This document shows, one piece after another, positions 1 to 64,000 of a stretch of DNA of 64,000 bases (its first letter is position 1; each line of letters begins with the position of its first letter). Origin of the DNA: Leptolyngbyaceae cyanobacterium (lineage in GTDB: Bacteria; Cyanobacteriota; Cyanobacteriia; Phormidesmidales; Phormidesmidaceae); contig CBDHHL010000032.1 in assembly GCA_965263355.1 (NCBI GenBank), positions 3,840,001 through 3,904,000 on the forward strand, written 5' to 3'. The notes under the pieces are model-generated. The model did no database searches, was not told where the DNA came from, and worked only from the letters and a program-made list of their open reading frames with translations. The position numbers and the translations under genes are program-made.

Positions 1-795
1 GGGGCCAGTGCCATAGTGATTGTGATCGCTATTTTTATCTGTGTCATCGGTACCTATGGTCAATATCGTCCGGTGATGCGTCAGCAACCAGAGTTATCCC
101 CGCACCCGATGGGACGACAGTTGCGTAAGGTGTTTCAAAACCATGCCTTTCGTTGGGTTATGGGACTGTACCTCTGCTCTTGGGTTGGTGTCCAGGTAAC
201 GGCGGCCATGCTGCCCTTCTTTGTGACCGATTGGATGCAGCTAAACGAACAGCATTTTACCCAAATGGCGATTACCGTTCAGGGTAGTTCAGTGGTGCTT
301 TTGCCTTTCTGGCTATGGGTGACCAAACGCACTAGTAAACAAAGTGTTTATTTTGCCGGTGCACCGTTGGCCTTGATTGGACTATGTGGCTTAGGTCTGG
401 TGCAGACTGGCCAGATTGGTCTGATGTATGGGGCTGGTTTAGTTACGGGGGCAGGCCTGTCGACGTTTTACCTGGTGCCCTTTGCGATGCTGCCTGATGT
501 GATTGATGATGAGGAACTACGTACGGGAGAGCGTCAGGAAGGCATCTTTATTAGCTTGATGGTGTTTTTGCAGAAAGTGGGTGTTGCGATCGCGATCTTT
601 CTGGCAGGCTGGATGTTGGACTGGGCAGCCCAAATTGGACCCGATACCCGGTTATTAATTATTCGTCTCTTAGCCAGTGCCTTACCGAGCCTATTAATCT
701 GTGGTGGTGTTTATTGCGTCTATCGCTATCCCCTAAACCGCAGTGCCCACCATCGTATTCGTCTGCAATTAGAACAGAACCGCAAACAAACCTGA
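1..795 (+). CDS. MFS transporter, GPH/MelB-like sugar:cation symporter family (5' truncated by window edge)
   Basis: Multiple TM helices; C-terminal MLPDVIDDEELRTGERQEG motif typical of the GPH family. Confidence 0.85.
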   Translation, partial: GASAIVIVIAIFICVIGTYGQYRPVMRQQPELSPHPMGRQLRKVFQNHAFRWVMGLYLCSWVGVQVTAAMLPFFVTDWMQLNEQHFTQMAITVQGSSVVLLPFWLWVTKRTSKQSVYFAGAPLALIGLCGLGLVQTGQIGLMYGAGLVTGAGLSTFYLVPFAMLPDVIDDEELRTGERQEGIFISLMVFLQKVGVAIAIFLAGWMLDWAAQIGPDTRLLIIRLLASALPSLLICGGVYCVYRYPLNRSAHHRIRLQLEQNRKQT

Positions 796-805
796 CGTAA
801 CCCTC

Positions 806-831
806 AGGGGCATTGCATGCAATACCCCTAC
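806..831. repeat. REP-like dispersed palindrome (AGGGGCATTGCATGCAATACCCCTAC)
   Basis: Near-perfect inverted repeat ending CTAC; related copy at 24734-24758. Confidence 0.7.
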
Positions 832-864
832 GTTTTTTTGACCATTGTCCACCTGACAAAATTT

Positions 865-1056
865 ATGCAAACGACTGCCGAATACTACTGCGCCTATTGT
901 GGTGAACCTAACACCACCTTTATCGACATCAGCAGTGGTCTCACCCAACAATATGTTGAAGATTGTCAAGTATGTTGTCGACCAAACATTCTTTATATAA
1001 CCATTGACGAAGAGACCCTGGACGTAGATATTCAAACCGATTGCGAAGATCGCTAA
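865..1056 (+). CDS. CPXCG-motif cysteine-rich small protein (zinc-ribbon-like)
   Basis: CAYCGE...YVEDCQVCCRP motif; ATG at 865 preferred over 817, which lies inside the palindrome. Confidence 0.85.
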   Translation: MQTTAEYYCAYCGEPNTTFIDISSGLTQQYVEDCQVCCRPNILYITIDEETLDVDIQTDCEDR

Positions 1057-1156
1057 ACCCTCTGAGTATCCTGTAGATCGTTTGTCTGTTCCCGATAAAT
1101 GGGCAGGATAAGTCCGAATTCACATTAATTGTTGTGTAGCTATTGGTAATGTCACA

Positions 1157-2887
1157 GTGACAGCTATGGAGAACCGATTGAAAACTTTTGTTCGTGTTAT
1201 TTCCAGTTCCTTAGTTAGTGCACTATTGCTAGTCAGCTGCAATGGTGGTACTTCTAGCTCTGGGGGCAGCGGAGGGCGTGGGTTTGAAGTAAAACTGCTG
1301 GTGGGCAGTGCCCTACACCATTTCTGTGATGAGGCGGCGGTTCAGTTTAACCAAACTAATCCGAAACTATCGACTGGTGAAGATTTTCACATGACTTGTG
1401 AAGCGGCGGGCAGCGGCGATGTTGTGGAGCGTACCGTCACCCTTGCCCAGCAGTTGCAGCAGGGAACCATTGCCGCTGACGCACCAGAGTTTCCCACGCT
1501 TGTGTCGGTGGATGGTGAGATCTATCAAAATCAGTTGATCTATCGCATAGACCAGCTCTATCCTGGCCAGGACTATATCCCAGCGATTACCGATGCGCCG
1601 CTGTTGGCCCATAGTCCCATGGTGTTTATGGTGCCAACGGATTTGGCCCCTGGTCTGCGCAACGTAGACGATTTATTTGCCAAGCTAGTGACAGCCACCA
1701 CCCATAAAGATTTGGACGCCAGTAGCCCAGCCCAGCCGGTTTACTACGTACATACGGCACCTACCCGCTCCAACTCTGGGTTACAAACCCTGGTGGCTCA
1801 GTTTGCCTCTGTCTCTGGCAAACGGCCAGAAGAGCTAACAGCTGCGGATGTACAGCAGCACCAGGCGGCAGTGCAAAAAATCCAGAGTAAAATCACACGC
1901 TACGGCAAGTCCACATCGACACTGGCTAAGGCCATGGTAGAAAACGGGCCGTTTTGGGCTTCCATTGGTTCGGTGTATGAGTCATCAGTAATTGCGGCTA
2001 ATACGGACCTGCCTGCGGGGGCAACGCGCTATGAAGCGGTGTATCCCAAGTCAACCTTTACATCTAATATGCGGGCTATTGTGCCTAATGCTCCTTGGGT
2101 GAGCGACCAAGAAAAGGAAGCGGCTGACCAAATTATTGAGTATTTGCAATCTCCATCCGCTCAGCAGATTGCCACTGATTTAGGATTACGCCCAGGTTCG
2201 CCAGGAGTAGCGTTAGGGCCAAAATTCTCGGCCAATTTTGGCGTAGACCCCCAGGCTAGTTATGATTCTTACCGTCCTCCAGCACCGGACGTTACTGAAA
2301 CGATGATCACCGCCTGGAGCCAGGTGGCCAAGAAGTCGTCTAAGGTAGTGGTGGTGGTAGATAGCTCAGGCTCCATGGAGGGCAATAAACTACCTGCGGT
2401 GCAGAACACCCTCAAGACCTATGTGGAGAGCTTGGGTCCTAAGGACGAAGTAGCACTCATCGACTTTGACAGTGAAATTCGTCAGCCTATCCTGGTGGAC
2501 GGTACCCCTGACGGTCAGTCCCGTGGTTTACAGTTTGTGGCTAGCCTCCGAGCCGATGGCGGTACCCGTTTGTATGATTCAGCGCTGGCAGCGCGTAACT
2601 GGCTGGCTCAAAATCTGCGACCGAATGCCATCAATGCCGTATTGATTTTGACCGATGGCGAAGATTCTGAATCGGGCATTGGACTTGAGCAATTAGGTCA
2701 AGAACTATCTAAGAGCGGCTTTTCGTCCGATCAACGGATTGCTTTCTTTACGGTGGGCTATGGCAAGGAAGGGGAGTTTAATCCTCAAGCGCTGGAACAG
2801 ATTGCTGAGCTAAATGGAGGATACTATCGTAAGGGTGATCCGGCTACCATTGCTCAGTTGATGGCCGATCTGCAGGTAGAGTTTTAG
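1157..2887 (+). CDS. Lipoprotein with extracellular solute-binding domain fused to a C-terminal VWA domain
   Basis: Lipobox LLLVSC; PTRSNSG and YESSVI SBP-type motifs; MIDAS DSSGSM, GGTRLYD, LTDGED. Confidence 0.85.
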   Translation: MTAMENRLKTFVRVISSSLVSALLLVSCNGGTSSSGGSGGRGFEVKLLVGSALHHFCDEAAVQFNQTNPKLSTGEDFHMTCEAAGSGDVVERTVTLAQQLQQGTIAADAPEFPTLVSVDGEIYQNQLIYRIDQLYPGQDYIPAITDAPLLAHSPMVFMVPTDLAPGLRNVDDLFAKLVTATTHKDLDASSPAQPVYYVHTAPTRSNSGLQTLVAQFASVSGKRPEELTAADVQQHQAAVQKIQSKITRYGKSTSTLAKAMVENGPFWASIGSVYESSVIAANTDLPAGATRYEAVYPKSTFTSNMRAIVPNAPWVSDQEKEAADQIIEYLQSPSAQQIATDLGLRPGSPGVALGPKFSANFGVDPQASYDSYRPPAPDVTETMITAWSQVAKKSSKVVVVVDSSGSMEGNKLPAVQNTLKTYVESLGPKDEVALIDFDSEIRQPILVDGTPDGQSRGLQFVASLRADGGTRLYDSALAARNWLAQNLRPNAINAVLILTDGEDSESGIGLEQLGQELSKSGFSSDQRIAFFTVGYGKEGEFNPQALEQIAELNGGYYRKGDPATIAQLMADLQVEF

Positions 2888-2895
2888 GAGCGCTG

Positions 2896-3615
2896 ATGAA
2901 GCTAGCCAATCCATTGCAGTATCCACTCGCGGTGCTGGCAGGGGGCATTTTCCTGGTAGGCGGGGTGCGTTTGGCGCGGTTGCCTGCGGCGATCGCAATA
3001 CCCGGTGCGATCGTCATTACAACGGCTGGTGCCGCCGTGCTTAAGTCTCGCGAGCCGGACAAGGTTGAGTTGACTAATAAGGCAATCAACCGCGAATTTC
3101 AACAGGTACGACAGCAGGCAGTGGCTTTGGGTGCCAGGGCAGATGAGCTGAATGCAGAGGCAACTAAGCTGCTAACGGCTAGTGATCAGATTGAGCTATT
3201 GGGGGTGGTGCAGTATGCGTGCGATCGCACCCAGGAACTCCCCAAAAAAATTGACCAGCTTGCCCTGCGGCTAGAAGGCAACGATGCCCTGCTCTCCGTT
3301 AGCGATCTGGAACGACAGCTCAAACAAGCCGAAATCAAAGTTCGCAACAGTAAAGGTGTCGCCCAAGAACACTGGGGCAAGCTGGCCAACAGCCTCAAGC
3401 GTAATATCGCCCTTGCCCAGCAAGGTGAAGACGCCCGCCAGGCCCAACTGGCTAATCTATCCACACTCATTGCTGAATCCGGTGGTGTTCTGCAACAGCT
3501 CCAAAACAAACTTCGTACCGCTGACCTCACTAACTCAGTCGCTGCCAATGAACTGCGAGAACTTAGCGATGAATTCAAAGCCGTCCAAGAAAATGTCGAT
3601 GTCCTAATCGCCTAA
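2896..3615 (+). CDS. Membrane-anchored coiled-coil hypothetical protein
   Basis: Two N-terminal hydrophobic segments followed by a long heptad-rich helical region; AGGAG RBS 8 nt after the upstream stop region. Confidence 0.75.
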   Translation: MKLANPLQYPLAVLAGGIFLVGGVRLARLPAAIAIPGAIVITTAGAAVLKSREPDKVELTNKAINREFQQVRQQAVALGARADELNAEATKLLTASDQIELLGVVQYACDRTQELPKKIDQLALRLEGNDALLSVSDLERQLKQAEIKVRNSKGVAQEHWGKLANSLKRNIALAQQGEDARQAQLANLSTLIAESGGVLQQLQNKLRTADLTNSVAANELRELSDEFKAVQENVDVLIA

Positions 3616-3642
3616 TTTCTATCCATATTTCCCCTCCATTCC

Positions 3643-3684
3643 AATTTTGGTAGAGACGTTCCATGGAACGTCTCTACCAAAATT
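3643..3684. repeat. Perfect 42-bp palindrome, REP-like (GTAG...CTAC core)
   Basis: AATTTTGGTAGAGACGTTCCA / TGGAACGTCTCTACCAAAATT. Confidence 0.85.
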
Positions 3685-3705
3685 ATCCCTTATCCATTCC
3701 CCACT

Positions 3706-4800
3706 ATGTCCAAACCCCTTATCTCCGTCGCCATTATCGCTGCCTCCGCTGGCCTCGCCTACGCTCCTCTTCCCGGCGTTAACCAAACCATTACCATCGT
3801 CAGCGGTAGCGAGCTACAGGAACCCCTCAAACTCCTCGAAACTCGCTTTGAGCAACAAAATCCCTCAATCCAAATAAATCTTGAGTTCCAGGGCTCTCAA
3901 GATATTGTCAATAAATATATCGACGATAACAACGACTTTGAACCGACAGTTCTGATTCCTGCTAATGGACAATTGCTGGATGAACTCAGCCAACGTTGGC
4001 AGGCTCAGTATGGTGATGAACCATTTTATGAGACACCGCAGCCTATTGCCAAAACAATGCTAGTGGCTGTTTCTTGGCCAGAGCGTGCCCAGGCTTTATT
4101 TCCCGGTGGTCAGTTTCAATGGCAGCGATTAGAAGATGCCATGGCCGATGGCAGCTGGAGTAAAATTGGTGGCAATGCTGCCTGGGGCAGCTTTGACTTT
4201 GTTACCACCGATCCTACACGCTCCAACAGCGGTCAGCTTACCATGAGTCTGTGGTCTCAGGCTGAAGCGAATAGTAACAATCTCAACACCAGCGATTTTG
4301 GTAAAAATAATGTTCAAACTTTGTTTGGGTTGGTAAAACGCTCGGTTTATCAGCCTCCCCGCTCCACGGACATTTTGTTGCAAGAGTTTATTGCCCGTGG
4401 TCCCAATGATGCTGACATTGCCACAGTTTATGAGAGTATTGCCCTCCATCGTTGGGAACAGTCCAGCACTACTCAAGGCAAACCTTACCAAATTCTTTAC
4501 CTGGACCCTACCATTGAAACCGTTTCTACCGCAGCCATTGTGCGCCGTGATGTGAGTGGTGGTGAGGCCAAAGCCGCCCGTTCGTTTATCGATTTTCTGA
4601 TCGCTCCAGAACAACAGGCCGTTTTTGTACAGCATGGTTTTCGCCCCATGAATGCCAACGTTGACCTAAATTCTGTTCCCAATAGTCCCTGGGGTCAAAA
4701 CATTCCTGGAGCGATGACGGATCCTAATGGACGTGTAAGTGCTCCCCCAGATCGTACGGTTGTAGAAGAAGTGATTCGTCAGTGGCAACGGGCCAACTGA
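3706..4800 (+). CDS. Extracellular solute-binding domain protein, paralogous to the N-terminal part of 1157..2887
   Basis: Signal/anchor N-terminus; shared GS-x-D, PTRSNSG and YES motifs. Confidence 0.8.
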   Translation: MSKPLISVAIIAASAGLAYAPLPGVNQTITIVSGSELQEPLKLLETRFEQQNPSIQINLEFQGSQDIVNKYIDDNNDFEPTVLIPANGQLLDELSQRWQAQYGDEPFYETPQPIAKTMLVAVSWPERAQALFPGGQFQWQRLEDAMADGSWSKIGGNAAWGSFDFVTTDPTRSNSGQLTMSLWSQAEANSNNLNTSDFGKNNVQTLFGLVKRSVYQPPRSTDILLQEFIARGPNDADIATVYESIALHRWEQSSTTQGKPYQILYLDPTIETVSTAAIVRRDVSGGEAKAARSFIDFLIAPEQQAVFVQHGFRPMNANVDLNSVPNSPWGQNIPGAMTDPNGRVSAPPDRTVVEEVIRQWQRAN

Positions 4801-4823
4801 TACTGTTCTCAATCATCAGATAT

Positions 4824-6596
4824 CTAATCAACTTGAGCCCGAAACCTGACAAAACCGTAGGCCCCTGTCGGATCATTAGAGGCGGAGGGCACATCTCCCA
4901 CATTGACTACAATAAATCCGTTATCTTGGGTTTGGCTTCCCTGGGTTAAATCGTAACGGCAGTAGCTTAACGAATCACTATTATTAGCAATGTACGCTCC
5001 TAGATCAAGATCTTCTGCGTTAGTCAGACTTTGCTCACCGCTGTTACGTCCCAACATAATACCGGTATCTGTAGCAAATGCATTCTCTACAAAGGTGAGA
5101 TAGTCAGGAATGCGATCACACAGTCGAAAATCTTGTGCCACTGTGCCCCCATTGGAAAGAAAATAAATGGTGTATTCAATTTCATCTCCCGGTTCTACAC
5201 TAATGCCATTGACAACTCCACTCAGATAGTTAGCTGGCCACTCTGGTGCATTATCATCGTCATCGGGATCGCCCACATCCACATAAGTACTATCAAATAA
5301 TTGTTCATCAGCCTGCCCCCGATTGATTGCTGTAATTCTTTTAACTAAAGCCATTTGGGGCTTTTCTGACGGCTCAAATGGAAAATTAATATTTAAAATA
5401 TCTGTTGTCAAAAGTGTTACCTGACGCGGATTTGTTTGGGATACCTCTACATCCCCTCCACCATAGATAAGCCCCTCTAGTTCTGGATCAGTTTCATCAA
5501 TATCCACCCAGTAAGTTTCATTCTCTGCCAGGTTGGCAAATAAATACTGTCCACTATTTTGAGTCGCTTGCGTCTCAATTAGTAAATCGTCACCGTTGGT
5601 TTCTAGAATATTGTCGCCATCATCTTTGTAGAGCGTAACTGTTACCTCATCTAATCCGCTCTCACTATTATTCAATAAGTCATCTCGACTCCCATCTTCA
5701 AAGGCAGTACCACTAATTTGGCAACCAGCTGCCATGCCTGAGGTCAGAAAGATAGACTGAGTGGCTCCGCCATCCAGGGGGACACCTACTGCATAGGTGA
5801 TTTGGGTGGTGTCAATAAACATATTTTGATAATCAACCACAATCCGATTGCTAGTTTCATCCTCTGATGGGTTGGGACCTAGTTGTTGGGTATTGGATGA
5901 GTTCGAGTTATCGGTGGAAGATGGGTCATCAGCGAAAGAATGTTTATTACCCAAGAGACTCTCTACCAGAATAGAGCCAGTATAGGTATTGGTAGAGCTA
6001 ATGGATGTTCCGTTTAAAGAACTCTCAACTTCAAGGATGTCACGAAAGCGTACATTACTGTTAACATACTGACTATCGATATCTCCAACCAATATACGAC
6101 TACTACCAATTGGACGATTATAATCAATCTCCAAAACCCAGGAATCACCAGGTTCTCCTTTTCGTTCTGTCAGCTTTGGGGTTCTAAGCCCTGTTTCTGG
6201 GTCGGTAAACTCAATGAAAAAGATATCTGGATCATTGCCGGAGGCCACGAACTGACCACTATTGTTGTTAATGGCCACCGTACGTAAGGTGGCTGTAGTA
6301 CCATCTGGAGCTGTTGCAGTCCACACCGTATCCACTGAATATTTAGCTGCAGGATTGCTACCTCCAGTCATGCCAAAGGGAGCACGATCGGGTACAAAGT
6401 CTCCAAATAAGGTATTGTGGCAGCTTAAGGAAATAGGGGCTTGAGGGGAAGTATCAGGTAATGCCTCCAGGGGAAAAGTCGCTTGGGCCGGTGATGCTAT
6501 GATTAATGTAGCCACAATACTCGTTGCCAGCGCTAAAGAATGGGCAGCGGCCATTTTCCCGTTTCTTATCTTTTTTAATGACTGCAGTCTGTCCAT
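4824..6596 (-). CDS. Secreted protein with SdrD B-like domain and C-terminal DUF11-like domain (candidate tip subunit)
   Basis: Signal peptide (..ASPAQA); ISGTAFED..E-x-GL-x-x-VTVTLY SdrD B-like; LVKRIT..PGDEIEYTI..CDRIP; ends GFVRFRAQVD. Confidence 0.75.
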   Translation of the reverse strand: MDRLQSLKKIRNGKMAAAHSLALATSIVATLIIASPAQATFPLEALPDTSPQAPISLSCHNTLFGDFVPDRAPFGMTGGSNPAAKYSVDTVWTATAPDGTTATLRTVAINNNSGQFVASGNDPDIFFIEFTDPETGLRTPKLTERKGEPGDSWVLEIDYNRPIGSSRILVGDIDSQYVNSNVRFRDILEVESSLNGTSISSTNTYTGSILVESLLGNKHSFADDPSSTDNSNSSNTQQLGPNPSEDETSNRIVVDYQNMFIDTTQITYAVGVPLDGGATQSIFLTSGMAAGCQISGTAFEDGSRDDLLNNSESGLDEVTVTLYKDDGDNILETNGDDLLIETQATQNSGQYLFANLAENETYWVDIDETDPELEGLIYGGGDVEVSQTNPRQVTLLTTDILNINFPFEPSEKPQMALVKRITAINRGQADEQLFDSTYVDVGDPDDDDNAPEWPANYLSGVVNGISVEPGDEIEYTIYFLSNGGTVAQDFRLCDRIPDYLTFVENAFATDTGIMLGRNSGEQSLTNAEDLDLGAYIANNSDSLSYCRYDLTQGSQTQDNGFIVVNVGDVPSASNDPTGAYGFVRFRAQVD

Positions 6597-6675
6597 GATT
6601 CTACCGTTTTTCTGGAGAAAGCAATTTTGAGAGCAACAGGGACTAGCCTGCTACACCATGAAGGTCAGGAAAGAA

Positions 6676-8781
6676 TTAGGGTTCAACTTGTAAATCTGTT
6701 TCTTGATTCACAAAAGAAATCTCAATGCCGCGTATATCGCTAAACACGAATTCCACCCGTCGATTGCGTGCATAGTTAATTCGGTCGGTTTCATCCACCA
6801 GTAGCTCAGTCTCACCAAAAGATCGAATGGTCATCCGCTCGGGGGCAATTCCCTTTTGTATGAGATACCGTCGTGCATTGTTGGCCCGACGCTCAGCTAG
6901 GTCCTGGTTGTAGGCCACACTTGCTCTGGAGTCAGTATGCCCGTGTAAATCAACAACTATCGATGGATATTGCCTCATTATTGACGCAATTTGGTTTAAA
7001 ATCACCGCACTGTCAGGATTAATAAAATCTTCGTCGAGGCCATAGTGGACATTGCGAGGGACCTGGAGATGGAGGATTTCTGGTTCGGGAGAGGGGGAGA
7101 GGGGGGGAGTGGGGGGAGTGGTACATTCAACAGATACCATGGGGGTGGGCCTCATGCGGTTGGGGCGAGTAGTGCTGGTTTCACCGAGAGCAACGACAGT
7201 CGTATTAAGGGCAGGTTCAGAGGTGCCGTAATCTGGATCGGTGGAAATACCACTGATAACATCACCTGGTTGTAGATCTGTCGACGTATAACTAAAGGTA
7301 CCGTTCTCTTGCACATTTACCGTAGTAAGGGGTTTGGTGAGGGGACCATAGTCTCCTGTATTTCCTTGGGTGAGATAAAGCTGTATTGTGGAACCCACAT
7401 CAGCCTTACCCTGGACCACCACCTGACCATCAATTGCAAAGAACTCAGGACTATCAAACTGGGGTGGATTGATAGCGCTGTTGCCGGTATCTCGTCGCCG
7501 CTGGTGGGAATCACGCAGTGGATTAGGACCATCCCCTCGCTGAAAGTCTTGTACACCTCGATTCCGACGGGTATTGAGGTCAATGCTCAACCCTTCTAAA
7601 TTCTCAAAGTGATTGTTCTCAATTATATTGCGCTGGCTGTGGGTATGAGCTCCCTGACTAAAGGCAGTCACCACTACACCAGGGCCTTTTTGATTGGCAA
7701 TGTGATTGTCCATTATCCGGTGGTCATTACCCATCAAGTAAATGGCTGCCCGTCGCAGACGCTGACCATTAAAACGCATGTCGTTGTTGCTAATCTCTAC
7801 AGCTCCCTGGGGTTTAAACAGGAAGATCCCACTACCGTCATTACCACACATCAAATTTCCACTAATCAGACTATTATCAATGTGGCCTTCCAAACGAATG
7901 GCATCGGGCATCCCCGCTAAGCCATTGTTAACAATGAGGTTCTCAACAATTTCTAAATTCTCAGCTCGGACTCCGGTAATTACTCCACTGCCATCGTGAT
8001 ATGAAATACGATTGTGATGTAGTTTTACCCCTTGACTATTGAAGACAGATATCCCAAAGGCAGAGGGCTGTTTTGGGATACTGTTATCTGCTGGAATACC
8101 GATCCAGTTTTGTTCGATAACAATTCCCTGGGGTGGGTGATTCTCGTCATAAAAAGAGAGATGACTAGCAGGGAGAAACTGCTGGCTAGTATCCAGTTGA
8201 GGTGATTCGTGGGCGATAAAAATATCTGCTGGTGGCGTTGACTCAGTTGCTTTGTGCTCTGAGGTAAACCCGTACAAACTGAAGCCACGAATTGTAATGT
8301 CATCTGCGACGATAGTTAAGCCCCGAAATACTTCAGCATCATTGGCAGGTGTGATTTCTACTACTGGAATCGCCACTAAAATTTCTGCTGTGGCTGATTT
8401 GGTGGCGTCATAACCGGGTTGTGTTGTTCCATCGATGGTGAGTCCAGGCTGGGCTAGGACCGGTAATAGTGACTGCAACTCAATGGTGGTGTTGCCAGTA
8501 GGCAGGTCAAAGGTAATGACTGAATTATCTGAGTTAGGGGTAACTTGTTGCTGTTCTGCATCGCTCAGGTCAGCGGTGGTCAAAGTGCCGTTGGTGATTG
8601 AGATCGCTTCTCGCAAGGTAAGTTGATCATCTACGGTGATCGGTCCATCCTGGGCACTGTTCACCGTAATGTGCACCTTAGGCAAATGAGTATTTTCCAG
8701 GGTTTGGGCGGTAGCCGCCGTAGCCACTGTTGCCAAGAGTAGAGATGTTGCTAAGGTTCGAATAGGTTGACAATGGATCAT
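6676..8781 (-). CDS. Right-handed beta-helix protein with C-terminal OmpA-like peptidoglycan-binding domain
   Basis: LTLREAI motif and Asn-rich beta-helix repeats; GHTDSRASVAYNQDLAERRA and NRRVE OmpA motifs; ATG 8781 gives a clean signal peptide (ORF track starts at 8877). Confidence 0.85.
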   Translation of the reverse strand: MIHCQPIRTLATSLLLATVATAATAQTLENTHLPKVHITVNSAQDGPITVDDQLTLREAISITNGTLTTADLSDAEQQQVTPNSDNSVITFDLPTGNTTIELQSLLPVLAQPGLTIDGTTQPGYDATKSATAEILVAIPVVEITPANDAEVFRGLTIVADDITIRGFSLYGFTSEHKATESTPPADIFIAHESPQLDTSQQFLPASHLSFYDENHPPQGIVIEQNWIGIPADNSIPKQPSAFGISVFNSQGVKLHHNRISYHDGSGVITGVRAENLEIVENLIVNNGLAGMPDAIRLEGHIDNSLISGNLMCGNDGSGIFLFKPQGAVEISNNDMRFNGQRLRRAAIYLMGNDHRIMDNHIANQKGPGVVVTAFSQGAHTHSQRNIIENNHFENLEGLSIDLNTRRNRGVQDFQRGDGPNPLRDSHQRRRDTGNSAINPPQFDSPEFFAIDGQVVVQGKADVGSTIQLYLTQGNTGDYGPLTKPLTTVNVQENGTFSYTSTDLQPGDVISGISTDPDYGTSEPALNTTVVALGETSTTRPNRMRPTPMVSVECTTPPTPPLSPSPEPEILHLQVPRNVHYGLDEDFINPDSAVILNQIASIMRQYPSIVVDLHGHTDSRASVAYNQDLAERRANNARRYLIQKGIAPERMTIRSFGETELLVDETDRINYARNRRVEFVFSDIRGIEISFVNQETDLQVEP

Positions 8782-8839
8782 GGCTCTAGCCTCTGCAGCA
8801 TCAAGTGAACGGAGAAATAGTTGCGTGAAAAAAATAATT

Positions 8840-11800
8840 TCATAGTGCTTGACCTTTAATAGACTCATTGGTTGCATCTATGTCTTCGTTATTCTCGATT
8901 ACATTTTCATCTAGTTCTAAATCTTCAGATAACTCTTCGGGAGATGTGCTTGGTATGGAGACTTGGCCTGGAAAGAGGATGTTGGTGGTATCTTCAAAGA
9001 AAATGGCTGGTTCCTCAGGTTCTAACGTAGATTCTTGTTGTTGTTCTGGCGCAATATCTTGTAGTCCAAAGCCATCAAATAAGCTATTAATCTTTGCTGA
9101 TACACCTAGGTAAAAACCACTGGCCGAGCGGTTTACACCAAAATCATCATCGTAGGCACCGCCACCGCTGTAGCCTCCATAAATTCTCATGTTAGGTGTA
9201 GGATAGTAACCAGCTTCTATGGCATAACCTATTTCGTTATAATCGCCTAATCCTCCAGCCCAACGGGCTTCAGCACTCATGTCCCAGCTGTAGCCAAACC
9301 TGTAGGTTGCTCTTAACTGGGCTAAGTGCAAGCTGTTGTTGGAAACAAAGTCACCGCCTTCATCAGTGGGCAAATTAATTTTAGTTTGACTATGACGAAA
9401 GGCATACTTGCCGTAAAATTCCCATTGCCAGTTGGGAGCATAGATAGCCTCGGCTGAGAACAAATGCTCAGCTGTGTCGATGCTGCGGCCAAATAGTGCA
9501 TTAGTGGGTAAAGTCCCCGGATTAATACGATGTTCATATCGCATAAGCGCATTGAATCGGTCATCGTTTGGATCACGATAGGCCAGACCTAGCTTTAGAT
9601 TGCTAGTGGTACCAATATTACTAATGCCCTGATTTGCGGCCCTATTGAGCTGATAGTTGAATAATGCACTGACAGCAGGTGTGAGTCGTCCCACCGCTGA
9701 TGCATTAAACGTCGTATTGGAGTTTTCGGAAGAGTCACGGTGCTCAAATCGGGCACTGGCTTGCAAATCTGGGTTATCCGTATAGGATAGTCCGACGGTA
9801 TAGGTATTGCCGTTAGTCAGTCCAAGAGATGACCCACCCGTGCCTACGGCAAAAGGCTGACTAAATTGAGAGCCTGCAGCGGTACCCCCAAGGATGCTGT
9901 TAAAGGTGCGTTCATACCCCAAGTCGAGTCGCAGACCAGGGCTCAGATTAAATCCATGTTCAATACCGATAGATCCTCCCAGGTGTTGCCCATCGATACT
10001 ACTGAATCGTCCACGGAGTGTCGTATCTTCGCCCAATGAATGTTCTCCAGAAATATCAAAAATGGTGTAAGAGTCGCGATCGCTCAATCCTTCATCCCCA
10101 TAAAATACTTGGCCTAATGCCAGGTTTATACCCGGCATAAATTCCCAATCAAGGCCAAAGAATGTTCGACTGGGGTAAAGAGGGTCGCTATCGGATGAAA
10201 GATTGAGTTCATTTTGAGCTCGCAGAGTGAGCTTATTGGTTAGGCGGGTGGTTAAGCGAGTCCGTAATTGATCAGAACTGGTGGTTAGTTGGTCAGGATT
10301 GGTACGGTCGGTGCGATCGCGATGAATCCAATCAAACTCCAGATTAGAATCGCCTAGACGCTGGGCTAGCCCTAGTGAGTAAGTTGTCAGGGAATTGTCT
10401 ACTTGTCTTCCAGGTACTGGATTCTGGCCAGGTTCTAACAAATCTTCAAGATTGGTAATGGGGCGTGGCGCTACTCCGTTATTATCCTCATGGTCAAACT
10501 GAGCACGAAGTGTGGTGTTACGGCTGACCTTGATATTGGCCTGGACTCCATAGCGGGTCTGTCCCGGAACAAAACTGGTGGTGGCGGCATTGGTAAATCC
10601 GGCGTCAGTAGAGCGCCAATAGGCCCGACCATTTAACCAATCACCCACTGCACCGTCTAGCTCCACACGATAGGCCGATCCACTAATGGGGCCAGACAAG
10701 TCAAAGTCACTTTCTGAATGGGCTACCTCAGCTATCAGACGACTGCTTTCTCCTAAAGAGATCTGGGCATCGGCACCAAATAGAGTAAAGTTTCGACTTC
10801 CCTGATTTTCTCGGAGGTAAGACGTGCCTAGCCAGGACGCTTGATTAAGATCACGGTTAAAGTTGTACTGCAACCGCCCAGCTAAAATATTGGTATTAGT
10901 GTTTTCCCCTTCATACTGGTAGGTAACCACAATCCGGCGTACTAAGACTGTCCCAAAGTCACCCACTGCCGTTTGGGCTACCGGATCTTCAAACAGCAGG
11001 GTGCCACGATCGTAGTCGATGTCATAGTCTGTGTTGCGATGTAAACGCTCCCGTTCGATGACAGTCCCTGGTCGATCTAGTTCTTCGGTTTCGATATAGA
11101 CTTGTTCACTCCCGGAGATCACTAATCGTCGTGAGAGAAAGTAGAGACCGCTGGTGCCATCTGGGGCAATGGTGTCGCGTTGAAAGCCTTCAACGTTATC
11201 ACCATAAAAACCTGTGATTGCTAGATCTCCCAGGTTATAATTCAGCTTAAAGCCATGGAGCTGGCGCGACGTGGACGTAAATAACTGAGATGAATTAGCG
11301 AATTCTTCGGTGTTATAATCTCCCCACATAATATAGTCGGCAGTTGCACCTTCTACAGGTGAGGTTCTTTCTAACCGCAGGTATAAATTGTCGGTAGAGG
11401 GGGTGGTAACATCCATAGTTGAGTCGTCACCATATACCGGATAGAGATTGGTACAACTCCCTGAACTTTGACGAAATAGTGCTGTTTCGCCACGGCAATC
11501 TTCGTTGAGGGCGCGATCACTATTAAATGCTCCAGTTAACAACCACTCACCAACATTACCCATGGTAAAGAGAGAGGCATCTAGATCAAGGCCATAGGCA
11601 TTGTCGCCATCTGGTGGTAAAAAATCTCGTAAACTGTCATGGAAATTCGTCCCCCGTGCGCCAAATCGTAAATCAACAATGCCCGTGGCAATACTGGGGC
11701 GTTGGGGAGTAATGAATTGTACCTGGTTAAAGGCTTCTAATCCATTGCTGGCAGCTTGTAATTGTACTATGTGGGCGTCAAGTGATGACTGCAACTCCGC

Positions 11801-12904
11801 TGTAAAACGTCCATTTTTGGCTTCTACCTGGAAACCTGGTTGGTCAGCTACATGATCTACCCCAACAAATTCACCATCGCTAGAGTTAAGGGTGACAATA
11901 GCATCCCAGTTAGATATATTACCATTGCTGTCTAGTAATTGTCCCTGTAGTGTAGTCGTTGAGCGTCCATCTGCCGGAATTTTTGATTCACGAGTATGGA
12001 GCGTCATCTCGGTAGGGGCTCCTCGCACTTCAACTGTAGTTGATTGCAATATACTACTGTCACTGCTACGTAGCACCGTTATAGTGTTAGTCCCCTCTGT
12101 CAAGGGGACACCATACCAGGTCTGGGTGACTAAATTAGTGGCAGGATCAGTTTCGGTGCGACCAATTGAGTCGTCATTGACGGTGTTATCATTCACTTGT
12201 AGTTGAATGTTGGCACCAGTTGGAAAGCGAACAATGACTGTGATAGCAGGTACATCGACCACACTGTCTGATGTCGGATTTACGATTTCAACTTGGTTTT
12301 CTGATATAATTTGAGAGAAACTATGGGTAGACTCAGCAGTAAGTGCTTCTGTCTTAGAAATTTCTTCCTCTAATGGAACATCTGTGAGATTTGCTAGAGT
12401 TTCGGTAGAAGTAAAGTCGTGGGTAGACGATACTTCTGTCGTACTCAATAGAGTAGATTCATTAAGTGTGATCGTCTCAGCTGAGGTTGGCCTGGCTGAA
12501 CTTGACAACTTTGGTGCTAGTAGAGTTTGGGAGGCTGTTTCTTGACTAAGTTTATGTTCCGACCCTACCTTAGGTGGAGAGGCATAGGCCAAGCTACTGA
12601 ATGCAATAGTTGATAGTGCTACTGAGCTACCTAGAAGAGTTTTTAATTGTCGGGGAGATAGTTTATAAGGTAGAGGATTTACCCTCTCTAATTTTGATCT
12701 TAGTAGTGAAATAAATCTTGTTTCTGGATTGATTGTTTTGTTGTTGTTAAGCAAAAAGCTTAACAGCTCAGTCCTTGACTTTAAAGAGGACGTGGATACT
12801 GTTTTTTTATCTCTCGCTCCCCTCTGAGTGTTGATTTGCTGTTTTAGATTGATAACAGCTAGAAGCTTTAAGTAGGAGCTTTTAGGATTTTGGTTGGATG
12901 ACAT
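8840..12904 (-). CDS. Large outer-membrane beta-barrel protein with N-terminal Ig-like domains
   Basis: IPADGRSTT Big-1-like Ig motif; LYPVYGDDS motif; long C-terminal run of alternating amphipathic beta-strands; start overlaps the upstream stop (TAATG). Confidence 0.75.
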   Translation of the reverse strand: MSSNQNPKSSYLKLLAVINLKQQINTQRGARDKKTVSTSSLKSRTELLSFLLNNNKTINPETRFISLLRSKLERVNPLPYKLSPRQLKTLLGSSVALSTIAFSSLAYASPPKVGSEHKLSQETASQTLLAPKLSSSARPTSAETITLNESTLLSTTEVSSTHDFTSTETLANLTDVPLEEEISKTEALTAESTHSFSQIISENQVEIVNPTSDSVVDVPAITVIVRFPTGANIQLQVNDNTVNDDSIGRTETDPATNLVTQTWYGVPLTEGTNTITVLRSSDSSILQSTTVEVRGAPTEMTLHTRESKIPADGRSTTTLQGQLLDSNGNISNWDAIVTLNSSDGEFVGVDHVADQPGFQVEAKNGRFTAELQSSLDAHIVQLQAASNGLEAFNQVQFITPQRPSIATGIVDLRFGARGTNFHDSLRDFLPPDGDNAYGLDLDASLFTMGNVGEWLLTGAFNSDRALNEDCRGETALFRQSSGSCTNLYPVYGDDSTMDVTTPSTDNLYLRLERTSPVEGATADYIMWGDYNTEEFANSSQLFTSTSRQLHGFKLNYNLGDLAITGFYGDNVEGFQRDTIAPDGTSGLYFLSRRLVISGSEQVYIETEELDRPGTVIERERLHRNTDYDIDYDRGTLLFEDPVAQTAVGDFGTVLVRRIVVTYQYEGENTNTNILAGRLQYNFNRDLNQASWLGTSYLRENQGSRNFTLFGADAQISLGESSRLIAEVAHSESDFDLSGPISGSAYRVELDGAVGDWLNGRAYWRSTDAGFTNAATTSFVPGQTRYGVQANIKVSRNTTLRAQFDHEDNNGVAPRPITNLEDLLEPGQNPVPGRQVDNSLTTYSLGLAQRLGDSNLEFDWIHRDRTDRTNPDQLTTSSDQLRTRLTTRLTNKLTLRAQNELNLSSDSDPLYPSRTFFGLDWEFMPGINLALGQVFYGDEGLSDRDSYTIFDISGEHSLGEDTTLRGRFSSIDGQHLGGSIGIEHGFNLSPGLRLDLGYERTFNSILGGTAAGSQFSQPFAVGTGGSSLGLTNGNTYTVGLSYTDNPDLQASARFEHRDSSENSNTTFNASAVGRLTPAVSALFNYQLNRAANQGISNIGTTSNLKLGLAYRDPNDDRFNALMRYEHRINPGTLPTNALFGRSIDTAEHLFSAEAIYAPNWQWEFYGKYAFRHSQTKINLPTDEGGDFVSNNSLHLAQLRATYRFGYSWDMSAEARWAGGLGDYNEIGYAIEAGYYPTPNMRIYGGYSGGGAYDDDFGVNRSASGFYLGVSAKINSLFDGFGLQDIAPEQQQESTLEPEEPAIFFEDTTNILFPGQVSIPSTSPEELSEDLELDENVIENNEDIDATNESIKGQAL

Positions 12905-14451
12905 TATTGGACTTTCTCCTGGAACGTGGGCGTGACGCCAAAGTTCATGCGCACCATGCCACCGGGAGCAATATTTACCATCCGAGACTGGCTGTTGCGT
13001 TCTTTAAAGTAAAGGTTGGGAGCCAGGGTATAACCAGGTAAGCTGGTTAAATCCAGAACTCCGCTACGGGTACCTGGTAACATGCACTGGACTGAGTACA
13101 AACCATCAGCATCGGTAACAATGCGATTGCCATCGTCTAAGAAGATCACAGCATTGGGGACACCGGCTTCACCTGGCTGTTGTTCCCCATCAAAGTTTTT
13201 GTCAACAAAGACACGGCCAATTAATGTGGCACAGTCTGTGAGAATACCTGGGTCAATGACGAGTCGGTGAATACTCGGGCCATCTTGTACAAAGAGTTGA
13301 TTGTCGCTGCGCTCAGCTGTAACCAATGCGGAGTTCTCGCCATCGCCTCGCAGGGCATCCGGCGTGACTTGTACGGCGTAAAGTACACTCATCGACGTAT
13401 CCACGGGTAGGGGAACTGTCGTTGTAAAGGTGACTTCAGAGCCAGATGCTTGGGCATCCATGGCAACAGTTTGCTCGTTTAGGACTCCGGTAACGGATTC
13501 GGGAATGAGTTGAAAACCTTGGGGGAGAAAGTCCTGAACCGTAACGGAATCTAGTTCAATATCGGTTAGATTGCGTAATTCTAAGCGATAGACAACGGTG
13601 TCACCCGGCTGAGCTGCAGCACGGTCAGCTGTTTTTGTAATACTAATTTGGTTTGGATCGCACATCACCATACCGAAGGCCAGAGAAAACAGGTTGAGTC
13701 CCTGGGTTTCGGCATTAAAAATTTCGACAACAGTTTCGCTGATTTGTTCACCACCACTGGTACTGATTGGAATGCCATCTAACGCAGTTGCGGTATAGCG
13801 AATGATGGAGCTGTTAACGCCGTCGGCACTGGTTACAAGCTCCAATTTGATGCGACGTTGGGGGTATACAGAATCTGCTGGCGGATTGACCACTAGAATA
13901 TATTGAGCGTCTGTGCTGGTTTGAGTGAATCCTGCATTAACGGCGCTTTGCAAGGGGGTTTCTGGATCAAATAAGAAGTTATATTGTCCAGCATCGGCAT
14001 TGGTTAAGAAAAATGGATTGCTGTTCTCTGTGTTGGGAGCTTTACCACCAGGAATGCTATTATTTTCAATGTCAGGTAGTTCTGTCCCTGTGAGGGGAAC
14101 GATGGGACCTAAGTCTAAGCCACTGGCATCAGGCTCATATAAAGCAACAGAAAAACCGTCATAATTTGGTAATAAATCTCCGTTACAACCTAAAATTTGA
14201 CCTAGTGGATCGATCAGGGAACTGGTTTCAACTATGATCTCTGCGGATACACCACCCAGCGTAATGTTGAGATCGCCATCTCGATATTGGTAGGTAGCCT
14301 GATTGTAAATTTCACCAGCTCTTGCGATCTCAACAAATGATGCCTGACTAACGCTGCATGCTAGCAAAAACGCTACCATGCTATGGGGCCATCTGTGCTT
14401 GGCACCTAGTTTTAGTTTGGGTGACTGAAATAATTTCATTATGAACCTCAA
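12904..14451 (-). CDS. Secreted DUF11 + SdrD B-like domain protein (candidate base/adaptor)
   Basis: ITKTADR..PGDTVVYRL..N..VQDFLPQG..ENSA complete DUF11; IGRVFVDKNFDGEQQPGEAGVP; N-terminal IYNQATYQY. Confidence 0.8.
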   Translation of the reverse strand: MRFIMKLFQSPKLKLGAKHRWPHSMVAFLLACSVSQASFVEIARAGEIYNQATYQYRDGDLNITLGGVSAEIIVETSSLIDPLGQILGCNGDLLPNYDGFSVALYEPDASGLDLGPIVPLTGTELPDIENNSIPGGKAPNTENSNPFFLTNADAGQYNFLFDPETPLQSAVNAGFTQTSTDAQYILVVNPPADSVYPQRRIKLELVTSADGVNSSIIRYTATALDGIPISTSGGEQISETVVEIFNAETQGLNLFSLAFGMVMCDPNQISITKTADRAAAQPGDTVVYRLELRNLTDIELDSVTVQDFLPQGFQLIPESVTGVLNEQTVAMDAQASGSEVTFTTTVPLPVDTSMSVLYAVQVTPDALRGDGENSALVTAERSDNQLFVQDGPSIHRLVIDPGILTDCATLIGRVFVDKNFDGEQQPGEAGVPNAVIFLDDGNRIVTDADGLYSVQCMLPGTRSGVLDLTSLPGYTLAPNLYFKERNSQSRMVNIAPGGMVRMNFGVTPTFQEKVQ

Positions 14452-14738
14452 CCCTAAACAATTAAAAAATTAGCGTTAGTAACAGTTTTGCCTGTTGCGA
14501 TAGTGCAAGCGCTGACTTGTCAGTTTTTGCATTAGAAGAGGCAATTAGTCAGGTCGCTGTTATCAGTGAAATGCCACTGACTACTCACCATTGTTTGACC
14601 AAATTTTTGCGTGAGCGCTCAGTCGAATGCTCAGGTCAAGCTTGCTATCCACAAGAATGAGTGTGATGCAAGCCTAGAGAAGACTTTTCTAAAGCAGCCA
14701 GAGTATTGATACGTAAAGCCTTAATTATGGAAATGTTG

Positions 14739-14774
14739 AAAGAAAAGCATGGGAGGAGAAGATGCCCCTCCCAT
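14739..14774 (-). terminator. Intrinsic terminator after the 14784..15365 gene
   Basis: ATGGGAGG/CCTCCCAT stem followed on the minus strand by GCTTTTCTTT. Confidence 0.65.
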
Positions 14775-14783
14775 AGTCAAGAG

Positions 14784-15365
14784 TTACTTGACTTTAACGT
14801 TGTATGACGCTCTAACAGATTGTGCGGAAGCTAGATCGTCGCCGAAGTTCCACTGGATGTGCGTATACATTTCAGCAGGTGCAGGTTGCAGCTCAACCGT
14901 ACCATCGGGCAGGGTAACTTCAATCAGAGGCTCAGTCACAAAACTTTGGCCACCATCAATGCTGTAAACAATTTCAGCGCTGCTATCAGTATTAGCTGAA
15001 TTAAGAATATAGCTTGTTTGGTTAGGTACAGGCTGAGTGACAGATAGCCCTTTGGCCTCAATATCACCAGAGTTAGCACCATCAACCATGTAACGTAGAA
15101 CATCACCAGGTTGAACGGTAACTTTACCTTCAAGGGCTTCCCAAGAGATTTTCTCCTGGCCATTGGTGTCTAACTTAACAAGTTGTTTTTCTGCGCTTAG
15201 CGTTAGTTTGACCTCAGGGCGCAGTACAGCTTGAACAATGGCTTCCTTAACTTCCTGTAGCTGAGCCATTACAGGTTGATTGCTAGCAAAAGGGATAGCT
15301 CCTACTAAAGCCAATGCCCCTAGACCCAACAAAAGACGTTGCTTGGCAAAAAGACGTCGCATCAT
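14784..15365 (-). CDS. Small secreted single DUF11-like domain protein
   Basis: Signal peptide; VQPGDVLRY..N-x-G, YSIDGG, YTHIQW; ends YNVKVK. Confidence 0.8.
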   Translation of the reverse strand: MMRRLFAKQRLLLGLGALALVGAIPFASNQPVMAQLQEVKEAIVQAVLRPEVKLTLSAEKQLVKLDTNGQEKISWEALEGKVTVQPGDVLRYMVDGANSGDIEAKGLSVTQPVPNQTSYILNSANTDSSAEIVYSIDGGQSFVTEPLIEVTLPDGTVELQPAPAEMYTHIQWNFGDDLASAQSVRASYNVKVK

Positions 15366-15472
15366 AATTATTCTCGTTTAATTCTAAAGATTGTGTACGG
15401 TTCAAGGTCTAACCTTGGAGCAAGGGGCCAACTTCATCAGAGAATTTCCTTACTCCAGGAAATATATTAGGG

Positions 15473-18130
15473 TTAGTTAATTCGACGCTCAAACTCAACG
15501 TAGCCAGACTCTAAGGGCTCGACATCACCATCCACTTTAAAGACGTACTTAGTCGTGTCTGTGTTGTAAGATGTGCCCGAGAGTTCAGTTGTTGGTGTCG
15601 CTACATCTGGGTTAAACGCAGGTAAATCGCTAGCGTTGCAGACTTCGCTACCATTAAAGAACAAGACAGTACCGGTTGACCCATCGTCTAGGTTAGTCAA
15701 GTCAACTGAATTTTGTACATGGCGAGTGTCAAGATCGCCATTGGCATCGTTATCGTAGGCCCAGTTGTTAGCATCGGTAGCCGCCGCTGGACAACCCAGC
15801 TCTGTACCATCCTCAAGGATGGTTAGGTCAGATGCAGTCAACAAGACGTTGCCCTGCATAGGCGCAATCTCAGCTTCAGAGATGTTGCGATAGGTAACGC
15901 GATAACGAATGTGGTTACCCGGAGCAGGATTACCCGAGACTTCTGGACCATCACCACGAACAACCTGAGCAGTTTTCACAAGTTCTAAGAACCCCGTGTA
16001 AACCCGGTCAATGGTGATGTTTTCGGTTGTTGATGTATCTAAGACATTGGTAATGTCGGTGGTGTCAATGCCGTCATTATCGCTGCCAACGTCCTCAGCC
16101 TGAACCGCACTGACACCTGCAAAGGTGGCTACGATAGGTATAGGGAAGCTATCTAACTCCGTAATAACAGCCGGGTCGTTGGGTAAGTCAACCTCAACAC
16201 CGTAGTCAAATTCATCATCGCCGCCAGGTACCCCATCATTAGCGCGGATTGGCACAATAATGTCAGGATCAGTTAAAGTAGTCTTGCCCCAATTAGCACC
16301 ATTGTAGATGTATTCAACTCGAGTACCATCAGGTGCAATGATGGTAGCTGTTGTATTGTCAGGTAGTGCAGCCGGGTCATCCGGTGTAATTGGCTCTAGG
16401 CGAACCCAACCATCTTCAGTGCCAGAGTTGTCAACAGTATTGGTGAACTCAACGACAGGTGGATTACCATCAGAATAGGGAGCGGACTTATTGGTGAAGT
16501 CATCGTTAGTACCCGTAGGACCAACTGCATCAGGTGCTCCATCAGGACCATTCAACAGGTCAGCAACAGGTTCGGGTACTAGAGTGACAACAATGGCTTC
16601 ACCATCACCGTCAGTATTGTCACCTGTGTTGTCATCACCAGGGACAGTGGGGGTATTGCCGCCAGGGTCAATCCCTTGCTCAAGTAAGTCCGTGGGATCC
16701 TCGATATAACCGTCACCGGGCGTGAATCCCTCAGGTAGAGGTGTTGCAGGATCATCAATCACATCAGGATTGAAGTTGCTATAGGTGTCGGTATCGGGGT
16801 CGTAGTTACTGGGCGTGTCGTCACCAGATTCATCCATGACCGGAAAGCTGAGAGACTCGTCCTCTGGAGTTAGGGGATCGTCAACAACACCTGAACCGAA
16901 AACCTGAGCAATGTTAGCGACGGTGATGGGGGCAGCTGTCGGATCAACTCCATCGGTAACCACAGTTATTTGGAAACCGGTTACAGAAGTGCTACGTGGG
17001 ATTGCCGTGTTAGCAGGACCGATAAAACCAACTCGGGTGGCACCTGCTGGGTTAGTAGACCAAGTTGCTTCAAGGGCACTCGTTGTTAATGGATCAGAAG
17101 TATAGACGACACTCCAACCTGCTGCAGGGGTGGGAGGAGTAGGACTTAGAGAAGTGCCGTCCGGAATGGCGTCAGATACTAGTACATGTCTGTCGCTCAA
17201 TCCATTGAGCGTTATAGGCTGTAGATCAGCCGCTTGGGCGTCACTGCCAGCTGGGACTCCATTGTTATCTAGAACGTCAAATTCAAGGTCATAGGTGATG
17301 GTGTCATCTAGGGGATCCGCATTACCTTGGTCACTATAGTCGTTGATGGACTTCTTCAGTTCAACCAAAGGCTGCTCAAGGGGCTCTTCACCAATCGTGA
17401 TTTCACCCGTTGCACTGGCTTCACGCTCACCGTTAGTCGGTGCCTCAGGACCTGCTTCTTCTGCAGTCTGACTACCATTAGCAACGTCAGTAGCATCGTT
17501 GTCATCTGTGAAGACACTACCTCCAGAGGAGTCGTAGGGCTGGTTTTGACCATCGCCAGGCGTATCACCATATTGAACGCTGACGATATCATCGTTTTGC
17601 GCACTGGTGGAGACCTGAACAATCACCTGAACATTAAATGAGTCCCCAGGCGCAATGTTTTCTACGTCTGTTCGATTCGCAATGTCAGTTTCGTAGGTGC
17701 CATCGCCGTCTAAGTCAGCTCTGATGCTAACAACACTATCTACAGGACCAGTGAAATCAGCTACAGCAGGTAAACTAATGTCAGTTTCATCGTTACCGAC
17801 GTTCGTGACTTCAAAAATGTATTCTAGTTGCTCACCAGGGCCTGGAGGATCTGCGTCTGGTGTGACTTCTTGAGCAGCGGTGTTAACAACGGTAATACCA
17901 GCAATCTCAGCTACTTCGACCACAACTGTATTTGAGGTCGAAGTCTGAGGTGTACCATCGGGGTCACGATAGGTAGCAGTCGCAGTGTTGGTGATTTGTG
18001 TGCCAGCAGCAGTGCCATTTGCCAGTACAACACCCACTAGGTTAAACACACCGCCAATGGCAAGTGCGGATGCAATGACTGGCTTACAAAGCTTCCAGCT
18101 TAGTCTCTTAGAACTTATATTCTTTGTCAT
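15473..18130 (-). CDS. Large acidic secreted DUF11-repeat surface protein (candidate major fibre subunit)
   Basis: Signal peptide ending VLA; GTAAGTQITNTATATY mature N-terminus; several DUF11-like modules; Asp-rich loops such as DLDGDG. Confidence 0.8.
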   Translation of the reverse strand: MTKNISSKRLSWKLCKPVIASALAIGGVFNLVGVVLANGTAAGTQITNTATATYRDPDGTPQTSTSNTVVVEVAEIAGITVVNTAAQEVTPDADPPGPGEQLEYIFEVTNVGNDETDISLPAVADFTGPVDSVVSIRADLDGDGTYETDIANRTDVENIAPGDSFNVQVIVQVSTSAQNDDIVSVQYGDTPGDGQNQPYDSSGGSVFTDDNDATDVANGSQTAEEAGPEAPTNGEREASATGEITIGEEPLEQPLVELKKSINDYSDQGNADPLDDTITYDLEFDVLDNNGVPAGSDAQAADLQPITLNGLSDRHVLVSDAIPDGTSLSPTPPTPAAGWSVVYTSDPLTTSALEATWSTNPAGATRVGFIGPANTAIPRSTSVTGFQITVVTDGVDPTAAPITVANIAQVFGSGVVDDPLTPEDESLSFPVMDESGDDTPSNYDPDTDTYSNFNPDVIDDPATPLPEGFTPGDGYIEDPTDLLEQGIDPGGNTPTVPGDDNTGDNTDGDGEAIVVTLVPEPVADLLNGPDGAPDAVGPTGTNDDFTNKSAPYSDGNPPVVEFTNTVDNSGTEDGWVRLEPITPDDPAALPDNTTATIIAPDGTRVEYIYNGANWGKTTLTDPDIIVPIRANDGVPGGDDEFDYGVEVDLPNDPAVITELDSFPIPIVATFAGVSAVQAEDVGSDNDGIDTTDITNVLDTSTTENITIDRVYTGFLELVKTAQVVRGDGPEVSGNPAPGNHIRYRVTYRNISEAEIAPMQGNVLLTASDLTILEDGTELGCPAAATDANNWAYDNDANGDLDTRHVQNSVDLTNLDDGSTGTVLFFNGSEVCNASDLPAFNPDVATPTTELSGTSYNTDTTKYVFKVDGDVEPLESGYVEFERRIN

Positions 18131-18729
18131 TATTTTTGAGAACTAATAAATAAAGTTAGGTTAAGCACCATTTTGTTAATAACAAAAGGCTAGGGGGCAG
18201 CAAGATTCAGATGAGGTCGTGATCATTAAAACGAGTGAACAGCTTAACAATCACAAACTAAGGTTGCTAAAATTCCAATCAATCAAGAGTATGCATTAGT
18301 TCAATATCACTAACTCTTTTAAGCTACTTGTGATATTTGATACTAAGCAAAGAAGATTCTTTCAGGACTAAATTGGATTTTTGAGCAAGGTGAAAAGAGA
18401 CTTGAAAACAGATCTTTTTGAAAGATAAACAATATCAATCTCTTTTTAAGTAGCTTTTGATGTTAATTGTTTCACATACTATTGGATGCCCAATGTGTAT
18501 GATTTTTTCGCTAAGTCATAGCACGTGTCTTTGAGTTTGTCTGATCAAGTATTTTTTCGGTCACAATATGTGCGAAATATGTGCTTTTTACCTATGTCGC
18601 AAATATGTATTGCACTTAAATAAGTAATTGATTGAGTATTTTTTACGTAGGCACTAGCGTGTAATCTATTTTTTGAAGCAAGTAATATCAATCAGTGGCT
18701 TTGAGGTATGGGCAGATAAGCTGAAATTA

Positions 18730-18773
18730 TAAAAAGCGCATGGGATCAATTTCTAACTCCCATGCGCTTTTTA
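18730..18773. terminator. Bidirectional intrinsic terminator downstream of the GAF gene
   Basis: TAAAAAGCGCATGGGA / TCCCATGCGCTTTTTA 16-bp perfect stem with A/T tracts on both sides. Confidence 0.8.
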
Positions 18774-18834
18774 ATGTTGAGATCTTCTGATCTTGCTCAG
18801 AAATTTAGTTCACACAAAAAGATATTGATTATGA

Positions 18835-20292
18835 TTAGGTTACGTCAAATGGAGGTAAGCTGACGATATAGCGATAGCCACTGTTCTGAGAACCTTGAAT
18901 AGCAATTTCACCACTATGGATATCTGTAAAATGTTGACTGAGCAATAAGCCGAGTTCTTGCCATATGTCGTTGGCTACGATGCCATTCGATGATTCATTA
19001 CTTTGTATTAAAGGTGTGATTTCTTCGATAATTTCAAATCCATAGGAGGATTCTTGTTCTGATGACAATGATAGAAGTTTATTCTGTTTTGCCCAGTTAA
19101 TCAATTTCTGAGGTAAGTTTTCGCCGAGCCATGGATTTGAGACCCATGTAGCTAAGTTGAGGCGATCTTCTTTGCGTGAAATATGAAGTCTTATAGTACT
19201 ACCACTTGTAGATGCTTTGGTAATACTAAGAATAAGGTGGTAAAGGAGTTGTTTGATAATGCGTTTGTCGAGGACCCAGATGCGTGACCCTGGTTCTACC
19301 GTTAGATTAAAGTTTAAATCTTCTTTGTTAGATCTTTCTTCTATGGGCTGCAAGCTCTGTTGAGCGAGCATTTCAATGTCTACGGGTGCAAGCGACAGTT
19401 CAGAGGATTGGTTGTCAAGTGCCCCCAATTCCATAATCTCATTGGTCAGGGACAGCAGGTTCTGACTACTTTGTAAAACAATTGTTGCGTATTCCTGTTG
19501 TTTCTTGGTTAATGGTCCATAAATCTCACGGCTTAGCATGCTGGCCATGCCAGTGATTGCGGTTAATGGATTGCGCAAATTTTGGGTGAGTTGAGAGATT
19601 AAACTTGTACGTAAGGTGTCGATTCGATCTTGGCGTTTCTTTTCTGGTGTACCCAGGTGATTGTTCTCTGAGGTGCCCTGTTGAATAGTGCCATCTTTTA
19701 ACCAACACTGTTTTTCATATTCACTCATTGCCCATCTGGCATTGAGTTCTAGCAGAGCCAGGTCTTGAGATGTATACTGCCGTGGCATGATGTCCATAAT
19801 TTCTAGGGTACCAATGCAGCATCTGTCAGAAGTCAGCAGTGGGACACCCAAATAAGCTTGAACACCATATTTTTGCACTAAGACACTTTGGCTAAATGCG
19901 GGATGCTGGGTTATGTCTGATAGCATTAGCGATTGACCGCTATCAATCACTTGAATGCCAAATGATTCGGCTTTAGGCAGTTCACGAGTGGCGGCGAGCT
20001 GATTCATTAGCCCCAAGCTAGATAATCCCATGGTGGCCTTAAAAATCTGGCTCTGGCTGTTAAATACGCTGACTAGACAAATAGGTGCTGCCAATAGCCG
20101 AGAAACGCTTTGAGTCGCTTCTTCAAAAATGGGAATGGGTTTAGAACCATTGAGTCTAAGTTGTTCAAGCGCACTCAATCGCATCTGCTCTCGTGCCATG
20201 GGCGACGTTCCATCCAGTGAACATGCAGGACGAGGACCCATGGATGTATTGGGTTGCTTATTTGTTCCAGCTGGGGTAGCGCCGTAGTGCAT
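18835..20292 (-). CDS. GAF-domain histidine-kinase-like protein with degenerate H-box and ATP-binding boxes
   Basis: GAF (YLGVPL..IGTL); TQNLRNPL in place of SHELRTPL. Confidence 0.8.
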   Translation of the reverse strand: MHYGATPAGTNKQPNTSMGPRPACSLDGTSPMAREQMRLSALEQLRLNGSKPIPIFEEATQSVSRLLAAPICLVSVFNSQSQIFKATMGLSSLGLMNQLAATRELPKAESFGIQVIDSGQSLMLSDITQHPAFSQSVLVQKYGVQAYLGVPLLTSDRCCIGTLEIMDIMPRQYTSQDLALLELNARWAMSEYEKQCWLKDGTIQQGTSENNHLGTPEKKRQDRIDTLRTSLISQLTQNLRNPLTAITGMASMLSREIYGPLTKKQQEYATIVLQSSQNLLSLTNEIMELGALDNQSSELSLAPVDIEMLAQQSLQPIEERSNKEDLNFNLTVEPGSRIWVLDKRIIKQLLYHLILSITKASTSGSTIRLHISRKEDRLNLATWVSNPWLGENLPQKLINWAKQNKLLSLSSEQESSYGFEIIEEITPLIQSNESSNGIVANDIWQELGLLLSQHFTDIHSGEIAIQGSQNSGYRYIVSLPPFDVT

Positions 20293-20624
20293 TGCGATAC
20301 TACTAAGAAGAAGAAATGATCTTATGATTTCATCGTTCCCTGAAGATTGTGTTACTGAACGTCAAACCTCAATAAAACAAGTAATTTGAATATACTTCCC
20401 TGTTTTTTCGATAACTCTTTAAATAGTCAAAAAATAGGTCAAAACTGTGGGCTTACAATACAAAAATCTGATTGACAGCTGCTGCTATTCCAGTGGATAG
20501 GGGCATTACCCATCATGCAAGGCAACGGGTAGTGTAGGGCTGTGAAACGATGGAGCAATATTGATGCATTGGGTTAGAGTGGTATAGCTTGTTCGGAGCT
20601 TAACTATTTGTTGGGACGTTTACT

Positions 20625-22631
20625 ATGCAGCCTGCCTTAGCCGTCGGTAGTCTTTTGCAAAATCGATATCGTATTGTTCGGTTGCTCGGTCAAGGTGGGT
20701 TTGGCCGTACTTATCTAACTAAAGACCAAGGGCGCTTTGAGGAAGAGTGCGTGATTAAGGAATTTATGCCGCCCGCAGGTTGCGATCGCTTTTCTAGTAA
20801 GGCAGCTCAGTTATTTCAGCGAGAAGCCGAAATTCTATACCAGATTAGTCATCCTCAAATTCCTCAATTCCGGGCTACTTTCGAGCAAGATCAGCGCTTA
20901 TTTTTGGTTCAGGAGCATATTGAAGGTCTGACCTATCGAGACATTTTGCAACAGCGACCAGGGCAAGCATTCTCAGAAACGGAGATACGCGCTTTTTTGG
21001 GGCAATTACTACCCGTTTTGGCTCATATTCATGCGAAGGGTATTATTCATCGCGACATTAGTCCTGACAATATTATCTTGCGACGTAGTGACCAAAAGCC
21101 TGTACTGATAGATTTTGGTGTTGTTAAAGAGGTCGTTACTCGGCTACAAACGGGGACGACTGGGGTACAAGCCACAACAGTGGGTAAAGCGGGGTATGCC
21201 CCTAGTGAGCAGCTACAGTCTGGGCGGGCTTATCCCTGTAGTGACCTGTATGCCCTGGCAGTTACGGTTTTGGTTTTGATGACGGGCAAAGAACCCCAAG
21301 CGCTTTTTGATGACACTACCCTGGGTTGGAATTGGCGACCGTTTGTTCAGGTGAGCGATCGGTTAGCTATGGTGCTGGATAAGGCGTTGAGCTATCGGCC
21401 TGGCGATCGCTATCAATCAGTTAGTGAGATGGTACGCGCGTTACAGGATGGTGTGGCTGCACCCAAACCTGCGCCATCAAATCCTCCGGTTCGAGGACCA
21501 CAAACACAAATGTCTGAAATGCGTACAGTGGCGGTGAGTAGACCGGTGGCGACTGCGGGAGCTACTAGTCAGGTGAGCCAGACGGCCTCATCTGTGTCTA
21601 GAACCCGAGTAGTTACTTCCTCAAAACCTAAGGGGACATTGGATAACCCATTGGTACTGGCAGCATTATTTTTGGGTGCAACCCTGTTAGCGGGGTTCGG
21701 GGGATGGGCGGTTGTGAACTATTTATTCAAACCATCTCCCCCTGAGCTACCTGGTAACCAAGTACAACCGCTGCCGTTTCCAGAAGATTTGGTGGATCCA
21801 CCCAACCAGACTGCGCCTCAATCGCCTAAACCCTTGGACCCACCTGAGGATGTTCTCGCTGACTATACAACAACCCTGGCGCTAAAAGAGGGGGATCCGC
21901 AAACTGTAGAAGGCGATATTAAACAGGGGGAGACGGTTAATTATCAAGTGGATGGTAAGGCTGGACAAACGCTCCAGGCCACGATAGAGGGCAAAGGCGT
22001 TGTATTTTCAGTATTGAATGCTGATGGTAAGGTGTTGCGCGGTGGTCGTCAGGTGTTGGATTGGGAGGGCGATTTACCTGAGGATGGGCTTTATACGGTG
22101 CAGATTCAGACGACCCGTGGTACTGATCAGGGTACTTATGAATTGGGTGTGGCTCTGGTGGGGCCGGTTACTGATGATACCGTTATTGATGATGGCAGCG
22201 ATGTTGATGAGGGGGCTGATGGCGGGGATAGTACGGATGAGGGTGCTAGCGACCCACCGTCTACTGAAGAGGGAACTGGCAGTGATGAACCAGAGCTTCA
22301 GGAGCAAGTCTCTACGCAGCGAGTACAGTTCCCTGAAGGGAAAACCGGTATATTATTAGCGAACTCGGTGGGACCAGGTCGAGTACAGCGTTATGTGGTG
22401 AATGCTCAACAGGGACAGATTATTACGGTAAAAATTACCCAGGCTAGCGGTCCTGTAACGTTTGATGTGTCTTTCCCTGGTGGCGAGCCGATTGCCAATG
22501 CTAAAGGAGTGCTCTACTGGAATAGCTATCTACCGCTGGGTGGAGATTACGCGGTAGATGTGCGGGCTGCCAGTGCGGCAGAATTTACGCTGGATGTTCA
22601 GGTTGTTGGTCAAGGAGCTGAGAGTCCGTAG
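20625..22631 (+). CDS. Hanks-type Ser/Thr protein kinase with TM helix and extracytoplasmic PPC-like beta domains
   Basis: LGQGGFG, VIKE, HRDISPDN, DFG, GYAPSEQ; TM at LVLAALFLG..; two repeated beta domains. Confidence 0.92.
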   Translation: MQPALAVGSLLQNRYRIVRLLGQGGFGRTYLTKDQGRFEEECVIKEFMPPAGCDRFSSKAAQLFQREAEILYQISHPQIPQFRATFEQDQRLFLVQEHIEGLTYRDILQQRPGQAFSETEIRAFLGQLLPVLAHIHAKGIIHRDISPDNIILRRSDQKPVLIDFGVVKEVVTRLQTGTTGVQATTVGKAGYAPSEQLQSGRAYPCSDLYALAVTVLVLMTGKEPQALFDDTTLGWNWRPFVQVSDRLAMVLDKALSYRPGDRYQSVSEMVRALQDGVAAPKPAPSNPPVRGPQTQMSEMRTVAVSRPVATAGATSQVSQTASSVSRTRVVTSSKPKGTLDNPLVLAALFLGATLLAGFGGWAVVNYLFKPSPPELPGNQVQPLPFPEDLVDPPNQTAPQSPKPLDPPEDVLADYTTTLALKEGDPQTVEGDIKQGETVNYQVDGKAGQTLQATIEGKGVVFSVLNADGKVLRGGRQVLDWEGDLPEDGLYTVQIQTTRGTDQGTYELGVALVGPVTDDTVIDDGSDVDEGADGGDSTDEGASDPPSTEEGTGSDEPELQEQVSTQRVQFPEGKTGILLANSVGPGRVQRYVVNAQQGQIITVKITQASGPVTFDVSFPGGEPIANAKGVLYWNSYLPLGGDYAVDVRAASAAEFTLDVQVVGQGAESP

Positions 22632-22639
22632 GGAGAACG

Positions 22640-23386
22640 ATGGGTAATGGAATGGGCAATGGATTATTAATTGCGGCAACAGACACCGAGTGCGGGAAGA
22701 CGGTTGTGACCTGTGCGTTGATGGCCTATTGGCGAAAGTATTGTGCGTCCTGGCAGTTGGGGGTGCTTAAGCCAGTACAGGCAGGTGTAGGTGATCGCGA
22801 GTTGTTTCAACGTTTGTTTGATTTGGATCAGTCCCTGGATGTGATCAATCCGGTGTTTTATCAGGCTCCGTTGGCACCACCGATTGCGGCAGCTTTAGAA
22901 AATACGAGGGTGGATCTGGCTCCTGCCTGGCGACGGTATAAAGAATTGGGGCAGCAGTGTGACTGGGTATTGGTGGAAGGGTTAGGGGGACTAGGGTCGC
23001 CTGTGACTGATGAAATAACGGTGGCGGATCTGGCGGCAGATTGGCGGTTGCCAGTGGTGCTGGTGGTGCCGGTGAAGCTGGGAGCGATCGCAGCCGCTGT
23101 CGCTAATGTAGCTTTAGCTCGTCAGCACCGACTAAAGCTACGAGGCATTGTTCTCAACTGCATTACGCCTGAAGCTAAAGAAAAACTAGACCAACTCACT
23201 CCACCGGATATGATCAGTAATCTCACCCGTATTCCAGTGCTGGGAGTATTGCCTTACTTTAGGGATCCAACAAATTTAGATCAGCTCAGTGCAGCAGCTC
23301 GAGAGTTGAGCCTAGAAACCATTATGCCTACCCAATTTTGGGTGGGTGGGGTGAGTAATGGTGAAAAGGTAAGTAGTGAGCAATAA
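22640..23386 (+). CDS. bioD: Dethiobiotin synthase
   Basis: TDTECGKT P-loop, KPVQ, EGLGG motifs. Confidence 0.92.
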   Translation: MGNGMGNGLLIAATDTECGKTVVTCALMAYWRKYCASWQLGVLKPVQAGVGDRELFQRLFDLDQSLDVINPVFYQAPLAPPIAAALENTRVDLAPAWRRYKELGQQCDWVLVEGLGGLGSPVTDEITVADLAADWRLPVVLVVPVKLGAIAAAVANVALARQHRLKLRGIVLNCITPEAKEKLDQLTPPDMISNLTRIPVLGVLPYFRDPTNLDQLSAAARELSLETIMPTQFWVGGVSNGEKVSSEQ

Positions 23387-23502
23387 AGTTAAGCGCTGCC
23401 CACCAATCAAGTCAATGTTCAATTGGCGGTCGGGAGAATGTAGGTTTTACCGGAATCAGGTTTATATACTGTAGATGGTAATTTGCATCTGCTGAGGGTC
23501 CC

Positions 23503-24726
23503 ATGGTTTCAACGCTGTCTGCCAATATGCGAATTTCCACAAAGCCACCACAGGTGCGAGTCAACATTCAAAAACTGCAGGGGCAACTGGTGGAGTGGCG
23601 GCGTCATTTACATCAACGGCCAGAACTGGGGTTTGAAGAGACCATAACGGCTGATTTTATTGCCCAGCAGCTGACTCAGTGGGGGATTGATCACCAGACA
23701 GGTATTGCTAAAACTGGGGTTGTTGCGACTATTCAAGGCCATTGCCCTGGCCCAGTGCTGGCTATTCGGGCTGATATGGATGCCTTACCCATCCAAGAAC
23801 TGAACCAGGTCCCTTATCGCTCACTGCACGATGGTAAGATGCATGCCTGTGGCCACGATGGTCATGTGACTATTGCCCTGGGTACAGCCTATTATTTAGC
23901 CCAGAATCGTGATCTCTTTGCTGGGACGGTCAAAATAATTTTTCAACCTGCTGAGGAAGGGCCGGGTGGTGCAAAGCCCATGATTGAGGCTGGAGTGCTG
24001 AGCCAGCCTGAGGTGGATGCCATTATTGGTTTGCATATTTGGAATAATTTGCCCCTGGGTACAGTTGGAGTTCGCAGTGGGCCTCTGATGGCGGCTACCG
24101 AATATTTTCATTGCACTATTCAGGGGCGTGGGGGGCATGGTGCTTTACCCCATCAGACGGTTGACTCTGTTGTTGTTGGGGCGCAGATCGTGACTGCCCT
24201 GCAAACCATTGTGGCGCGTAATATTAGCCCTATTGACTCTGCTGTTGTCACTATCGGAGAGTTTCAAGCTGGAACAGCGGTCAATGTGATTGCTGATAGT
24301 GCCCGTCTCAGTGGTACTGTGCGCTATTTTAGCCCAGGGTATCGAGATTTGTTACCAAAGCGCATAGAAGCCATTATTGCAGGTGTGTGTCAGGCCCATG
24401 GAGCAACGTATCAGTTTGACTACCATCGTTTATATCCACCTGTTATTAACGATGTCACCATGGCTGAGTTGGTTAGATCTGTTGCCAGTGACGTGATTGA
24501 AACTCCAGCTGGTGTGGTGCCTGAGTGTCAAACCATGGGGGGGGAAGATATGTCATTCTTTTTGCAAGAGAAACCGGGTTGTTATTTCTTTTTAGGGTCG
24601 GCGAATCCTGATTTGAATCTGGCATATCCCCATCATCATCCTCGATTTGACTTTGATGAAACAGTTTTGGGCAGTGGTGTAGAGATATTTGTGCGATGTG
24701 TTGAGCGATTTTGCCAAGAACAATAG
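23503..24726 (+). CDS. M20 family amidohydrolase (N-acyl-L-amino acid amidohydrolase-like)
   Basis: RRHLHQRPELG, RADMDALP, MHACGHDGH, FQPAEEG, GEDM. Confidence 0.92.
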   Translation: MVSTLSANMRISTKPPQVRVNIQKLQGQLVEWRRHLHQRPELGFEETITADFIAQQLTQWGIDHQTGIAKTGVVATIQGHCPGPVLAIRADMDALPIQELNQVPYRSLHDGKMHACGHDGHVTIALGTAYYLAQNRDLFAGTVKIIFQPAEEGPGGAKPMIEAGVLSQPEVDAIIGLHIWNNLPLGTVGVRSGPLMAATEYFHCTIQGRGGHGALPHQTVDSVVVGAQIVTALQTIVARNISPIDSAVVTIGEFQAGTAVNVIADSARLSGTVRYFSPGYRDLLPKRIEAIIAGVCQAHGATYQFDYHRLYPPVINDVTMAELVRSVASDVIETPAGVVPECQTMGGEDMSFFLQEKPGCYFFLGSANPDLNLAYPHHHPRFDFDETVLGSGVEIFVRCVERFCQEQ

Positions 24727-24733
24727 ATAAGTG

Positions 24734-24758
24734 AGGGCATTGCATGCAATGCCACTAC
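24734..24758. repeat. REP-like palindrome, same family as 806-831
   Basis: GGCATTGCATGCAATGCC core followed by ACTAC. Confidence 0.65.
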
Positions 24759-24775
24759 GGGAGAAAATATAATCT

Positions 24776-25654
24776 ATGGCAACAATCAATATGGTCCAAC
24801 CAGGGCAAATAACAAAAGAGAGTCGTCATTGGCACGGTACCCTTGATTTACGGTTTGCCAATGTCAATGGTAAGACCTCTCCCTCGAAGAGTTACAGCAC
24901 TTCTCCTTTACGTGTTCAGCGTCCGTTTTACCCAGCTGCTGCCCCTGAAAATTGTCAGAGTGTGATTGTTCACACAGCGGGGGGAATGGTGGGTGGCGAT
25001 CAGTTGGATATAACAATTTCGGCAGAACCTGATACCCAAGTGTTAGTAACGACTGCGGCGGCCCACAAGGTTTATCGGAGTCAGGGTGATTGGGCAAAGC
25101 AGGTGATTCATCTTAAAGTTGGCGCTGGGGCCTATGTAGATTGGCTGCCTCAGGAGCTAATTTTATTTGATGGAGGGCAATTTCAGCAGTCTCTGAGGGT
25201 GGATTTGGAGCCTGGTGCAGTGTGGATTGGGTGGGACGTGACGCGGTTTGGTCGGAGTGCTCGGGGTGAGACGTTGCGGGATGGGGAGTGGCGATCGCAA
25301 ACTGAAATCTGGCATCAGGGAACACCTTTGTGGATTGATCGACAGCGATTAATCGGTGGTTCTGAAGTCCTGAATAGCCATAACGGTTTAGCTGGTTACC
25401 CAGTGGTGGGTACATTTTTGCTACTGGGCAAACCGATTTCTCCAGACCATCTTAGTCGTATCAGAACTTTGCTTGATTCAAAAGTCCCAAAGGGTTGTGA
25501 AATCGGGGTTTCCCAATTAGAGCAGGGCCTAGTTGCTCGTTATCGTGGTCCCTCCAGCCAAACTGCTCGTCAATGCTTCATCAGTATTTGGCAGTATTTG
25601 CGCACAGAGGTACTAGGCCAGACGGGCTATATACCCAGAGTTTGGGGAGTTTAA
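24776..25654 (+). CDS. ureD: Urease accessory protein UreD
   Basis: PLRVQRPFY, HTAGGMVGGD, TTAAAHKVYRS, WLPQE, PRVW; next to ureA. Confidence 0.95.
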   Translation: MATINMVQPGQITKESRHWHGTLDLRFANVNGKTSPSKSYSTSPLRVQRPFYPAAAPENCQSVIVHTAGGMVGGDQLDITISAEPDTQVLVTTAAAHKVYRSQGDWAKQVIHLKVGAGAYVDWLPQELILFDGGQFQQSLRVDLEPGAVWIGWDVTRFGRSARGETLRDGEWRSQTEIWHQGTPLWIDRQRLIGGSEVLNSHNGLAGYPVVGTFLLLGKPISPDHLSRIRTLLDSKVPKGCEIGVSQLEQGLVARYRGPSSQTARQCFISIWQYLRTEVLGQTGYIPRVWGV

Positions 25655-25804
25655 CCTACTCTTCCATGGCCAGATGAGTCTTGTTTGCTCATTTTGCCTG
25701 ACCATTATTTTGTCTGACCTTTATTTAGATAACGTTTAGCCTGCAGTTGACTACGACTGATCCTGGTTTAATATCTCTGTTGTGGTCAGTCCCTTGTGCG
25801 TCCT

Positions 25805-26107
25805 ATGCAACTCACTCCCCAGGAAAAAGATAAGCTGCTGATTTTTACGGCTGCGCTAGTGGCCGAACGTCGTAAGGACCGAGGGTTAAAGCTTAACCAT
25901 CCAGAAGCTGTGGCCTATATTTCTGCTGCAATTTTGGAAGGTGCACGGGATGGCCGTACGGTGGCGGAGTTAATGGCCTATGGTACGACGTTACTAAGTC
26001 GCGATGATGTCATGGAGGGTATCTCCGAAATGATTCATGAGGTGCAAGTGGAAGCCACCTTCCCAGATGGGACTAAGCTGGTTACCGTGCATAATCCAAT
26101 TCAATAG
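25805..26107 (+). CDS. ureA: Urease gamma subunit
   Basis: [29 protein letters not shown]. Confidence 0.98.
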
Positions 26108-26130
26108 AATGTAGGGTCGTTAGATATTTT

Positions 26131-27201
26131 ATGGTTGAGTCCGATAGTTCTGTAAATGGTGGTGGCGGTCTTCAGGATATAGACCTGGATCAGGAAAGTC
26201 GTACCCATGTGCTAGAAGCGATTGTTGAGGCATTAGACCGCTATGCGTTTCCAGCGGTGGCGGCTCAAGCTCAGGCAGATATTCGACAGCGGCTGGGTCA
26301 GGGGGGGTATAGCGATATTGTGAGTGGGCATCAGTTTGCAGAAACCCTGACCAATCAATTGCAAACTCTAATGTGCGATCGCAGTGTGCAGGTATATTTT
26401 AGTGCTGCACCGTTACCGGAGTTGAGTGCTGATACACCACCGACAGCTGCAGAACTGGCTTATCAAAAACAGCAGAGTCAACGACGTAACTTTGATATCA
26501 ACCAGGTAGAACGCTTGTCAGGAAATTTAGGGTTTTTGCAACTTTATGGGTTTGAGCCACCGGAGTTTTCAGGGGAAACCCTAGCGGCGGCGATGACCTT
26601 TGTTACTCATACTGAAGGGTTAATTATTGACCTGCGCTATAACCGGGGTGGTTCACCAGGGATGGTAGCTCTATTGTGTAGCTATTTGCTGCCACCCTAT
26701 CCGGCGATACACCTGAGTGATGTTAACTGGCCTGCGGAACAGCGGACTCAGCAAAGTTGGACATCGGCCTATGTTGGTGGTCCCCGTTACCTGGATCGGC
26801 CTGTGTATATATTAACCGGGCCAGAAACGGCCACAGCAGCAGAAGAATTTGCTTATACATTAAAGCAGCTAAAGCGAGCCACACTTATCGGGGAGACGAC
26901 TGCAGGGAAAGCCAACCCAGGTGCTGGCCAGCGACTACATGACCATTTTTGGATCTTTCTACCGACGGGACAGGTACTGAGTGCGATTACGGGCGAAAAT
27001 TGGGAAAATAGTGGGATATTGCCAGACTTTAAGGTACCTGTGGAATTGGCTGTCAAGGTGGCTCACTACATGGGGTTAACCGATTTAAGTAAAAAGTCTG
27101 AATTGCTAGGTCAGGAGTTGGAAGCCGCGTTAGAAACGGTTAAAAAACAGCTGGATCAAATGCAGCAAGATCTAATCAGTCAACTTGGAGGACTGCGTTA
27201 A
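26131..27201 (+). CDS. S41 family peptidase-like protein (IRBP-type)
   Basis: [25 protein letters not shown] motifs. Confidence 0.85.
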
Positions 27202-27524
27202 TGTCTAATAACTCAGCGATTATCCCTGGGGAGCTATTGTCCGCAGAAGGCGAGATTGAACTGAATGCCGGTCGACCTACGGTTACGCTAACGGTAGCAA
27301 ACAGTGGTGATCGACCGATTCAAGTCGGGTCTCATTTTCACTTTTACGAAGTCAATGATGCTCTGCAATTTGATCGAGACCAGACTAAGGGGATGCGTCT
27401 GGATATACCGGCTGGGACAGCGGTAAGATTTGAGCCGGGGGATGAGCGCTCTGTCACGTTAGTTGCGTTGGCGGGCGAACGCCAAGTCTATGGGTTTAAC
27501 CAACGGGTAGAGGGTAAAATCTAA
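27201..27524 (+). CDS. ureB: Urease beta subunit
   Basis: [32 protein letters not shown]. Confidence 0.98.
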
Positions 27525-27799
27525 GACGCTGTACAAAAAATGCCTTTCTAAAGCAGTAGCAGGACGCCTAAAAAATCAGCACTTTGGTTGGTGACAACGC
27601 AACAAAAGATTGAGTATGTCTGATATAGGAATAGATTGCTTGAATCAGGAAAGTGTCTCCTGGATAGAGCTTGCGCCTTGTCCATGTCCAGAACTGCAAT
27701 TTTTCCGAGACGTGGTTGAGTTACCGATGTTTTCTACTTCTGGCGACCACTAGCCCGTTTTAACTGGACGACTAACGTGTACATGTGTTCTGAGAATAA

Positions 27800-28597
27800 T
27801 TGACTTTGACTATGTTACGACTACACCATTTTGCTGCGATCGCTTGCCTACAAGGAGTTTTGTTGTTGGGTGATGTACCAGCCTGGGGACAATCCTCTGA
27901 TAGCGCTGTAGGGCTGCCGGAGGCGATTAGTCCCAATATGGAAGGGATTGTGGATCTTGCCGATACGGATTTATCGCTAGGTGTAGGCTATCTATCGCCA
28001 CGACGTCGAGCCGGAGTAGAGGCAAGCTGGCTGTCTAGTGTGGAGCTACCTTTGTATAGTCAACCGGGGGGCGAGCATTGGGGCTGGATTTGGCAGGGTT
28101 GGCTGATTCCCAATGGTCAGCAGGCGTTTGCCATTGGTCGAGATGCTAGGTTTACGATGGTGAGTGTCGATCCGCTATTACTGGCGTTTCCTATATTAGA
28201 AGCGCGTGAGGATGGCTGGTTGCAAATGCAGTACACCGATGGCGGCAGTGCCTGGATTCATCAGGAACAGCTAGATGATCGTGGCATAGAGCTAGAATTT
28301 TATGCCTGGGAAGAGCGTTTGGCTGAGGCGAATGTTGTGGACTTACGAAATAGTAATAATACTCAAGTATTGCGATCTCAACCTGAGCGAGGCCGCAATG
28401 TTCTTAGCTTAGTAAGCCCCAGTAGCCTGATCGAACCCCTAGAAGTTAAAGACGACTGGATTCGTGTTCGGGTGACCCGTCCAGCCAATGGCTGTGAACC
28501 CCTGGCGGGGGCCAGTGAGCAGGAAGGCTGGCTACAGTGGAAAGACAGCGATGGCGACGTTTTGATGTTACCTAGTCGGGATGAATGTGCAGGATAG
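27800..28597 (+). CDS. Secreted hypothetical protein (Trp-rich, possible SH3b-like repeats)
   Basis: Signal peptide ending PAWG; two EAREDGWLQ / EVKDDWIRV-type segments. Confidence 0.6.
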   Translation: MTLTMLRLHHFAAIACLQGVLLLGDVPAWGQSSDSAVGLPEAISPNMEGIVDLADTDLSLGVGYLSPRRRAGVEASWLSSVELPLYSQPGGEHWGWIWQGWLIPNGQQAFAIGRDARFTMVSVDPLLLAFPILEAREDGWLQMQYTDGGSAWIHQEQLDDRGIELEFYAWEERLAEANVVDLRNSNNTQVLRSQPERGRNVLSLVSPSSLIEPLEVKDDWIRVRVTRPANGCEPLAGASEQEGWLQWKDSDGDVLMLPSRDECAG

Positions 28598-28707
28598 ATC
28601 TTTCGGGCTAGATCTTTAAAATGTTCGTTATATACTCGTTAGGGTTTCTAAGCTAGCGTAAGCTATCCAGTGGCTTTGCTTTTAACCTCTACGCCCAGGA
28701 GACCCCA

Positions 28708-30417
28708 ATGAGCTACCGCATGGATCGCCGCGCCTATGCTGAAACCTATGGCCCCACTGTGGGAGATCGGGTGCGACTGGCAGATACTGCCTTAGTCATA
28801 GAAGTAGAGCAGGACTTTACCACCTATGGGGATGAGGTCAAATTTGGCGGTGGTAAGGTAATTCGTGACGGCATGGGACAATCCCCCATTTCACGGGCGG
28901 ATGGTGCGGTGGATATGGTGATTACCAACGCCCTGATTCTAGATTGGTGGGGGGTCGTCAAAGCAGATCTTGGCATTAAGGACGGTCGCATTGCCAAGAT
29001 CGGTAAGGCCGGTAACCCATATATTCAGGACAACGTAGACATCATCATTGGCCCTGCCACTGAAGCTGTGGCAGGCGAAGGGATGATTGTCACAGCTGGG
29101 GGAATTGACTCCCACATTCACTTTATTTGTCCACAGCAGATAGAGACAGCCATTGCTAGTGGTGTAACCACCATGATTGGTGGTGGCACTGGGCCAGCAA
29201 CAGGCACAAACGCCACCACCTGTACCCCCGGAGCCTGGAATATCTATCGCATGTTGCAGGCAGCGGATGCATTCCCTATGAATCTGGGTTTTCTCGGTAA
29301 AGGCAACAGTGCTCAGCCTCAGGGCCTAGTAGAGCAGGTACAGGCGGGGGCCATGGGGCTGAAACTGCATGAGGACTGGGGGACTACACCTGGGGCAATT
29401 GATACCTGTTTGGGAGTAGCCGATGACTTTGATGTACAGGTAGCCATCCACACCGACACCCTAAACGAAGCGGGGTTTGTTGAAAACACCATTGCCGCCT
29501 TTAAGAATCGTGTGATTCACACTTATCACACTGAAGGTGCAGGTGGTGGCCATGCACCAGATATTATCAAGGTCTGCGGTGAAGCTAACGTATTGCCTTC
29601 ATCCACCAATCCCACCCGTCCCTACACTCGCAATACCCTGGATGAGCATTTAGACATGCTGATGGTTTGTCATCATCTGAGTCCCAGCATTCCTGAGGAT
29701 GTGGCTTTTGCCGAGTCCCGTATTCGTCGTGAAACCATTGCTGCTGAGGATATCCTCCATGACCTTGGGGCCTTTAGTATGATTGCCTCCGACTCTCAAG
29801 CTATGGGTCGGGTCGGGGAAGTGGTCATCCGCACCTGGCAGACGGCCCACAAAATGAAGGTGCAGCGTGGTGCCCTGACTGAGGATTCTGACCGTAACGA
29901 TAACCATCGTGCAAAACGCTATGTGGCTAAATACACAATTAACCCTGCCATTACCCACGGCATTGCCCATGAGGTGGGATCTTTGGAAGAGGGTAAGCTG
30001 GCAGATATCTGTCTGTGGAAACCCGCATTTTTTGGCGTGAAGCCTGAGATTGTAATCAAGGGGGGAGCGATTGCCTGGGCGCAGATGGGTGACCCCAATG
30101 CCAGTATTCCAACACCGCAGCCCATTCATATGCGACCTATGTTTGGTAGTTATGGTGGAGCTATTGGTAGTACATCGCTTACCTTTGTTTCTAAGGCGGC
30201 AGTTGAGGCCGATATTGCCCACCAGATCGGTCTGCAGACAACTACTGTTGCTGTAAGCGGTTGTCGTAATCTGAGTAAGGCCGATATGAAGCTCAATGAC
30301 TACCAACCCACCATGGAGGTGGATTCTGAAACCTATGAAGTGCGAGCCGATGGACAATTACTCACCTGTGAACCTGCAGAAGAGTTACCCATGGCCCAGA
30401 GATATTTCTTGTTCTAG
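28708..30417 (+). CDS. ureC: Urease alpha subunit
   Basis: [48 protein letters not shown]. Confidence 0.99.
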
Positions 30418-30579
30418 AACACAAAGGTACTTAAAGCAAAGGTCTTGGTTGCGCCATGGCCGAGATCATTACACTAAAGTGCAGACATCTAAATAACTCA
30501 GATGCAATGACTCAAATACACAAATTATTCCTTCATTAGTCAGTGCTTCTGAGTATCTGCTACGAAAATCCTTTAGGTT

Positions 30580-31056
30580 ATGACCGTCTTTCAACACACT
30601 AGTCTTATTGCTGCATCCCCCGAAGAGGTATGGCGTTTTCATGAACGTCCCGACGTTCTTAATTTGCTTACTCCGCCCTGGCAACCTGTCGAAGCTGTTC
30701 GTCGTGACGGGGGGCTAGGCCCTGGGGCCGTTAGTGAGTTTCGCCTATGGTTAGGCCCTATTCCCATCACCTGGCTTGCTCGCCATACTGATGAGTACGA
30801 ACCTAATCGTCTGTTTACCGATATCCAGGAAAGCGGCCCATTAGATGCTTGGACCCATCGTCATCGATTTGAGCCAGAGGGGGAACAGACCCGGTTGATT
30901 GACGATATTACATTTACGTTACCGATAGAGTGGGCCAGTGAACCGATAATTGGTTGGTTTGTCCTGCAGCGTCTGAGGGATATGTTTGAGTATCGACATC
31001 AGGTGACGCGGGAAGCTTGTGAGCAATTATTCTCAAAATCCCTTCCCTCTCCTTAA
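30580..31056 (+). CDS. SRPBCC family protein
   Basis: VWRFHE..LTPPW, FTDIQESGP..WTHRHRF. Confidence 0.85.
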   Translation: MTVFQHTSLIAASPEEVWRFHERPDVLNLLTPPWQPVEAVRRDGGLGPGAVSEFRLWLGPIPITWLARHTDEYEPNRLFTDIQESGPLDAWTHRHRFEPEGEQTRLIDDITFTLPIEWASEPIIGWFVLQRLRDMFEYRHQVTREACEQLFSKSLPSP

Positions 31057-31064
31057 GGAGAGGG
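31045..31064. repeat. Cyanobacterial-type palindromic repeat between convergent genes, possibly terminator-like
   Basis: CCCTCTCCTTAAGGAGAGGG perfect palindrome. Confidence 0.6.
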
Positions 31065-31081
31065 ATTTAGGGTGAGGGGAC

Positions 31082-31543
31082 CTATGCGATATCTGTTGGT
31101 AGGTTATCTTTTTGGTTTAACTGTTGCAACTGTGTCCGCATTACCTGCTCCAGCATGGTTCTTGGCACCTCAACGCCCTGGCCTTTGCCCTTTTCCTGCA
31201 TGAAAATAATACTGTCCACCTGCTTGAGTGATAGAAGCTGAAACAGTAAGTGGGTACTTGGATGAGGTAAAGCCATCATCTGAGGATTATCGGCTGCGCT
31301 AGCTGCTGCTGATTCTAACGATGGGTATGCATAAATAACCGTCTTAGTTGCGTTTGGATCTTGCCGACCGCGAAGGGTGGTCATCACCCATCCCTGGCCT
31401 AGCGACTGGATGACATAGTACAGCTGCTTTGGCAGTTGGCCCGCAATTTCCTTTAGTAAGGGCGCAACTAATAAGATAGCTTCGCCCGTTATCTGATCCG
31501 GAGCTTCATCAATCAAAGTTTGAATTTGTTTTTCGATATCCAT
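31082..31543 (-). CDS. Conserved cyanobacterial hypothetical protein
   Basis: Intact 153-aa ORF divergent from hetZ; WVMTTL..VIYAY motif. Confidence 0.7.
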   Translation of the reverse strand: MDIEKQIQTLIDEAPDQITGEAILLVAPLLKEIAGQLPKQLYYVIQSLGQGWVMTTLRGRQDPNATKTVIYAYPSLESAAASAADNPQMMALPHPSTHLLFQLLSLKQVDSIIFMQEKGKGQGVEVPRTMLEQVMRTQLQQLNQKDNLPTDIA

Positions 31544-31633
31544 CCGATTTTTTTGATAGTTTCGTGAAAATTACTGACTTTTGTTAGAACGTGCGGAAAA
31601 CTGTCTATGCTCAGGTGAGGTAATGCCTGAGAC

Positions 31634-32803
31634 GTGCTAGCTGTAATGACCACGCTGCTAATGCTTGAGGAAACGTCTACAACACTTGTAGAAGCACTGA
31701 ATAAAGAAGTTTTGCTGCTGCTTAAGCAAGCGACCAAAACCTCTGAAAGAAGCTGCCAGGCCGTTGCTAATCGCATCTGTAGCGAATCGCTACGTATTTG
31801 TACAGAAAGCCAACGCATTCAAGACTCTGGAGATGTAAAAAGTTGGGCATTTAACCTCGCTCATCATCGGGTTGACCAGTGCATTCGCTATTACAAACTT
31901 AGCTCTGAACGGGGGCGAATCGAGCTGCATAGTACCCTCAGTGCCATTATTTATCGATATATTTCAGTTCCCTACGCTCAGACTAGTTATCAGGCACGTC
32001 TTTCCCTGATTGAAGATTTTCTACAAAATTTTTATAGCGAAGCCATTAATGCTTTTCGGCGGGAAAATCAGATGGCAGCTAACTTTCAACCCCGCACTGT
32101 CCTGGAACTGGCCGAATATATGGCGTTTACTGAGCGCTATGGTAAACGTCGTATTCCCCTAAGACGAGGTCGGAGTCAGCAGCTGATTATTTTGCGTGCT
32201 CAAACCTTTTCTAAACAGCAGCCTCCAGAAACTGCGGTGGACATTGAGCAAGCCACTGAGGCAGCCAATGAAAACGACCAAGCGTGGAAAAATGCCCCCG
32301 TCCAGCGTCTGCGGGAAGAAATTTTGCTTCAGTCAGATACTCAACCGGAGGATAATCTGCGGGAGCGCGTGGTGGATGAGCTGATGGTCTATCTCAAAGA
32401 GAAAAAGCAGGAGGACTGTGCTGACTACTTTAGTTTGCGGTTAATGGATTTACCCGCCAGTGAAATTGAGGCGCTACTAGGTCTGACATCCAGGGAGCGA
32501 GATTACCTGCAACAGCGATTTAAGTATCATTTGCTGCGTTTTGCCTTGACCCACCATTGGGAATTGGTGCACGAATGGCTCGGTATCGAGTTAGAAAAAA
32601 ACTTGGGATTAACGCCTCAACAGTGGGATCACTTACAAGAAAAAATGGATCAAAGCCAGACAAAGCTATTGCAGCTTAAGCAACAGGGACTTTCTGATAC
32701 CGACATATCCCAGACATTGGGCTTAAGCTTGACTCAAATTAGAAAGCATTGGTCTAAACTTCTGGAACAAGCTTGGGAATTGCGTAATTTATCAGTTGGT
32801 TGA
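31634..32803 (+). CDS. hetZ: HetZ / HetZ-related protein
   Basis: LELAEYMAFTERYGKRRI, QQLIILRAQTF, RERDYLQQRFKYH; directly followed by a PatU-like gene. Confidence 0.8.
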   Translation: MLAVMTTLLMLEETSTTLVEALNKEVLLLLKQATKTSERSCQAVANRICSESLRICTESQRIQDSGDVKSWAFNLAHHRVDQCIRYYKLSSERGRIELHSTLSAIIYRYISVPYAQTSYQARLSLIEDFLQNFYSEAINAFRRENQMAANFQPRTVLELAEYMAFTERYGKRRIPLRRGRSQQLIILRAQTFSKQQPPETAVDIEQATEAANENDQAWKNAPVQRLREEILLQSDTQPEDNLRERVVDELMVYLKEKKQEDCADYFSLRLMDLPASEIEALLGLTSRERDYLQQRFKYHLLRFALTHHWELVHEWLGIELEKNLGLTPQQWDHLQEKMDQSQTKLLQLKQQGLSDTDISQTLGLSLTQIRKHWSKLLEQAWELRNLSVG

Positions 32804-32895
32804 TGATCAGCCAGTGAAGTCTTTTGTGTGTGTTGCCAGCCGAGCTAAATTTTTTACACTCTCGGCTTTATTATCCGGATCAGGGACATTTATTC

Positions 32896-33894
32896 ATGAA
32901 TAGTGAGTCAGAAAATTTGAAGCGTGTATTGCTAGAGTTTTTAACTTTTGACCGCTCGGCATCCTCTATATCAGGGAGTGAGCCTACCCCACCGACAGGA
33001 TCCAACCCATCAGCAGTTTGTGCATCTGAAGTCGGGTCTGATGCTGGTTCAATTGATTATTTATTTGAAACGGGTCAGTCGTTTAACTTCGGAGATAAAA
33101 CCACTGTGCAAGATCGTTTCCACACACTTTTAAAGCACCGATTCCAAACAGAGTTCGAAAATCGGCCCCCTCTGTTTCCTTGGGAAGCAGAAGTGCGTGA
33201 GTATCCGACTGAGATACCCATGCCTGCCTATGCCCAACCCATAAGCCGCCTGTGGCTTGAAAATCCACTTCGGTTCAGTATTTCAAGCAAGCTGCCTGAA
33301 ACTGTTCTTCATCAGTTATTAGACCGTTGCCAAAGTATGGCTCAGTCTACGCAGAAACAAGGTGTAAAGCTTGTCAAAATTGTGGAGTCTATGTTTCCAG
33401 ATTCCCTGGATGCATTGGAACCCATTGCTAATATTGTTTTAACTCCCGCCTTTCGGGATCCCACCCTCAAAGAAGCCACGCTGCAGGAGGTTGAAAACCT
33501 AGCAGGTGGATATGACCAGGCGACTCCAGAGCAGCAGATTGCCTTGGCTATGTTGGCATCGATGGAAATTATGTCGGCTCTGGCATTAACGGTATCGACT
33601 GCTGAGCCTACGATTGGTCGTGATTGGGTAACTCCTCAGGGTGTGGTTCATGTGGATGTGAACTATACAGGCGCGGTGCTGATTATTAATGCCACTATGC
33701 CGGTAGGCGGCATGATTCAACTGGTAGGCGCTGATGCTGATAGCCGGTCATCTCGCCCTGAAGCAGGCTTGCTAACCTTGGCGCAAACGGCTCCAGTGAT
33801 TGGTGCTTCATATTCTTTGGAAGTTTCTTTAGACGATGATTGTCAACGACCTTTGCGCTTTTCAGTCATGGTCGTAGAGGCATCAGCGAGTTAA
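32896..33894 (+). CDS. patU: PatU-like protein
   Basis: VQDRFHTLLKHR...PPLFPWE motif; synteny with hetZ; ATG 32896 preferred. Confidence 0.72.
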   Translation: MNSESENLKRVLLEFLTFDRSASSISGSEPTPPTGSNPSAVCASEVGSDAGSIDYLFETGQSFNFGDKTTVQDRFHTLLKHRFQTEFENRPPLFPWEAEVREYPTEIPMPAYAQPISRLWLENPLRFSISSKLPETVLHQLLDRCQSMAQSTQKQGVKLVKIVESMFPDSLDALEPIANIVLTPAFRDPTLKEATLQEVENLAGGYDQATPEQQIALAMLASMEIMSALALTVSTAEPTIGRDWVTPQGVVHVDVNYTGAVLIINATMPVGGMIQLVGADADSRSSRPEAGLLTLAQTAPVIGASYSLEVSLDDDCQRPLRFSVMVVEASAS

Positions 33895-33924
33895 GCCCGC
33901 TAGGATAAGAAAACGCTGGCTAAT

Positions 33925-36228
33925 GTGTTTGTGCGTTTACCTAATATGGCTGTTCCAAGTTCTACCTCCCATAATTCGCCTAAAGGTTTGAGATCACCAT
34001 GGCGGCAGTGGCTTTCAGCCTTGCCGCCATCTGTGTCTGAAGACTCAATTATGTTGCGGGTTTTGGTGCAGTGTTTGGTAACGGTGGGGATTGGTAGCCT
34101 GAATGTTGCTGCCGCTGGGGTGACTGATACATCCATGGGGAATTTACTGGCCATTCCCCTTAGTGCTGTAGGTGCCTATTGGAGCTGGCGTAGCCGTCGT
34201 CGTCGTAATATTGCTGCTAAATTTTTGATTGCCTTGGGTATGTTGGTTGCCCTGGCATTTTTTTTAGGGCGAATGCTTCGGATACCAGGGGATACCAGGA
34301 TTGTACTGGCAGAACTGTTGATCCATTTGCAGGTGCTCCACAGTTTTGACCTGCCTCGTCGTAAAGATCTGGGCTATTCCATGATGATTGGTTTGATTTT
34401 GGTGGGTGTAGCAGCCACTATCAGTCAAACCTTGGTGTTTGGTCCATTTTTACTGCTGTTTCTATTGCTGGCACTACCAGTTCTGGTTTTAGATTATCGC
34501 TCTCGATTAGGGTTATTGCACTGGCGGGGATTGGCAGTGGCGCTACCGTTGCGTCAGCTGGGGGGGATCATTGCCGCTGTGCTGGGGCTGGGGTTGATGA
34601 TTTTTGTGGCGATGCCGCGGCTACCTGGTTATCAGCTACAAACGTTTCCGGTGAGTGGCAGCATTGACGTGACTGGGGAAGTGAGTGAGCGCAAGATTTT
34701 TAACCCAGGTTATGTAAATCGCGGTGATGATAACCCTAGGGCAACAGATAATAACCCAGGTGATGGAGTTAGCCCTGAACGGGGTCCCGGTCGCATTAGT
34801 CCTGATTTTTACTATGGCTTTAACCGCAGAATTAACCAAAACTTGCGGGGAGAGCTAGAACCCAAAATCGTCATGCGAGTGCGATCGCAACGCGCTGGTT
34901 TTTGGCGTGTCATGGCGTTTGACAAGTACACTGGTCAAGGTTGGGAGGTATCTCGAAATGATAGCCTTGTCGATCTTAGACGTGAACCTCTGTCCTATCG
35001 GTTTTTGCCACCGCGTCTGCATCCCTTGGGACAAACCCAAGAGGTGGTTCAAACCTATACTATGGTGCAGGATTTCCAGAACCTGATTCCTGTACTGTAT
35101 GCTCCAGAATCAGTTTATTTTCCAGCCGATGAGCTGGCGATGGATCCGGAAGGAGCCATGCGTCCCTCGGGTTTGTTGCCAGAAGGGCTTACCTATACGG
35201 TGGTTTCTAGAGTCCCCGTACGGGATCTGGCACAGCTTAACCAAAGTACTACAGACTATAGCAAGTCGATTCGCCAGCACTATTTGCAGATACCCCCTGA
35301 GATTAGCGATCGCATTCGGATGGAGACCGAACGTTGGCTAGCCACAGCAGAGGAGCCCCTGACCACACCCTACGAAAAAGCCGACTTTTTAGCCCAAGTA
35401 TTGCGGGATAATTACACCATTGATACAGACCTACCGTTCTTTGATGCAGACGAAGATCTAGTCAGTGCTTTTTTATTCAAATACAAAGGCGGCACCCGCG
35501 ATCAGTTCTCTACAGTGTTAACGATGATGCTGCGGTCCATTGGAATTCCGGCGCGTTTGTCAACAGGATTTGGTCCAGGGCAGTTTAACGCCTTTACTGG
35601 GTTTTATATTGTGCGTAATACCGATGCCTATGCCCTGACCGAAGTATATTTTCCTGACCAGGGTTGGTTTTATTTCAATCCCATTCCCAATACCCTGCTG
35701 TTTTCACCTGACGATAGTGGTGCGCATCCCTTTGCCGTACTACGACAGCTGTGGCGCATATTTGTCGGGGTTTTACCAGCCCCTGTTGCCCAATTTTTGC
35801 AACGCGGTTTTCAATGGTTGATGGTAGTGATTGGGATGGTACTGAGCTTGCTGACCCGCCTAAACGGTCAGGGGTGGCTAAGTCTTTTATGGTGGGCTGT
35901 AGGGTTGACAGGGTTAGGGTTCTTGGGTTGGTTAATTGTCCAGGGTTGGCGACGTTGGCAACGTCAACTGAGACTTAACCGTCTTGATCCAGTGGAACAA
36001 ATTTACCAACAAATGTTGTGGGTGCTTGCCCAGCAAGGCTATGGCAAACGGGCCAGTCAAACCCCGTTGGAATATGCGGCAGAATTACAGCAGCACTCAG
36101 ATTTTCGTCAGGGTAATTTGGTCCGCCAGATGGTTGATCGCTATGTGGGTTGGCGCTATGGCAACCAATCGTTAAACGTAGATGGATTGCAAGGAGATTT
36201 ACAAACCTTGAAGCGCTCTGGGCGCTAG
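33925..36228 (+). CDS. TgpA-like membrane protein (DUF3488 + transglutaminase-like + DUF4129)
   Basis: N-terminal TM bundle, WRVMAFD, GIPARL..GF, QTPLEYA. Confidence 0.85.
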   Translation: MFVRLPNMAVPSSTSHNSPKGLRSPWRQWLSALPPSVSEDSIMLRVLVQCLVTVGIGSLNVAAAGVTDTSMGNLLAIPLSAVGAYWSWRSRRRRNIAAKFLIALGMLVALAFFLGRMLRIPGDTRIVLAELLIHLQVLHSFDLPRRKDLGYSMMIGLILVGVAATISQTLVFGPFLLLFLLLALPVLVLDYRSRLGLLHWRGLAVALPLRQLGGIIAAVLGLGLMIFVAMPRLPGYQLQTFPVSGSIDVTGEVSERKIFNPGYVNRGDDNPRATDNNPGDGVSPERGPGRISPDFYYGFNRRINQNLRGELEPKIVMRVRSQRAGFWRVMAFDKYTGQGWEVSRNDSLVDLRREPLSYRFLPPRLHPLGQTQEVVQTYTMVQDFQNLIPVLYAPESVYFPADELAMDPEGAMRPSGLLPEGLTYTVVSRVPVRDLAQLNQSTTDYSKSIRQHYLQIPPEISDRIRMETERWLATAEEPLTTPYEKADFLAQVLRDNYTIDTDLPFFDADEDLVSAFLFKYKGGTRDQFSTVLTMMLRSIGIPARLSTGFGPGQFNAFTGFYIVRNTDAYALTEVYFPDQGWFYFNPIPNTLLFSPDDSGAHPFAVLRQLWRIFVGVLPAPVAQFLQRGFQWLMVVIGMVLSLLTRLNGQGWLSLLWWAVGLTGLGFLGWLIVQGWRRWQRQLRLNRLDPVEQIYQQMLWVLAQQGYGKRASQTPLEYAAELQQHSDFRQGNLVRQMVDRYVGWRYGNQSLNVDGLQGDLQTLKRSGR

Positions 36229-36580
36229 CACTCTGGTGGTTGTTTCTACCCGCAATTTCATTAGCTTTTTGGACAGCCTTAATAATAGTCATCCGTTAGG
36301 GCGAGGTATCTGTCAATAAACGTAGCCAGCTAGGATGCTGAAAAAAACTGTTGACATCTATCAATGCTCCTAACGGTTAATACCATTATGATTGCCTACA
36401 ATCACGTTAGTGATATCAACCTTGTCCACCTCCAGAACTGTAGTTTTGCCGTCAAGGAAACTCCAGGTTTCAAATTGGACTTGGTTCAACATCTGTCAGG
36501 TTAGTTAGGACGGTGGGTATTCCTAAAATCCTTGATGTACCAAGCTAACCTGACCCGTAATCGGCGAATTTATCCGTTGA

Positions 36581-37897
36581 TTGCTACAAACGCGACATAA
36601 AAGAGGTCAGCTCGTGGTCAGTCTAAAACAGCTTGTTAAAAATCCCCTCAAAGTATTTGGCAATGGTTTGAAACCTTCCCAGGCATTTCAAACAGACGTT
36701 TTTGATAGTCATGTGATGACTACCTATGGGCGTTTTCCTTTGGCCCTGACCCGAGGAGTAGGCTGTCGTGTATGGGATGACAAGGGCAGTGAGTATCTGG
36801 ATTTTGTCGCTGGCATTGCTACCTGTACATTAGGCCATGCCCATCCGGTCATGGTGGAGGCAGTGACCCAGCAGATTCAAACGCTGCACCATGTTTCCAA
36901 TCTGTATTACATTCCAGAACAGGGAGCCCTGGCCCAATGGCTGACAAGCCATTCCTGTGCAGACCGAGTATTTTTCTGTAATTCGGGGGCGGAGGCGAAC
37001 GAAGCAGCGATTAAACTTGCGCGCAAGTATGGTCACACTCAACTGGGTATCGAGGAACCTGTTATTATCACTGCTAATGAAAGTTTCCATGGGCGTACTC
37101 TAGCAACCATTACAGCCACTGGTCAGCCTAAGTACCAAAAGAACTTTGCGCCACTGGTGCCTGGGTTCCACTACGTACCATTTAACGATAGCGAGGCATT
37201 GGAAAGTGCGATCGCATCCTTGAATGCCAGTGGTCCCAAGGTTACGGCTATCCTGTTAGAAGCTCTGCAGGGAGAAGGTGGCGTAAACCCTGGCAATATT
37301 CAGTATTTCCATCGGGTGCGAGAGCTGTGTGACCAACACAAGATTTTATTGATCCTGGACGAGGTACAAGTAGGCATAGGCCGTACGGGCAAACTCTGGG
37401 GTTATGAAAACCTCGAGATTGAACCTGATGTCATCACTGTCGCCAAAGGCTTGGGGGGTGGAGTTCCCATTGGCGCTATGCTCTGCAAATCCAGCTTTGA
37501 TGTGTTTCAACCGGGTGATCATGCCAGCACCTATGGAGGGAATCCATTTGTATGTGGTGTGGCGCTTGCCGTTTGCCAGACCTTAGAGTCAGAGAATCTG
37601 ATGGCCAATGCTAGTGCCAGGGGGCAGCAATTACGTCAGGGCCTCCTGCAATTAGTCGATACCTATCCCAATTTATTTGAGCAAGTGAGAGGCTGGGGAT
37701 TGATCAATGGTCTTGTAATCAAGATAGAGGCACCGTTAAAATCCCTTGACATTGTTAAAGCAGCTATGGCTAAAGGATTACTATTGGTACCGGCAGGTCC
37801 CAATGTAGTTAGATTTGTCCCACCTTTAGTGGTAACCACATCGGATATTGACGAAGCCCTTGAGAAGCTCTCAGCTGCCATCAAAAATGTAATTTAG
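36581..37897 (+). CDS. argD: Acetylornithine aminotransferase (class III); exact start uncertain
   Basis: YLDFVAGIA, FCNSGAEANEAA, SFHGRT, DEVQVG..RTG, AKGLGGG. Confidence 0.92.
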   Translation: MLQTRHKRGQLVVSLKQLVKNPLKVFGNGLKPSQAFQTDVFDSHVMTTYGRFPLALTRGVGCRVWDDKGSEYLDFVAGIATCTLGHAHPVMVEAVTQQIQTLHHVSNLYYIPEQGALAQWLTSHSCADRVFFCNSGAEANEAAIKLARKYGHTQLGIEEPVIITANESFHGRTLATITATGQPKYQKNFAPLVPGFHYVPFNDSEALESAIASLNASGPKVTAILLEALQGEGGVNPGNIQYFHRVRELCDQHKILLILDEVQVGIGRTGKLWGYENLEIEPDVITVAKGLGGGVPIGAMLCKSSFDVFQPGDHASTYGGNPFVCGVALAVCQTLESENLMANASARGQQLRQGLLQLVDTYPNLFEQVRGWGLINGLVIKIEAPLKSLDIVKAAMAKGLLLVPAGPNVVRFVPPLVVTTSDIDEALEKLSAAIKNVI

Positions 37898-37921
37898 AAC
37901 ACAAATAATCATAACTAAAAG

Positions 37922-37957
37922 ATGGGTTTGTATTCTCTTTAAAGAATATGAGCCCAT
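37922..37957 (+). terminator. Hairpin downstream of argD
   Basis: ATGGGTTTGTATTCT / AGAATATGAGCCCAT imperfect stem. Confidence 0.5.
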
Positions 37958-38309
37958 TCTTACTATAATCAATGATACGGAATCTTGATTACTAGTCCCC
38001 GATATCGTGTGATTACTAGCTCCTGATGTCGTGAGGGCAATCACACGGGATTGTCTCTGTAGGCTGATGCCTCTTAATAGGGTTTAAGAAATCAGGATTG
38101 GGTATACTCATGGCATTGTTATTGTCCTATAAAACGAATTTATTTGATTGGTAATCCCTAAAGGTTCCCTAAAAATACGACAAATTACGTATATTTACTA
38201 TTTTATGTTGTGATTATTTGTCAATTCCCAGCATTCCTAATGAGGACTATACTATTAGGCAGTGTATCGCCGAGCTTGTACGCAGGTAAGTTATTGGAAT
38301 AGATCTTCA

Positions 38310-39326
38310 ATGTCATCTCCCATTATTCTTGTTGGGCTCCCTCGTAGTGGTTCAACGCTAGTATCCCGGATATTAAACGAGAGTCTCAATTGTTTCGTTA
38401 TTAACGATTTTTACTATCTTCAATATGTTGAAAGCGTTAATGGTTATACCAAGTCTGATCAGCATACTAAAGCACTCTTAGTTGATTTCATTGTCAGTCA
38501 GGTTAGAAACCGCACAAAACCAGAGGATTTAGACGATGAAGTTTGGTTTGGGCTTCCTTTCTCAGAGATAGAATTACAAAAAATTAGTGCCTTCGCAGAT
38601 GCTTATAAGGCAAATGGCGAGACTAAAACATGGGCGCAAATTTTGCAAGATATTATGGAGTTTTTAGCTGAATTAGCTAATAAACCAATTTGGGGATACA
38701 ATACACCGCAAGATTATTTGAACTTTAATGTTATTTCTGATGCATTTTTAGATGCTAAATTTATTTTTCTTCTGCGCTCACCCCTAGCAACATTACTGTC
38801 ATATAAGTATTACTGGACAACCGCTCCTAAGTTCCACAATGATAGGGGCCGTTATCATCCTGTTGTTCAGTCCTTGGCCTGGAAGACTTGTGTTAATACC
38901 TACTTTGATCTTAGGCAAGAACATGGTCAATCCTGTTGTATGCTGATTAAATTTGAGGAAGTACTTAATAATACTGATAAGGTTTTAGCTGATATTAATA
39001 ATTTTGCAGGTATTGAGTTTCCTGAGATAGATCTTGCTGCCTTTGGTCATAATTCTTCGTTGAGTAAGAGTGGTAAAGAGAGTCAGCCAAAGAGAATTAC
39101 GGGGCTTGAAGCCAAGATTTGCTACCTTTTGACTAGAAAAATGTTGCCTCAGCTAGGCTATGACGATTTCTCAAATCAAAAAGTGGGATTTGTAGATTTC
39201 TTCAATTTGTTAATGACTACGTTTAGAAACTCTGCTTATTATTTTCGTCAGATTGTTTTTTCTCGAAATGTGCGCAAGAGAGTTTTTAAGTTTTTGAATC
39301 AGGTTACTTTCCAGACTGAACATTAG
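38310..39326 (+). CDS. PAPS-dependent sulfotransferase family protein
   Basis: GLPRSGSTL 5'-PSB loop; LRSPLATLLS 3'-PB; IKFEEV. Confidence 0.85.
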   Translation: MSSPIILVGLPRSGSTLVSRILNESLNCFVINDFYYLQYVESVNGYTKSDQHTKALLVDFIVSQVRNRTKPEDLDDEVWFGLPFSEIELQKISAFADAYKANGETKTWAQILQDIMEFLAELANKPIWGYNTPQDYLNFNVISDAFLDAKFIFLLRSPLATLLSYKYYWTTAPKFHNDRGRYHPVVQSLAWKTCVNTYFDLRQEHGQSCCMLIKFEEVLNNTDKVLADINNFAGIEFPEIDLAAFGHNSSLSKSGKESQPKRITGLEAKICYLLTRKMLPQLGYDDFSNQKVGFVDFFNLLMTTFRNSAYYFRQIVFSRNVRKRVFKFLNQVTFQTEH

Positions 39327-39354
39327 ATAATTGTTGACTTTGTATGGCTCTCAA

Positions 39355-39392
39355 AAAAGACCTGTAGAATTTTTTAATTCTATAGGTCTTTT
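39355..39392 (+). terminator. Intrinsic terminator after the sulfotransferase
   Basis: AAAAGACCTGTAGAATT / AATTCTATAGGTCTTTT. Confidence 0.7.
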
Positions 39393-39568
39393 AGAAATCC
39401 TGGTTAGTAGCAGTCAATATCGCGGGGCATCCACAAGGGAGTGCCCCTGCAGGATTGCTCATTTTAATCGGGTTTAATGAATTCGGATTGGGTATTAGGC
39501 CGCAAAGGTTTTTGCTAATGTTATCCGAGTTAGGTTGAGGATCTTCAAATAGATTGACTGCTGGTAAA

Positions 39569-39595
39569 CTGCCTTAGTGAGGCTCACTAAGGCAG
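39569..39595 (-). terminator. Hairpin downstream of the 2OG-Fe(II) oxygenase
   Basis: CTGCCTTAGTGAG-G-CTCACTAAGGCAG. Confidence 0.55.
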
Positions 39596-39629
39596 CTTTG
39601 AGAGGCTTGTAGACTAAGTGATCTGATAG

Positions 39630-40532
39630 TTATCGCCAGCCAATCAATGCTTGTCTTTGTCGAGGGGACAGCATAGTTTGAATGGTTGACCAGGCATCAT
39701 TTTCTTCGTAGGGGCACCATTTGCGGCATAGGGTGATGTTTTTTGGGGCCATGGATGTATAGGCCAGGGTCAGAGAATAGCGCTCTTTTTTAGGGACTGA
39801 AGCGTGGTGAAAAACGCTGACCGTATCTGCAATAACAACCGTGCCTCGTGAGCCCAGGCATTGTTGCCATGCCTGGGGAGGAACTACTTGAGCCATGTCA
39901 TGATCGCGGATAGTGTTTTTCACATGACGAAATTGCTTGTAAGAGGGTGTGTGCTTTTTAGGAATATACTCAAATGGTCCGCTATCTTCCCCAACATCGT
40001 TAAGGTAAATAATAACTTTAACGACTTTGTAGTCTTCACCATCCTGATGCCATAGACGTACACCTACTTGTTTGTGGTTAGGGACTTCTCGACGTAACGC
40101 ACATCCCAAGTAAGCCACAGGCTGCTGTAAATAGCTTTCGATCAAATTTAGCCATCGTGGCTGTAACCCCCATGTAAACAGATCGGGGTATGCCATAAGT
40201 TTAGGAGCATTGATACCTGTACTATGACTGGCTGCTGCACGCTCTCCTTTGAATTCTACTGAGGAACCCTTGGGTAAACGCTTCAATGCAGAATCTGCTA
40301 GCGATAGCATTGTTGATGTGTCCAGTAATGCTAAATCGTTCAGTGTTGTTGTGCACACGCCTTCATGACGCAGCTGAGAGACTAGTAAACGATCCTGTGT
40401 GTTGAGTCTGTGACTTGGACGTAGCTGAAAACTTCGTAAGTGAAAATTAGCTTTTTTAGACGCTCTTGTCACAACATCGGGAACTTTTAAGAGCATATGT
40501 TGTCGCGGGTTAATGATATACAAACACACCAC
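39630..40532 (-). CDS. 2OG-Fe(II) oxygenase (PhyH-like); start uncertain
   Basis: WHQD, IYLNDV..GPF.YIP, DT..FH facial-triad pattern. Confidence 0.8.
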   Translation of the reverse strand: MVCLYIINPRQHMLLKVPDVVTRASKKANFHLRSFQLRPSHRLNTQDRLLVSQLRHEGVCTTTLNDLALLDTSTMLSLADSALKRLPKGSSVEFKGERAAASHSTGINAPKLMAYPDLFTWGLQPRWLNLIESYLQQPVAYLGCALRREVPNHKQVGVRLWHQDGEDYKVVKVIIYLNDVGEDSGPFEYIPKKHTPSYKQFRHVKNTIRDHDMAQVVPPQAWQQCLGSRGTVVIADTVSVFHHASVPKKERYSLTLAYTSMAPKNITLCRKWCPYEENDAWSTIQTMLSPRQRQALIGWR

Positions 40533-40971
40533 CCTCTGATCGCCTGAGCAGGAGATGAAAGTCCGTTTATAACTGTCTCCGAATGGGGAATAATAGGTGC
40601 TATCTGTATGAGAGATAAAAAATCTAGCTAAACTTGAAACTAAGTAGGTGGTCCTAATTAGCTATCAAATATTGAGGTCCCTTTGCCCAGTTCTGGGGGA
40701 GACTGATTCGAAGCCCCAAATCTAGAGGCTTGGGAGTAAAATCTCGAAAGTTAAACAAGTTGTTCGCATTTTATAAAGAATTGAACTGACCCACTTATAC
40801 ACCGAGAAAATAACCTGACAGTTTGTTGAATAGATGATGGCCTTGGACGGAACCTAGGAAGGTTTAGGGTGTTAGGACAAAAATGACACAGACTAGATAG
40901 ATTCTCCTAGACCACCTGTGTTTTATTAACCTGAAAAATACAAATTGAAAATCTTTTGTTAAGGAGGTGTC

Positions 40972-40994
40972 AAAGCGCTGCTCAGCAGCGCTTT
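40972..40994. terminator. Palindromic hairpin downstream of recF
   Basis: AAAGCGCTGCT-C-AGCAGCGCTTT. Confidence 0.55.
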
Positions 40995-41051
40995 TTGTAA
41001 CTCAAAACTTCGTGTCTCTACGCACAAGTGCGTATCTTATTTCAGCCAGGT

Positions 41052-42179
41052 TTACGGTGCTAATAGATGGCCATTCTTGACGTGTAGTACTTGTGAAGAT
41101 GTAAGCCACTTTGTATCGAATGAGCCTAGGTGGGTAGTGGTGATTAAGGTTTGAAATCGCTCTTGGATGGTATCGAGTAACTGGTTTTGGCGATTTAAGT
41201 CCAGTTCAGCTAGCACATCATCAAGTAACAATAATGGTGGTTCTCCTACCACGTCTTCAATTAACTGGAGTTCAGAGAGTTTAAGGGCCAATACCAGAGT
41301 TCGCTGCTGCCCCTGGGAACCGTATTGACGAGCTGGTGTAGTATTGATAAAGAAGCTGATGTCATCCCGGTGAGGACCTACCAATGTAGTGCGTTGGTAG
41401 TATTCAGCCATGGCGCGGGCTTGTAATTTTTCTAGAAATGCCTGTTGAATGTGGCTAGCATCATCGCTATCGACATCCACATTAGGGCTGTAGTAAATCT
41501 CTAGTTGTTCACTGCTACCGCTAATGGCTTGATGCCAAGATTGGGCAATGGGAATCAGCCGTTGTAGCATACGTGCCCGTCGTCGAATGACACGAGTGCC
41601 CAGGGTTACTAGTTGAGTATCCCATAGGGCTAGCTGAGTGGGGTCAAGCGGGGGGGGCTGATCAGAGTCGGCAGTGTGTTGTTTGATAAACGCGTTGCGC
41701 TGTTTGAGGACCTGATTGTACTGCTGCAGAATATGAACATAGACTGGCTCTAGCTGCATCAGCAAGGTATCAGTCCAGGTGCGCCGGATGCCGGGACCGC
41801 CGCGTACCAGATCCAGGTCTAAGCAGGAAAATTGAACTGCATTGAGACACCCCAGGAAGTCTTGTTGTCGTCGAAGCGTTTCTCCATTAATTATCGCTGT
41901 GCGCCGACTGCCCCGGCGTAACGTCAGTTGGAGGGAGGATAGGCCCAGTTCTCGTTTGAGATTGGCCCGAATTTGGGCGGTGGGCATATCGGTTTGGATC
42001 AGGTCGCGATCGCGACTACTCCGATGGGACTTTAGCGTAGCTAGTAATTCCACTGCCTCTAACAGGTTAGATTTGCCCTGGGCATTTTCCCCCAGCAGAA
42101 TAGTCTTGGGTGCCGAAAATTCGACGGCCTGGTCACCGTAGTTGCGAAATTGTTTGAGGTGCAGAGATTGAAGAAACAT
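41052..42179 (-). CDS. recF: DNA replication/repair protein RecF
   Basis: [41 protein letters not shown]. Confidence 0.97.
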
Positions 42180-42339
42180 AGATAGCCAGGACGCTAACCT
42201 AGTGAAGTGTCAAAGCTAAAAGTTGGGATGCGGCATTGATGAAGAGTAAAGGGTAAAGAGTGACTTTTCATCCCTTTAACTCGTTACTTTTTACTGACCT
42301 CGTCCTAAATCTTAGTTTTGATAGACCACTAGTCTAGGA

Positions 42340-43440
42340 TTAAACCTTATCTACAGCCAGTGAAACGGGCAGCATCTGGTTGAGATGAATCGTTTGTTCA
42401 CCACACCAGTCTAAAACCCGGTTCCAGGCCCACCAGCGGTCGGGGTCCTTTAGTTTGTGTTGACAGGCATTGCTGCTGATATAGCCTACATGGCCCCCTT
42501 GGGCAGTCATGATTAAATCTATGGCCGAGTTAGCGGCACACTGGGTCTGGATATCGGGTACGAGGGTGGGGTCAAATAGCGGATCGTCAGCGGCGTAGAT
42601 GATTAGCGTAGGCTTTTTGAGTTCTGGTAAAAGATACAACCCGCTGGTGGCTCTGTAATAATCTTCTACGGATTTAAAGCCTAGACGTCCGATCACCATT
42701 TCATGGTCAAAGCTCCAAATGCTGTGCACACGTTCAGCAGCAGCTGGATCAAAGGCGTTGGGGTGGTCTTGTAATAGCGTTTGCAGTAGTCGCTTAAGTT
42801 TGCGAGTGATGGCTTTTTCCAGGTATTTGCCGAGGGGGGCGTTGGTTAGGTATTGGAGCGATCGCAACGATTCCAACGCCGGACAAATCACTGCACACCC
42901 ACCAATATCCTCTGAGGATAGGTCTAGATCGGCTCCCCACTGAGGTAAGTCCTGGGCTGCCTTGATACCCCACAACGCTAGCAGGCCCCCCAGGGAAAAT
43001 GACGTAAACCAAATGGGTGTGGGACAGCCCATGGCCTTGGCGGCGGCTGCAATTCTGACAAAGTCCTCCCCTTCGTAAAGACCGTCGGAGGTTAGGGTGG
43101 GCGATAATTGGGCAGTTTTGCCATGGGCACGCCAATCGTAAATTACCACGGCATAGCCCTGGGCATAGGCTTTACGCCCCATAATGCGCAGAAACCATTG
43201 GTTGTCGAGGTCCCCTGTGATGCCATAGGTGCCGATAATCGTGCCTTGCGGATTCGGCGGGATAGCCACCAGACCAAAAATGGGCACCCCTTGCGCACCT
43301 GTGAAAATGGTTTCCTGATAGGTGGGCTCTGGGTCAGATAGGGTAGATTGCCAGTGTTTACCCGCTCGTACTCCCGCATGAATCGTCATCAGTAAGCCAT
43401 TGGTCAGTGGCCAGGGTGCCTGATAGGGAATGGAGTTCAT
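42340..43440 (-). CDS. YheT-like alpha/beta hydrolase
   Basis: SFSLGG nucleophile elbow, AADDP, GGHVGY. Confidence 0.85.
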   Translation of the reverse strand: MNSIPYQAPWPLTNGLLMTIHAGVRAGKHWQSTLSDPEPTYQETIFTGAQGVPIFGLVAIPPNPQGTIIGTYGITGDLDNQWFLRIMGRKAYAQGYAVVIYDWRAHGKTAQLSPTLTSDGLYEGEDFVRIAAAAKAMGCPTPIWFTSFSLGGLLALWGIKAAQDLPQWGADLDLSSEDIGGCAVICPALESLRSLQYLTNAPLGKYLEKAITRKLKRLLQTLLQDHPNAFDPAAAERVHSIWSFDHEMVIGRLGFKSVEDYYRATSGLYLLPELKKPTLIIYAADDPLFDPTLVPDIQTQCAANSAIDLIMTAQGGHVGYISSNACQHKLKDPDRWWAWNRVLDWCGEQTIHLNQMLPVSLAVDKV

Positions 43441-43563
43441 TGGGAGATGCGGCTGATGTGTAAGATTTCACTATGCCATAAGTCTGCTGGGGAATCTGTA
43501 TAGGTGATTCAAGCGGAATAGCAATCGGGCAATGTAAGCTTCCAAAAAAATTAGCGACAGTTA

Positions 43564-43594
43564 TTGACAGTGCAAGGCTAAAAGCTGCTAATAT
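43564..43594 (+). promoter_or_regulatory. Putative sigma70-type promoter of tRNA-Gln
   Basis: Perfect TTGACA at 43564 and TGCTAATAT downstream; spacing is not canonical. Confidence 0.45.
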
Positions 43595-43655
43595 ACATTA
43601 GCTGGTGGCTACTACTAGCTAAGTACTGGTTAATCTAGTGCTTGCTTTTACACAA

Positions 43656-43727
43656 TGGGGTGTGGCCAAGCGGTAAGGCAGCGGGTTTTGGTCCCGTCAT
43701 TCGTAGGTTCGAATCCTACCACCCCAG
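43656..43727 (+). tRNA. tRNA-Gln (anticodon TTG), CCA not encoded
   Basis: Acceptor TGGGGTG/CACCCCA; anticodon arm GCGGG-TTTTGGT-CCCGT; T arm GTAGG-TTCGAAT-CCTAC. Confidence 0.97.
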
Positions 43728-43753
43728 TTAGTTTCAGAGATTAACTAAAAGGA

Positions 43754-43775
43754 TTTGCCGCAAGTTTGCCGCAAG
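43754..43775. repeat. Tandem 11-bp direct repeat TTTGCCGCAAG x2 next to the att site
   Basis: Read directly from the sequence. Confidence 0.8.
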
Positions 43776-43874
43776 TATTTTCAGGTTAAGGTACATGGTT
43801 CGACGCAATCTTGGCATTGACTACAATAGTCATGCTGATCCTCAATAACCTGATTGAGAAGGGTGAAGTAAAAG

Positions 43875-44537
43875 ATGGTTCAAGCAATTGCGATTTCTGA
43901 GAAGACTAGTCTGTATGACCTGAAAAAAGAGTTTGGATTGCAGCCAGTTGCTGACGACTCTACCTTTTCTGAATTGAAGGATAACCTGCCTGAATTGACT
44001 GCTCAGGAAAAAGAACGGCTTGATCAGGTGCAAGGGCATTTTCTAGCCTTAACGGAGCGATCGCTCATTTCCGAAAACCTGGTCAAAATGGCAGTCGTTT
44101 CTCCTTTGCTAGAGCTAGCAGGGTTTTACAGCAGGAATACTCAGGTTCGTGATGAATTTCCGGTTGAGATTTCAGGACAGGACGAGGGGACTCTTTATCG
44201 TGGCCGTATTGATATCTTGGTCTTTCAAGAGAAACTGTGGGTGGTAATGATTGAATCCAAACACAGCGAGTTTTCCCTTAATAAAGCAATGCCTCAAGGG
44301 TTGGCGTACATGTTAGCAAGCCCAAATGTAAATAGTGAGCCACCTCAGGATACGTTTGGTTTGCTGACCAATGGCAGCGATTTTCGTTTTCTGAAAGTTA
44401 TCCATAAACCGACTCCAAGCTATAGTGTATCGGCTATTTTTTCTTTGATAGATCCGGGAAATGACCTCTACACCGTACTACAAATCTTGAAACTGTTGGC
44501 CCAGAAGGTTTTGATGCACAAACAATTGCAACATTAA
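43875..44537 (+). CDS. Type I restriction enzyme R N-terminal-like (PD-(D/E)xK) stand-alone protein
   Basis: GRIDILV..IESK..Q..AYM..LLTNG. Confidence 0.8.
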   Translation: MVQAIAISEKTSLYDLKKEFGLQPVADDSTFSELKDNLPELTAQEKERLDQVQGHFLALTERSLISENLVKMAVVSPLLELAGFYSRNTQVRDEFPVEISGQDEGTLYRGRIDILVFQEKLWVVMIESKHSEFSLNKAMPQGLAYMLASPNVNSEPPQDTFGLLTNGSDFRFLKVIHKPTPSYSVSAIFSLIDPGNDLYTVLQILKLLAQKVLMHKQLQH

Positions 44538-44585
44538 AAATAATTAGCGGTGTTGGTGAGTCAACATTTCATTACATGGAGTAAA

Positions 44586-44758
44586 TCCTCTTGGAAGCGT
44601 GCTCGGTAGGCCTCGAATAGTTGAATGGGGTCAAGGTTAATATCAGTGGAAAAGAGCAAGGCATAGCATAGTCGTTCGGGATGTTTACGATTGAGCAGAT
44701 ACACCACTCGAATCTTGCGCCTGAGGCAAACAGACCAGACAACCGCTGTGTAGAGCAA
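44586..44758 (-). pseudogene. DDE transposase internal fragment (IS4-like)
   Basis: LLFSTD..YRARFQ(E) signature; no start or full catalytic domain. Confidence 0.7.
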
Positions 44759-44949
44759 GTCCAGAGGTTACTGAATGGACTTACAGGAGAAGAACTGCCT
44801 TCGCCTTCTTGTGTCCCAGAAGAAGATGCTCATACTGAATGATCTTATTGAAGACTCATGAGTGTGATTTTGTTTAGCTAAGATAAATCTTGATGTTTTG
44901 GGTATCGTAATCAAAATGTGGAACCGAAACGATATCTATAATGGCGTGT

Positions 44950-45081
44950 GCGATCGCACTAAAATAGAGATCCCCTTGCTGAGGAATACCTGATGCCTTC
45001 GCCGCTGCCTGGAATGGATCCTTATCTGGAACACCCACGTTCCTGGCCAAACTTCCATCATCGGTTAATTAGTGCGATCGC
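44950..45081 (+). repeat. 132-bp duplicated segment, copy 1 (HIP1 to HIP1), carrying a truncated DUF4058 5' end
   Basis: Matches 46299-46430 with 4 mismatches; ATG at 44993. Confidence 0.9.
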
Positions 45082-45101
45082 TATGCTCATTGACAGAAGT
45101 C

Positions 45102-46181
45102 TTAACCATCTTTTTGGCTAGAAGATTGATCGCTTTTAGCCTCAATTTCCTGGAATGCAGTCTCTAATTCAATTTCCAATTGCTCAATAGTGGGTAGGCT
45201 ACATTTAATTGTCTCTGGCAACTCATCACTCAGTTGATAGGTCGCAACGCCAATAGGTCTTTGAAGATCTTGAAGTGCAAATTCGACCGTTGTTTTACGT
45301 TTACTACGGCACAGAATAATCCCTATGGTTTGATTATCGCCATCTGCACGGAGATAATGATCAACTGCTGAGACATAGAAATTCATTTTGCCTGAAAATT
45401 CAGGTATAAATTCTTTCATTTTGAGGTCGATGACAATATAGCAGTGTAATCGAGTGTGATAAAAGAGCAAGTCCAGACGGTACTCGATATCATCCACAAC
45501 CACTGGATATTGACTACCCAAAAAAGCAAATCCCAGACCTAGCTCTAGTAAAAAATCACGAATATGTTCCAGCAATCCTCGTTCTAATTCACGTTCTAGA
45601 GCATCCTGACCAAGGGTTAAAAAGTCAAAATTGTAGGGGTCCTTAATCAATTCCTGTGCCAGCTCTGATTGCGGCTTGGGCAGGGTTTTCTCAAAATTAG
45701 TAACAGCGCTACCCTGACGATGGTACAAACGAGTATCAATTTGAATCGCCAAAATATTTCGACTCCATCCATTTTCAATGGTTTTTTGGATGTACCAAAG
45801 GCGCTCGTTTGGGTCTTTGACCTTATCGAGAATGATGCAGTTATGCTTCCACGGAATTTGTCCACCAAGCTGGTGGACAAATTGCTCATCGGACCATGCT
45901 TCAGCAAATGCCCGCATATACATCAAATTTGTGCGGGAAAATCCTTTGATATCTGGAAAGGAACGTTTGAGATCTTTGGATAGACGATCAATGACCTTGC
46001 TACCCCAACCTTCCTGCTGCTGACGCTGTAGGATGTCTCGACCGATTTTCCAATAGAGCAAAATCAATTCAGAATTAACCGCAAGGGCAGCTTTGACCTG
46101 GGATGTTTTGATCAGGGTCTTGAGGTCGCTCAGAAAACGTGCGTAAGCATCAGGAGGAAGTAAAGGCGGTTGCGACGGCAT
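45102..46181 (-). CDS. YhcG / DUF1016 PD-(D/E)xK nuclease-domain protein
   Basis: LYWKIG, KDPYNFDFL, FLLELG.GFAF, DLLFYH, IDLK, IGIILC. Confidence 0.92.
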   Translation of the reverse strand: MPSQPPLLPPDAYARFLSDLKTLIKTSQVKAALAVNSELILLYWKIGRDILQRQQQEGWGSKVIDRLSKDLKRSFPDIKGFSRTNLMYMRAFAEAWSDEQFVHQLGGQIPWKHNCIILDKVKDPNERLWYIQKTIENGWSRNILAIQIDTRLYHRQGSAVTNFEKTLPKPQSELAQELIKDPYNFDFLTLGQDALERELERGLLEHIRDFLLELGLGFAFLGSQYPVVVDDIEYRLDLLFYHTRLHCYIVIDLKMKEFIPEFSGKMNFYVSAVDHYLRADGDNQTIGIILCRSKRKTTVEFALQDLQRPIGVATYQLSDELPETIKCSLPTIEQLEIELETAFQEIEAKSDQSSSQKDG

Positions 46182-46298
46182 AGGGCGGCAGATAGTCAGT
46201 ATTGATGCTCCACAGGCTGAAGCGTTCTTTGGGAGTAGAACACTTGAACCATATCATAGCTGTCTTTTTTGCTGCTAATCTGCTTTACGTTGGAGATT

Positions 46299-46430
46299 GC
46301 GATCGCACTAAAATAAAGATCCCTTTGCTGAGAAATAGCTGATGCCTTCGCCGCTGCCTGGAATGGATCCTTATCTGGAACACCCACGTTCCTGGCCAAA
46401 CTTCCATCATCGGTTAATTAGTGCGATCGC
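46299..46430 (+). repeat. 132-bp duplicated segment, copy 2 (HIP1 to HIP1)
   Basis: Matches 44950-45081. Confidence 0.9.
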
Positions 46431-47134
46431 CATCAGCCTAGGCCCACAACTACGTCCCAAATATCGCGTCGTAGTCGAAGAAGCCATTTATCAGACTGAG
46501 GGGCAGGATTCAGTTTTGGTGGGCGTCCCTGACGTCACTATCCAAAAAGCAAAGGGCACTCAATCCGCTACTGAGGCAACTTTAGGTACAACAGTAGCTC
46601 AACCCATCCTGGTCGATTTGCCCATGCCGGAGGTCGTTCGACAGGGATACCTCGAAATTCGAGAAGTAGCTACCAGTGAAGTCATCACCGTCATTGAAGT
46701 TCTATCGCCCACCAATAAACGCCCTGGCGAAGGCAGACAGACGAACTTACGAAGCAAAACGTCAGGTCATTCTAGCCAGTGCCACTAACCTAGTAGAAAT
46801 CGATTTGCTACGACAGTGGCCTCCCATAGTGCAGTTGCCAGAGCAGCTCCAAACTCATTACCGTATTTTGGTCAGTGCCAGTTCCCAACGCCCCCAAGCA
46901 AGCCTTTACGCATTTAATGTGCCAGCCCCCATTCCTGCATTTCCATTACCGCTACAGGAAACAGAGTCAGAACCCATCGTTAACCTGCAAAATTTACTGG
47001 GTGATATTTATGACCAGTCAGGCTATGACTTAGTGATTGACTACAGTGAGCCACCGGTCCCTCCACTGAAAGAAGCAGACTCCGTGTGGTTAGCAGAATG
47101 GCTTACCAAGATTCGCGATGAATCAGAACGCTAG
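46342..47134 (+). pseudogene. DUF4058 family protein, frameshifted
   Basis: MPSPLPGMDPYLE..IEVLSPTNK in one frame and YEAKR..LVEIDLLR..IDY in another; CAGA duplication at 46734-46741. Confidence 0.85.
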
Positions 47135-47285
47135 CAGCAGTCACACTAAGGCTGCACTTATATAGTTCATACGAACTAATGTAATAAAAATTTAGCTTCC
47201 TAATTCTAAGAATTTAGCGCTACATCAAAAATGCTCAAATCATTTGCCTCAGAAGGGTTTGGAGTGAATTCTGACGTGAATAATA

Positions 47286-47332
47286 GGTTTTGGTCCCGTC
47301 ATTCGTAGGTTCGAATCCTACCACCCCAGTTA
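47286..47332 (+). repeat. att copy: 3' part of tRNA-Gln
   Basis: GGTTTTGGTCCCGTCATTCGTAGGTTCGAATCCTACCACCCCAGTTA. Confidence 0.92.
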
Positions 47333-47420
47333 TTATCAAGAATTTACTAGAAAGGTTTGCTGAAAAGCTTGTTTTTTTGTGCAGCAGTTCTAGCAGTGGT
47401 TAGCTCACAGAAAAATGTAT

Positions 47421-47672
47421 CTACTGTTCAGATGGTGAATCTTCTTTGAGGATGTCGCCCAGATAAAGCTGTACAAACTGTTCAGCCGCTTCAAACTTAA
47501 TCTGTTTCAATGCTCGGGTAATTTCCACAACGGTTTCTGACGTTGGTTCACGTTTCCCATGAAACCACTTATAAACAGTGGCACGGTCAATACCTAAAAT
47601 GACAGCCAATTGATTTTGGCTGATGTTTTGACACTGTAATGTTTGCTTAAGTGCTAATCCTGCCCTTCCCAT
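47421..47672 (-). CDS. XRE-family HTH transcriptional regulator
   Basis: ISQNQLA..LGIDRATVYKWFHGKREP. Confidence 0.9.
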   Translation of the reverse strand: MGRAGLALKQTLQCQNISQNQLAVILGIDRATVYKWFHGKREPTSETVVEITRALKQIKFEAAEQFVQLYLGDILKEDSPSEQ

Positions 47673-47709
47673 ACTGCTAATCGTGTCAGAGCAGGATTAG
47701 TCAAGTAAA

Positions 47710-47758
47710 TGTAGTTCAAAAAGTCTACAGTATGTTAATGTAGACCTACTGAACCACA
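47710..47758. promoter_or_regulatory. Two 20-bp operator-like palindromes between the XRE gene and the divergent ORF
   Basis: TGTAG-N10-CTACA (47710-47729) and TGTAG-N10-CCACA (47739-47758). Confidence 0.6.
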
Positions 47759-47775
47759 TCAAGGAGTGCATACTA

Positions 47776-48066
47776 ATGGCTGATGAAGCTGAGCGTAAGC
47801 CTATCGATCCATCTGCATCATCCGAGTTAGCTGCCACCTCAAGGTCAAATCAGGAACCTGTCCGTTTAATGATTAGTGGCTCCCATTAGGGGATTAAGGT
47901 CATGATTCATACACTCTTTCAATGTGGCATTGCACCAGTGGATGCTTGGAGTAAACTGCAGCAAGTTCCCCATAGCAATAGCTTGATGAGCATCATGACC
48001 AGATATATACAAAAGCCGGACAGGGGAGACGGGGCAAATCAAGCAGTTCAATTACCAGAAGGATAG
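47776..48066 (+). pseudogene. Small cyanobacterial hypothetical gene divergent from the XRE gene, interrupted by TAG at 47887
   Basis: AAGGAG RBS; EPVRLMISGS(*)GI..IHTL..WS..MSIMTRY continues in frame; 3' end uncertain. Confidence 0.55.
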
Positions 48067-48529
48067 TTATAGTTTGGAGCTTTTAGGGATTTCTCAAGCA
48101 GTTTATGCTCAGGATTTTTTTATCGAGCTGGGCTATGGCTTTTGCTTTATTGGCAATCAGTATCGACTGGCGTTAGGAGATAACGAGTATTTCCTGGATT
48201 TACTGTTTTATCACCGCTTTTTGAAGTGCTTGGTGGCGATTGAGCTAAAGACAGGGCGATTTCGATCAGAGTACGCAGGAAAGATGGATTTTTACCTGGA
48301 GATTCTCAACGACTAGGAGCGGGCACCGGATGATAACCCAGCGATCGGCATTATTCTGTGCGCGGAGAAGGATCGGTTGGAGGTTGAGTTTAGTCTGAAA
48401 TCGAAGGCGAATCCGATTGGCGTGGCTACATATCAGCTATATCCCGAAGTGCCGGAGGAATATAAGGGTATGCTACCCACCGATGACGATTGGCAAAAGT
48501 TACTGGAATCGGCATTATCAGAAGAATAA
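48059..48529 (+). pseudogene. Second YhcG/DUF1016 copy, C-terminal fragment with an internal stop
   Basis: IELGYGFCF, DLLFYH, IELK, TAG at 48314, then IGIILC..PIGVATYQL in frame. Confidence 0.85.
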
Positions 48530-48889
48530 TAAGCCAGTTAGAAAGTCTCTAGACAGGGCTTGAAAAGAGTGGTGAGAGATTTATGCTACGGCTCATAGAA
48601 CTTTCATACTCATAGCTTAAGTAACTTAGTCAACAGAAGACACAGACTAGCTTATGCTTAGAACTTAGCCTGTTGTGTTGATTAGTTGTGGCTTTATGCT
48701 TGCGACACAATGTCGTTCTAATGGGTGAAGAACTCTCTCCCTTCCAGTCTAGACTCAAGGTTGTCCCAACGCCATTTAATTTGTTACTGTACATCTAGTG
48801 ACAACAGTTTCAGTGGGCAAGCCAGCCATAATTTCGTTGGATAAATTAGGTAACTAAAATATGTTTTCTTCTAGCTGCAGAGAACTTTA

Positions 48890-49587
48890 CTAAGACAACT
48901 CTGCCGTATCATAGTTGATGACATTGGGAACCAGTCTTTGTACAGAATGGGTAATTAATGAACGGTCAAACTGCATCCATGAACGTGGTCGATCAAGAAT
49001 ACCCACGCGTAAAATTCCCCATAGCTGATAGCCCTTAATAATATGCCCTTGAGCTAGTGCATGCTCTTCTCGCATCAATGGACCAGTATCTCGCAAGCCA
49101 TCTCGATATTCAGCGTTAATGTTGTCCATAAACACTGAAAGTTCTGCTGCTAAAGCAGATTTAAACAGCGGGCTACGTAACAGCTGTTTATCTTCAAGAT
49201 GCCAGCTATTTTCTGGCATTTCTGAATGACTGTAGTTTTTTCCCAATAATGGGTCATCCTGCTGAAATGTTGCTGCGGATGACGTAGATAGAGAAAACAA
49301 TAGTCACATTTGATCAGATAGCCCAGCATCGGTAGCACTTGATCTAAGATATCTTCGTCGCTCTCAGATCTGTGAAATACAGCCTCAAGCTCTCCCGGAT
49401 AGGCTGGATTATATACCGAGCCTTGAAAGTCATGAAATAGGTTGGATTCATGTAAATAATAACTCTTATAGATAAGAATTCTTGGATGGCAACTTGAATT
49501 TTGAGCGTTGCTAAGCCCTGGATCACTTAAGTCGCCAGCAGAAATCTGTGTTAAGTAATCTCTTCTCAGGGGCAACATAACTAGCAC
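48890..49587 (-). pseudogene. GAF-like domain protein split by an apparent frameshift; 5' end uncertain
   Basis: CDYCFLYLRHP in one frame, PLFKSAL..LWGIL..PRSW in the other; A6 run at 49236-49241 in the overlap. Confidence 0.55.
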
Positions 49588-50432
49588 TCTAGCAGAGAAT
49601 CACACTGATGACATTGCAAAACAACAATTAAACGAGCCGTTACCGGTACTTTGCGGACATCAGTAAAAGAATGCTCACAGTGAGCAAAAACACTTACTTT
49701 AGTATTCAATTACTACCTGCCAATAGTAACTCTGCAGCTTACTGAGTAGAGAAAGCCCCAACATTTCATAGTGGGCGTTAAAAACCATCAGAAAGCTATT
49801 ATTCAAAATTCGTTCTCCACGATGGGCAGGTGTAAATTTCTCTACCATTGAGAAGCACATATGGACCCTTAATCAATCCAGCATTCTACTGAATCTTCTA
49901 TCATGGATATTATGTCATCAACGTTGTAGTAGCCATCAGAACTGTGGATAGCCCTCCCCTGAAACCACTGGCATCTGGGAAAAACTGGATGTTCCACCAA
50001 AAGGTTTTTATCCAATGTGTATCGCCCAAAAATGTTGCCGTTAAATGGCAGCACTGTTGCTTTCTTAGGACAATAACGACAGGAATATCAGTATCTCCTT
50101 CGGTACCACATTTTCAAAAACGGTTGTGGACCTCTCCGTCACAGTCACCCTCTTTATCGGCTTTATTGTGCTAGCGCTTGTAGCTCACTAAGTCAAACAG
50201 GGTGAATTCCGTCATGAGCTGTAATAAAGTTCCCGCTAACATGGAAACGACGACGACTGTAATCCTATAAGCCTATGGTTCCGACCTTGAAGAAATGGAA
50301 GCCAATAAGGAAAAGGAGTTTCTGATACTAGAGGATGAGCTAACTTTAGCGAAGGCGAAGGTAGTAGCGATGCCTCATTCTGAGGATGTGTCGGCTTAGG
50401 TTATTGCGATTTCTTCTGTCCGACACCTCAAA

Positions 50433-51530
50433 TCAGCTGCTAGCTTGACTGCGACGAAAAATTTCGATAGATACTAACTTATTAGTATCAGAATCCCACA
50501 AAATAAATTTGGCGCAATCGAGCATTTTGCTCATCTGAATAGTTTTTGAGTCCAAGAGAAGGTGCTTATTTTTCTGATAGCATAACTTTAGATTATAGTT
50601 AGGAATTCTTTCAGAAAGATGATGAATATGATGATAGCTAATGTCAGCAGTAAACCACTTTAAGATAACGGGTAAATCCAAGTAACTGCTGCCTTCCACC
50701 GCTCCTGCCAAATAGTCCCAACCTTCCGTTTTGTGGGCATAAGCTCCATCAAAATTATGTTGTACGAAAAAAACAGTAATAAAAATCGAAGCTGAAAGAG
50801 TTAGTACAGTAGAGTATATCCCTAAGAAAAAGTATGCTCCTAGCCAATGGCAAAGGAAAATCCATCCCCCAATTACAAAAATATTATTGAGCAGGATATC
50901 CCAAAATTCATCAGCTGTAGACCAATGCTTAGGTTTATGAGCCGAAAGTATTGCCGATAGGTTAGTTCTAGGATTAGCCTTTAAATAGCCAATGCTATGA
51001 CGAATGAAATCATAAATACCCAGGATTAAAATAATTCTTGGTTTAAATGCTAGATAGAAAAAACCACCAGGAAAAGTCATCAATGGATGTCTCATCAATT
51101 CATATAAATTTTGCTCTGATAGAGCGAGTTGGGCATACTCTTCAGTCGATAAGAAGTCCCCAATACCTCGATATCGCTCCCAGTCACCATTGGTTTTGTG
51201 ATGATAAGCATGGTCCCGAGACCACCAATATTGAGGCATAGCATTGACTAGGCCAAACAAAAATCCAACTATTCGGTTGATTCTTTTTGACCTGAAAAGT
51301 GAGTAGTGGCCACAGTCATGCATTAAGGAGAAGCAGCGTAGTGAAAAGAGCACCAGGCAAATGATGACCAGAGGTAATAGGTAAATAGAAAACTGAACTG
51401 ATTTCACTGCTAAAAACCACAGAAAAATATAAGGAACTAGTGTGTTTAAGACCTGATACGTGGCTCGCCAATTATTGCTCTGCATGTAAGGACTCAGAAC
51501 AAAATCAGACTTTTCAATTGTTTGTTTCAT
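50433..51530 (-). CDS. Membrane fatty acid desaturase family protein
   Basis: His boxes HDCGH, HAYHH, HHIHH; TM segments. Confidence 0.9.
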   Translation of the reverse strand: MKQTIEKSDFVLSPYMQSNNWRATYQVLNTLVPYIFLWFLAVKSVQFSIYLLPLVIICLVLFSLRCFSLMHDCGHYSLFRSKRINRIVGFLFGLVNAMPQYWWSRDHAYHHKTNGDWERYRGIGDFLSTEEYAQLALSEQNLYELMRHPLMTFPGGFFYLAFKPRIILILGIYDFIRHSIGYLKANPRTNLSAILSAHKPKHWSTADEFWDILLNNIFVIGGWIFLCHWLGAYFFLGIYSTVLTLSASIFITVFFVQHNFDGAYAHKTEGWDYLAGAVEGSSYLDLPVILKWFTADISYHHIHHLSERIPNYNLKLCYQKNKHLLLDSKTIQMSKMLDCAKFILWDSDTNKLVSIEIFRRSQASS

Positions 51531-51682
51531 TTAATGACATATTCTCTCTTAAAAGTAGCTATTTACAGATAAATATTTTCTTAAGTAATTTTTTCGAATT
51601 GATAAAAAATCCACAGACTAGGCTAACATCCAGTGTTCCTTGAAAAGGTTAAGGTATTCTCCGATGTAGCAGTGCAAGGTTT

Positions 51683-51922
51683 TTACCAAGGCAACTCTGC
51701 AAAGCTATGGACTACTATATTGCACTTATTATTAGGTCTTGGTCGAAGAGAATGCTCCATGACAATTTCTTTTATTCCGTCTATAAAACCAGATTGTCCT
51801 GTAGCCCGAATTGCAGCAGTAGTCACTGTGATGTCGCGCCATATTGTTATGCGTCGCTCCGATGGATCAGTGTAGCTGTAAACAACGTGATAGCTTTTGG
51901 GAGGACTCATAATTGAGTTCAT
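51683..51922 (-). CDS. Hypothetical protein
   Basis: ATG-initiated 79-aa ORF only. Confidence 0.35.
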   Translation of the reverse strand: MNSIMSPPKSYHVVYSYTDPSERRITIWRDITVTTAAIRATGQSGFIDGIKEIVMEHSLRPRPNNKCNIVVHSFAELPW

Positions 51923-52044
51923 ATTGTTGGCCCAACAGTATCGAAAGGCTCTCTCTTGGTTGACGAAGCTTTATTTTACATTGGGTGCGATCTCAGAATG
52001 ACTTATCTTTGTACGTCTTGATGTTCTTCGCAAGGATTCTTGCG

Positions 52045-52389
52045 TTACGATTCTGTAAAAACAACTCCTTTTTGTTCTAGCTGATATTCAGCGGAAACCC
52101 AGGTATTACTCAGGACTACATTTAAGGTCTTGGCTTGGTGATCAATCCAGTAAAAGCCGTTGGGAAGCCGCCCATTATATTTTTTCAGCCACTCATCCCA
52201 GAACGACTTCTCTACAAAGCCTATTCGAGATTCCATCATTTGTATGTTTTGGCTGTTTGTCAAGCTTTGCCTTTGACCCTCCAATACCTGCCACAGATGG
52301 ATGCTACTGGGGACCGTCACATGCTGGAGGTCTTCAACTTTTACAAATTCAGGCATGTTTATGATTAGAAAACAACATTGATGCTCCAA
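52045..52389 (-). CDS. Hypothetical protein
   Basis: 114-aa ORF with protein-like composition. Confidence 0.4.
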   Translation of the reverse strand: MEHQCCFLIINMPEFVKVEDLQHVTVPSSIHLWQVLEGQRQSLTNSQNIQMMESRIGFVEKSFWDEWLKKYNGRLPNGFYWIDHQAKTLNVVLSNTWVSAEYQLEQKGVVFTES

Positions 52390-52581
52390 GGGGATTCTCT
52401 AGTGCGACATTACTCACTGGAGGTATTCAATCTCAGCGAAACATAGCTTAACGGAATATTAACGTCTTTAAAGATAAAATGGATTTATTCAGAAGAAGTT
52501 AATGTATAAACTGCATTTATTGATTTAATACGCTTATTAAACTCGGTGCTTTGCACTACCTCTATTTAGGAAAACTCAATA

Positions 52582-52764
52582 ATGATTCACACAGAAGTTT
52601 ATAACCTTGAAGTCAAATCAGGTACTCGAAATCACAAGGGTTATTTTGTTCAAGATATGACTTATAGATTGGTTGGCATTGATCAAGCTGGTTGGGCTTT
52701 GATTTGTCAAGATAACACTACTTGCCACTACGTAGATCCTGATTGTTTGCAAGAAATCATCTAG
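52582..52764 (+). CDS. Small hypothetical protein
   Basis: AGGA RBS upstream; 60 aa. Confidence 0.5.
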   Translation: MIHTEVYNLEVKSGTRNHKGYFVQDMTYRLVGIDQAGWALICQDNTTCHYVDPDCLQEII

Positions 52765-52998
52765 CGTGATTGGTAGCTGATCAGTTCCAGGAATGGTTGA
52801 CTTGTCCGTTCCTACCCAGATTTATCCATTGAGAATACTTTTTTAAAGGCAGCAGATTAAATTAGCTGCTAGTCCAAAAATAGTATCTAAAGCTTCGTTC
52901 ATTTAATAAACTCTTTAACAATTTATCCAATGAAATCTTTGATTCAGCATGCGCGTTTTGATTCAGAGACGCCAATGTCTAAGATGGAAGAAACTCTG

Positions 52999-53106
52999 AT
53001 GCACAGACATATTTGTCTTTGTTGCTCAAGTGTTTTACTTCGGCATGTTTCTTCAGGTAAGCTTTCTTGGCGTTGTAGTCACTGTTGCCAAAATATGCCA
53101 GTTTAG
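52999..53106 (+). CDS. Cys-rich mini-protein (35 aa), absent from the ORF track
   Basis: MHRHICLCCSSVLLRHVSSGKLSWRCSHCCQNMPV; paralog at 58308. Confidence 0.65.
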   Translation: MHRHICLCCSSVLLRHVSSGKLSWRCSHCCQNMPV

Positions 53107-53240
53107 GAAACTCTTAAAGTAGACAGCTCTCAATTAACGTCGAGTTGACAATCCAATGTCGATTTGAGCCTCATAGCAGAACTTGGTGAAAGATCTGAGT
53201 TCTGTATTATCAATCTAATTATAATTCCTGGATAAATAGC

Positions 53241-53501
53241 ATGGAAGATAAATTTTTCGAACAAACATGTAACCTATTTCTTCGCTTTGATAATTGGCTT
53301 ATGGATGGATGCACCGATGATAGCTTTACACAAGCAGAGCGCATGACCATTGCATCGAGTCTTGCTCAAACCGTAATGCTCAGTATGCGATTGGAGACGA
53401 TTGATTCTGCAACGGATACTGTTGGCTCTAAATTATCGGGTCTTAGCAAAGATGTATCTGTGGGATTGGAAGCTGTCAAAAATAAGATGCCAAGGGAATA
53501 A
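53241..53501 (+). CDS. Hypothetical protein
   Basis: 86-aa helical-looking ORF. Confidence 0.5.
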   Translation: MEDKFFEQTCNLFLRFDNWLMDGCTDDSFTQAERMTIASSLAQTVMLSMRLETIDSATDTVGSKLSGLSKDVSVGLEAVKNKMPRE

Positions 53502-53581
53502 ATCCTGAGGGGCGACAATATCTTCTTGACAGAAATATGGAATATGAGACATGGAACTGCAGATATTGCCGGGCTAAACCC

Positions 53582-54676
53582 TTAACTAACAAGCGGTAGC
53601 ATAGAGTCCGGACAACCAACAAAGTGTTTTTTTATAAATGGAGATGTCATTGCTGCTAACAATCCTCCATAGGTAAGACCAAAGGTAACTTCACTACCAA
53701 TGGGGAAATGAGTGCTCCTATCCTCTAAAATAATGTGGTCACTGCTAGCCCCCAATATCTCTAAATCGTCAAGGGGACTTAGGCCAGATACTAAGACATC
53801 CTGTATACCCAACGCAATAATCACACGTTGATGAATACCTCGATCTAAGTATTGGGGACTATTCCCAAAAGCATCCTGGCAGCTTTCACCGTTAGGGAGA
53901 GATGGTTTTTTCTTTGATTCGATCACTTCAGCAACCAGTTTAAAGGCACTGGTATCTAATTCAGGAATAGTCTTTCGATGCGCCGTTTCGTACCCTAAAA
54001 GAATCGATTCACCCAGGCGTAGATTGTTAATTCGTCCAACATCTTGAGTAGACTCATACCAGTCGTAGTTGGCCGAATTGCCCCCTGAGATAAGAGCTAA
54101 ATGAATCTGAAGTTCTTTTTCGATGGAATGCGCTATTTCAGACAATTGACGCATCTTTGCATTATTTGGCTTGATACCACCATAGCAAGCCAAATTGCAT
54201 CCAATTCCAATAATTTGGATATTTGATAAGGCATCGGCATCTTTAATGAATTTTGAAAGATCCTTGGGAAGAACCCCTTCACGCAAATCACCTAGTTCGA
54301 CCATAACAATGATTTGATGAATTTTGTTATGCTGAATAGCGTAATGGGAGAGTTCTTTTATCGTTTGAAGTTCTGTGTTGAGGCTAATATCCGCATTTTG
54401 AATCACAGATTCTGCCTGACTTAACGGAGTCCGCAACAGTACAAATTGAGTTAATATGCCAGCCTTTCTCATCTTTTGAAGATTTTCAATGCGAGAATCG
54501 GCAATAAATTTTACTCCACCTAAAATCATGGCCTCAGCAACCAAGGGATTGCCAAGCACAGCTTTAGAAACTCCCATCAGGTCAATCTTTTTACGCCCAT
54601 AAAAGTTGCATAAAAATTGAGTGTTGTACCGTATCTTAGATAAGCTGATTTCTATTCTTGGCATCAATAATGCCAT
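53582..54676 (-). CDS. Alanine/ornithine racemase-family PLP-dependent enzyme
   Basis: GVSKA (PLP Lys), ADSRIEN, MVELGDLREG, SGGNS, LRLGE, GASSDH. Confidence 0.88.
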   Translation of the reverse strand: MALLMPRIEISLSKIRYNTQFLCNFYGRKKIDLMGVSKAVLGNPLVAEAMILGGVKFIADSRIENLQKMRKAGILTQFVLLRTPLSQAESVIQNADISLNTELQTIKELSHYAIQHNKIHQIIVMVELGDLREGVLPKDLSKFIKDADALSNIQIIGIGCNLACYGGIKPNNAKMRQLSEIAHSIEKELQIHLALISGGNSANYDWYESTQDVGRINNLRLGESILLGYETAHRKTIPELDTSAFKLVAEVIESKKKPSLPNGESCQDAFGNSPQYLDRGIHQRVIIALGIQDVLVSGLSPLDDLEILGASSDHIILEDRSTHFPIGSEVTFGLTYGGLLAAMTSPFIKKHFVGCPDSMLPLVS

Positions 54677-54788
54677 TTATTGACTCCAAATACGGTGATT
54701 CTCGGTTGAGATAAATACAGTCTGATTGTATAGAGGAGTGGGGAGTGGGGAGTTATTCAATGCGTTTGAAAAATCCATAACACAGTCT

Positions 54789-55910
54789 TTATCTCGTGGC
54801 TAGCTGCGGTATGTCGCCTAGAGACGTTGGCTTAGAACGCAAATTAAGCTGTGGGAAACAATCGTCTAACACATTCAATAGCTTCTGACACCCATAATTC
54901 AATACATCTGTTGTTGGCAATCGAAAAAAGCGCTCACAATCCTTTATGGTTTCTACGGATTCTGCTGCTGTTAAATTTTTGTTGTTGAGTGTAATAGCCA
55001 TCACCTTAGACTGAGAAATCGCCTCAATCAATCGAATCTCACTTTCAAGCGTCGGCATGGGTAAATCTGGAAAATCGCATCGAAACTTTCTAGCAGACGG
55101 ATGCTGGAGAATGACTCCATCAGGCATACTTCCCTTCAAAATCCCCACGGAACTCATAAAAGCAGGATGGCTAACCGCACCCTGTCCTTCGACTAAAATA
55201 ATGTCTGGATTTTCATTTTCAAAAGCTTGAACAACAGCATGTTCTATCTCACCAACGACAAACTGCGAAACCAGGGCGTCGATGGATGCACCGTACTTTG
55301 CCCCCTGCATTAGGCCAGTTTGACCGGTTGCAATCATGATTGACCTGACACCCAGACTATTCAAGGCTTTGTTAAGTTCCACGGCAGTTGTCATTTTGCC
55401 ACAGGCGCAATCGGTACCTAATATGGCAATAACCGGAATGTTAATCTTAGCAATCTGTCCTGTGAAAATATGCAGATCCTTGAGTTGTGGAGGTTTTCGG
55501 ATATCTCTGATTTGCACATTACATTGTTCAGCCATATGACTGAACTCTGCATCGTCAGAAAAAAATTCGTGCAGTCCATTGATAATATCCATACCCTCTT
55601 CCATGGCCTCCAAAATTAGGAACCTTTCTTCGGAAGATATGCGGGCATCTAAAGGTGCCTTGCCATAGATATAGCAGTTTGGGATCTCTGGTAGGGCATC
55701 TAAAGCTGCTCTCAAATTAGCAAAAATGGGAATATTATTTTTTTTATCGCCTAAAACTTCCCCCGTATCCTGACCGGTTAACGAGCTATCAAGCACTCCA
55801 ACAATCTGATATGTATCAGATTGTCGAATTAACCCTGATGCTGTTTTGCCGTCAATTAATCCAAATTGTTCTTCACAATAGATTAGCGCTGTTTTCTGCA
55901 TGGTCATCAT
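54789..55910 (-). CDS. DUF1611 (DgcN-like) P-loop protein
   Basis: GKTA, NGLH, GTDCACGKMTT, ATGQTG, EGQG. Confidence 0.9.
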   Translation of the reverse strand: MMTMQKTALIYCEEQFGLIDGKTASGLIRQSDTYQIVGVLDSSLTGQDTGEVLGDKKNNIPIFANLRAALDALPEIPNCYIYGKAPLDARISSEERFLILEAMEEGMDIINGLHEFFSDDAEFSHMAEQCNVQIRDIRKPPQLKDLHIFTGQIAKINIPVIAILGTDCACGKMTTAVELNKALNSLGVRSIMIATGQTGLMQGAKYGASIDALVSQFVVGEIEHAVVQAFENENPDIILVEGQGAVSHPAFMSSVGILKGSMPDGVILQHPSARKFRCDFPDLPMPTLESEIRLIEAISQSKVMAITLNNKNLTAAESVETIKDCERFFRLPTTDVLNYGCQKLLNVLDDCFPQLNLRSKPTSLGDIPQLATR

Positions 55911-55996
55911 TCAATCATTCTCCTTACTTTGATACTTTGAAATCTAGGATTGCCATATTAAAATGCCACAGCCTCCTAGTTTTGGTTGCTGACTGA

Positions 55997-57625
<1,629 letters not shown>

Positions 57626-58307
57626 TTACTGAGGCATTAATCAGGAGGAAACCTTTCTGAAACCCGGCCTACAATAGCTGACATCTGTTCTATGAGGTGA
57701 TATCTCTTAAATCTTTTTCAGCTATCAGAATATAGGTGTCATCGCTGAGGATAAGGGGCTTACTCGTTATGCATAACATCCCAGTGTTGGAACAACTGAA
57801 CTTCAGCACCTCTTAGGCTGATTTAACCTAGGAAATAGATTTTATGTTCATAGTCTCATTATTCCTTAAGACTGTGAACCAGCTATCAGCAGGCACATTT
57901 TCTGAAAGATGCCTTAAGATGCCCTAAACTTGTCAAATTAGTTGAATTGAAGAGGTATGATTGAAGCCTCTTGTAGCATGCCAACTCAATAAAAATAATA
58001 TTGTTTTTGAACCCTGTTAAAAAATAGCTAAGCTCCAAAGCTATTTAGGTGAAAGGAAGGTTAATTGACAATAATTTTGGATGCTGTGTTGCTCATACGC
58101 CTATTATACACATAGACTTATCGAAAAAGACATACAGCGGCTAATCTTATCAAGTGCTACCTCTTTTGTTGAGATCATCTACAATTAAAACAATATCAAC
58201 ACGATCTTAAACAAAATGAGAAGTTCACCAATAACCGATCCTATTAATCTGGTTAACCATGAGTAAGTCATGGCGTGCCGTCATCAGTAACCATGGAGAA
58301 ATCCAGG

Positions 58308-58424
58308 ATGAATCGAAGTATATGTCCTTGTTGCTCGAATGTTTTACTTCGTCACATTAGATCAGAAGGCATCTCTTGGCGTTGTAGCCATTGTCGCCAA
58401 TCTATGCCTAGCATCCAAAATTAA
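58308..58424 (+). CDS. Cys-rich mini-protein (38 aa), absent from the ORF track
   Basis: MNRSICPCCSNVLLRHIRSEGISWRCSHCRQSMPSIQN. Confidence 0.7.
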   Translation: MNRSICPCCSNVLLRHIRSEGISWRCSHCRQSMPSIQN

Positions 58425-58483
58425 GCCTGTGCTATTCTATGGGTGAGCCAGTGTTGCCTTTTATCCTTAGCCCGCATACCTTT

Positions 58484-58648
58484 AATGGGCTTTTCACACT
58501 CTGCCGCTCAACTCGCAGTTCGATCCTACAAAATCAAACTAACCTCGGGTATGACATGTTTTTCTGTAAGGTTTGTCGGCGAATCTTCAGTGAGCACAAA
58601 GACACTCCTTTTCATTTTATTGAAGCCGATATTCTATTTCAGGTCTGA
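58484..58648 (+). pseudogene. Transposase N-terminal zinc-ribbon remnant (IS6-like)
   Basis: TNLGY..FFCKVCRRIFSE..TPF..DI resembles cyanobacterial IS6 N-termini; truncated; boundaries approximate. Confidence 0.5.
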
Positions 58649-59854
58649 CTATGTCGAAAGCTTTGTTTCTTCCAAGGTGGGAATTTCTTCTAAGAATCGT
58701 AGCATAGGCTTCATGGTCAGTCCTTGTACAAATACAGAAAAGGCAACAACTCCAAAGGTAACCGTGATAATTTCAAATCGACGTGGCATATCAAGTGGTA
58801 ACCCCAAAGCTAAGGCAAGGGCTAGAGCACCGCGTAATCCGCCCCAAAATAAAGCATGTTGATGAGTAATTTTAACTCGCAATTCAGATAGAGTGAAGAT
58901 TGCACATAGCGGATAAATTGCAAAAGCTCGTCCAACAATAACAACGCTAATAGCAACTAAGATCGGCAATAGAAAGTAACCAAAATTTTCGTGGGATTCT
59001 TGAATTCCAATTAAGATAAAAATGAGCGAATTTGCTACGAACGCTGCATACTCCCAAAAAGCTTCGACTGATTTTCTTCCTTCATCTGAAATAGAGCCAA
59101 GGGAACCTAAATTACCAATCATTAGCCCCGCTGTGACCGTTGCCAGTACTCCTGACCAGTGAAAGTGTTCTGCTAAGAGAAACGAGCCATAGGCTACCAC
59201 AGTTGTAAAGGTAATTTCGACTAATGGATCCTCTGTCTGCCCTGATAATAATAACAGAGTGCTTGCAACCACGATGCCGCATAAGATGCCGCCACCAATT
59301 GAAGCTATTAATGTGCTTACTGTACTAGAAAAACTAATACTCTGACCCATTGCTAAGGTAACAGCTATTCCAAAACATACGGCAGCAGTACTGTCATTAA
59401 ATAAACTTTCAGCTTCTACTAATAGCTTCAATCTTCCCTGAACCCCCGTCTCCTTAAAAGTAGCAATTACCGAAACCGGATCAGTTGCTGTAATGAGAAT
59501 ACCGAAGACCATAGCAACTTTCCATTCCCAGCCTGCTAAATAGTGCATGCCTGCAGCAGTAATTCCAGATGATAGTAGTACTCCTATCGTTACCAAGGTG
59601 AGGACGACCCATAAATCTTTCTGTAATTCTTTCCAGCGGATGTAAAGCGTGGCTTCAAATATTAAAGCAGGCAGAAAAATTAAAAAGACAAGTTCTCTGG
59701 ATAACTCGAGGGGATTAGAAAAAGGTATAAACGAGATTCCAACTCCAGCAATAACTAAGCCGATTGTGTAGGGAATCTTGATCAACCTTGCCAGCATCGC
59801 CACGATTGCAGCCACAAAAAGAAAGAACTCTATTTGCTCAATGTTTAGAGTCAT
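58649..59854 (-). CDS. Na+/H+ antiporter, CPA1 (NhaP-like)
   Basis: FLPALIF, ATDPVSV, ESLFND, GGLRGA. Confidence 0.92.
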   Translation of the reverse strand: MTLNIEQIEFFLFVAAIVAMLARLIKIPYTIGLVIAGVGISFIPFSNPLELSRELVFLIFLPALIFEATLYIRWKELQKDLWVVLTLVTIGVLLSSGITAAGMHYLAGWEWKVAMVFGILITATDPVSVIATFKETGVQGRLKLLVEAESLFNDSTAAVCFGIAVTLAMGQSISFSSTVSTLIASIGGGILCGIVVASTLLLLSGQTEDPLVEITFTTVVAYGSFLLAEHFHWSGVLATVTAGLMIGNLGSLGSISDEGRKSVEAFWEYAAFVANSLIFILIGIQESHENFGYFLLPILVAISVVIVGRAFAIYPLCAIFTLSELRVKITHQHALFWGGLRGALALALALGLPLDMPRRFEIITVTFGVVAFSVFVQGLTMKPMLRFLEEIPTLEETKLST

Positions 59855-59995
59855 GTTGTCAGATATCCGAGTAGAAACTATCTATTCGAGCGGGAAGCTT
59901 AAGTAAGCACTATTGTTTTCGTCTGTTATTACTCCGGCAGTATAAGTTTTAATCCAGTGTCTACAAGGATTTTCGACTGTAAAATACACACTCAA

Positions 59996-60832
59996 TTACT
60001 GCCGGGTTAATAGGTGCTTTTCCAACTGCTGCTCATAACTAAGATCCTGAGTATTCAGTAATTTATCCCAGAACGTGAAATATAGCCCGTAATGTACAGT
60101 ATATTTGCGATGATGAATAGCATGATGGGCAGGACCAATAAACCACCTTCCCAGCCAATGGTGGGGAAACGAAGCGGGCAAACGGTCAATCCCAAGATGA
60201 TTTACCACCGCCCATATCGTCATCGTTGTAAGGACTGCGATTAGAGTGATAAAATGAAGTGGAATGACAAAGACAATCCCAACCAAGAACAGAGACTGAA
60301 CAATCGCCTCTAGAGGGTCAAAGGCAAAGGAAGTCCATGGGGTAGGATGGTGCGATCGGTGGTGACCTCGGTGTAACCAGGGAAAGAGTAACGGGTGGTG
60401 AAATAACCGATGGGTGAAATAAAAATAAGTATCCTGCAGCACCAACACTACACCGTAGCTGACGCCTAAATACCAGAGCCCATATGCTTGAGGGTGACTA
60501 TATAATCGAGTGATGCCCCAACCGTATCCAGACATAATAAACGCTGCTGCCAGTGCAAACACCCCTGCCGAAAGAATCGAGAGCGTAATATCTTGTTGAA
60601 TTAATCGCCAGGACGGAGACCAATGCTGCAGGTTGTGATTAGTAAAGGGCTGACTCAAGGGCGAATAGAAGAACAAATAGGTTCCCCCTGCTACCAAAAA
60701 ATATCGCACTAGAATAATCCCAAAAAAAGCGATGCTGTAAAATCCAAATGAGTGGTCTATCAAGTTAACCTCCTTGCCATTCCCGACCTTCAAAGTCCTT
60801 TTAAGGTAAGGGCAATGTGCCTCAATAACCAT
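59996..60832 (-). CDS. Sterol desaturase / fatty-acid hydroxylase superfamily protein (possibly CrtG-like); start probably downstream of 60832
   Basis: DTYFYFTHRLFH, HRGHH, PTPWTSF, NH, HHAIHH. Confidence 0.8.
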   Translation of the reverse strand: MVIEAHCPYLKRTLKVGNGKEVNLIDHSFGFYSIAFFGIILVRYFLVAGGTYLFFYSPLSQPFTNHNLQHWSPSWRLIQQDITLSILSAGVFALAAAFIMSGYGWGITRLYSHPQAYGLWYLGVSYGVVLVLQDTYFYFTHRLFHHPLLFPWLHRGHHRSHHPTPWTSFAFDPLEAIVQSLFLVGIVFVIPLHFITLIAVLTTMTIWAVVNHLGIDRLPASFPHHWLGRWFIGPAHHAIHHRKYTVHYGLYFTFWDKLLNTQDLSYEQQLEKHLLTRQ

Positions 60833-60939
60833 TGTCAGAATTTAGTAGCAAGCTTCAGACTCTAAGGCCACTGGACAGTTGCCTAAGCACAGCCATAGCC
60901 CAAAGGTATGGCTGATCTGAGTGGATTTTATTTAACGTT

Positions 60940-61899
60940 TTACTGGGCTAAACCAAGATTCAAAAGTTCTTGGGGAGATGCCAGGAGGTCAATGCCCACA
61001 AAGAAAATTTTACCTTCAGGATTCAGTAAGAACCGCCAGGCCACGCTGATATCAACACTGTCTCCAAACCAGGGAGTTTGCACTTTCCCCGTCACTTTAA
61101 CCTGGGTGAATCCTTCTTCTGTTGGCTTAGAGACTCCTCGTTCAGGTTTCAGTTTCAGTCCATAGCAGTCTTCACGCATGTATGTGAGAATGTTCTCCTG
61201 CCCCACGATCGGTTCCTCGAAAGGGGGTTTCAAAGCACCGTCTTCAACAAATAATGCAACTGCCGCAGGGAAATCAAAGGCATTCATATTTTCCATATAA
61301 CTCAGAACCGTCGCATTCTTGATGCCTTTAATGCGGACTTTGGTTCGAGGTGCAGCCTTTTTGGGGGGAATCATAGGTTCTTTGACTTTCGGAGTCATAC
61401 CTGTTGGGGCATACCCCATATTGGCGACAATGTCTTGTAAGACGGTGAGCTGCTGTCCCCCTTCTAGTTGACGAATGGCTCCAAGCCATTCGGATGCCTT
61501 CGCGGACAGCTTATAGCCTTTAGGGATGGGAGCAACGATACCCTGTTGCATCCATTCGCTTAACTGATACCAGAATCCCAACTTGACATTCGTGCCAAAA
61601 GACGAATACGTCTGGCAGATGGGGGTATCTGTATGATTGACCAGATCGCACATCACCTGGGTTTGCTCCAAAGCAGGCATCTGTTTGATTTGAGTCAGGG
61701 TCCGTTCTGCGAATACCATAGGGACAACCTGCATCGCAGCAGGAATAATTGTAATGCCCATCTCAGTGTAGGCAAACCAAAGTAAAGCCAACTGATCTTC
61801 AGCATTGAGCTGATTGAATGATTGAACAGTCTCCGGAACTGCATCAGCAACTTGAGTGTCAGGAAAAATGGTGCGAGCTGAATCAATGGTAAACGGCAT
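60940..61899 (-). CDS. ocp: Orange carotenoid protein, OCP2-like
   Basis: MPFTIDSAR, EDQLALLWFAY, KLGFWY, VAPIP, KVQTPWFG, WRFLLNPEG; TQVA, AMQVV and YMRE resemble OCP2 as I recall it. Confidence 0.93.
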   Translation of the reverse strand: MPFTIDSARTIFPDTQVADAVPETVQSFNQLNAEDQLALLWFAYTEMGITIIPAAMQVVPMVFAERTLTQIKQMPALEQTQVMCDLVNHTDTPICQTYSSFGTNVKLGFWYQLSEWMQQGIVAPIPKGYKLSAKASEWLGAIRQLEGGQQLTVLQDIVANMGYAPTGMTPKVKEPMIPPKKAAPRTKVRIKGIKNATVLSYMENMNAFDFPAAVALFVEDGALKPPFEEPIVGQENILTYMREDCYGLKLKPERGVSKPTEEGFTQVKVTGKVQTPWFGDSVDISVAWRFLLNPEGKIFFVGIDLLASPQELLNLGLAQ

Positions 61900-61983
61900 A
61901 ATTAAAGCCTCCAAATGAATTGAACTATTTAGTTAACCAAAACTTGTGTGGGAGATATACATTAGACACCTATAGACTTACGA

Positions 61984-62283
61984 TTAGCTGGCCATAAAAG
62001 CAATCCATGTGGTCAAGGCAACAAACAAGCTAGCGGCTACCCCCAGGAAAACATAACGCCGCTGTTGTTTTTGAGAGGGATATTTTGCGTCATACATCTC
62101 AGGCTCAATTGCATAGTTATTGACAATTCCCTCATCGTCTACTCTGTAGCCAGTCCCTAATGGCTCGTTAAGCGATTCGCTAGATTTCTTGCGAATATTC
62201 ACTTGGACCTCGGCAGGGATGAGCTCACTACCATCACTGGGAGGTGTTGCTGCTATTTTTCTCTCTTTATCGGTGTAATTCAT
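61984..62283 (-). CDS. Psb34/Ssl1498-family small membrane protein, N-terminally extended
   Basis: DDEGIVNNYAIEPEMY motif followed by a single C-terminal TM helix. Confidence 0.8.
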   Translation of the reverse strand: MNYTDKERKIAATPPSDGSELIPAEVQVNIRKKSSESLNEPLGTGYRVDDEGIVNNYAIEPEMYDAKYPSQKQQRRYVFLGVAASLFVALTTWIAFMAS

Positions 62284-62397
62284 GGTTATATAGCCTCATT
62301 AAAAGGTTAAGTAAGTGAACAGAATGAATGCTCCAAGACTTTTTTGAAATTTAGCCTCTATCGGTAATTTAGACAGCTAAAGAATCCATTACCTGCG

Positions 62398-63273
62398 TTA
62401 CTGCTGAACATCGCCAAGATTAAATAGAAAGGGCATCCCTGCTTGCTCTTTGCCTCCCATCACTAAGACTTTGGGCATTTGAGCCCCACCGTCTTTCCAG
62501 GCTTGGATGGCCTCTTTTTGCAACACGAGTTGCCCTCCTTGAGCTTTCAACGTTTCGGCTAGTAATCTTTGTGCCTCTGCTTTACCCTTGGCACGGTTGA
62601 CATCCGCCTGGGCCTCTTGTTCGGCTTCTTGGGCTACATAAATCGCTCTTTTGGCTCGCTGTTCAGCAATTTGTTTTTCTTCTACGGCCTTAGCAAATTC
62701 CGGGGAAAAGTCTAAATCGACGACGCTCGTATCCAGGACAATAATTCCATATTTTTCGAGTCTCTCGCTTAAGGCGTCATCAAAATCTCGCTTGAGTTCA
62801 TTTCTTTTGGTAATCGCTTCTTCTACCGTTCTTCTGGCAGCGGCAATCTTAAACGATTCCTGGGTTTGGGGCGCAATAATTTTAGAAACAATATTGGCTA
62901 AGGTCCCTTGGGTTCTACGAATTTCGACCACTAGTAGTGGATCCAGGCGAAAATTAATGGCAAAACGAGCCGATAGATCCTGCAGGTCTTTGGTAGAACT
63001 TTCTGCGGGCACTTCAAACTTTTGCACGGTCAGATCGTATATATCCACGACCGAAATCAATGGTGGTTTGAAGTGAATGCCTTCTAATAAAACACCATCT
63101 CTGGCTTTTCCTAAAACGCTAATAACCCCAGCTTGGCCAGGGTTAAGAACAGTAAAGCTGTTAAACCCTAGAAAAAGGATCAAGCTTACTAAGATGACGG
63201 GCGTTAATAGTTTATTGCTCAAGGAAAATTGATTGTTCAAGTTGTTCTCCAAAATAGATTGCTTTGTCCCCAT
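62398..63273 (-). CDS. Prohibitin/SPFH (band 7) family protein
   Basis: EGIHF, TKDLQ, FSPEFAKAVEEKQIAEQ. Confidence 0.92.
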   Translation of the reverse strand: MGTKQSILENNLNNQFSLSNKLLTPVILVSLILFLGFNSFTVLNPGQAGVISVLGKARDGVLLEGIHFKPPLISVVDIYDLTVQKFEVPAESSTKDLQDLSARFAINFRLDPLLVVEIRRTQGTLANIVSKIIAPQTQESFKIAAARRTVEEAITKRNELKRDFDDALSERLEKYGIIVLDTSVVDLDFSPEFAKAVEEKQIAEQRAKRAIYVAQEAEQEAQADVNRAKGKAEAQRLLAETLKAQGGQLVLQKEAIQAWKDGGAQMPKVLVMGGKEQAGMPFLFNLGDVQQ

Positions 63274-63655
63274 TCCTTAAGAAATCAAGGATGATCGCAC
63301 CTAGGAGTAACGCTCTGATAGAAAGTCTAGTCCAAGCCATGGCTTGCAACCCTAGGCACTTTTGAGTAAATGCTTAACCAAATTATCCTTGACCATCATT
63401 TGGCGCGTTATTTCAACTACATACTCCTGCGCCTGCTTCAAACTCAATTTTCTCACTTGTAATGTGATCATTCGGAGTTGAAACTGCTGTTCTAATGTTA
63501 AATCGCCGGGTAGATCTTTTATCTGTTCCACAATTGTTCTACATAAGGTATGGGCATAGATTGATCACAGTTCAATCCGTTTTAAGCCCTGGAGTATTTT
63601 TGCCCCTGTAGGTGCTTTCCCAAGAGTAGCGATAGAGCCACTCTCGGGAAATGGC

Positions 63656-64000
63656 TTATGCAGGCATTAGCACAGTATCAATGATGTGAATAACCCCATT
63701 GTCAGCGCCAACATCGGGTGTTGTTACTGTGGCATTATTAATCTTGACGCCATGGGAAGCATCAATTTTCACATCTTCACCTTCAACCGTTTTAGCGGAC
63801 TTCAGCTTCGTAACATCAGCCGCCATCACCTTACCTGAAACCACATGATAAGTCAGGATTTTCTTGAGTTGAGGAATATTCTTGAGGAGCCCATCCACTG
63901 TGCCTTTAGGTAATTTGGCAAAGGCATCATCCGTGGGCGCAAAAACTGTAAAGGGTCCCTTTCCTTTAAGGGTATCGACTAATCCAGCTGCTTTAACAGC
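63656..64000 (-). CDS. Fasciclin (FAS1) domain protein, 5' end beyond the window
   Basis: Frame open to the edge: [39 protein letters not shown]. Confidence 0.92.

Follow-up and report, generated by a model that had tools for sequence, protein, structure and literature searches.

DUF11 domains have been described as CnaA-like, not CnaB-like, and CnaA-like bonds as connecting the first and penultimate strands, which lie in opposing sheets (PMC12617251); the same source predicts a triad K264/D326/N415 in Q8YS00, the seed protein of the DUF7925 family. Here we describe a six-gene cluster from a marine cyanobacterium in which complementary halves of one DUF11/CLIPPER (CnaA-like) domain are split over the encoded proteins. 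As read from sequence, this pattern is real and lies far above chance expectation, and the locus probably specifies a surface fibre that assembles itself through trans-complementation of the split domain. The original prediction had proposed such complementary halves, and these were confirmed, with key residues invariant among orthologues; two of its details have to be revised, since the donor is a two-strand hairpin instead of a single strand, and the chemistry expected of DUF11 is CnaA-like (PMC12617251) instead of CnaB-type. Public annotation lists such genes as “DUF11 domain-containing protein”, “hypothetical protein” or “TonB-dependent receptor”, and a literature search found no paper describing a pilus of this kind.

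The cluster occupies positions 4824-18130 on the minus strand of the window, the 64,000-nucleotide stretch of DNA that was analysed. An ORF check recovered all six co-oriented genes for exported proteins exactly where they had been placed, and a signal-peptide-like N-terminus was judged by eye to be present in each product; in p733, p590 and p1354 the listed ORF has an N-terminal extension ahead of this segment. The stop of p515 and the start codon of the barrel gene (p1354) overlap at position 12904, and p733 shares 38 nt with the barrel gene, an arrangement that suggests translational coupling of both pairs. Directly behind the p193 stop, inside the 332-nt gap ahead of p515, lies a terminator-like hairpin (14748-14775, minus strand; 11-bp stem, six G-C pairs and a T-rich tail; a consensus match only), which may give the pilin and p193 a higher dose than the base and barrel genes. 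Usher, PapD-like chaperone, sortase and pilus ATPase families found no match among the Pfam-scanned ORFs of the window, which outside the cluster were those of at least about 240 aa at 1157-4800 and 18835-23386 and of at least 160 aa beyond 23.4 kb.

The proposed shaft subunit, p885 (15473-18130, minus strand), is made up of a signal peptide, an N-terminal hairpin, about four Ig-like domains and a truncated C-terminal domain, and carries both the donor and the acceptor half expected of it. The donor hairpin (residues 43-80, ...TQITNTATATYRDPDG...TSNTVVVEVAEIAGITV; 17891-18004, minus strand) consists of two strands bearing N48 and N67. Residues I46, N48, A50, T51, T53, Y54, D56, S66, N67 and V69 are invariant in all 58 p885 orthologues, and the hairpin ranks first of 812 38-residue windows of the protein for conservation (0.84 vs 0.55 overall). 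Domain 2 (Pfam residues 256-443; 16802-17365, minus strand) is a complete CnaA-like module with a DUF7925 match (E 3e-49) and a predicted intramolecular isopeptide triad K260/D320/N406, each residue of which is kept in 57 of the 58 orthologues; its fold matches the Gram-positive pilins BcpA (Z 9.8) and SpaD (9.3) as well as CLIPPER 9ifr (9.5). The truncated C-terminal acceptor domain (residues 701-885; 15476-16030, minus strand) retains K719, E773/D774 and G775 and ends as ...F-x-F-x-R-x-V-N without the Asn strands, the N-x-A strand being absent. K719 is kept in 58/58 orthologues, and position 773 is Glu in 55 and Asp in three; K719 as the bond Lys and N48 as the bond Asn were assigned through motif comparison by eye. 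Similarity of this domain to the other acceptor domains is weak (hhalign 29-42%).

Structure prediction supports docking of the two halves of p885. In the AF2 monomer (mean pLDDT 82.7) the C-terminal domain is predicted at pLDDT 85-95 even without the hairpin, so that an open groove is only presumed. The hairpin itself reaches only 46-67 and does not pack onto its neighbouring domain; such packing would have spoken against its role as donor. When the C-terminal domain was folded together with the hairpin, the predicted complex gave a median ipSAE of 0.86, compared with 0.00 for the best of three controls; of 157 solved complexes 116 attain the mark used for this score, as do 2 of 215 mismatched pairs, counts that are approximate here, with our own alignment used. 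At least 88% of contacts agreed between repeat runs, and the pLDDT of the partner rose to at least 81. The hairpin has the Lys strand on one side and the acid strand on the other, with donor strand 1 (residues 50-55) antiparallel to 766-772 and donor strand 2 alongside the Lys strand 713-721, a placement that fits the position of the bond in CnaA-like domains. The listed contacts include K719-S66, N48-Y743 and N48-N788, and K719-N48 is not among them. Since no related solved structure was found by sequence, the score is unlikely to stem from model memory. The folded pairing is p885 with p885; the p590/p885 and p885/p515 pairings are putative.

The remaining proteins divide the two halves between them. 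The proposed tip, p590 (4824-6596, minus strand), joins a variable head to a conserved acceptor domain (residues ~410-590; 4827-5369), with its Lys in ALVKRIT and its Asp in CDRIP; it scores above the TIGR01451 cut-off (27.8 bits) and does not pass Pfam DUF11. Related C-domains close 61 ORFs of 489-1951 aa with variable heads in 49 loci, and Lys and Asp are kept in 62/62 domains. The donor-hairpin profile has no match in the p590 of the window, in keeping with its prediction as acceptor only. The same holds for 52/61 p590-type proteins; nine of the 61, in other genomes, do carry the hairpin, so being a tip is no fixed property of the family. Conversely, the proposed base subunit p515 (12904-14451, minus strand) was correctly predicted as a donor: its hairpin (residues ~46-76, GEIYNQATYQYRDGD...SAEIIVET; 14224-14316, minus strand) keeps N50-x-A52...Y56 in 65/65 orthologues, and the donor-hairpin profile matches p515 orthologues. 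It is followed by a CnaB-like domain, a complete DUF11 (Pfam 4.6e-11; TIGR01451 49.7 bits, cut-off 24) with K273/D307/N373 each kept in 65/65 orthologues, and an SdrD_B-like domain. This DUF11 and domain 2 of p885 are the modules that show the full pattern K...D-x-(L/I)P...N-x-A. The 193-aa protein p193 (14784-15365, minus strand) is indeed a lone truncated DUF11-like domain (TIGR01451 24.7 bits, above cut-off; Pfam DUF11 not passed), with one amendment to the prediction: the catalytic Asp is replaced by Gln (Q111) in 66/66 orthologues. It aligns by hhalign at 95% with the DUF11 domain of p515 and at 91% with the C-domain of p590, and the catalytic acid positions of all three correspond through homology to the complete p515 module (hhalign 83-95%). 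Without that Asp, p193 fits the role of a non-covalent cap or chaperone, probably for donor hairpins, better than that of a subunit.

The gene order p885-p193-p515-barrel is conserved without exception (58 of 58) in related cyanobacterial loci whose upstream DNA reaches 6.5 kb or more, so that donor-only, acceptor-only and donor-plus-acceptor proteins recur in fixed order. Where the downstream DNA extends for at least 6 kb, 48 of 58 loci include a p590-type ORF. The outer-membrane protein p1354 (8840-12904, minus strand) comprises a low-complexity N-region, Ig-like domains (~205-397; a Big_1/invasin-D3-like domain stays below cut-off) and a giant C-terminal beta-barrel (residues ~400-1290; 9035-11707, minus strand). 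No barrel family, including TonB_dep_Rec and Plug, was matched in Pfam. The AF2 model of residues 400-1300 (pLDDT 81.1, pTM 0.76) shows more than 32 long strands, and its structural matches are generic (SlpA Z 15.8, AlgE 15.8, FimD 15.3); at E up to 0.001, 1659 cluster representatives were matched. The neighbouring p733 (6676-8877, minus strand), a right-handed beta-helix with an Ig-like domain and a C-terminal OmpA peptidoglycan-binding domain (residues 619-706; 6760-7023; Pfam 9.2e-17), is present in 30 of 63 related loci and missing from about half.

In distant relatives DUF11, SdrD_B, OmpA (or three SLH domains), Ig and barrel form one polypeptide, which also opens with an N-terminal hairpin; the OmpA domain lies inside the barrel polypeptide in P0196 and P0214, and the three SLH domains in P0180. 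Residues 269-508 of p515 align with 410-644 of P0196 (E 2e-15), and, judged by this alignment, p515 is the N-terminal part of the barrel protein split off as a separate chain. As the OmpA domain lies between base module and barrel in the fused forms, the membrane topology of the base is uncertain. Metagenome cassettes run hairpin pilin, p193 homologue, second pilin, fused barrel: p193 homologues adjoin the distant fused barrels in 53/80 loci, and 63 small hairpin-bearing ORFs stand beside them in 41/80, with a consensus that ends as a K...D-x-IP domain without Asn strands.

Our best reading is a fibre of the form tip(p590)-[p885]n-base(p515), with the barrel as its root and a tie to peptidoglycan, and the computational tests able to refute the underlying donor/acceptor model supported that model. 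Once exported by Sec, p885 would lack the two final strands of its last domain, and these would be supplied by the hairpin at the mature N-terminus of the next subunit; such complementation between chains we regard as likely. The incoming Asn48 would be placed beside the acceptor Lys719 and Glu773, the residue types of an autocatalytic Lys-Asn isopeptide triad, in which case the joint would probably be locked with no need for a sortase; overall, a covalent lock at the joints has about an even chance. The p590-type proteins, with variable head, acceptor and no hairpin, would serve as distal tips or adhesins, and p515, with hairpin and no acceptor, would close the proximal end, forming with p1354 and the OmpA protein p733 an envelope anchor and probably also the export pore. 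Lacking the catalytic acid, the acceptor-like p193 may act in the periplasm as a chaperone, or as a minimal cap, that holds hairpins non-covalently. That the product is a surface fibre is the reading we lean towards.

Complementation could also be non-covalent, as in chaperone-usher pili, with Lys, Asn and Glu as structural leftovers of an ancestral isopeptide domain. K719 does contact S66 and not N48 in the predicted complex, relatives of p193 exist without Lys and without the acid, and oligomers of BsaA N35A are reported to remain SDS-stable although the bond is absent (PMC11580942). We nonetheless consider this unlikely, given that K719, N48 and N67 (58/58) and E773 (55/58) persist even though the more distant, Nostocales-type orthologues share only ~35-40% identity overall, that p590-type domains all keep Lys and Asp (62/62) as does the consensus of the small distant pilins, and that p193 is the lone family member to have lost the acid. 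A circular permutation, in which the hairpin completes the C-domain of its own chain and p885 is a closed monomeric adhesin, would account for the presence of both halves in p885 and in the small distant pilins, and a two-chain fold is blind to cis versus trans; it is improbable in view of the proteins that can be satisfied only in trans, being either donors alone (p515, fused barrels) or acceptors alone (p193, 52/61 p590-type), and of the undocked hairpin in the monomer (pLDDT 46-67).

That these are ordinary monomeric DUF11 fibrillar adhesins beside an unrelated porin and OmpA protein agrees with current annotation names, but is already disfavoured and highly improbable, considering the fixed gene order (58/58), the base/OmpA/barrel fusions, the split-domain complementarity and the lack of a TonB_dep_Rec or Plug match in the barrel. 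An envelope-internal tether or scaffold that spans the periplasm and joins outer membrane and peptidoglycan, instead of an external fibre, would suit the OmpA or SLH domains between base module and barrel, and the barrel is matched best by SlpA of Deinococcus, an SLH-bearing protein that connects outer membrane and peptidoglycan (Foldseek E 3e-11, TM only 0.23). The variable p590-type heads resemble exposed adhesins, the p885 domains are similar to surface pilins, and the barrel, at more than 32 strands, far exceeds what an anchor requires, all of which makes this reading very improbable. Finally, the C-domain may chiefly be a sorting or secretion signal on independent cargo adhesins, as its position at the extreme C-terminus of variable-headed proteins (489-1951 aa), the constant proximity of the giant barrel and the presence of SprA among the barrel matches might suggest. 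This would leave the invariant hairpin, Lys and acid without a role and the complex score (0.86 vs 0.00) unexplained, SprA scores no higher than generic barrels, and the T9SS C-terminal-domain family (NCBIfam) has no match in the cluster proteins, which makes it distinctly improbable as the chief function. Sorting and complementation can nevertheless both hold. In the sorting reading the giant barrel would recognise the C-domain, as SprA/PorV recognise the T9SS C-terminal domain.

On its sequence patterns and predicted structures, the six-gene cluster probably belongs with the donor-strand, self-locking fibres. What is established is a pattern of complementary domain halves, its conservation, synteny, a set of gene fusions and one predicted interface; the tip–shaft–base reading of the original prediction, in which subunits are joined by donor hairpins and acceptor domains, is supported by every computational test available, p885/p885 being the one interface predicted.

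An ORF check of the window found the six reading frames where they had been placed, all on the minus strand. Named by product length in amino acids, they are p885 (15473–18130), p193 (14784–15365), p515 (12904–14451), the barrel protein p1354 (8840–12904), p733 (6676–8877) and p590 (4824–6596). Each product has a signal-peptide-like N-terminus, as judged by eye, and the C-termini of the cluster proteins read ...FERRIN, ...RAQVD and ...NVKVK. The stop of p515 overlaps the start of p1354 at 12904, and p1354 and p733 share 38 nt, which together suggest translational coupling. A terminator-like hairpin with an 11-bp stem (14775–14748, minus strand) lies in the 332-nt gap after p193 and would set the output of pilin and p193 above that of the base components. 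Sigma-70-like sites were rarer than in shuffled sequence (16 observed versus 23.4), and no promoter is claimed.

Profile searches assigned DUF7925 (PF25546) to residues 256–443 of p885 (E = 3e-49), and found no match of its C-terminal domain to either DUF11 profile (Pfam PF01345, TIGR01451). DUF11 was recognised in p515 (E = 4.6e-11; PF01345 43.5 bits, cut-off 24.6; TIGR01451 49.7 bits, cut-off 24) beside an SdrD_B-like region, while p193 and p590 exceeded the TIGR01451 cut-off only (24.7 and 27.8 bits against 24) and stayed under that of Pfam DUF11. p733 combines beta-helix/NosD, Ig and OmpA domains (OmpA E = 9.2e-17). In p1354 there were sub-threshold Big_1/invasin-D3 matches, and no barrel family was matched among Pfam and NCBIfam profiles. 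The claimed absence of usher, sortase and ATPase held for the ORFs scanned, whether inside the cluster, beside it or farther out in the window: no family of usher, sortase, pilus ATPase or PapD chaperone was matched.

Directly upstream of p885 lies a gene for a GAF and HisKA protein with no ATPase-domain match (18835–20292, minus strand), and beyond it a divergent Ser/Thr protein kinase gene (20625–22631, plus strand); both are possible regulators of the operon. The GAF–HisKA gene has homologues at the same place in 18 of the 74 related loci; every one of these 18 is Leptolyngbya- or Phormidesmis-like. On the p590 side, a 576-aa protein with a periplasmic solute-binding domain and a C-terminal von Willebrand A domain (1157–2887, plus strand) is followed by a 239-aa ORF and by a second solute-binding protein adjoining p590, a neighbourhood that recurs in no more than two or three of the related loci (L007, L012 and, weakly, L035). 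Elsewhere in the window, an Rfam 5_ureB_sRNA match (28863–29149, minus strand; 104 bits, E = 2.8e-26) falls on the antisense strand of the gene for the urease alpha subunit (28708–30417, plus strand), and probably reflects urease coding conservation rather than a cyanobacterial sRNA. The plus-strand arrangement at 31634–36228, two ORFs without a Pfam match (389 and 356 aa) and then a TgpA-like transglutaminase membrane protein (767 aa), recalls MoxR/DUF58/TgpA clusters. The region 43656–50430, which opens with a tRNA gene (43656–43727), continues with an HSDR_N fragment and a YhcG/DUF1016 nuclease and includes about 4 kb (46.2–50.4 kb) with no ORF longer than 152 aa, may be a decayed integrated element.

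The full module of the cluster reads, in order, Lys strand ... PG(D) ... Y ... D-x-(L/I)P ... N-x-A ... last strand. p515, the proposed base, has the whole module internally, with the Lys/acid/Asn triad of an autocatalytic isopeptide (K273, D307 and N373) in one domain of one chain and each residue present in 65/65 orthologues. A second whole module forms domain 2 of p885, the proposed shaft subunit (K260, D320 and N406; each 57/58). The corresponding K/D/N of the DUF7925 seed protein constitute a predicted intramolecular isopeptide triad in the available text of PMC12617251, and those of p885 domain 2 are predicted to be their equivalents. The terminal domains of p885, of p590 (the proposed tip) and of p193 (the proposed cap or chaperone) all lack the Asn strands, and none has the triad within one chain. 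The last domain of p885 retains the Lys strand (K719, 58/58), the PG-x-I-x-Y strand and an acid at E773 (55 Glu and 3 Asp), followed by D774 (53/58) and G775 (58/58), and ends in ...F-x-F-x-R-x-V-N without any N-x-A strand. The two missing strands stand at the mature N-terminus of the same protein, as I46-x-N48-x-A50-T51-x-T53-Y54-x-D56 and S66-N67-x-V69 (each 58/58), and this hairpin is the most conserved 38-residue window of p885 (rank 1 of 812; mean top-residue frequency 0.84 versus 0.55 overall). Distant, Nostocales-type orthologues of p885 show about 35–40% identity.

The N-terminal segment of p515 is of the same kind (N50, A52 and Y56 in 65/65), and p515 has no truncated domain. Truncated end domains of the p590 type keep their Lys (LLVKRIT) and Asp (C-D-x-I/V-P) in 62/62 members of the family, and a hairpin search of the window's p590 returned no donor; p193 is a single truncated domain and nothing more. 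The observation of complementary halves was confirmed, with conserved residues on both donor and acceptor across orthologues. Profile comparison was needed because BLASTP among the three acceptor domains was nearly blank (p590 C-domain against that of p885, E = 0.39; against p193, E = 5e-5). With acid positions aligned, it linked p193 to the p515 DUF11 domain at 95%, and the p590 C-domain to p193 at 91% and to the p515 DUF11 domain at 83%; the p885 C-domain was linked weakly to the other acceptor domains (29–42%).

An AF2 model of mature p885 from 58 sequences had a mean pLDDT of 82.7 and a pTM of 0.47; in this monomer the hairpin had pLDDT 46–67 and the nine-stranded C-domain 85–95. Domain 2 matched the folds of BcpA (3kpt; Z 9.8, rmsd 2.8, 128 residues aligned), CLIPPER (9ifr; Z 9.5) and SpaD (Z 9.3). 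Domain 3 matched PorA-N (Z 10.1) and, weakly, PapD-like folds (Z 8.4), the latter resemblance being a common Ig arrangement. A PDB search with the p885 profile gave no match, and so no related solved structure by sequence. The expectation that a truncated C-domain would pair with an N-terminal peptide was borne out for the sole pair folded, the p885 C-domain (residues 696–885) with the p885 hairpin (residues 37–81): ipSAE was 0.86, 0.86 and 0.88, the best of three controls scored 0.00, contact agreement between runs was at least 88% and partner pLDDT at least 81. The score mark is reached by 116/157 solved complexes and 2/215 mismatched pairs, and is only a rough guide here, as a custom alignment was used.

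In the predicted complex, donor strand 1 (50–55) lies antiparallel to 766–772 and donor strand 2 (64–74) runs along the Lys strand 713–721. The contact list, which carries no coordinates, pairs K719 with S66, N48 with Y743 and N788, and T47 with N789; the register of the listed pairs (i + j constant) would set N48 opposite G775 and diagonal to E773. The conserved Asn of the donor and the conserved Lys and acid of the acceptor fall within the predicted interface, as judged from contacts rather than from a Lys–Asn distance. CnaA-like bonds, in the available text of PMC12617251, run from the first strand of the domain to the penultimate one, which lies in the opposing sheet, a rule with which the modelled hairpin placement agrees.

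p193 differs from the other acceptors at the catalytic-Asp position, which is Gln in 66/66 cyanobacterial sequences, with the Lys kept in 65/66; among distant homologues Asn predominates at this position, with Asp in some, and the Lys is not conserved. An acceptor unable to catalyse the bond could bind hairpins reversibly, and the sequence fits a putative role for p193 as their chaperone or cap. No other small component of the cassette is as well conserved, and solely cyanobacterial names appear among the best 120 matches to its profile.

More than 1513 close relatives of the p1354 barrel were found, and a one-genome-per-species scan returned 497 barrel relatives. Of the 74 loci kept, 72 are named cyanobacterial and 2 'uncultured bacterium'; strains of Nostoc, Calothrix and Leptolyngbya are among them. 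The core gene order proved conserved: p885<p193<p515<barrel, on one strand, recurs in 58/58 loci with at least 6.5 kb upstream. One to three p590-type ORFs of 489–1951 aa accompany it in 48 of 58 loci with at least 6 kb downstream; altogether 61 such ORFs from 49 loci have variable heads and the p590-type domain as their last ~190 residues. The donor hairpin is absent from 52/61 and present in 9/61, which suggests that the p590 family consists of tips and, in some genomes, of additional donor-and-acceptor (adaptor) subunits. Hairpin-bearing members (loci L004, L005, L006, L025, L029, L030, L043 and L062; E = 1e-9 to 1e-14) usually come from loci with two or three p590-type genes. A p733-like gene is present in 30/63 loci.

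The AF2 model of p1354 residues 400–1300 (72 sequences; pLDDT 81.1, pTM 0.76) has more than 32 long strands. Matches were generic, with SlpA at E = 3e-11 and TM 0.23 in Foldseek, and SlpA at 15.8, AlgE at 15.8, FimD at 15.3 and porins at about 14 in VIA; none stood out, and a named barrel family was therefore not assigned. The sole match of the barrel profile in a PDB sequence search was the Ig-like domain of GH2 enzymes, and the ESM Atlas likened the barrel to unnamed outer-membrane proteins of ~850 aa (score 0.97, a lead only). Many p1354 homologues carry the NCBI label 'TonB-dependent receptor'. This identity was rejected, as no Plug or TonB_dep_Rec profile matched and TonB-dependent transporters appear only among generic barrel folds, and the naming is likely a systematic misannotation. 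The first ~85 codons of p1354 (12650–12904, minus strand) encode a polar extension of ~85 residues ahead of the signal-peptide-like segment (...SSVALSTIAFSSLAYA), and close relatives align from residue 1–6; the sequence suggests either a correct start with an unusually long leader or a true start at an internal non-ATG codon.

An exhaustive search (E up to 0.001) brought the barrel family to 1659 cluster representatives. Distant relatives, with about 30% identity and lengths of 800–2860 aa, include fusions (17 scanned), which join DUF11, SdrD_B/CarboxypepD_reg, OmpA and barrel in P0196 and P0214, DUF11, three SLH domains, Ig and barrel in P0180, and DUF11, SdrD_B and barrel in P0190, P0197, P0206 and P0256. 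Residues 269–508 of p515 align (E = 2e-15) with 410–644 of P0196, a stretch that precedes the OmpA and barrel regions of the latter; from this alignment and the fusions, p515 and p1354, together with the OmpA domain of p733, are the split form of one ancestral base–barrel protein. In the fused forms OmpA sits between base module and barrel, and a G-T-x-I-x-N-x-A ... S-N-x-V hairpin comes directly after the signal peptide. When metagenomes were scanned with the fused form, 512 relatives and 80 loci were recovered; upstream of the fused gene stands a recurrent cassette of a ~330-aa hairpin pilin, a p193 homologue and a second hairpin pilin of ~360–430 aa. The p193 homologue near fused barrels reaches E = 1e-25, a short ORF at E < 1e-8 occurring in 53/80 loci, many of them incomplete. 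Small hairpin ORFs near fused barrels number 63 in 41 loci, with the consensus end K ... PG ... Y ... itD-x-iP ... F-x-V-x-I and no Asn strands.

In the proposed mechanism, exported p885 subunits would link as the N-terminal hairpin of one enters the C-domain of the preceding subunit, whereupon an autocatalytic isopeptide would probably arise from Lys719, Asn48 and Glu773. The distal end would be taken by a p590-type protein, and the hairpin of p515, as the N-terminal module of the barrel protein, would fill the last C-domain and root the fibre, with the barrel as the likely conduit and OmpA (or SLH) fastening the complex to peptidoglycan. In its most complete form, which we put forward tentatively, as possible but somewhat short of an even chance, the proposal is that the cluster is the cyanobacterial form of a diderm pilus class that is widespread and undescribed. 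A CnaA-like domain split by nature into 'tag' and 'catcher' would polymerise and autocatalytically ligate Sec-exported pilins head to tail, without sortase, ATPase or PapD/usher homologues. The fibre would pass through a giant barrel (>32 strands) and in the end be seated on it, the N-terminus of the barrel acting as the last donor, and the catalytically dead p193 would be a dedicated periplasmic chaperone holding hairpins until assembly.

Several other readings compete with this covalent pilus. Complementation might be non-covalent only, which we consider unlikely; the invariant triad argues for a bond, without proving it. That each hairpin completes the C-domain of its own chain is a good deal harder to credit, and proteins with a donor only or an acceptor only speak against such closure in cis. 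A C-domain serving as a secretion signal seems to us quite improbable, and assembly into a tether confined to the envelope, rather than a surface fibre, very improbable; least probable of all is that the six genes are unrelated neighbours.

If the covalent pilus is real, it would add one more pilus class in two-membrane bacteria, where few are known, and would unite chaperone–usher subunit logic with Gram-positive covalent chemistry while needing neither sortase nor PapD-like chaperone. It would also explain what many proteins do that now bear the names DUF11, hypothetical or 'TonB-dependent receptor' (1659 representatives; 497 among species genomes). In cyanobacteria it would amount to a conserved appendage of the cell surface whose adhesive tips can be exchanged, with a bearing on biofilms, mats and associations with sponges and algae. 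Protein engineers would gain orthogonal tag/catcher pairs of natural origin, derived from a CnaA-like domain.

Like chaperone–usher pili (FimH–FimG–FimF–FimA(n)–FimI, with FimC and FimD), the cluster has a proposed acceptor-only tip with a variable head, a donor-and-acceptor shaft and a donor-only terminator, an incomplete Ig-like domain that would be filled by the N-terminal extension of the next subunit, and a dedicated outer-membrane barrel with no ATPase. The FimD-type usher barrel has 24 strands, whereas that of the cluster is modelled with more than 32, and its FimD match (Z 15.3) lies within the 14–15.8 of SlpA, AlgE and porins. Unlike chaperone–usher pilins, the cluster would donate two strands rather than one, its Lys/Asn/acid triad suggests a covalent lock, and its base subunit either belongs to the barrel protein or has been separated from it, with a peptidoglycan-binding domain included. 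Pfam matched no PapD-like chaperone (PF00345/PF02753) in the six proteins or scanned flanks and no usher (PF00577) in the cluster, and there was no homology to Fim/Pap pilins. The predicted hairpin/C-domain complex (0.86 versus 0.00) supports a mechanism analogous to donor-strand complementation, with two strands. The chaperone–usher features are partly established knowledge and are summarised in the available part of PMC11821415.

Closer in chemistry is BsaA of Clostridium perfringens, a TasA-family protein for which the available text of PMC11580942 describes an N-terminal segment inserting as a strand in the next subunit and an Asn–Lys isopeptide, catalysed by an acceptor Glu, that locks the joint without sortase; triad mutants lose oligomers. 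The proposed joint of the cluster would resemble this 'donor-strand exchange and lock' in strand insertion and in sortase-free locking. BsaA differs in its TasA/camelysin fold, monoderm host, SipW and type IV pilus-linked secretion, and has no outer-membrane barrel or tip/base division; TasA/camelysin (Peptidase_M73) had no Pfam match in the cluster, whose folds are CnaA-like Ig domains. With the CLIPPER/DUF11 and DUF7925 adhesin domains (PDB 9IFR; available text of PMC12617251) the cluster shares the superfamily and the triad of Lys in the first strand, Asp, and Asn in the penultimate strand, complete copies being present in p515 and p885 domain 2. The described CLIPPER bond is intra-domain, in one chain, whereas the terminal domain of the cluster is divided over two, so its bond would be intermolecular; the available text of the survey mentions intermolecular bonds solely for other systems (PMC12617251).

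In sortase pili (BcpA, SpaA/SpaD, RrgB) each pilin is a row of CnaA/CnaB-like Ig domains that carry internal isopeptides, and the pilins are covalently joined head to tail; the pilins of the cluster are built in a similar way. The joint of the cluster would instead be autocatalytic, through a split domain, in a diderm host with an outer-membrane barrel, and no sortase family was matched among the ORFs scanned in the window. SpyTag/SpyCatcher are man-made CnaB splits, in which a tag with one bond residue docks as a strand in a truncated domain that carries the others and ligates spontaneously; the cluster would be a natural CnaA-like split serving polymerisation. The archaeal thread (Saci_0406) combines donor-strand complementation with an intermolecular isopeptide proposed to form without sortase, which would link Asn57 with the alpha-amine of Asp24 across subunits n and n+2, and its N-terminus after signal cleavage is highly conserved (available text of PMC9715654). 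It differs from the cluster in having no Lys/acid triad, DUF11, outer membrane or barrel.

Further candidates were rejected. For a T9SS cargo or translocon, NCBIfam gave no C-terminal-domain family, and SprA (Foldseek E = 1e-5, TM 0.13–0.21) matched no better than other barrels. For intimin/invasin, Big_1/Invasin_D3 was sub-threshold (30.3 versus 33 bits) and N-terminal of the barrel, which is giant and C-terminal, not 12-stranded and N-terminal. The CT pilus of Microcystis comes from another gene cluster, one that encodes a 12-kDa pilin together with an O-GlcNAc transferase and an FkbM methyltransferase (available part of PMC12397347). The DUF11 match of haloarchaeal tafi was to the unrelated DUF1102 (available part of PMC11821415), and Litorilinea GhlA is one DUF11 chain of 6,596 aa, not split subunits (bioRxiv 10.1101/2025.08.19.671072). 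Full-text literature searches found no description of this system, most subscription journals lying outside their coverage and absence from print thus being unproven; DUF7925, Q8YS00 and PF25546 appeared there in the CLIPPER survey alone. The system is like chaperone–usher pili in its tip/shaft/terminator division, like BsaA in its chemistry and like sortase pilins in its build, and is a member of none of them.
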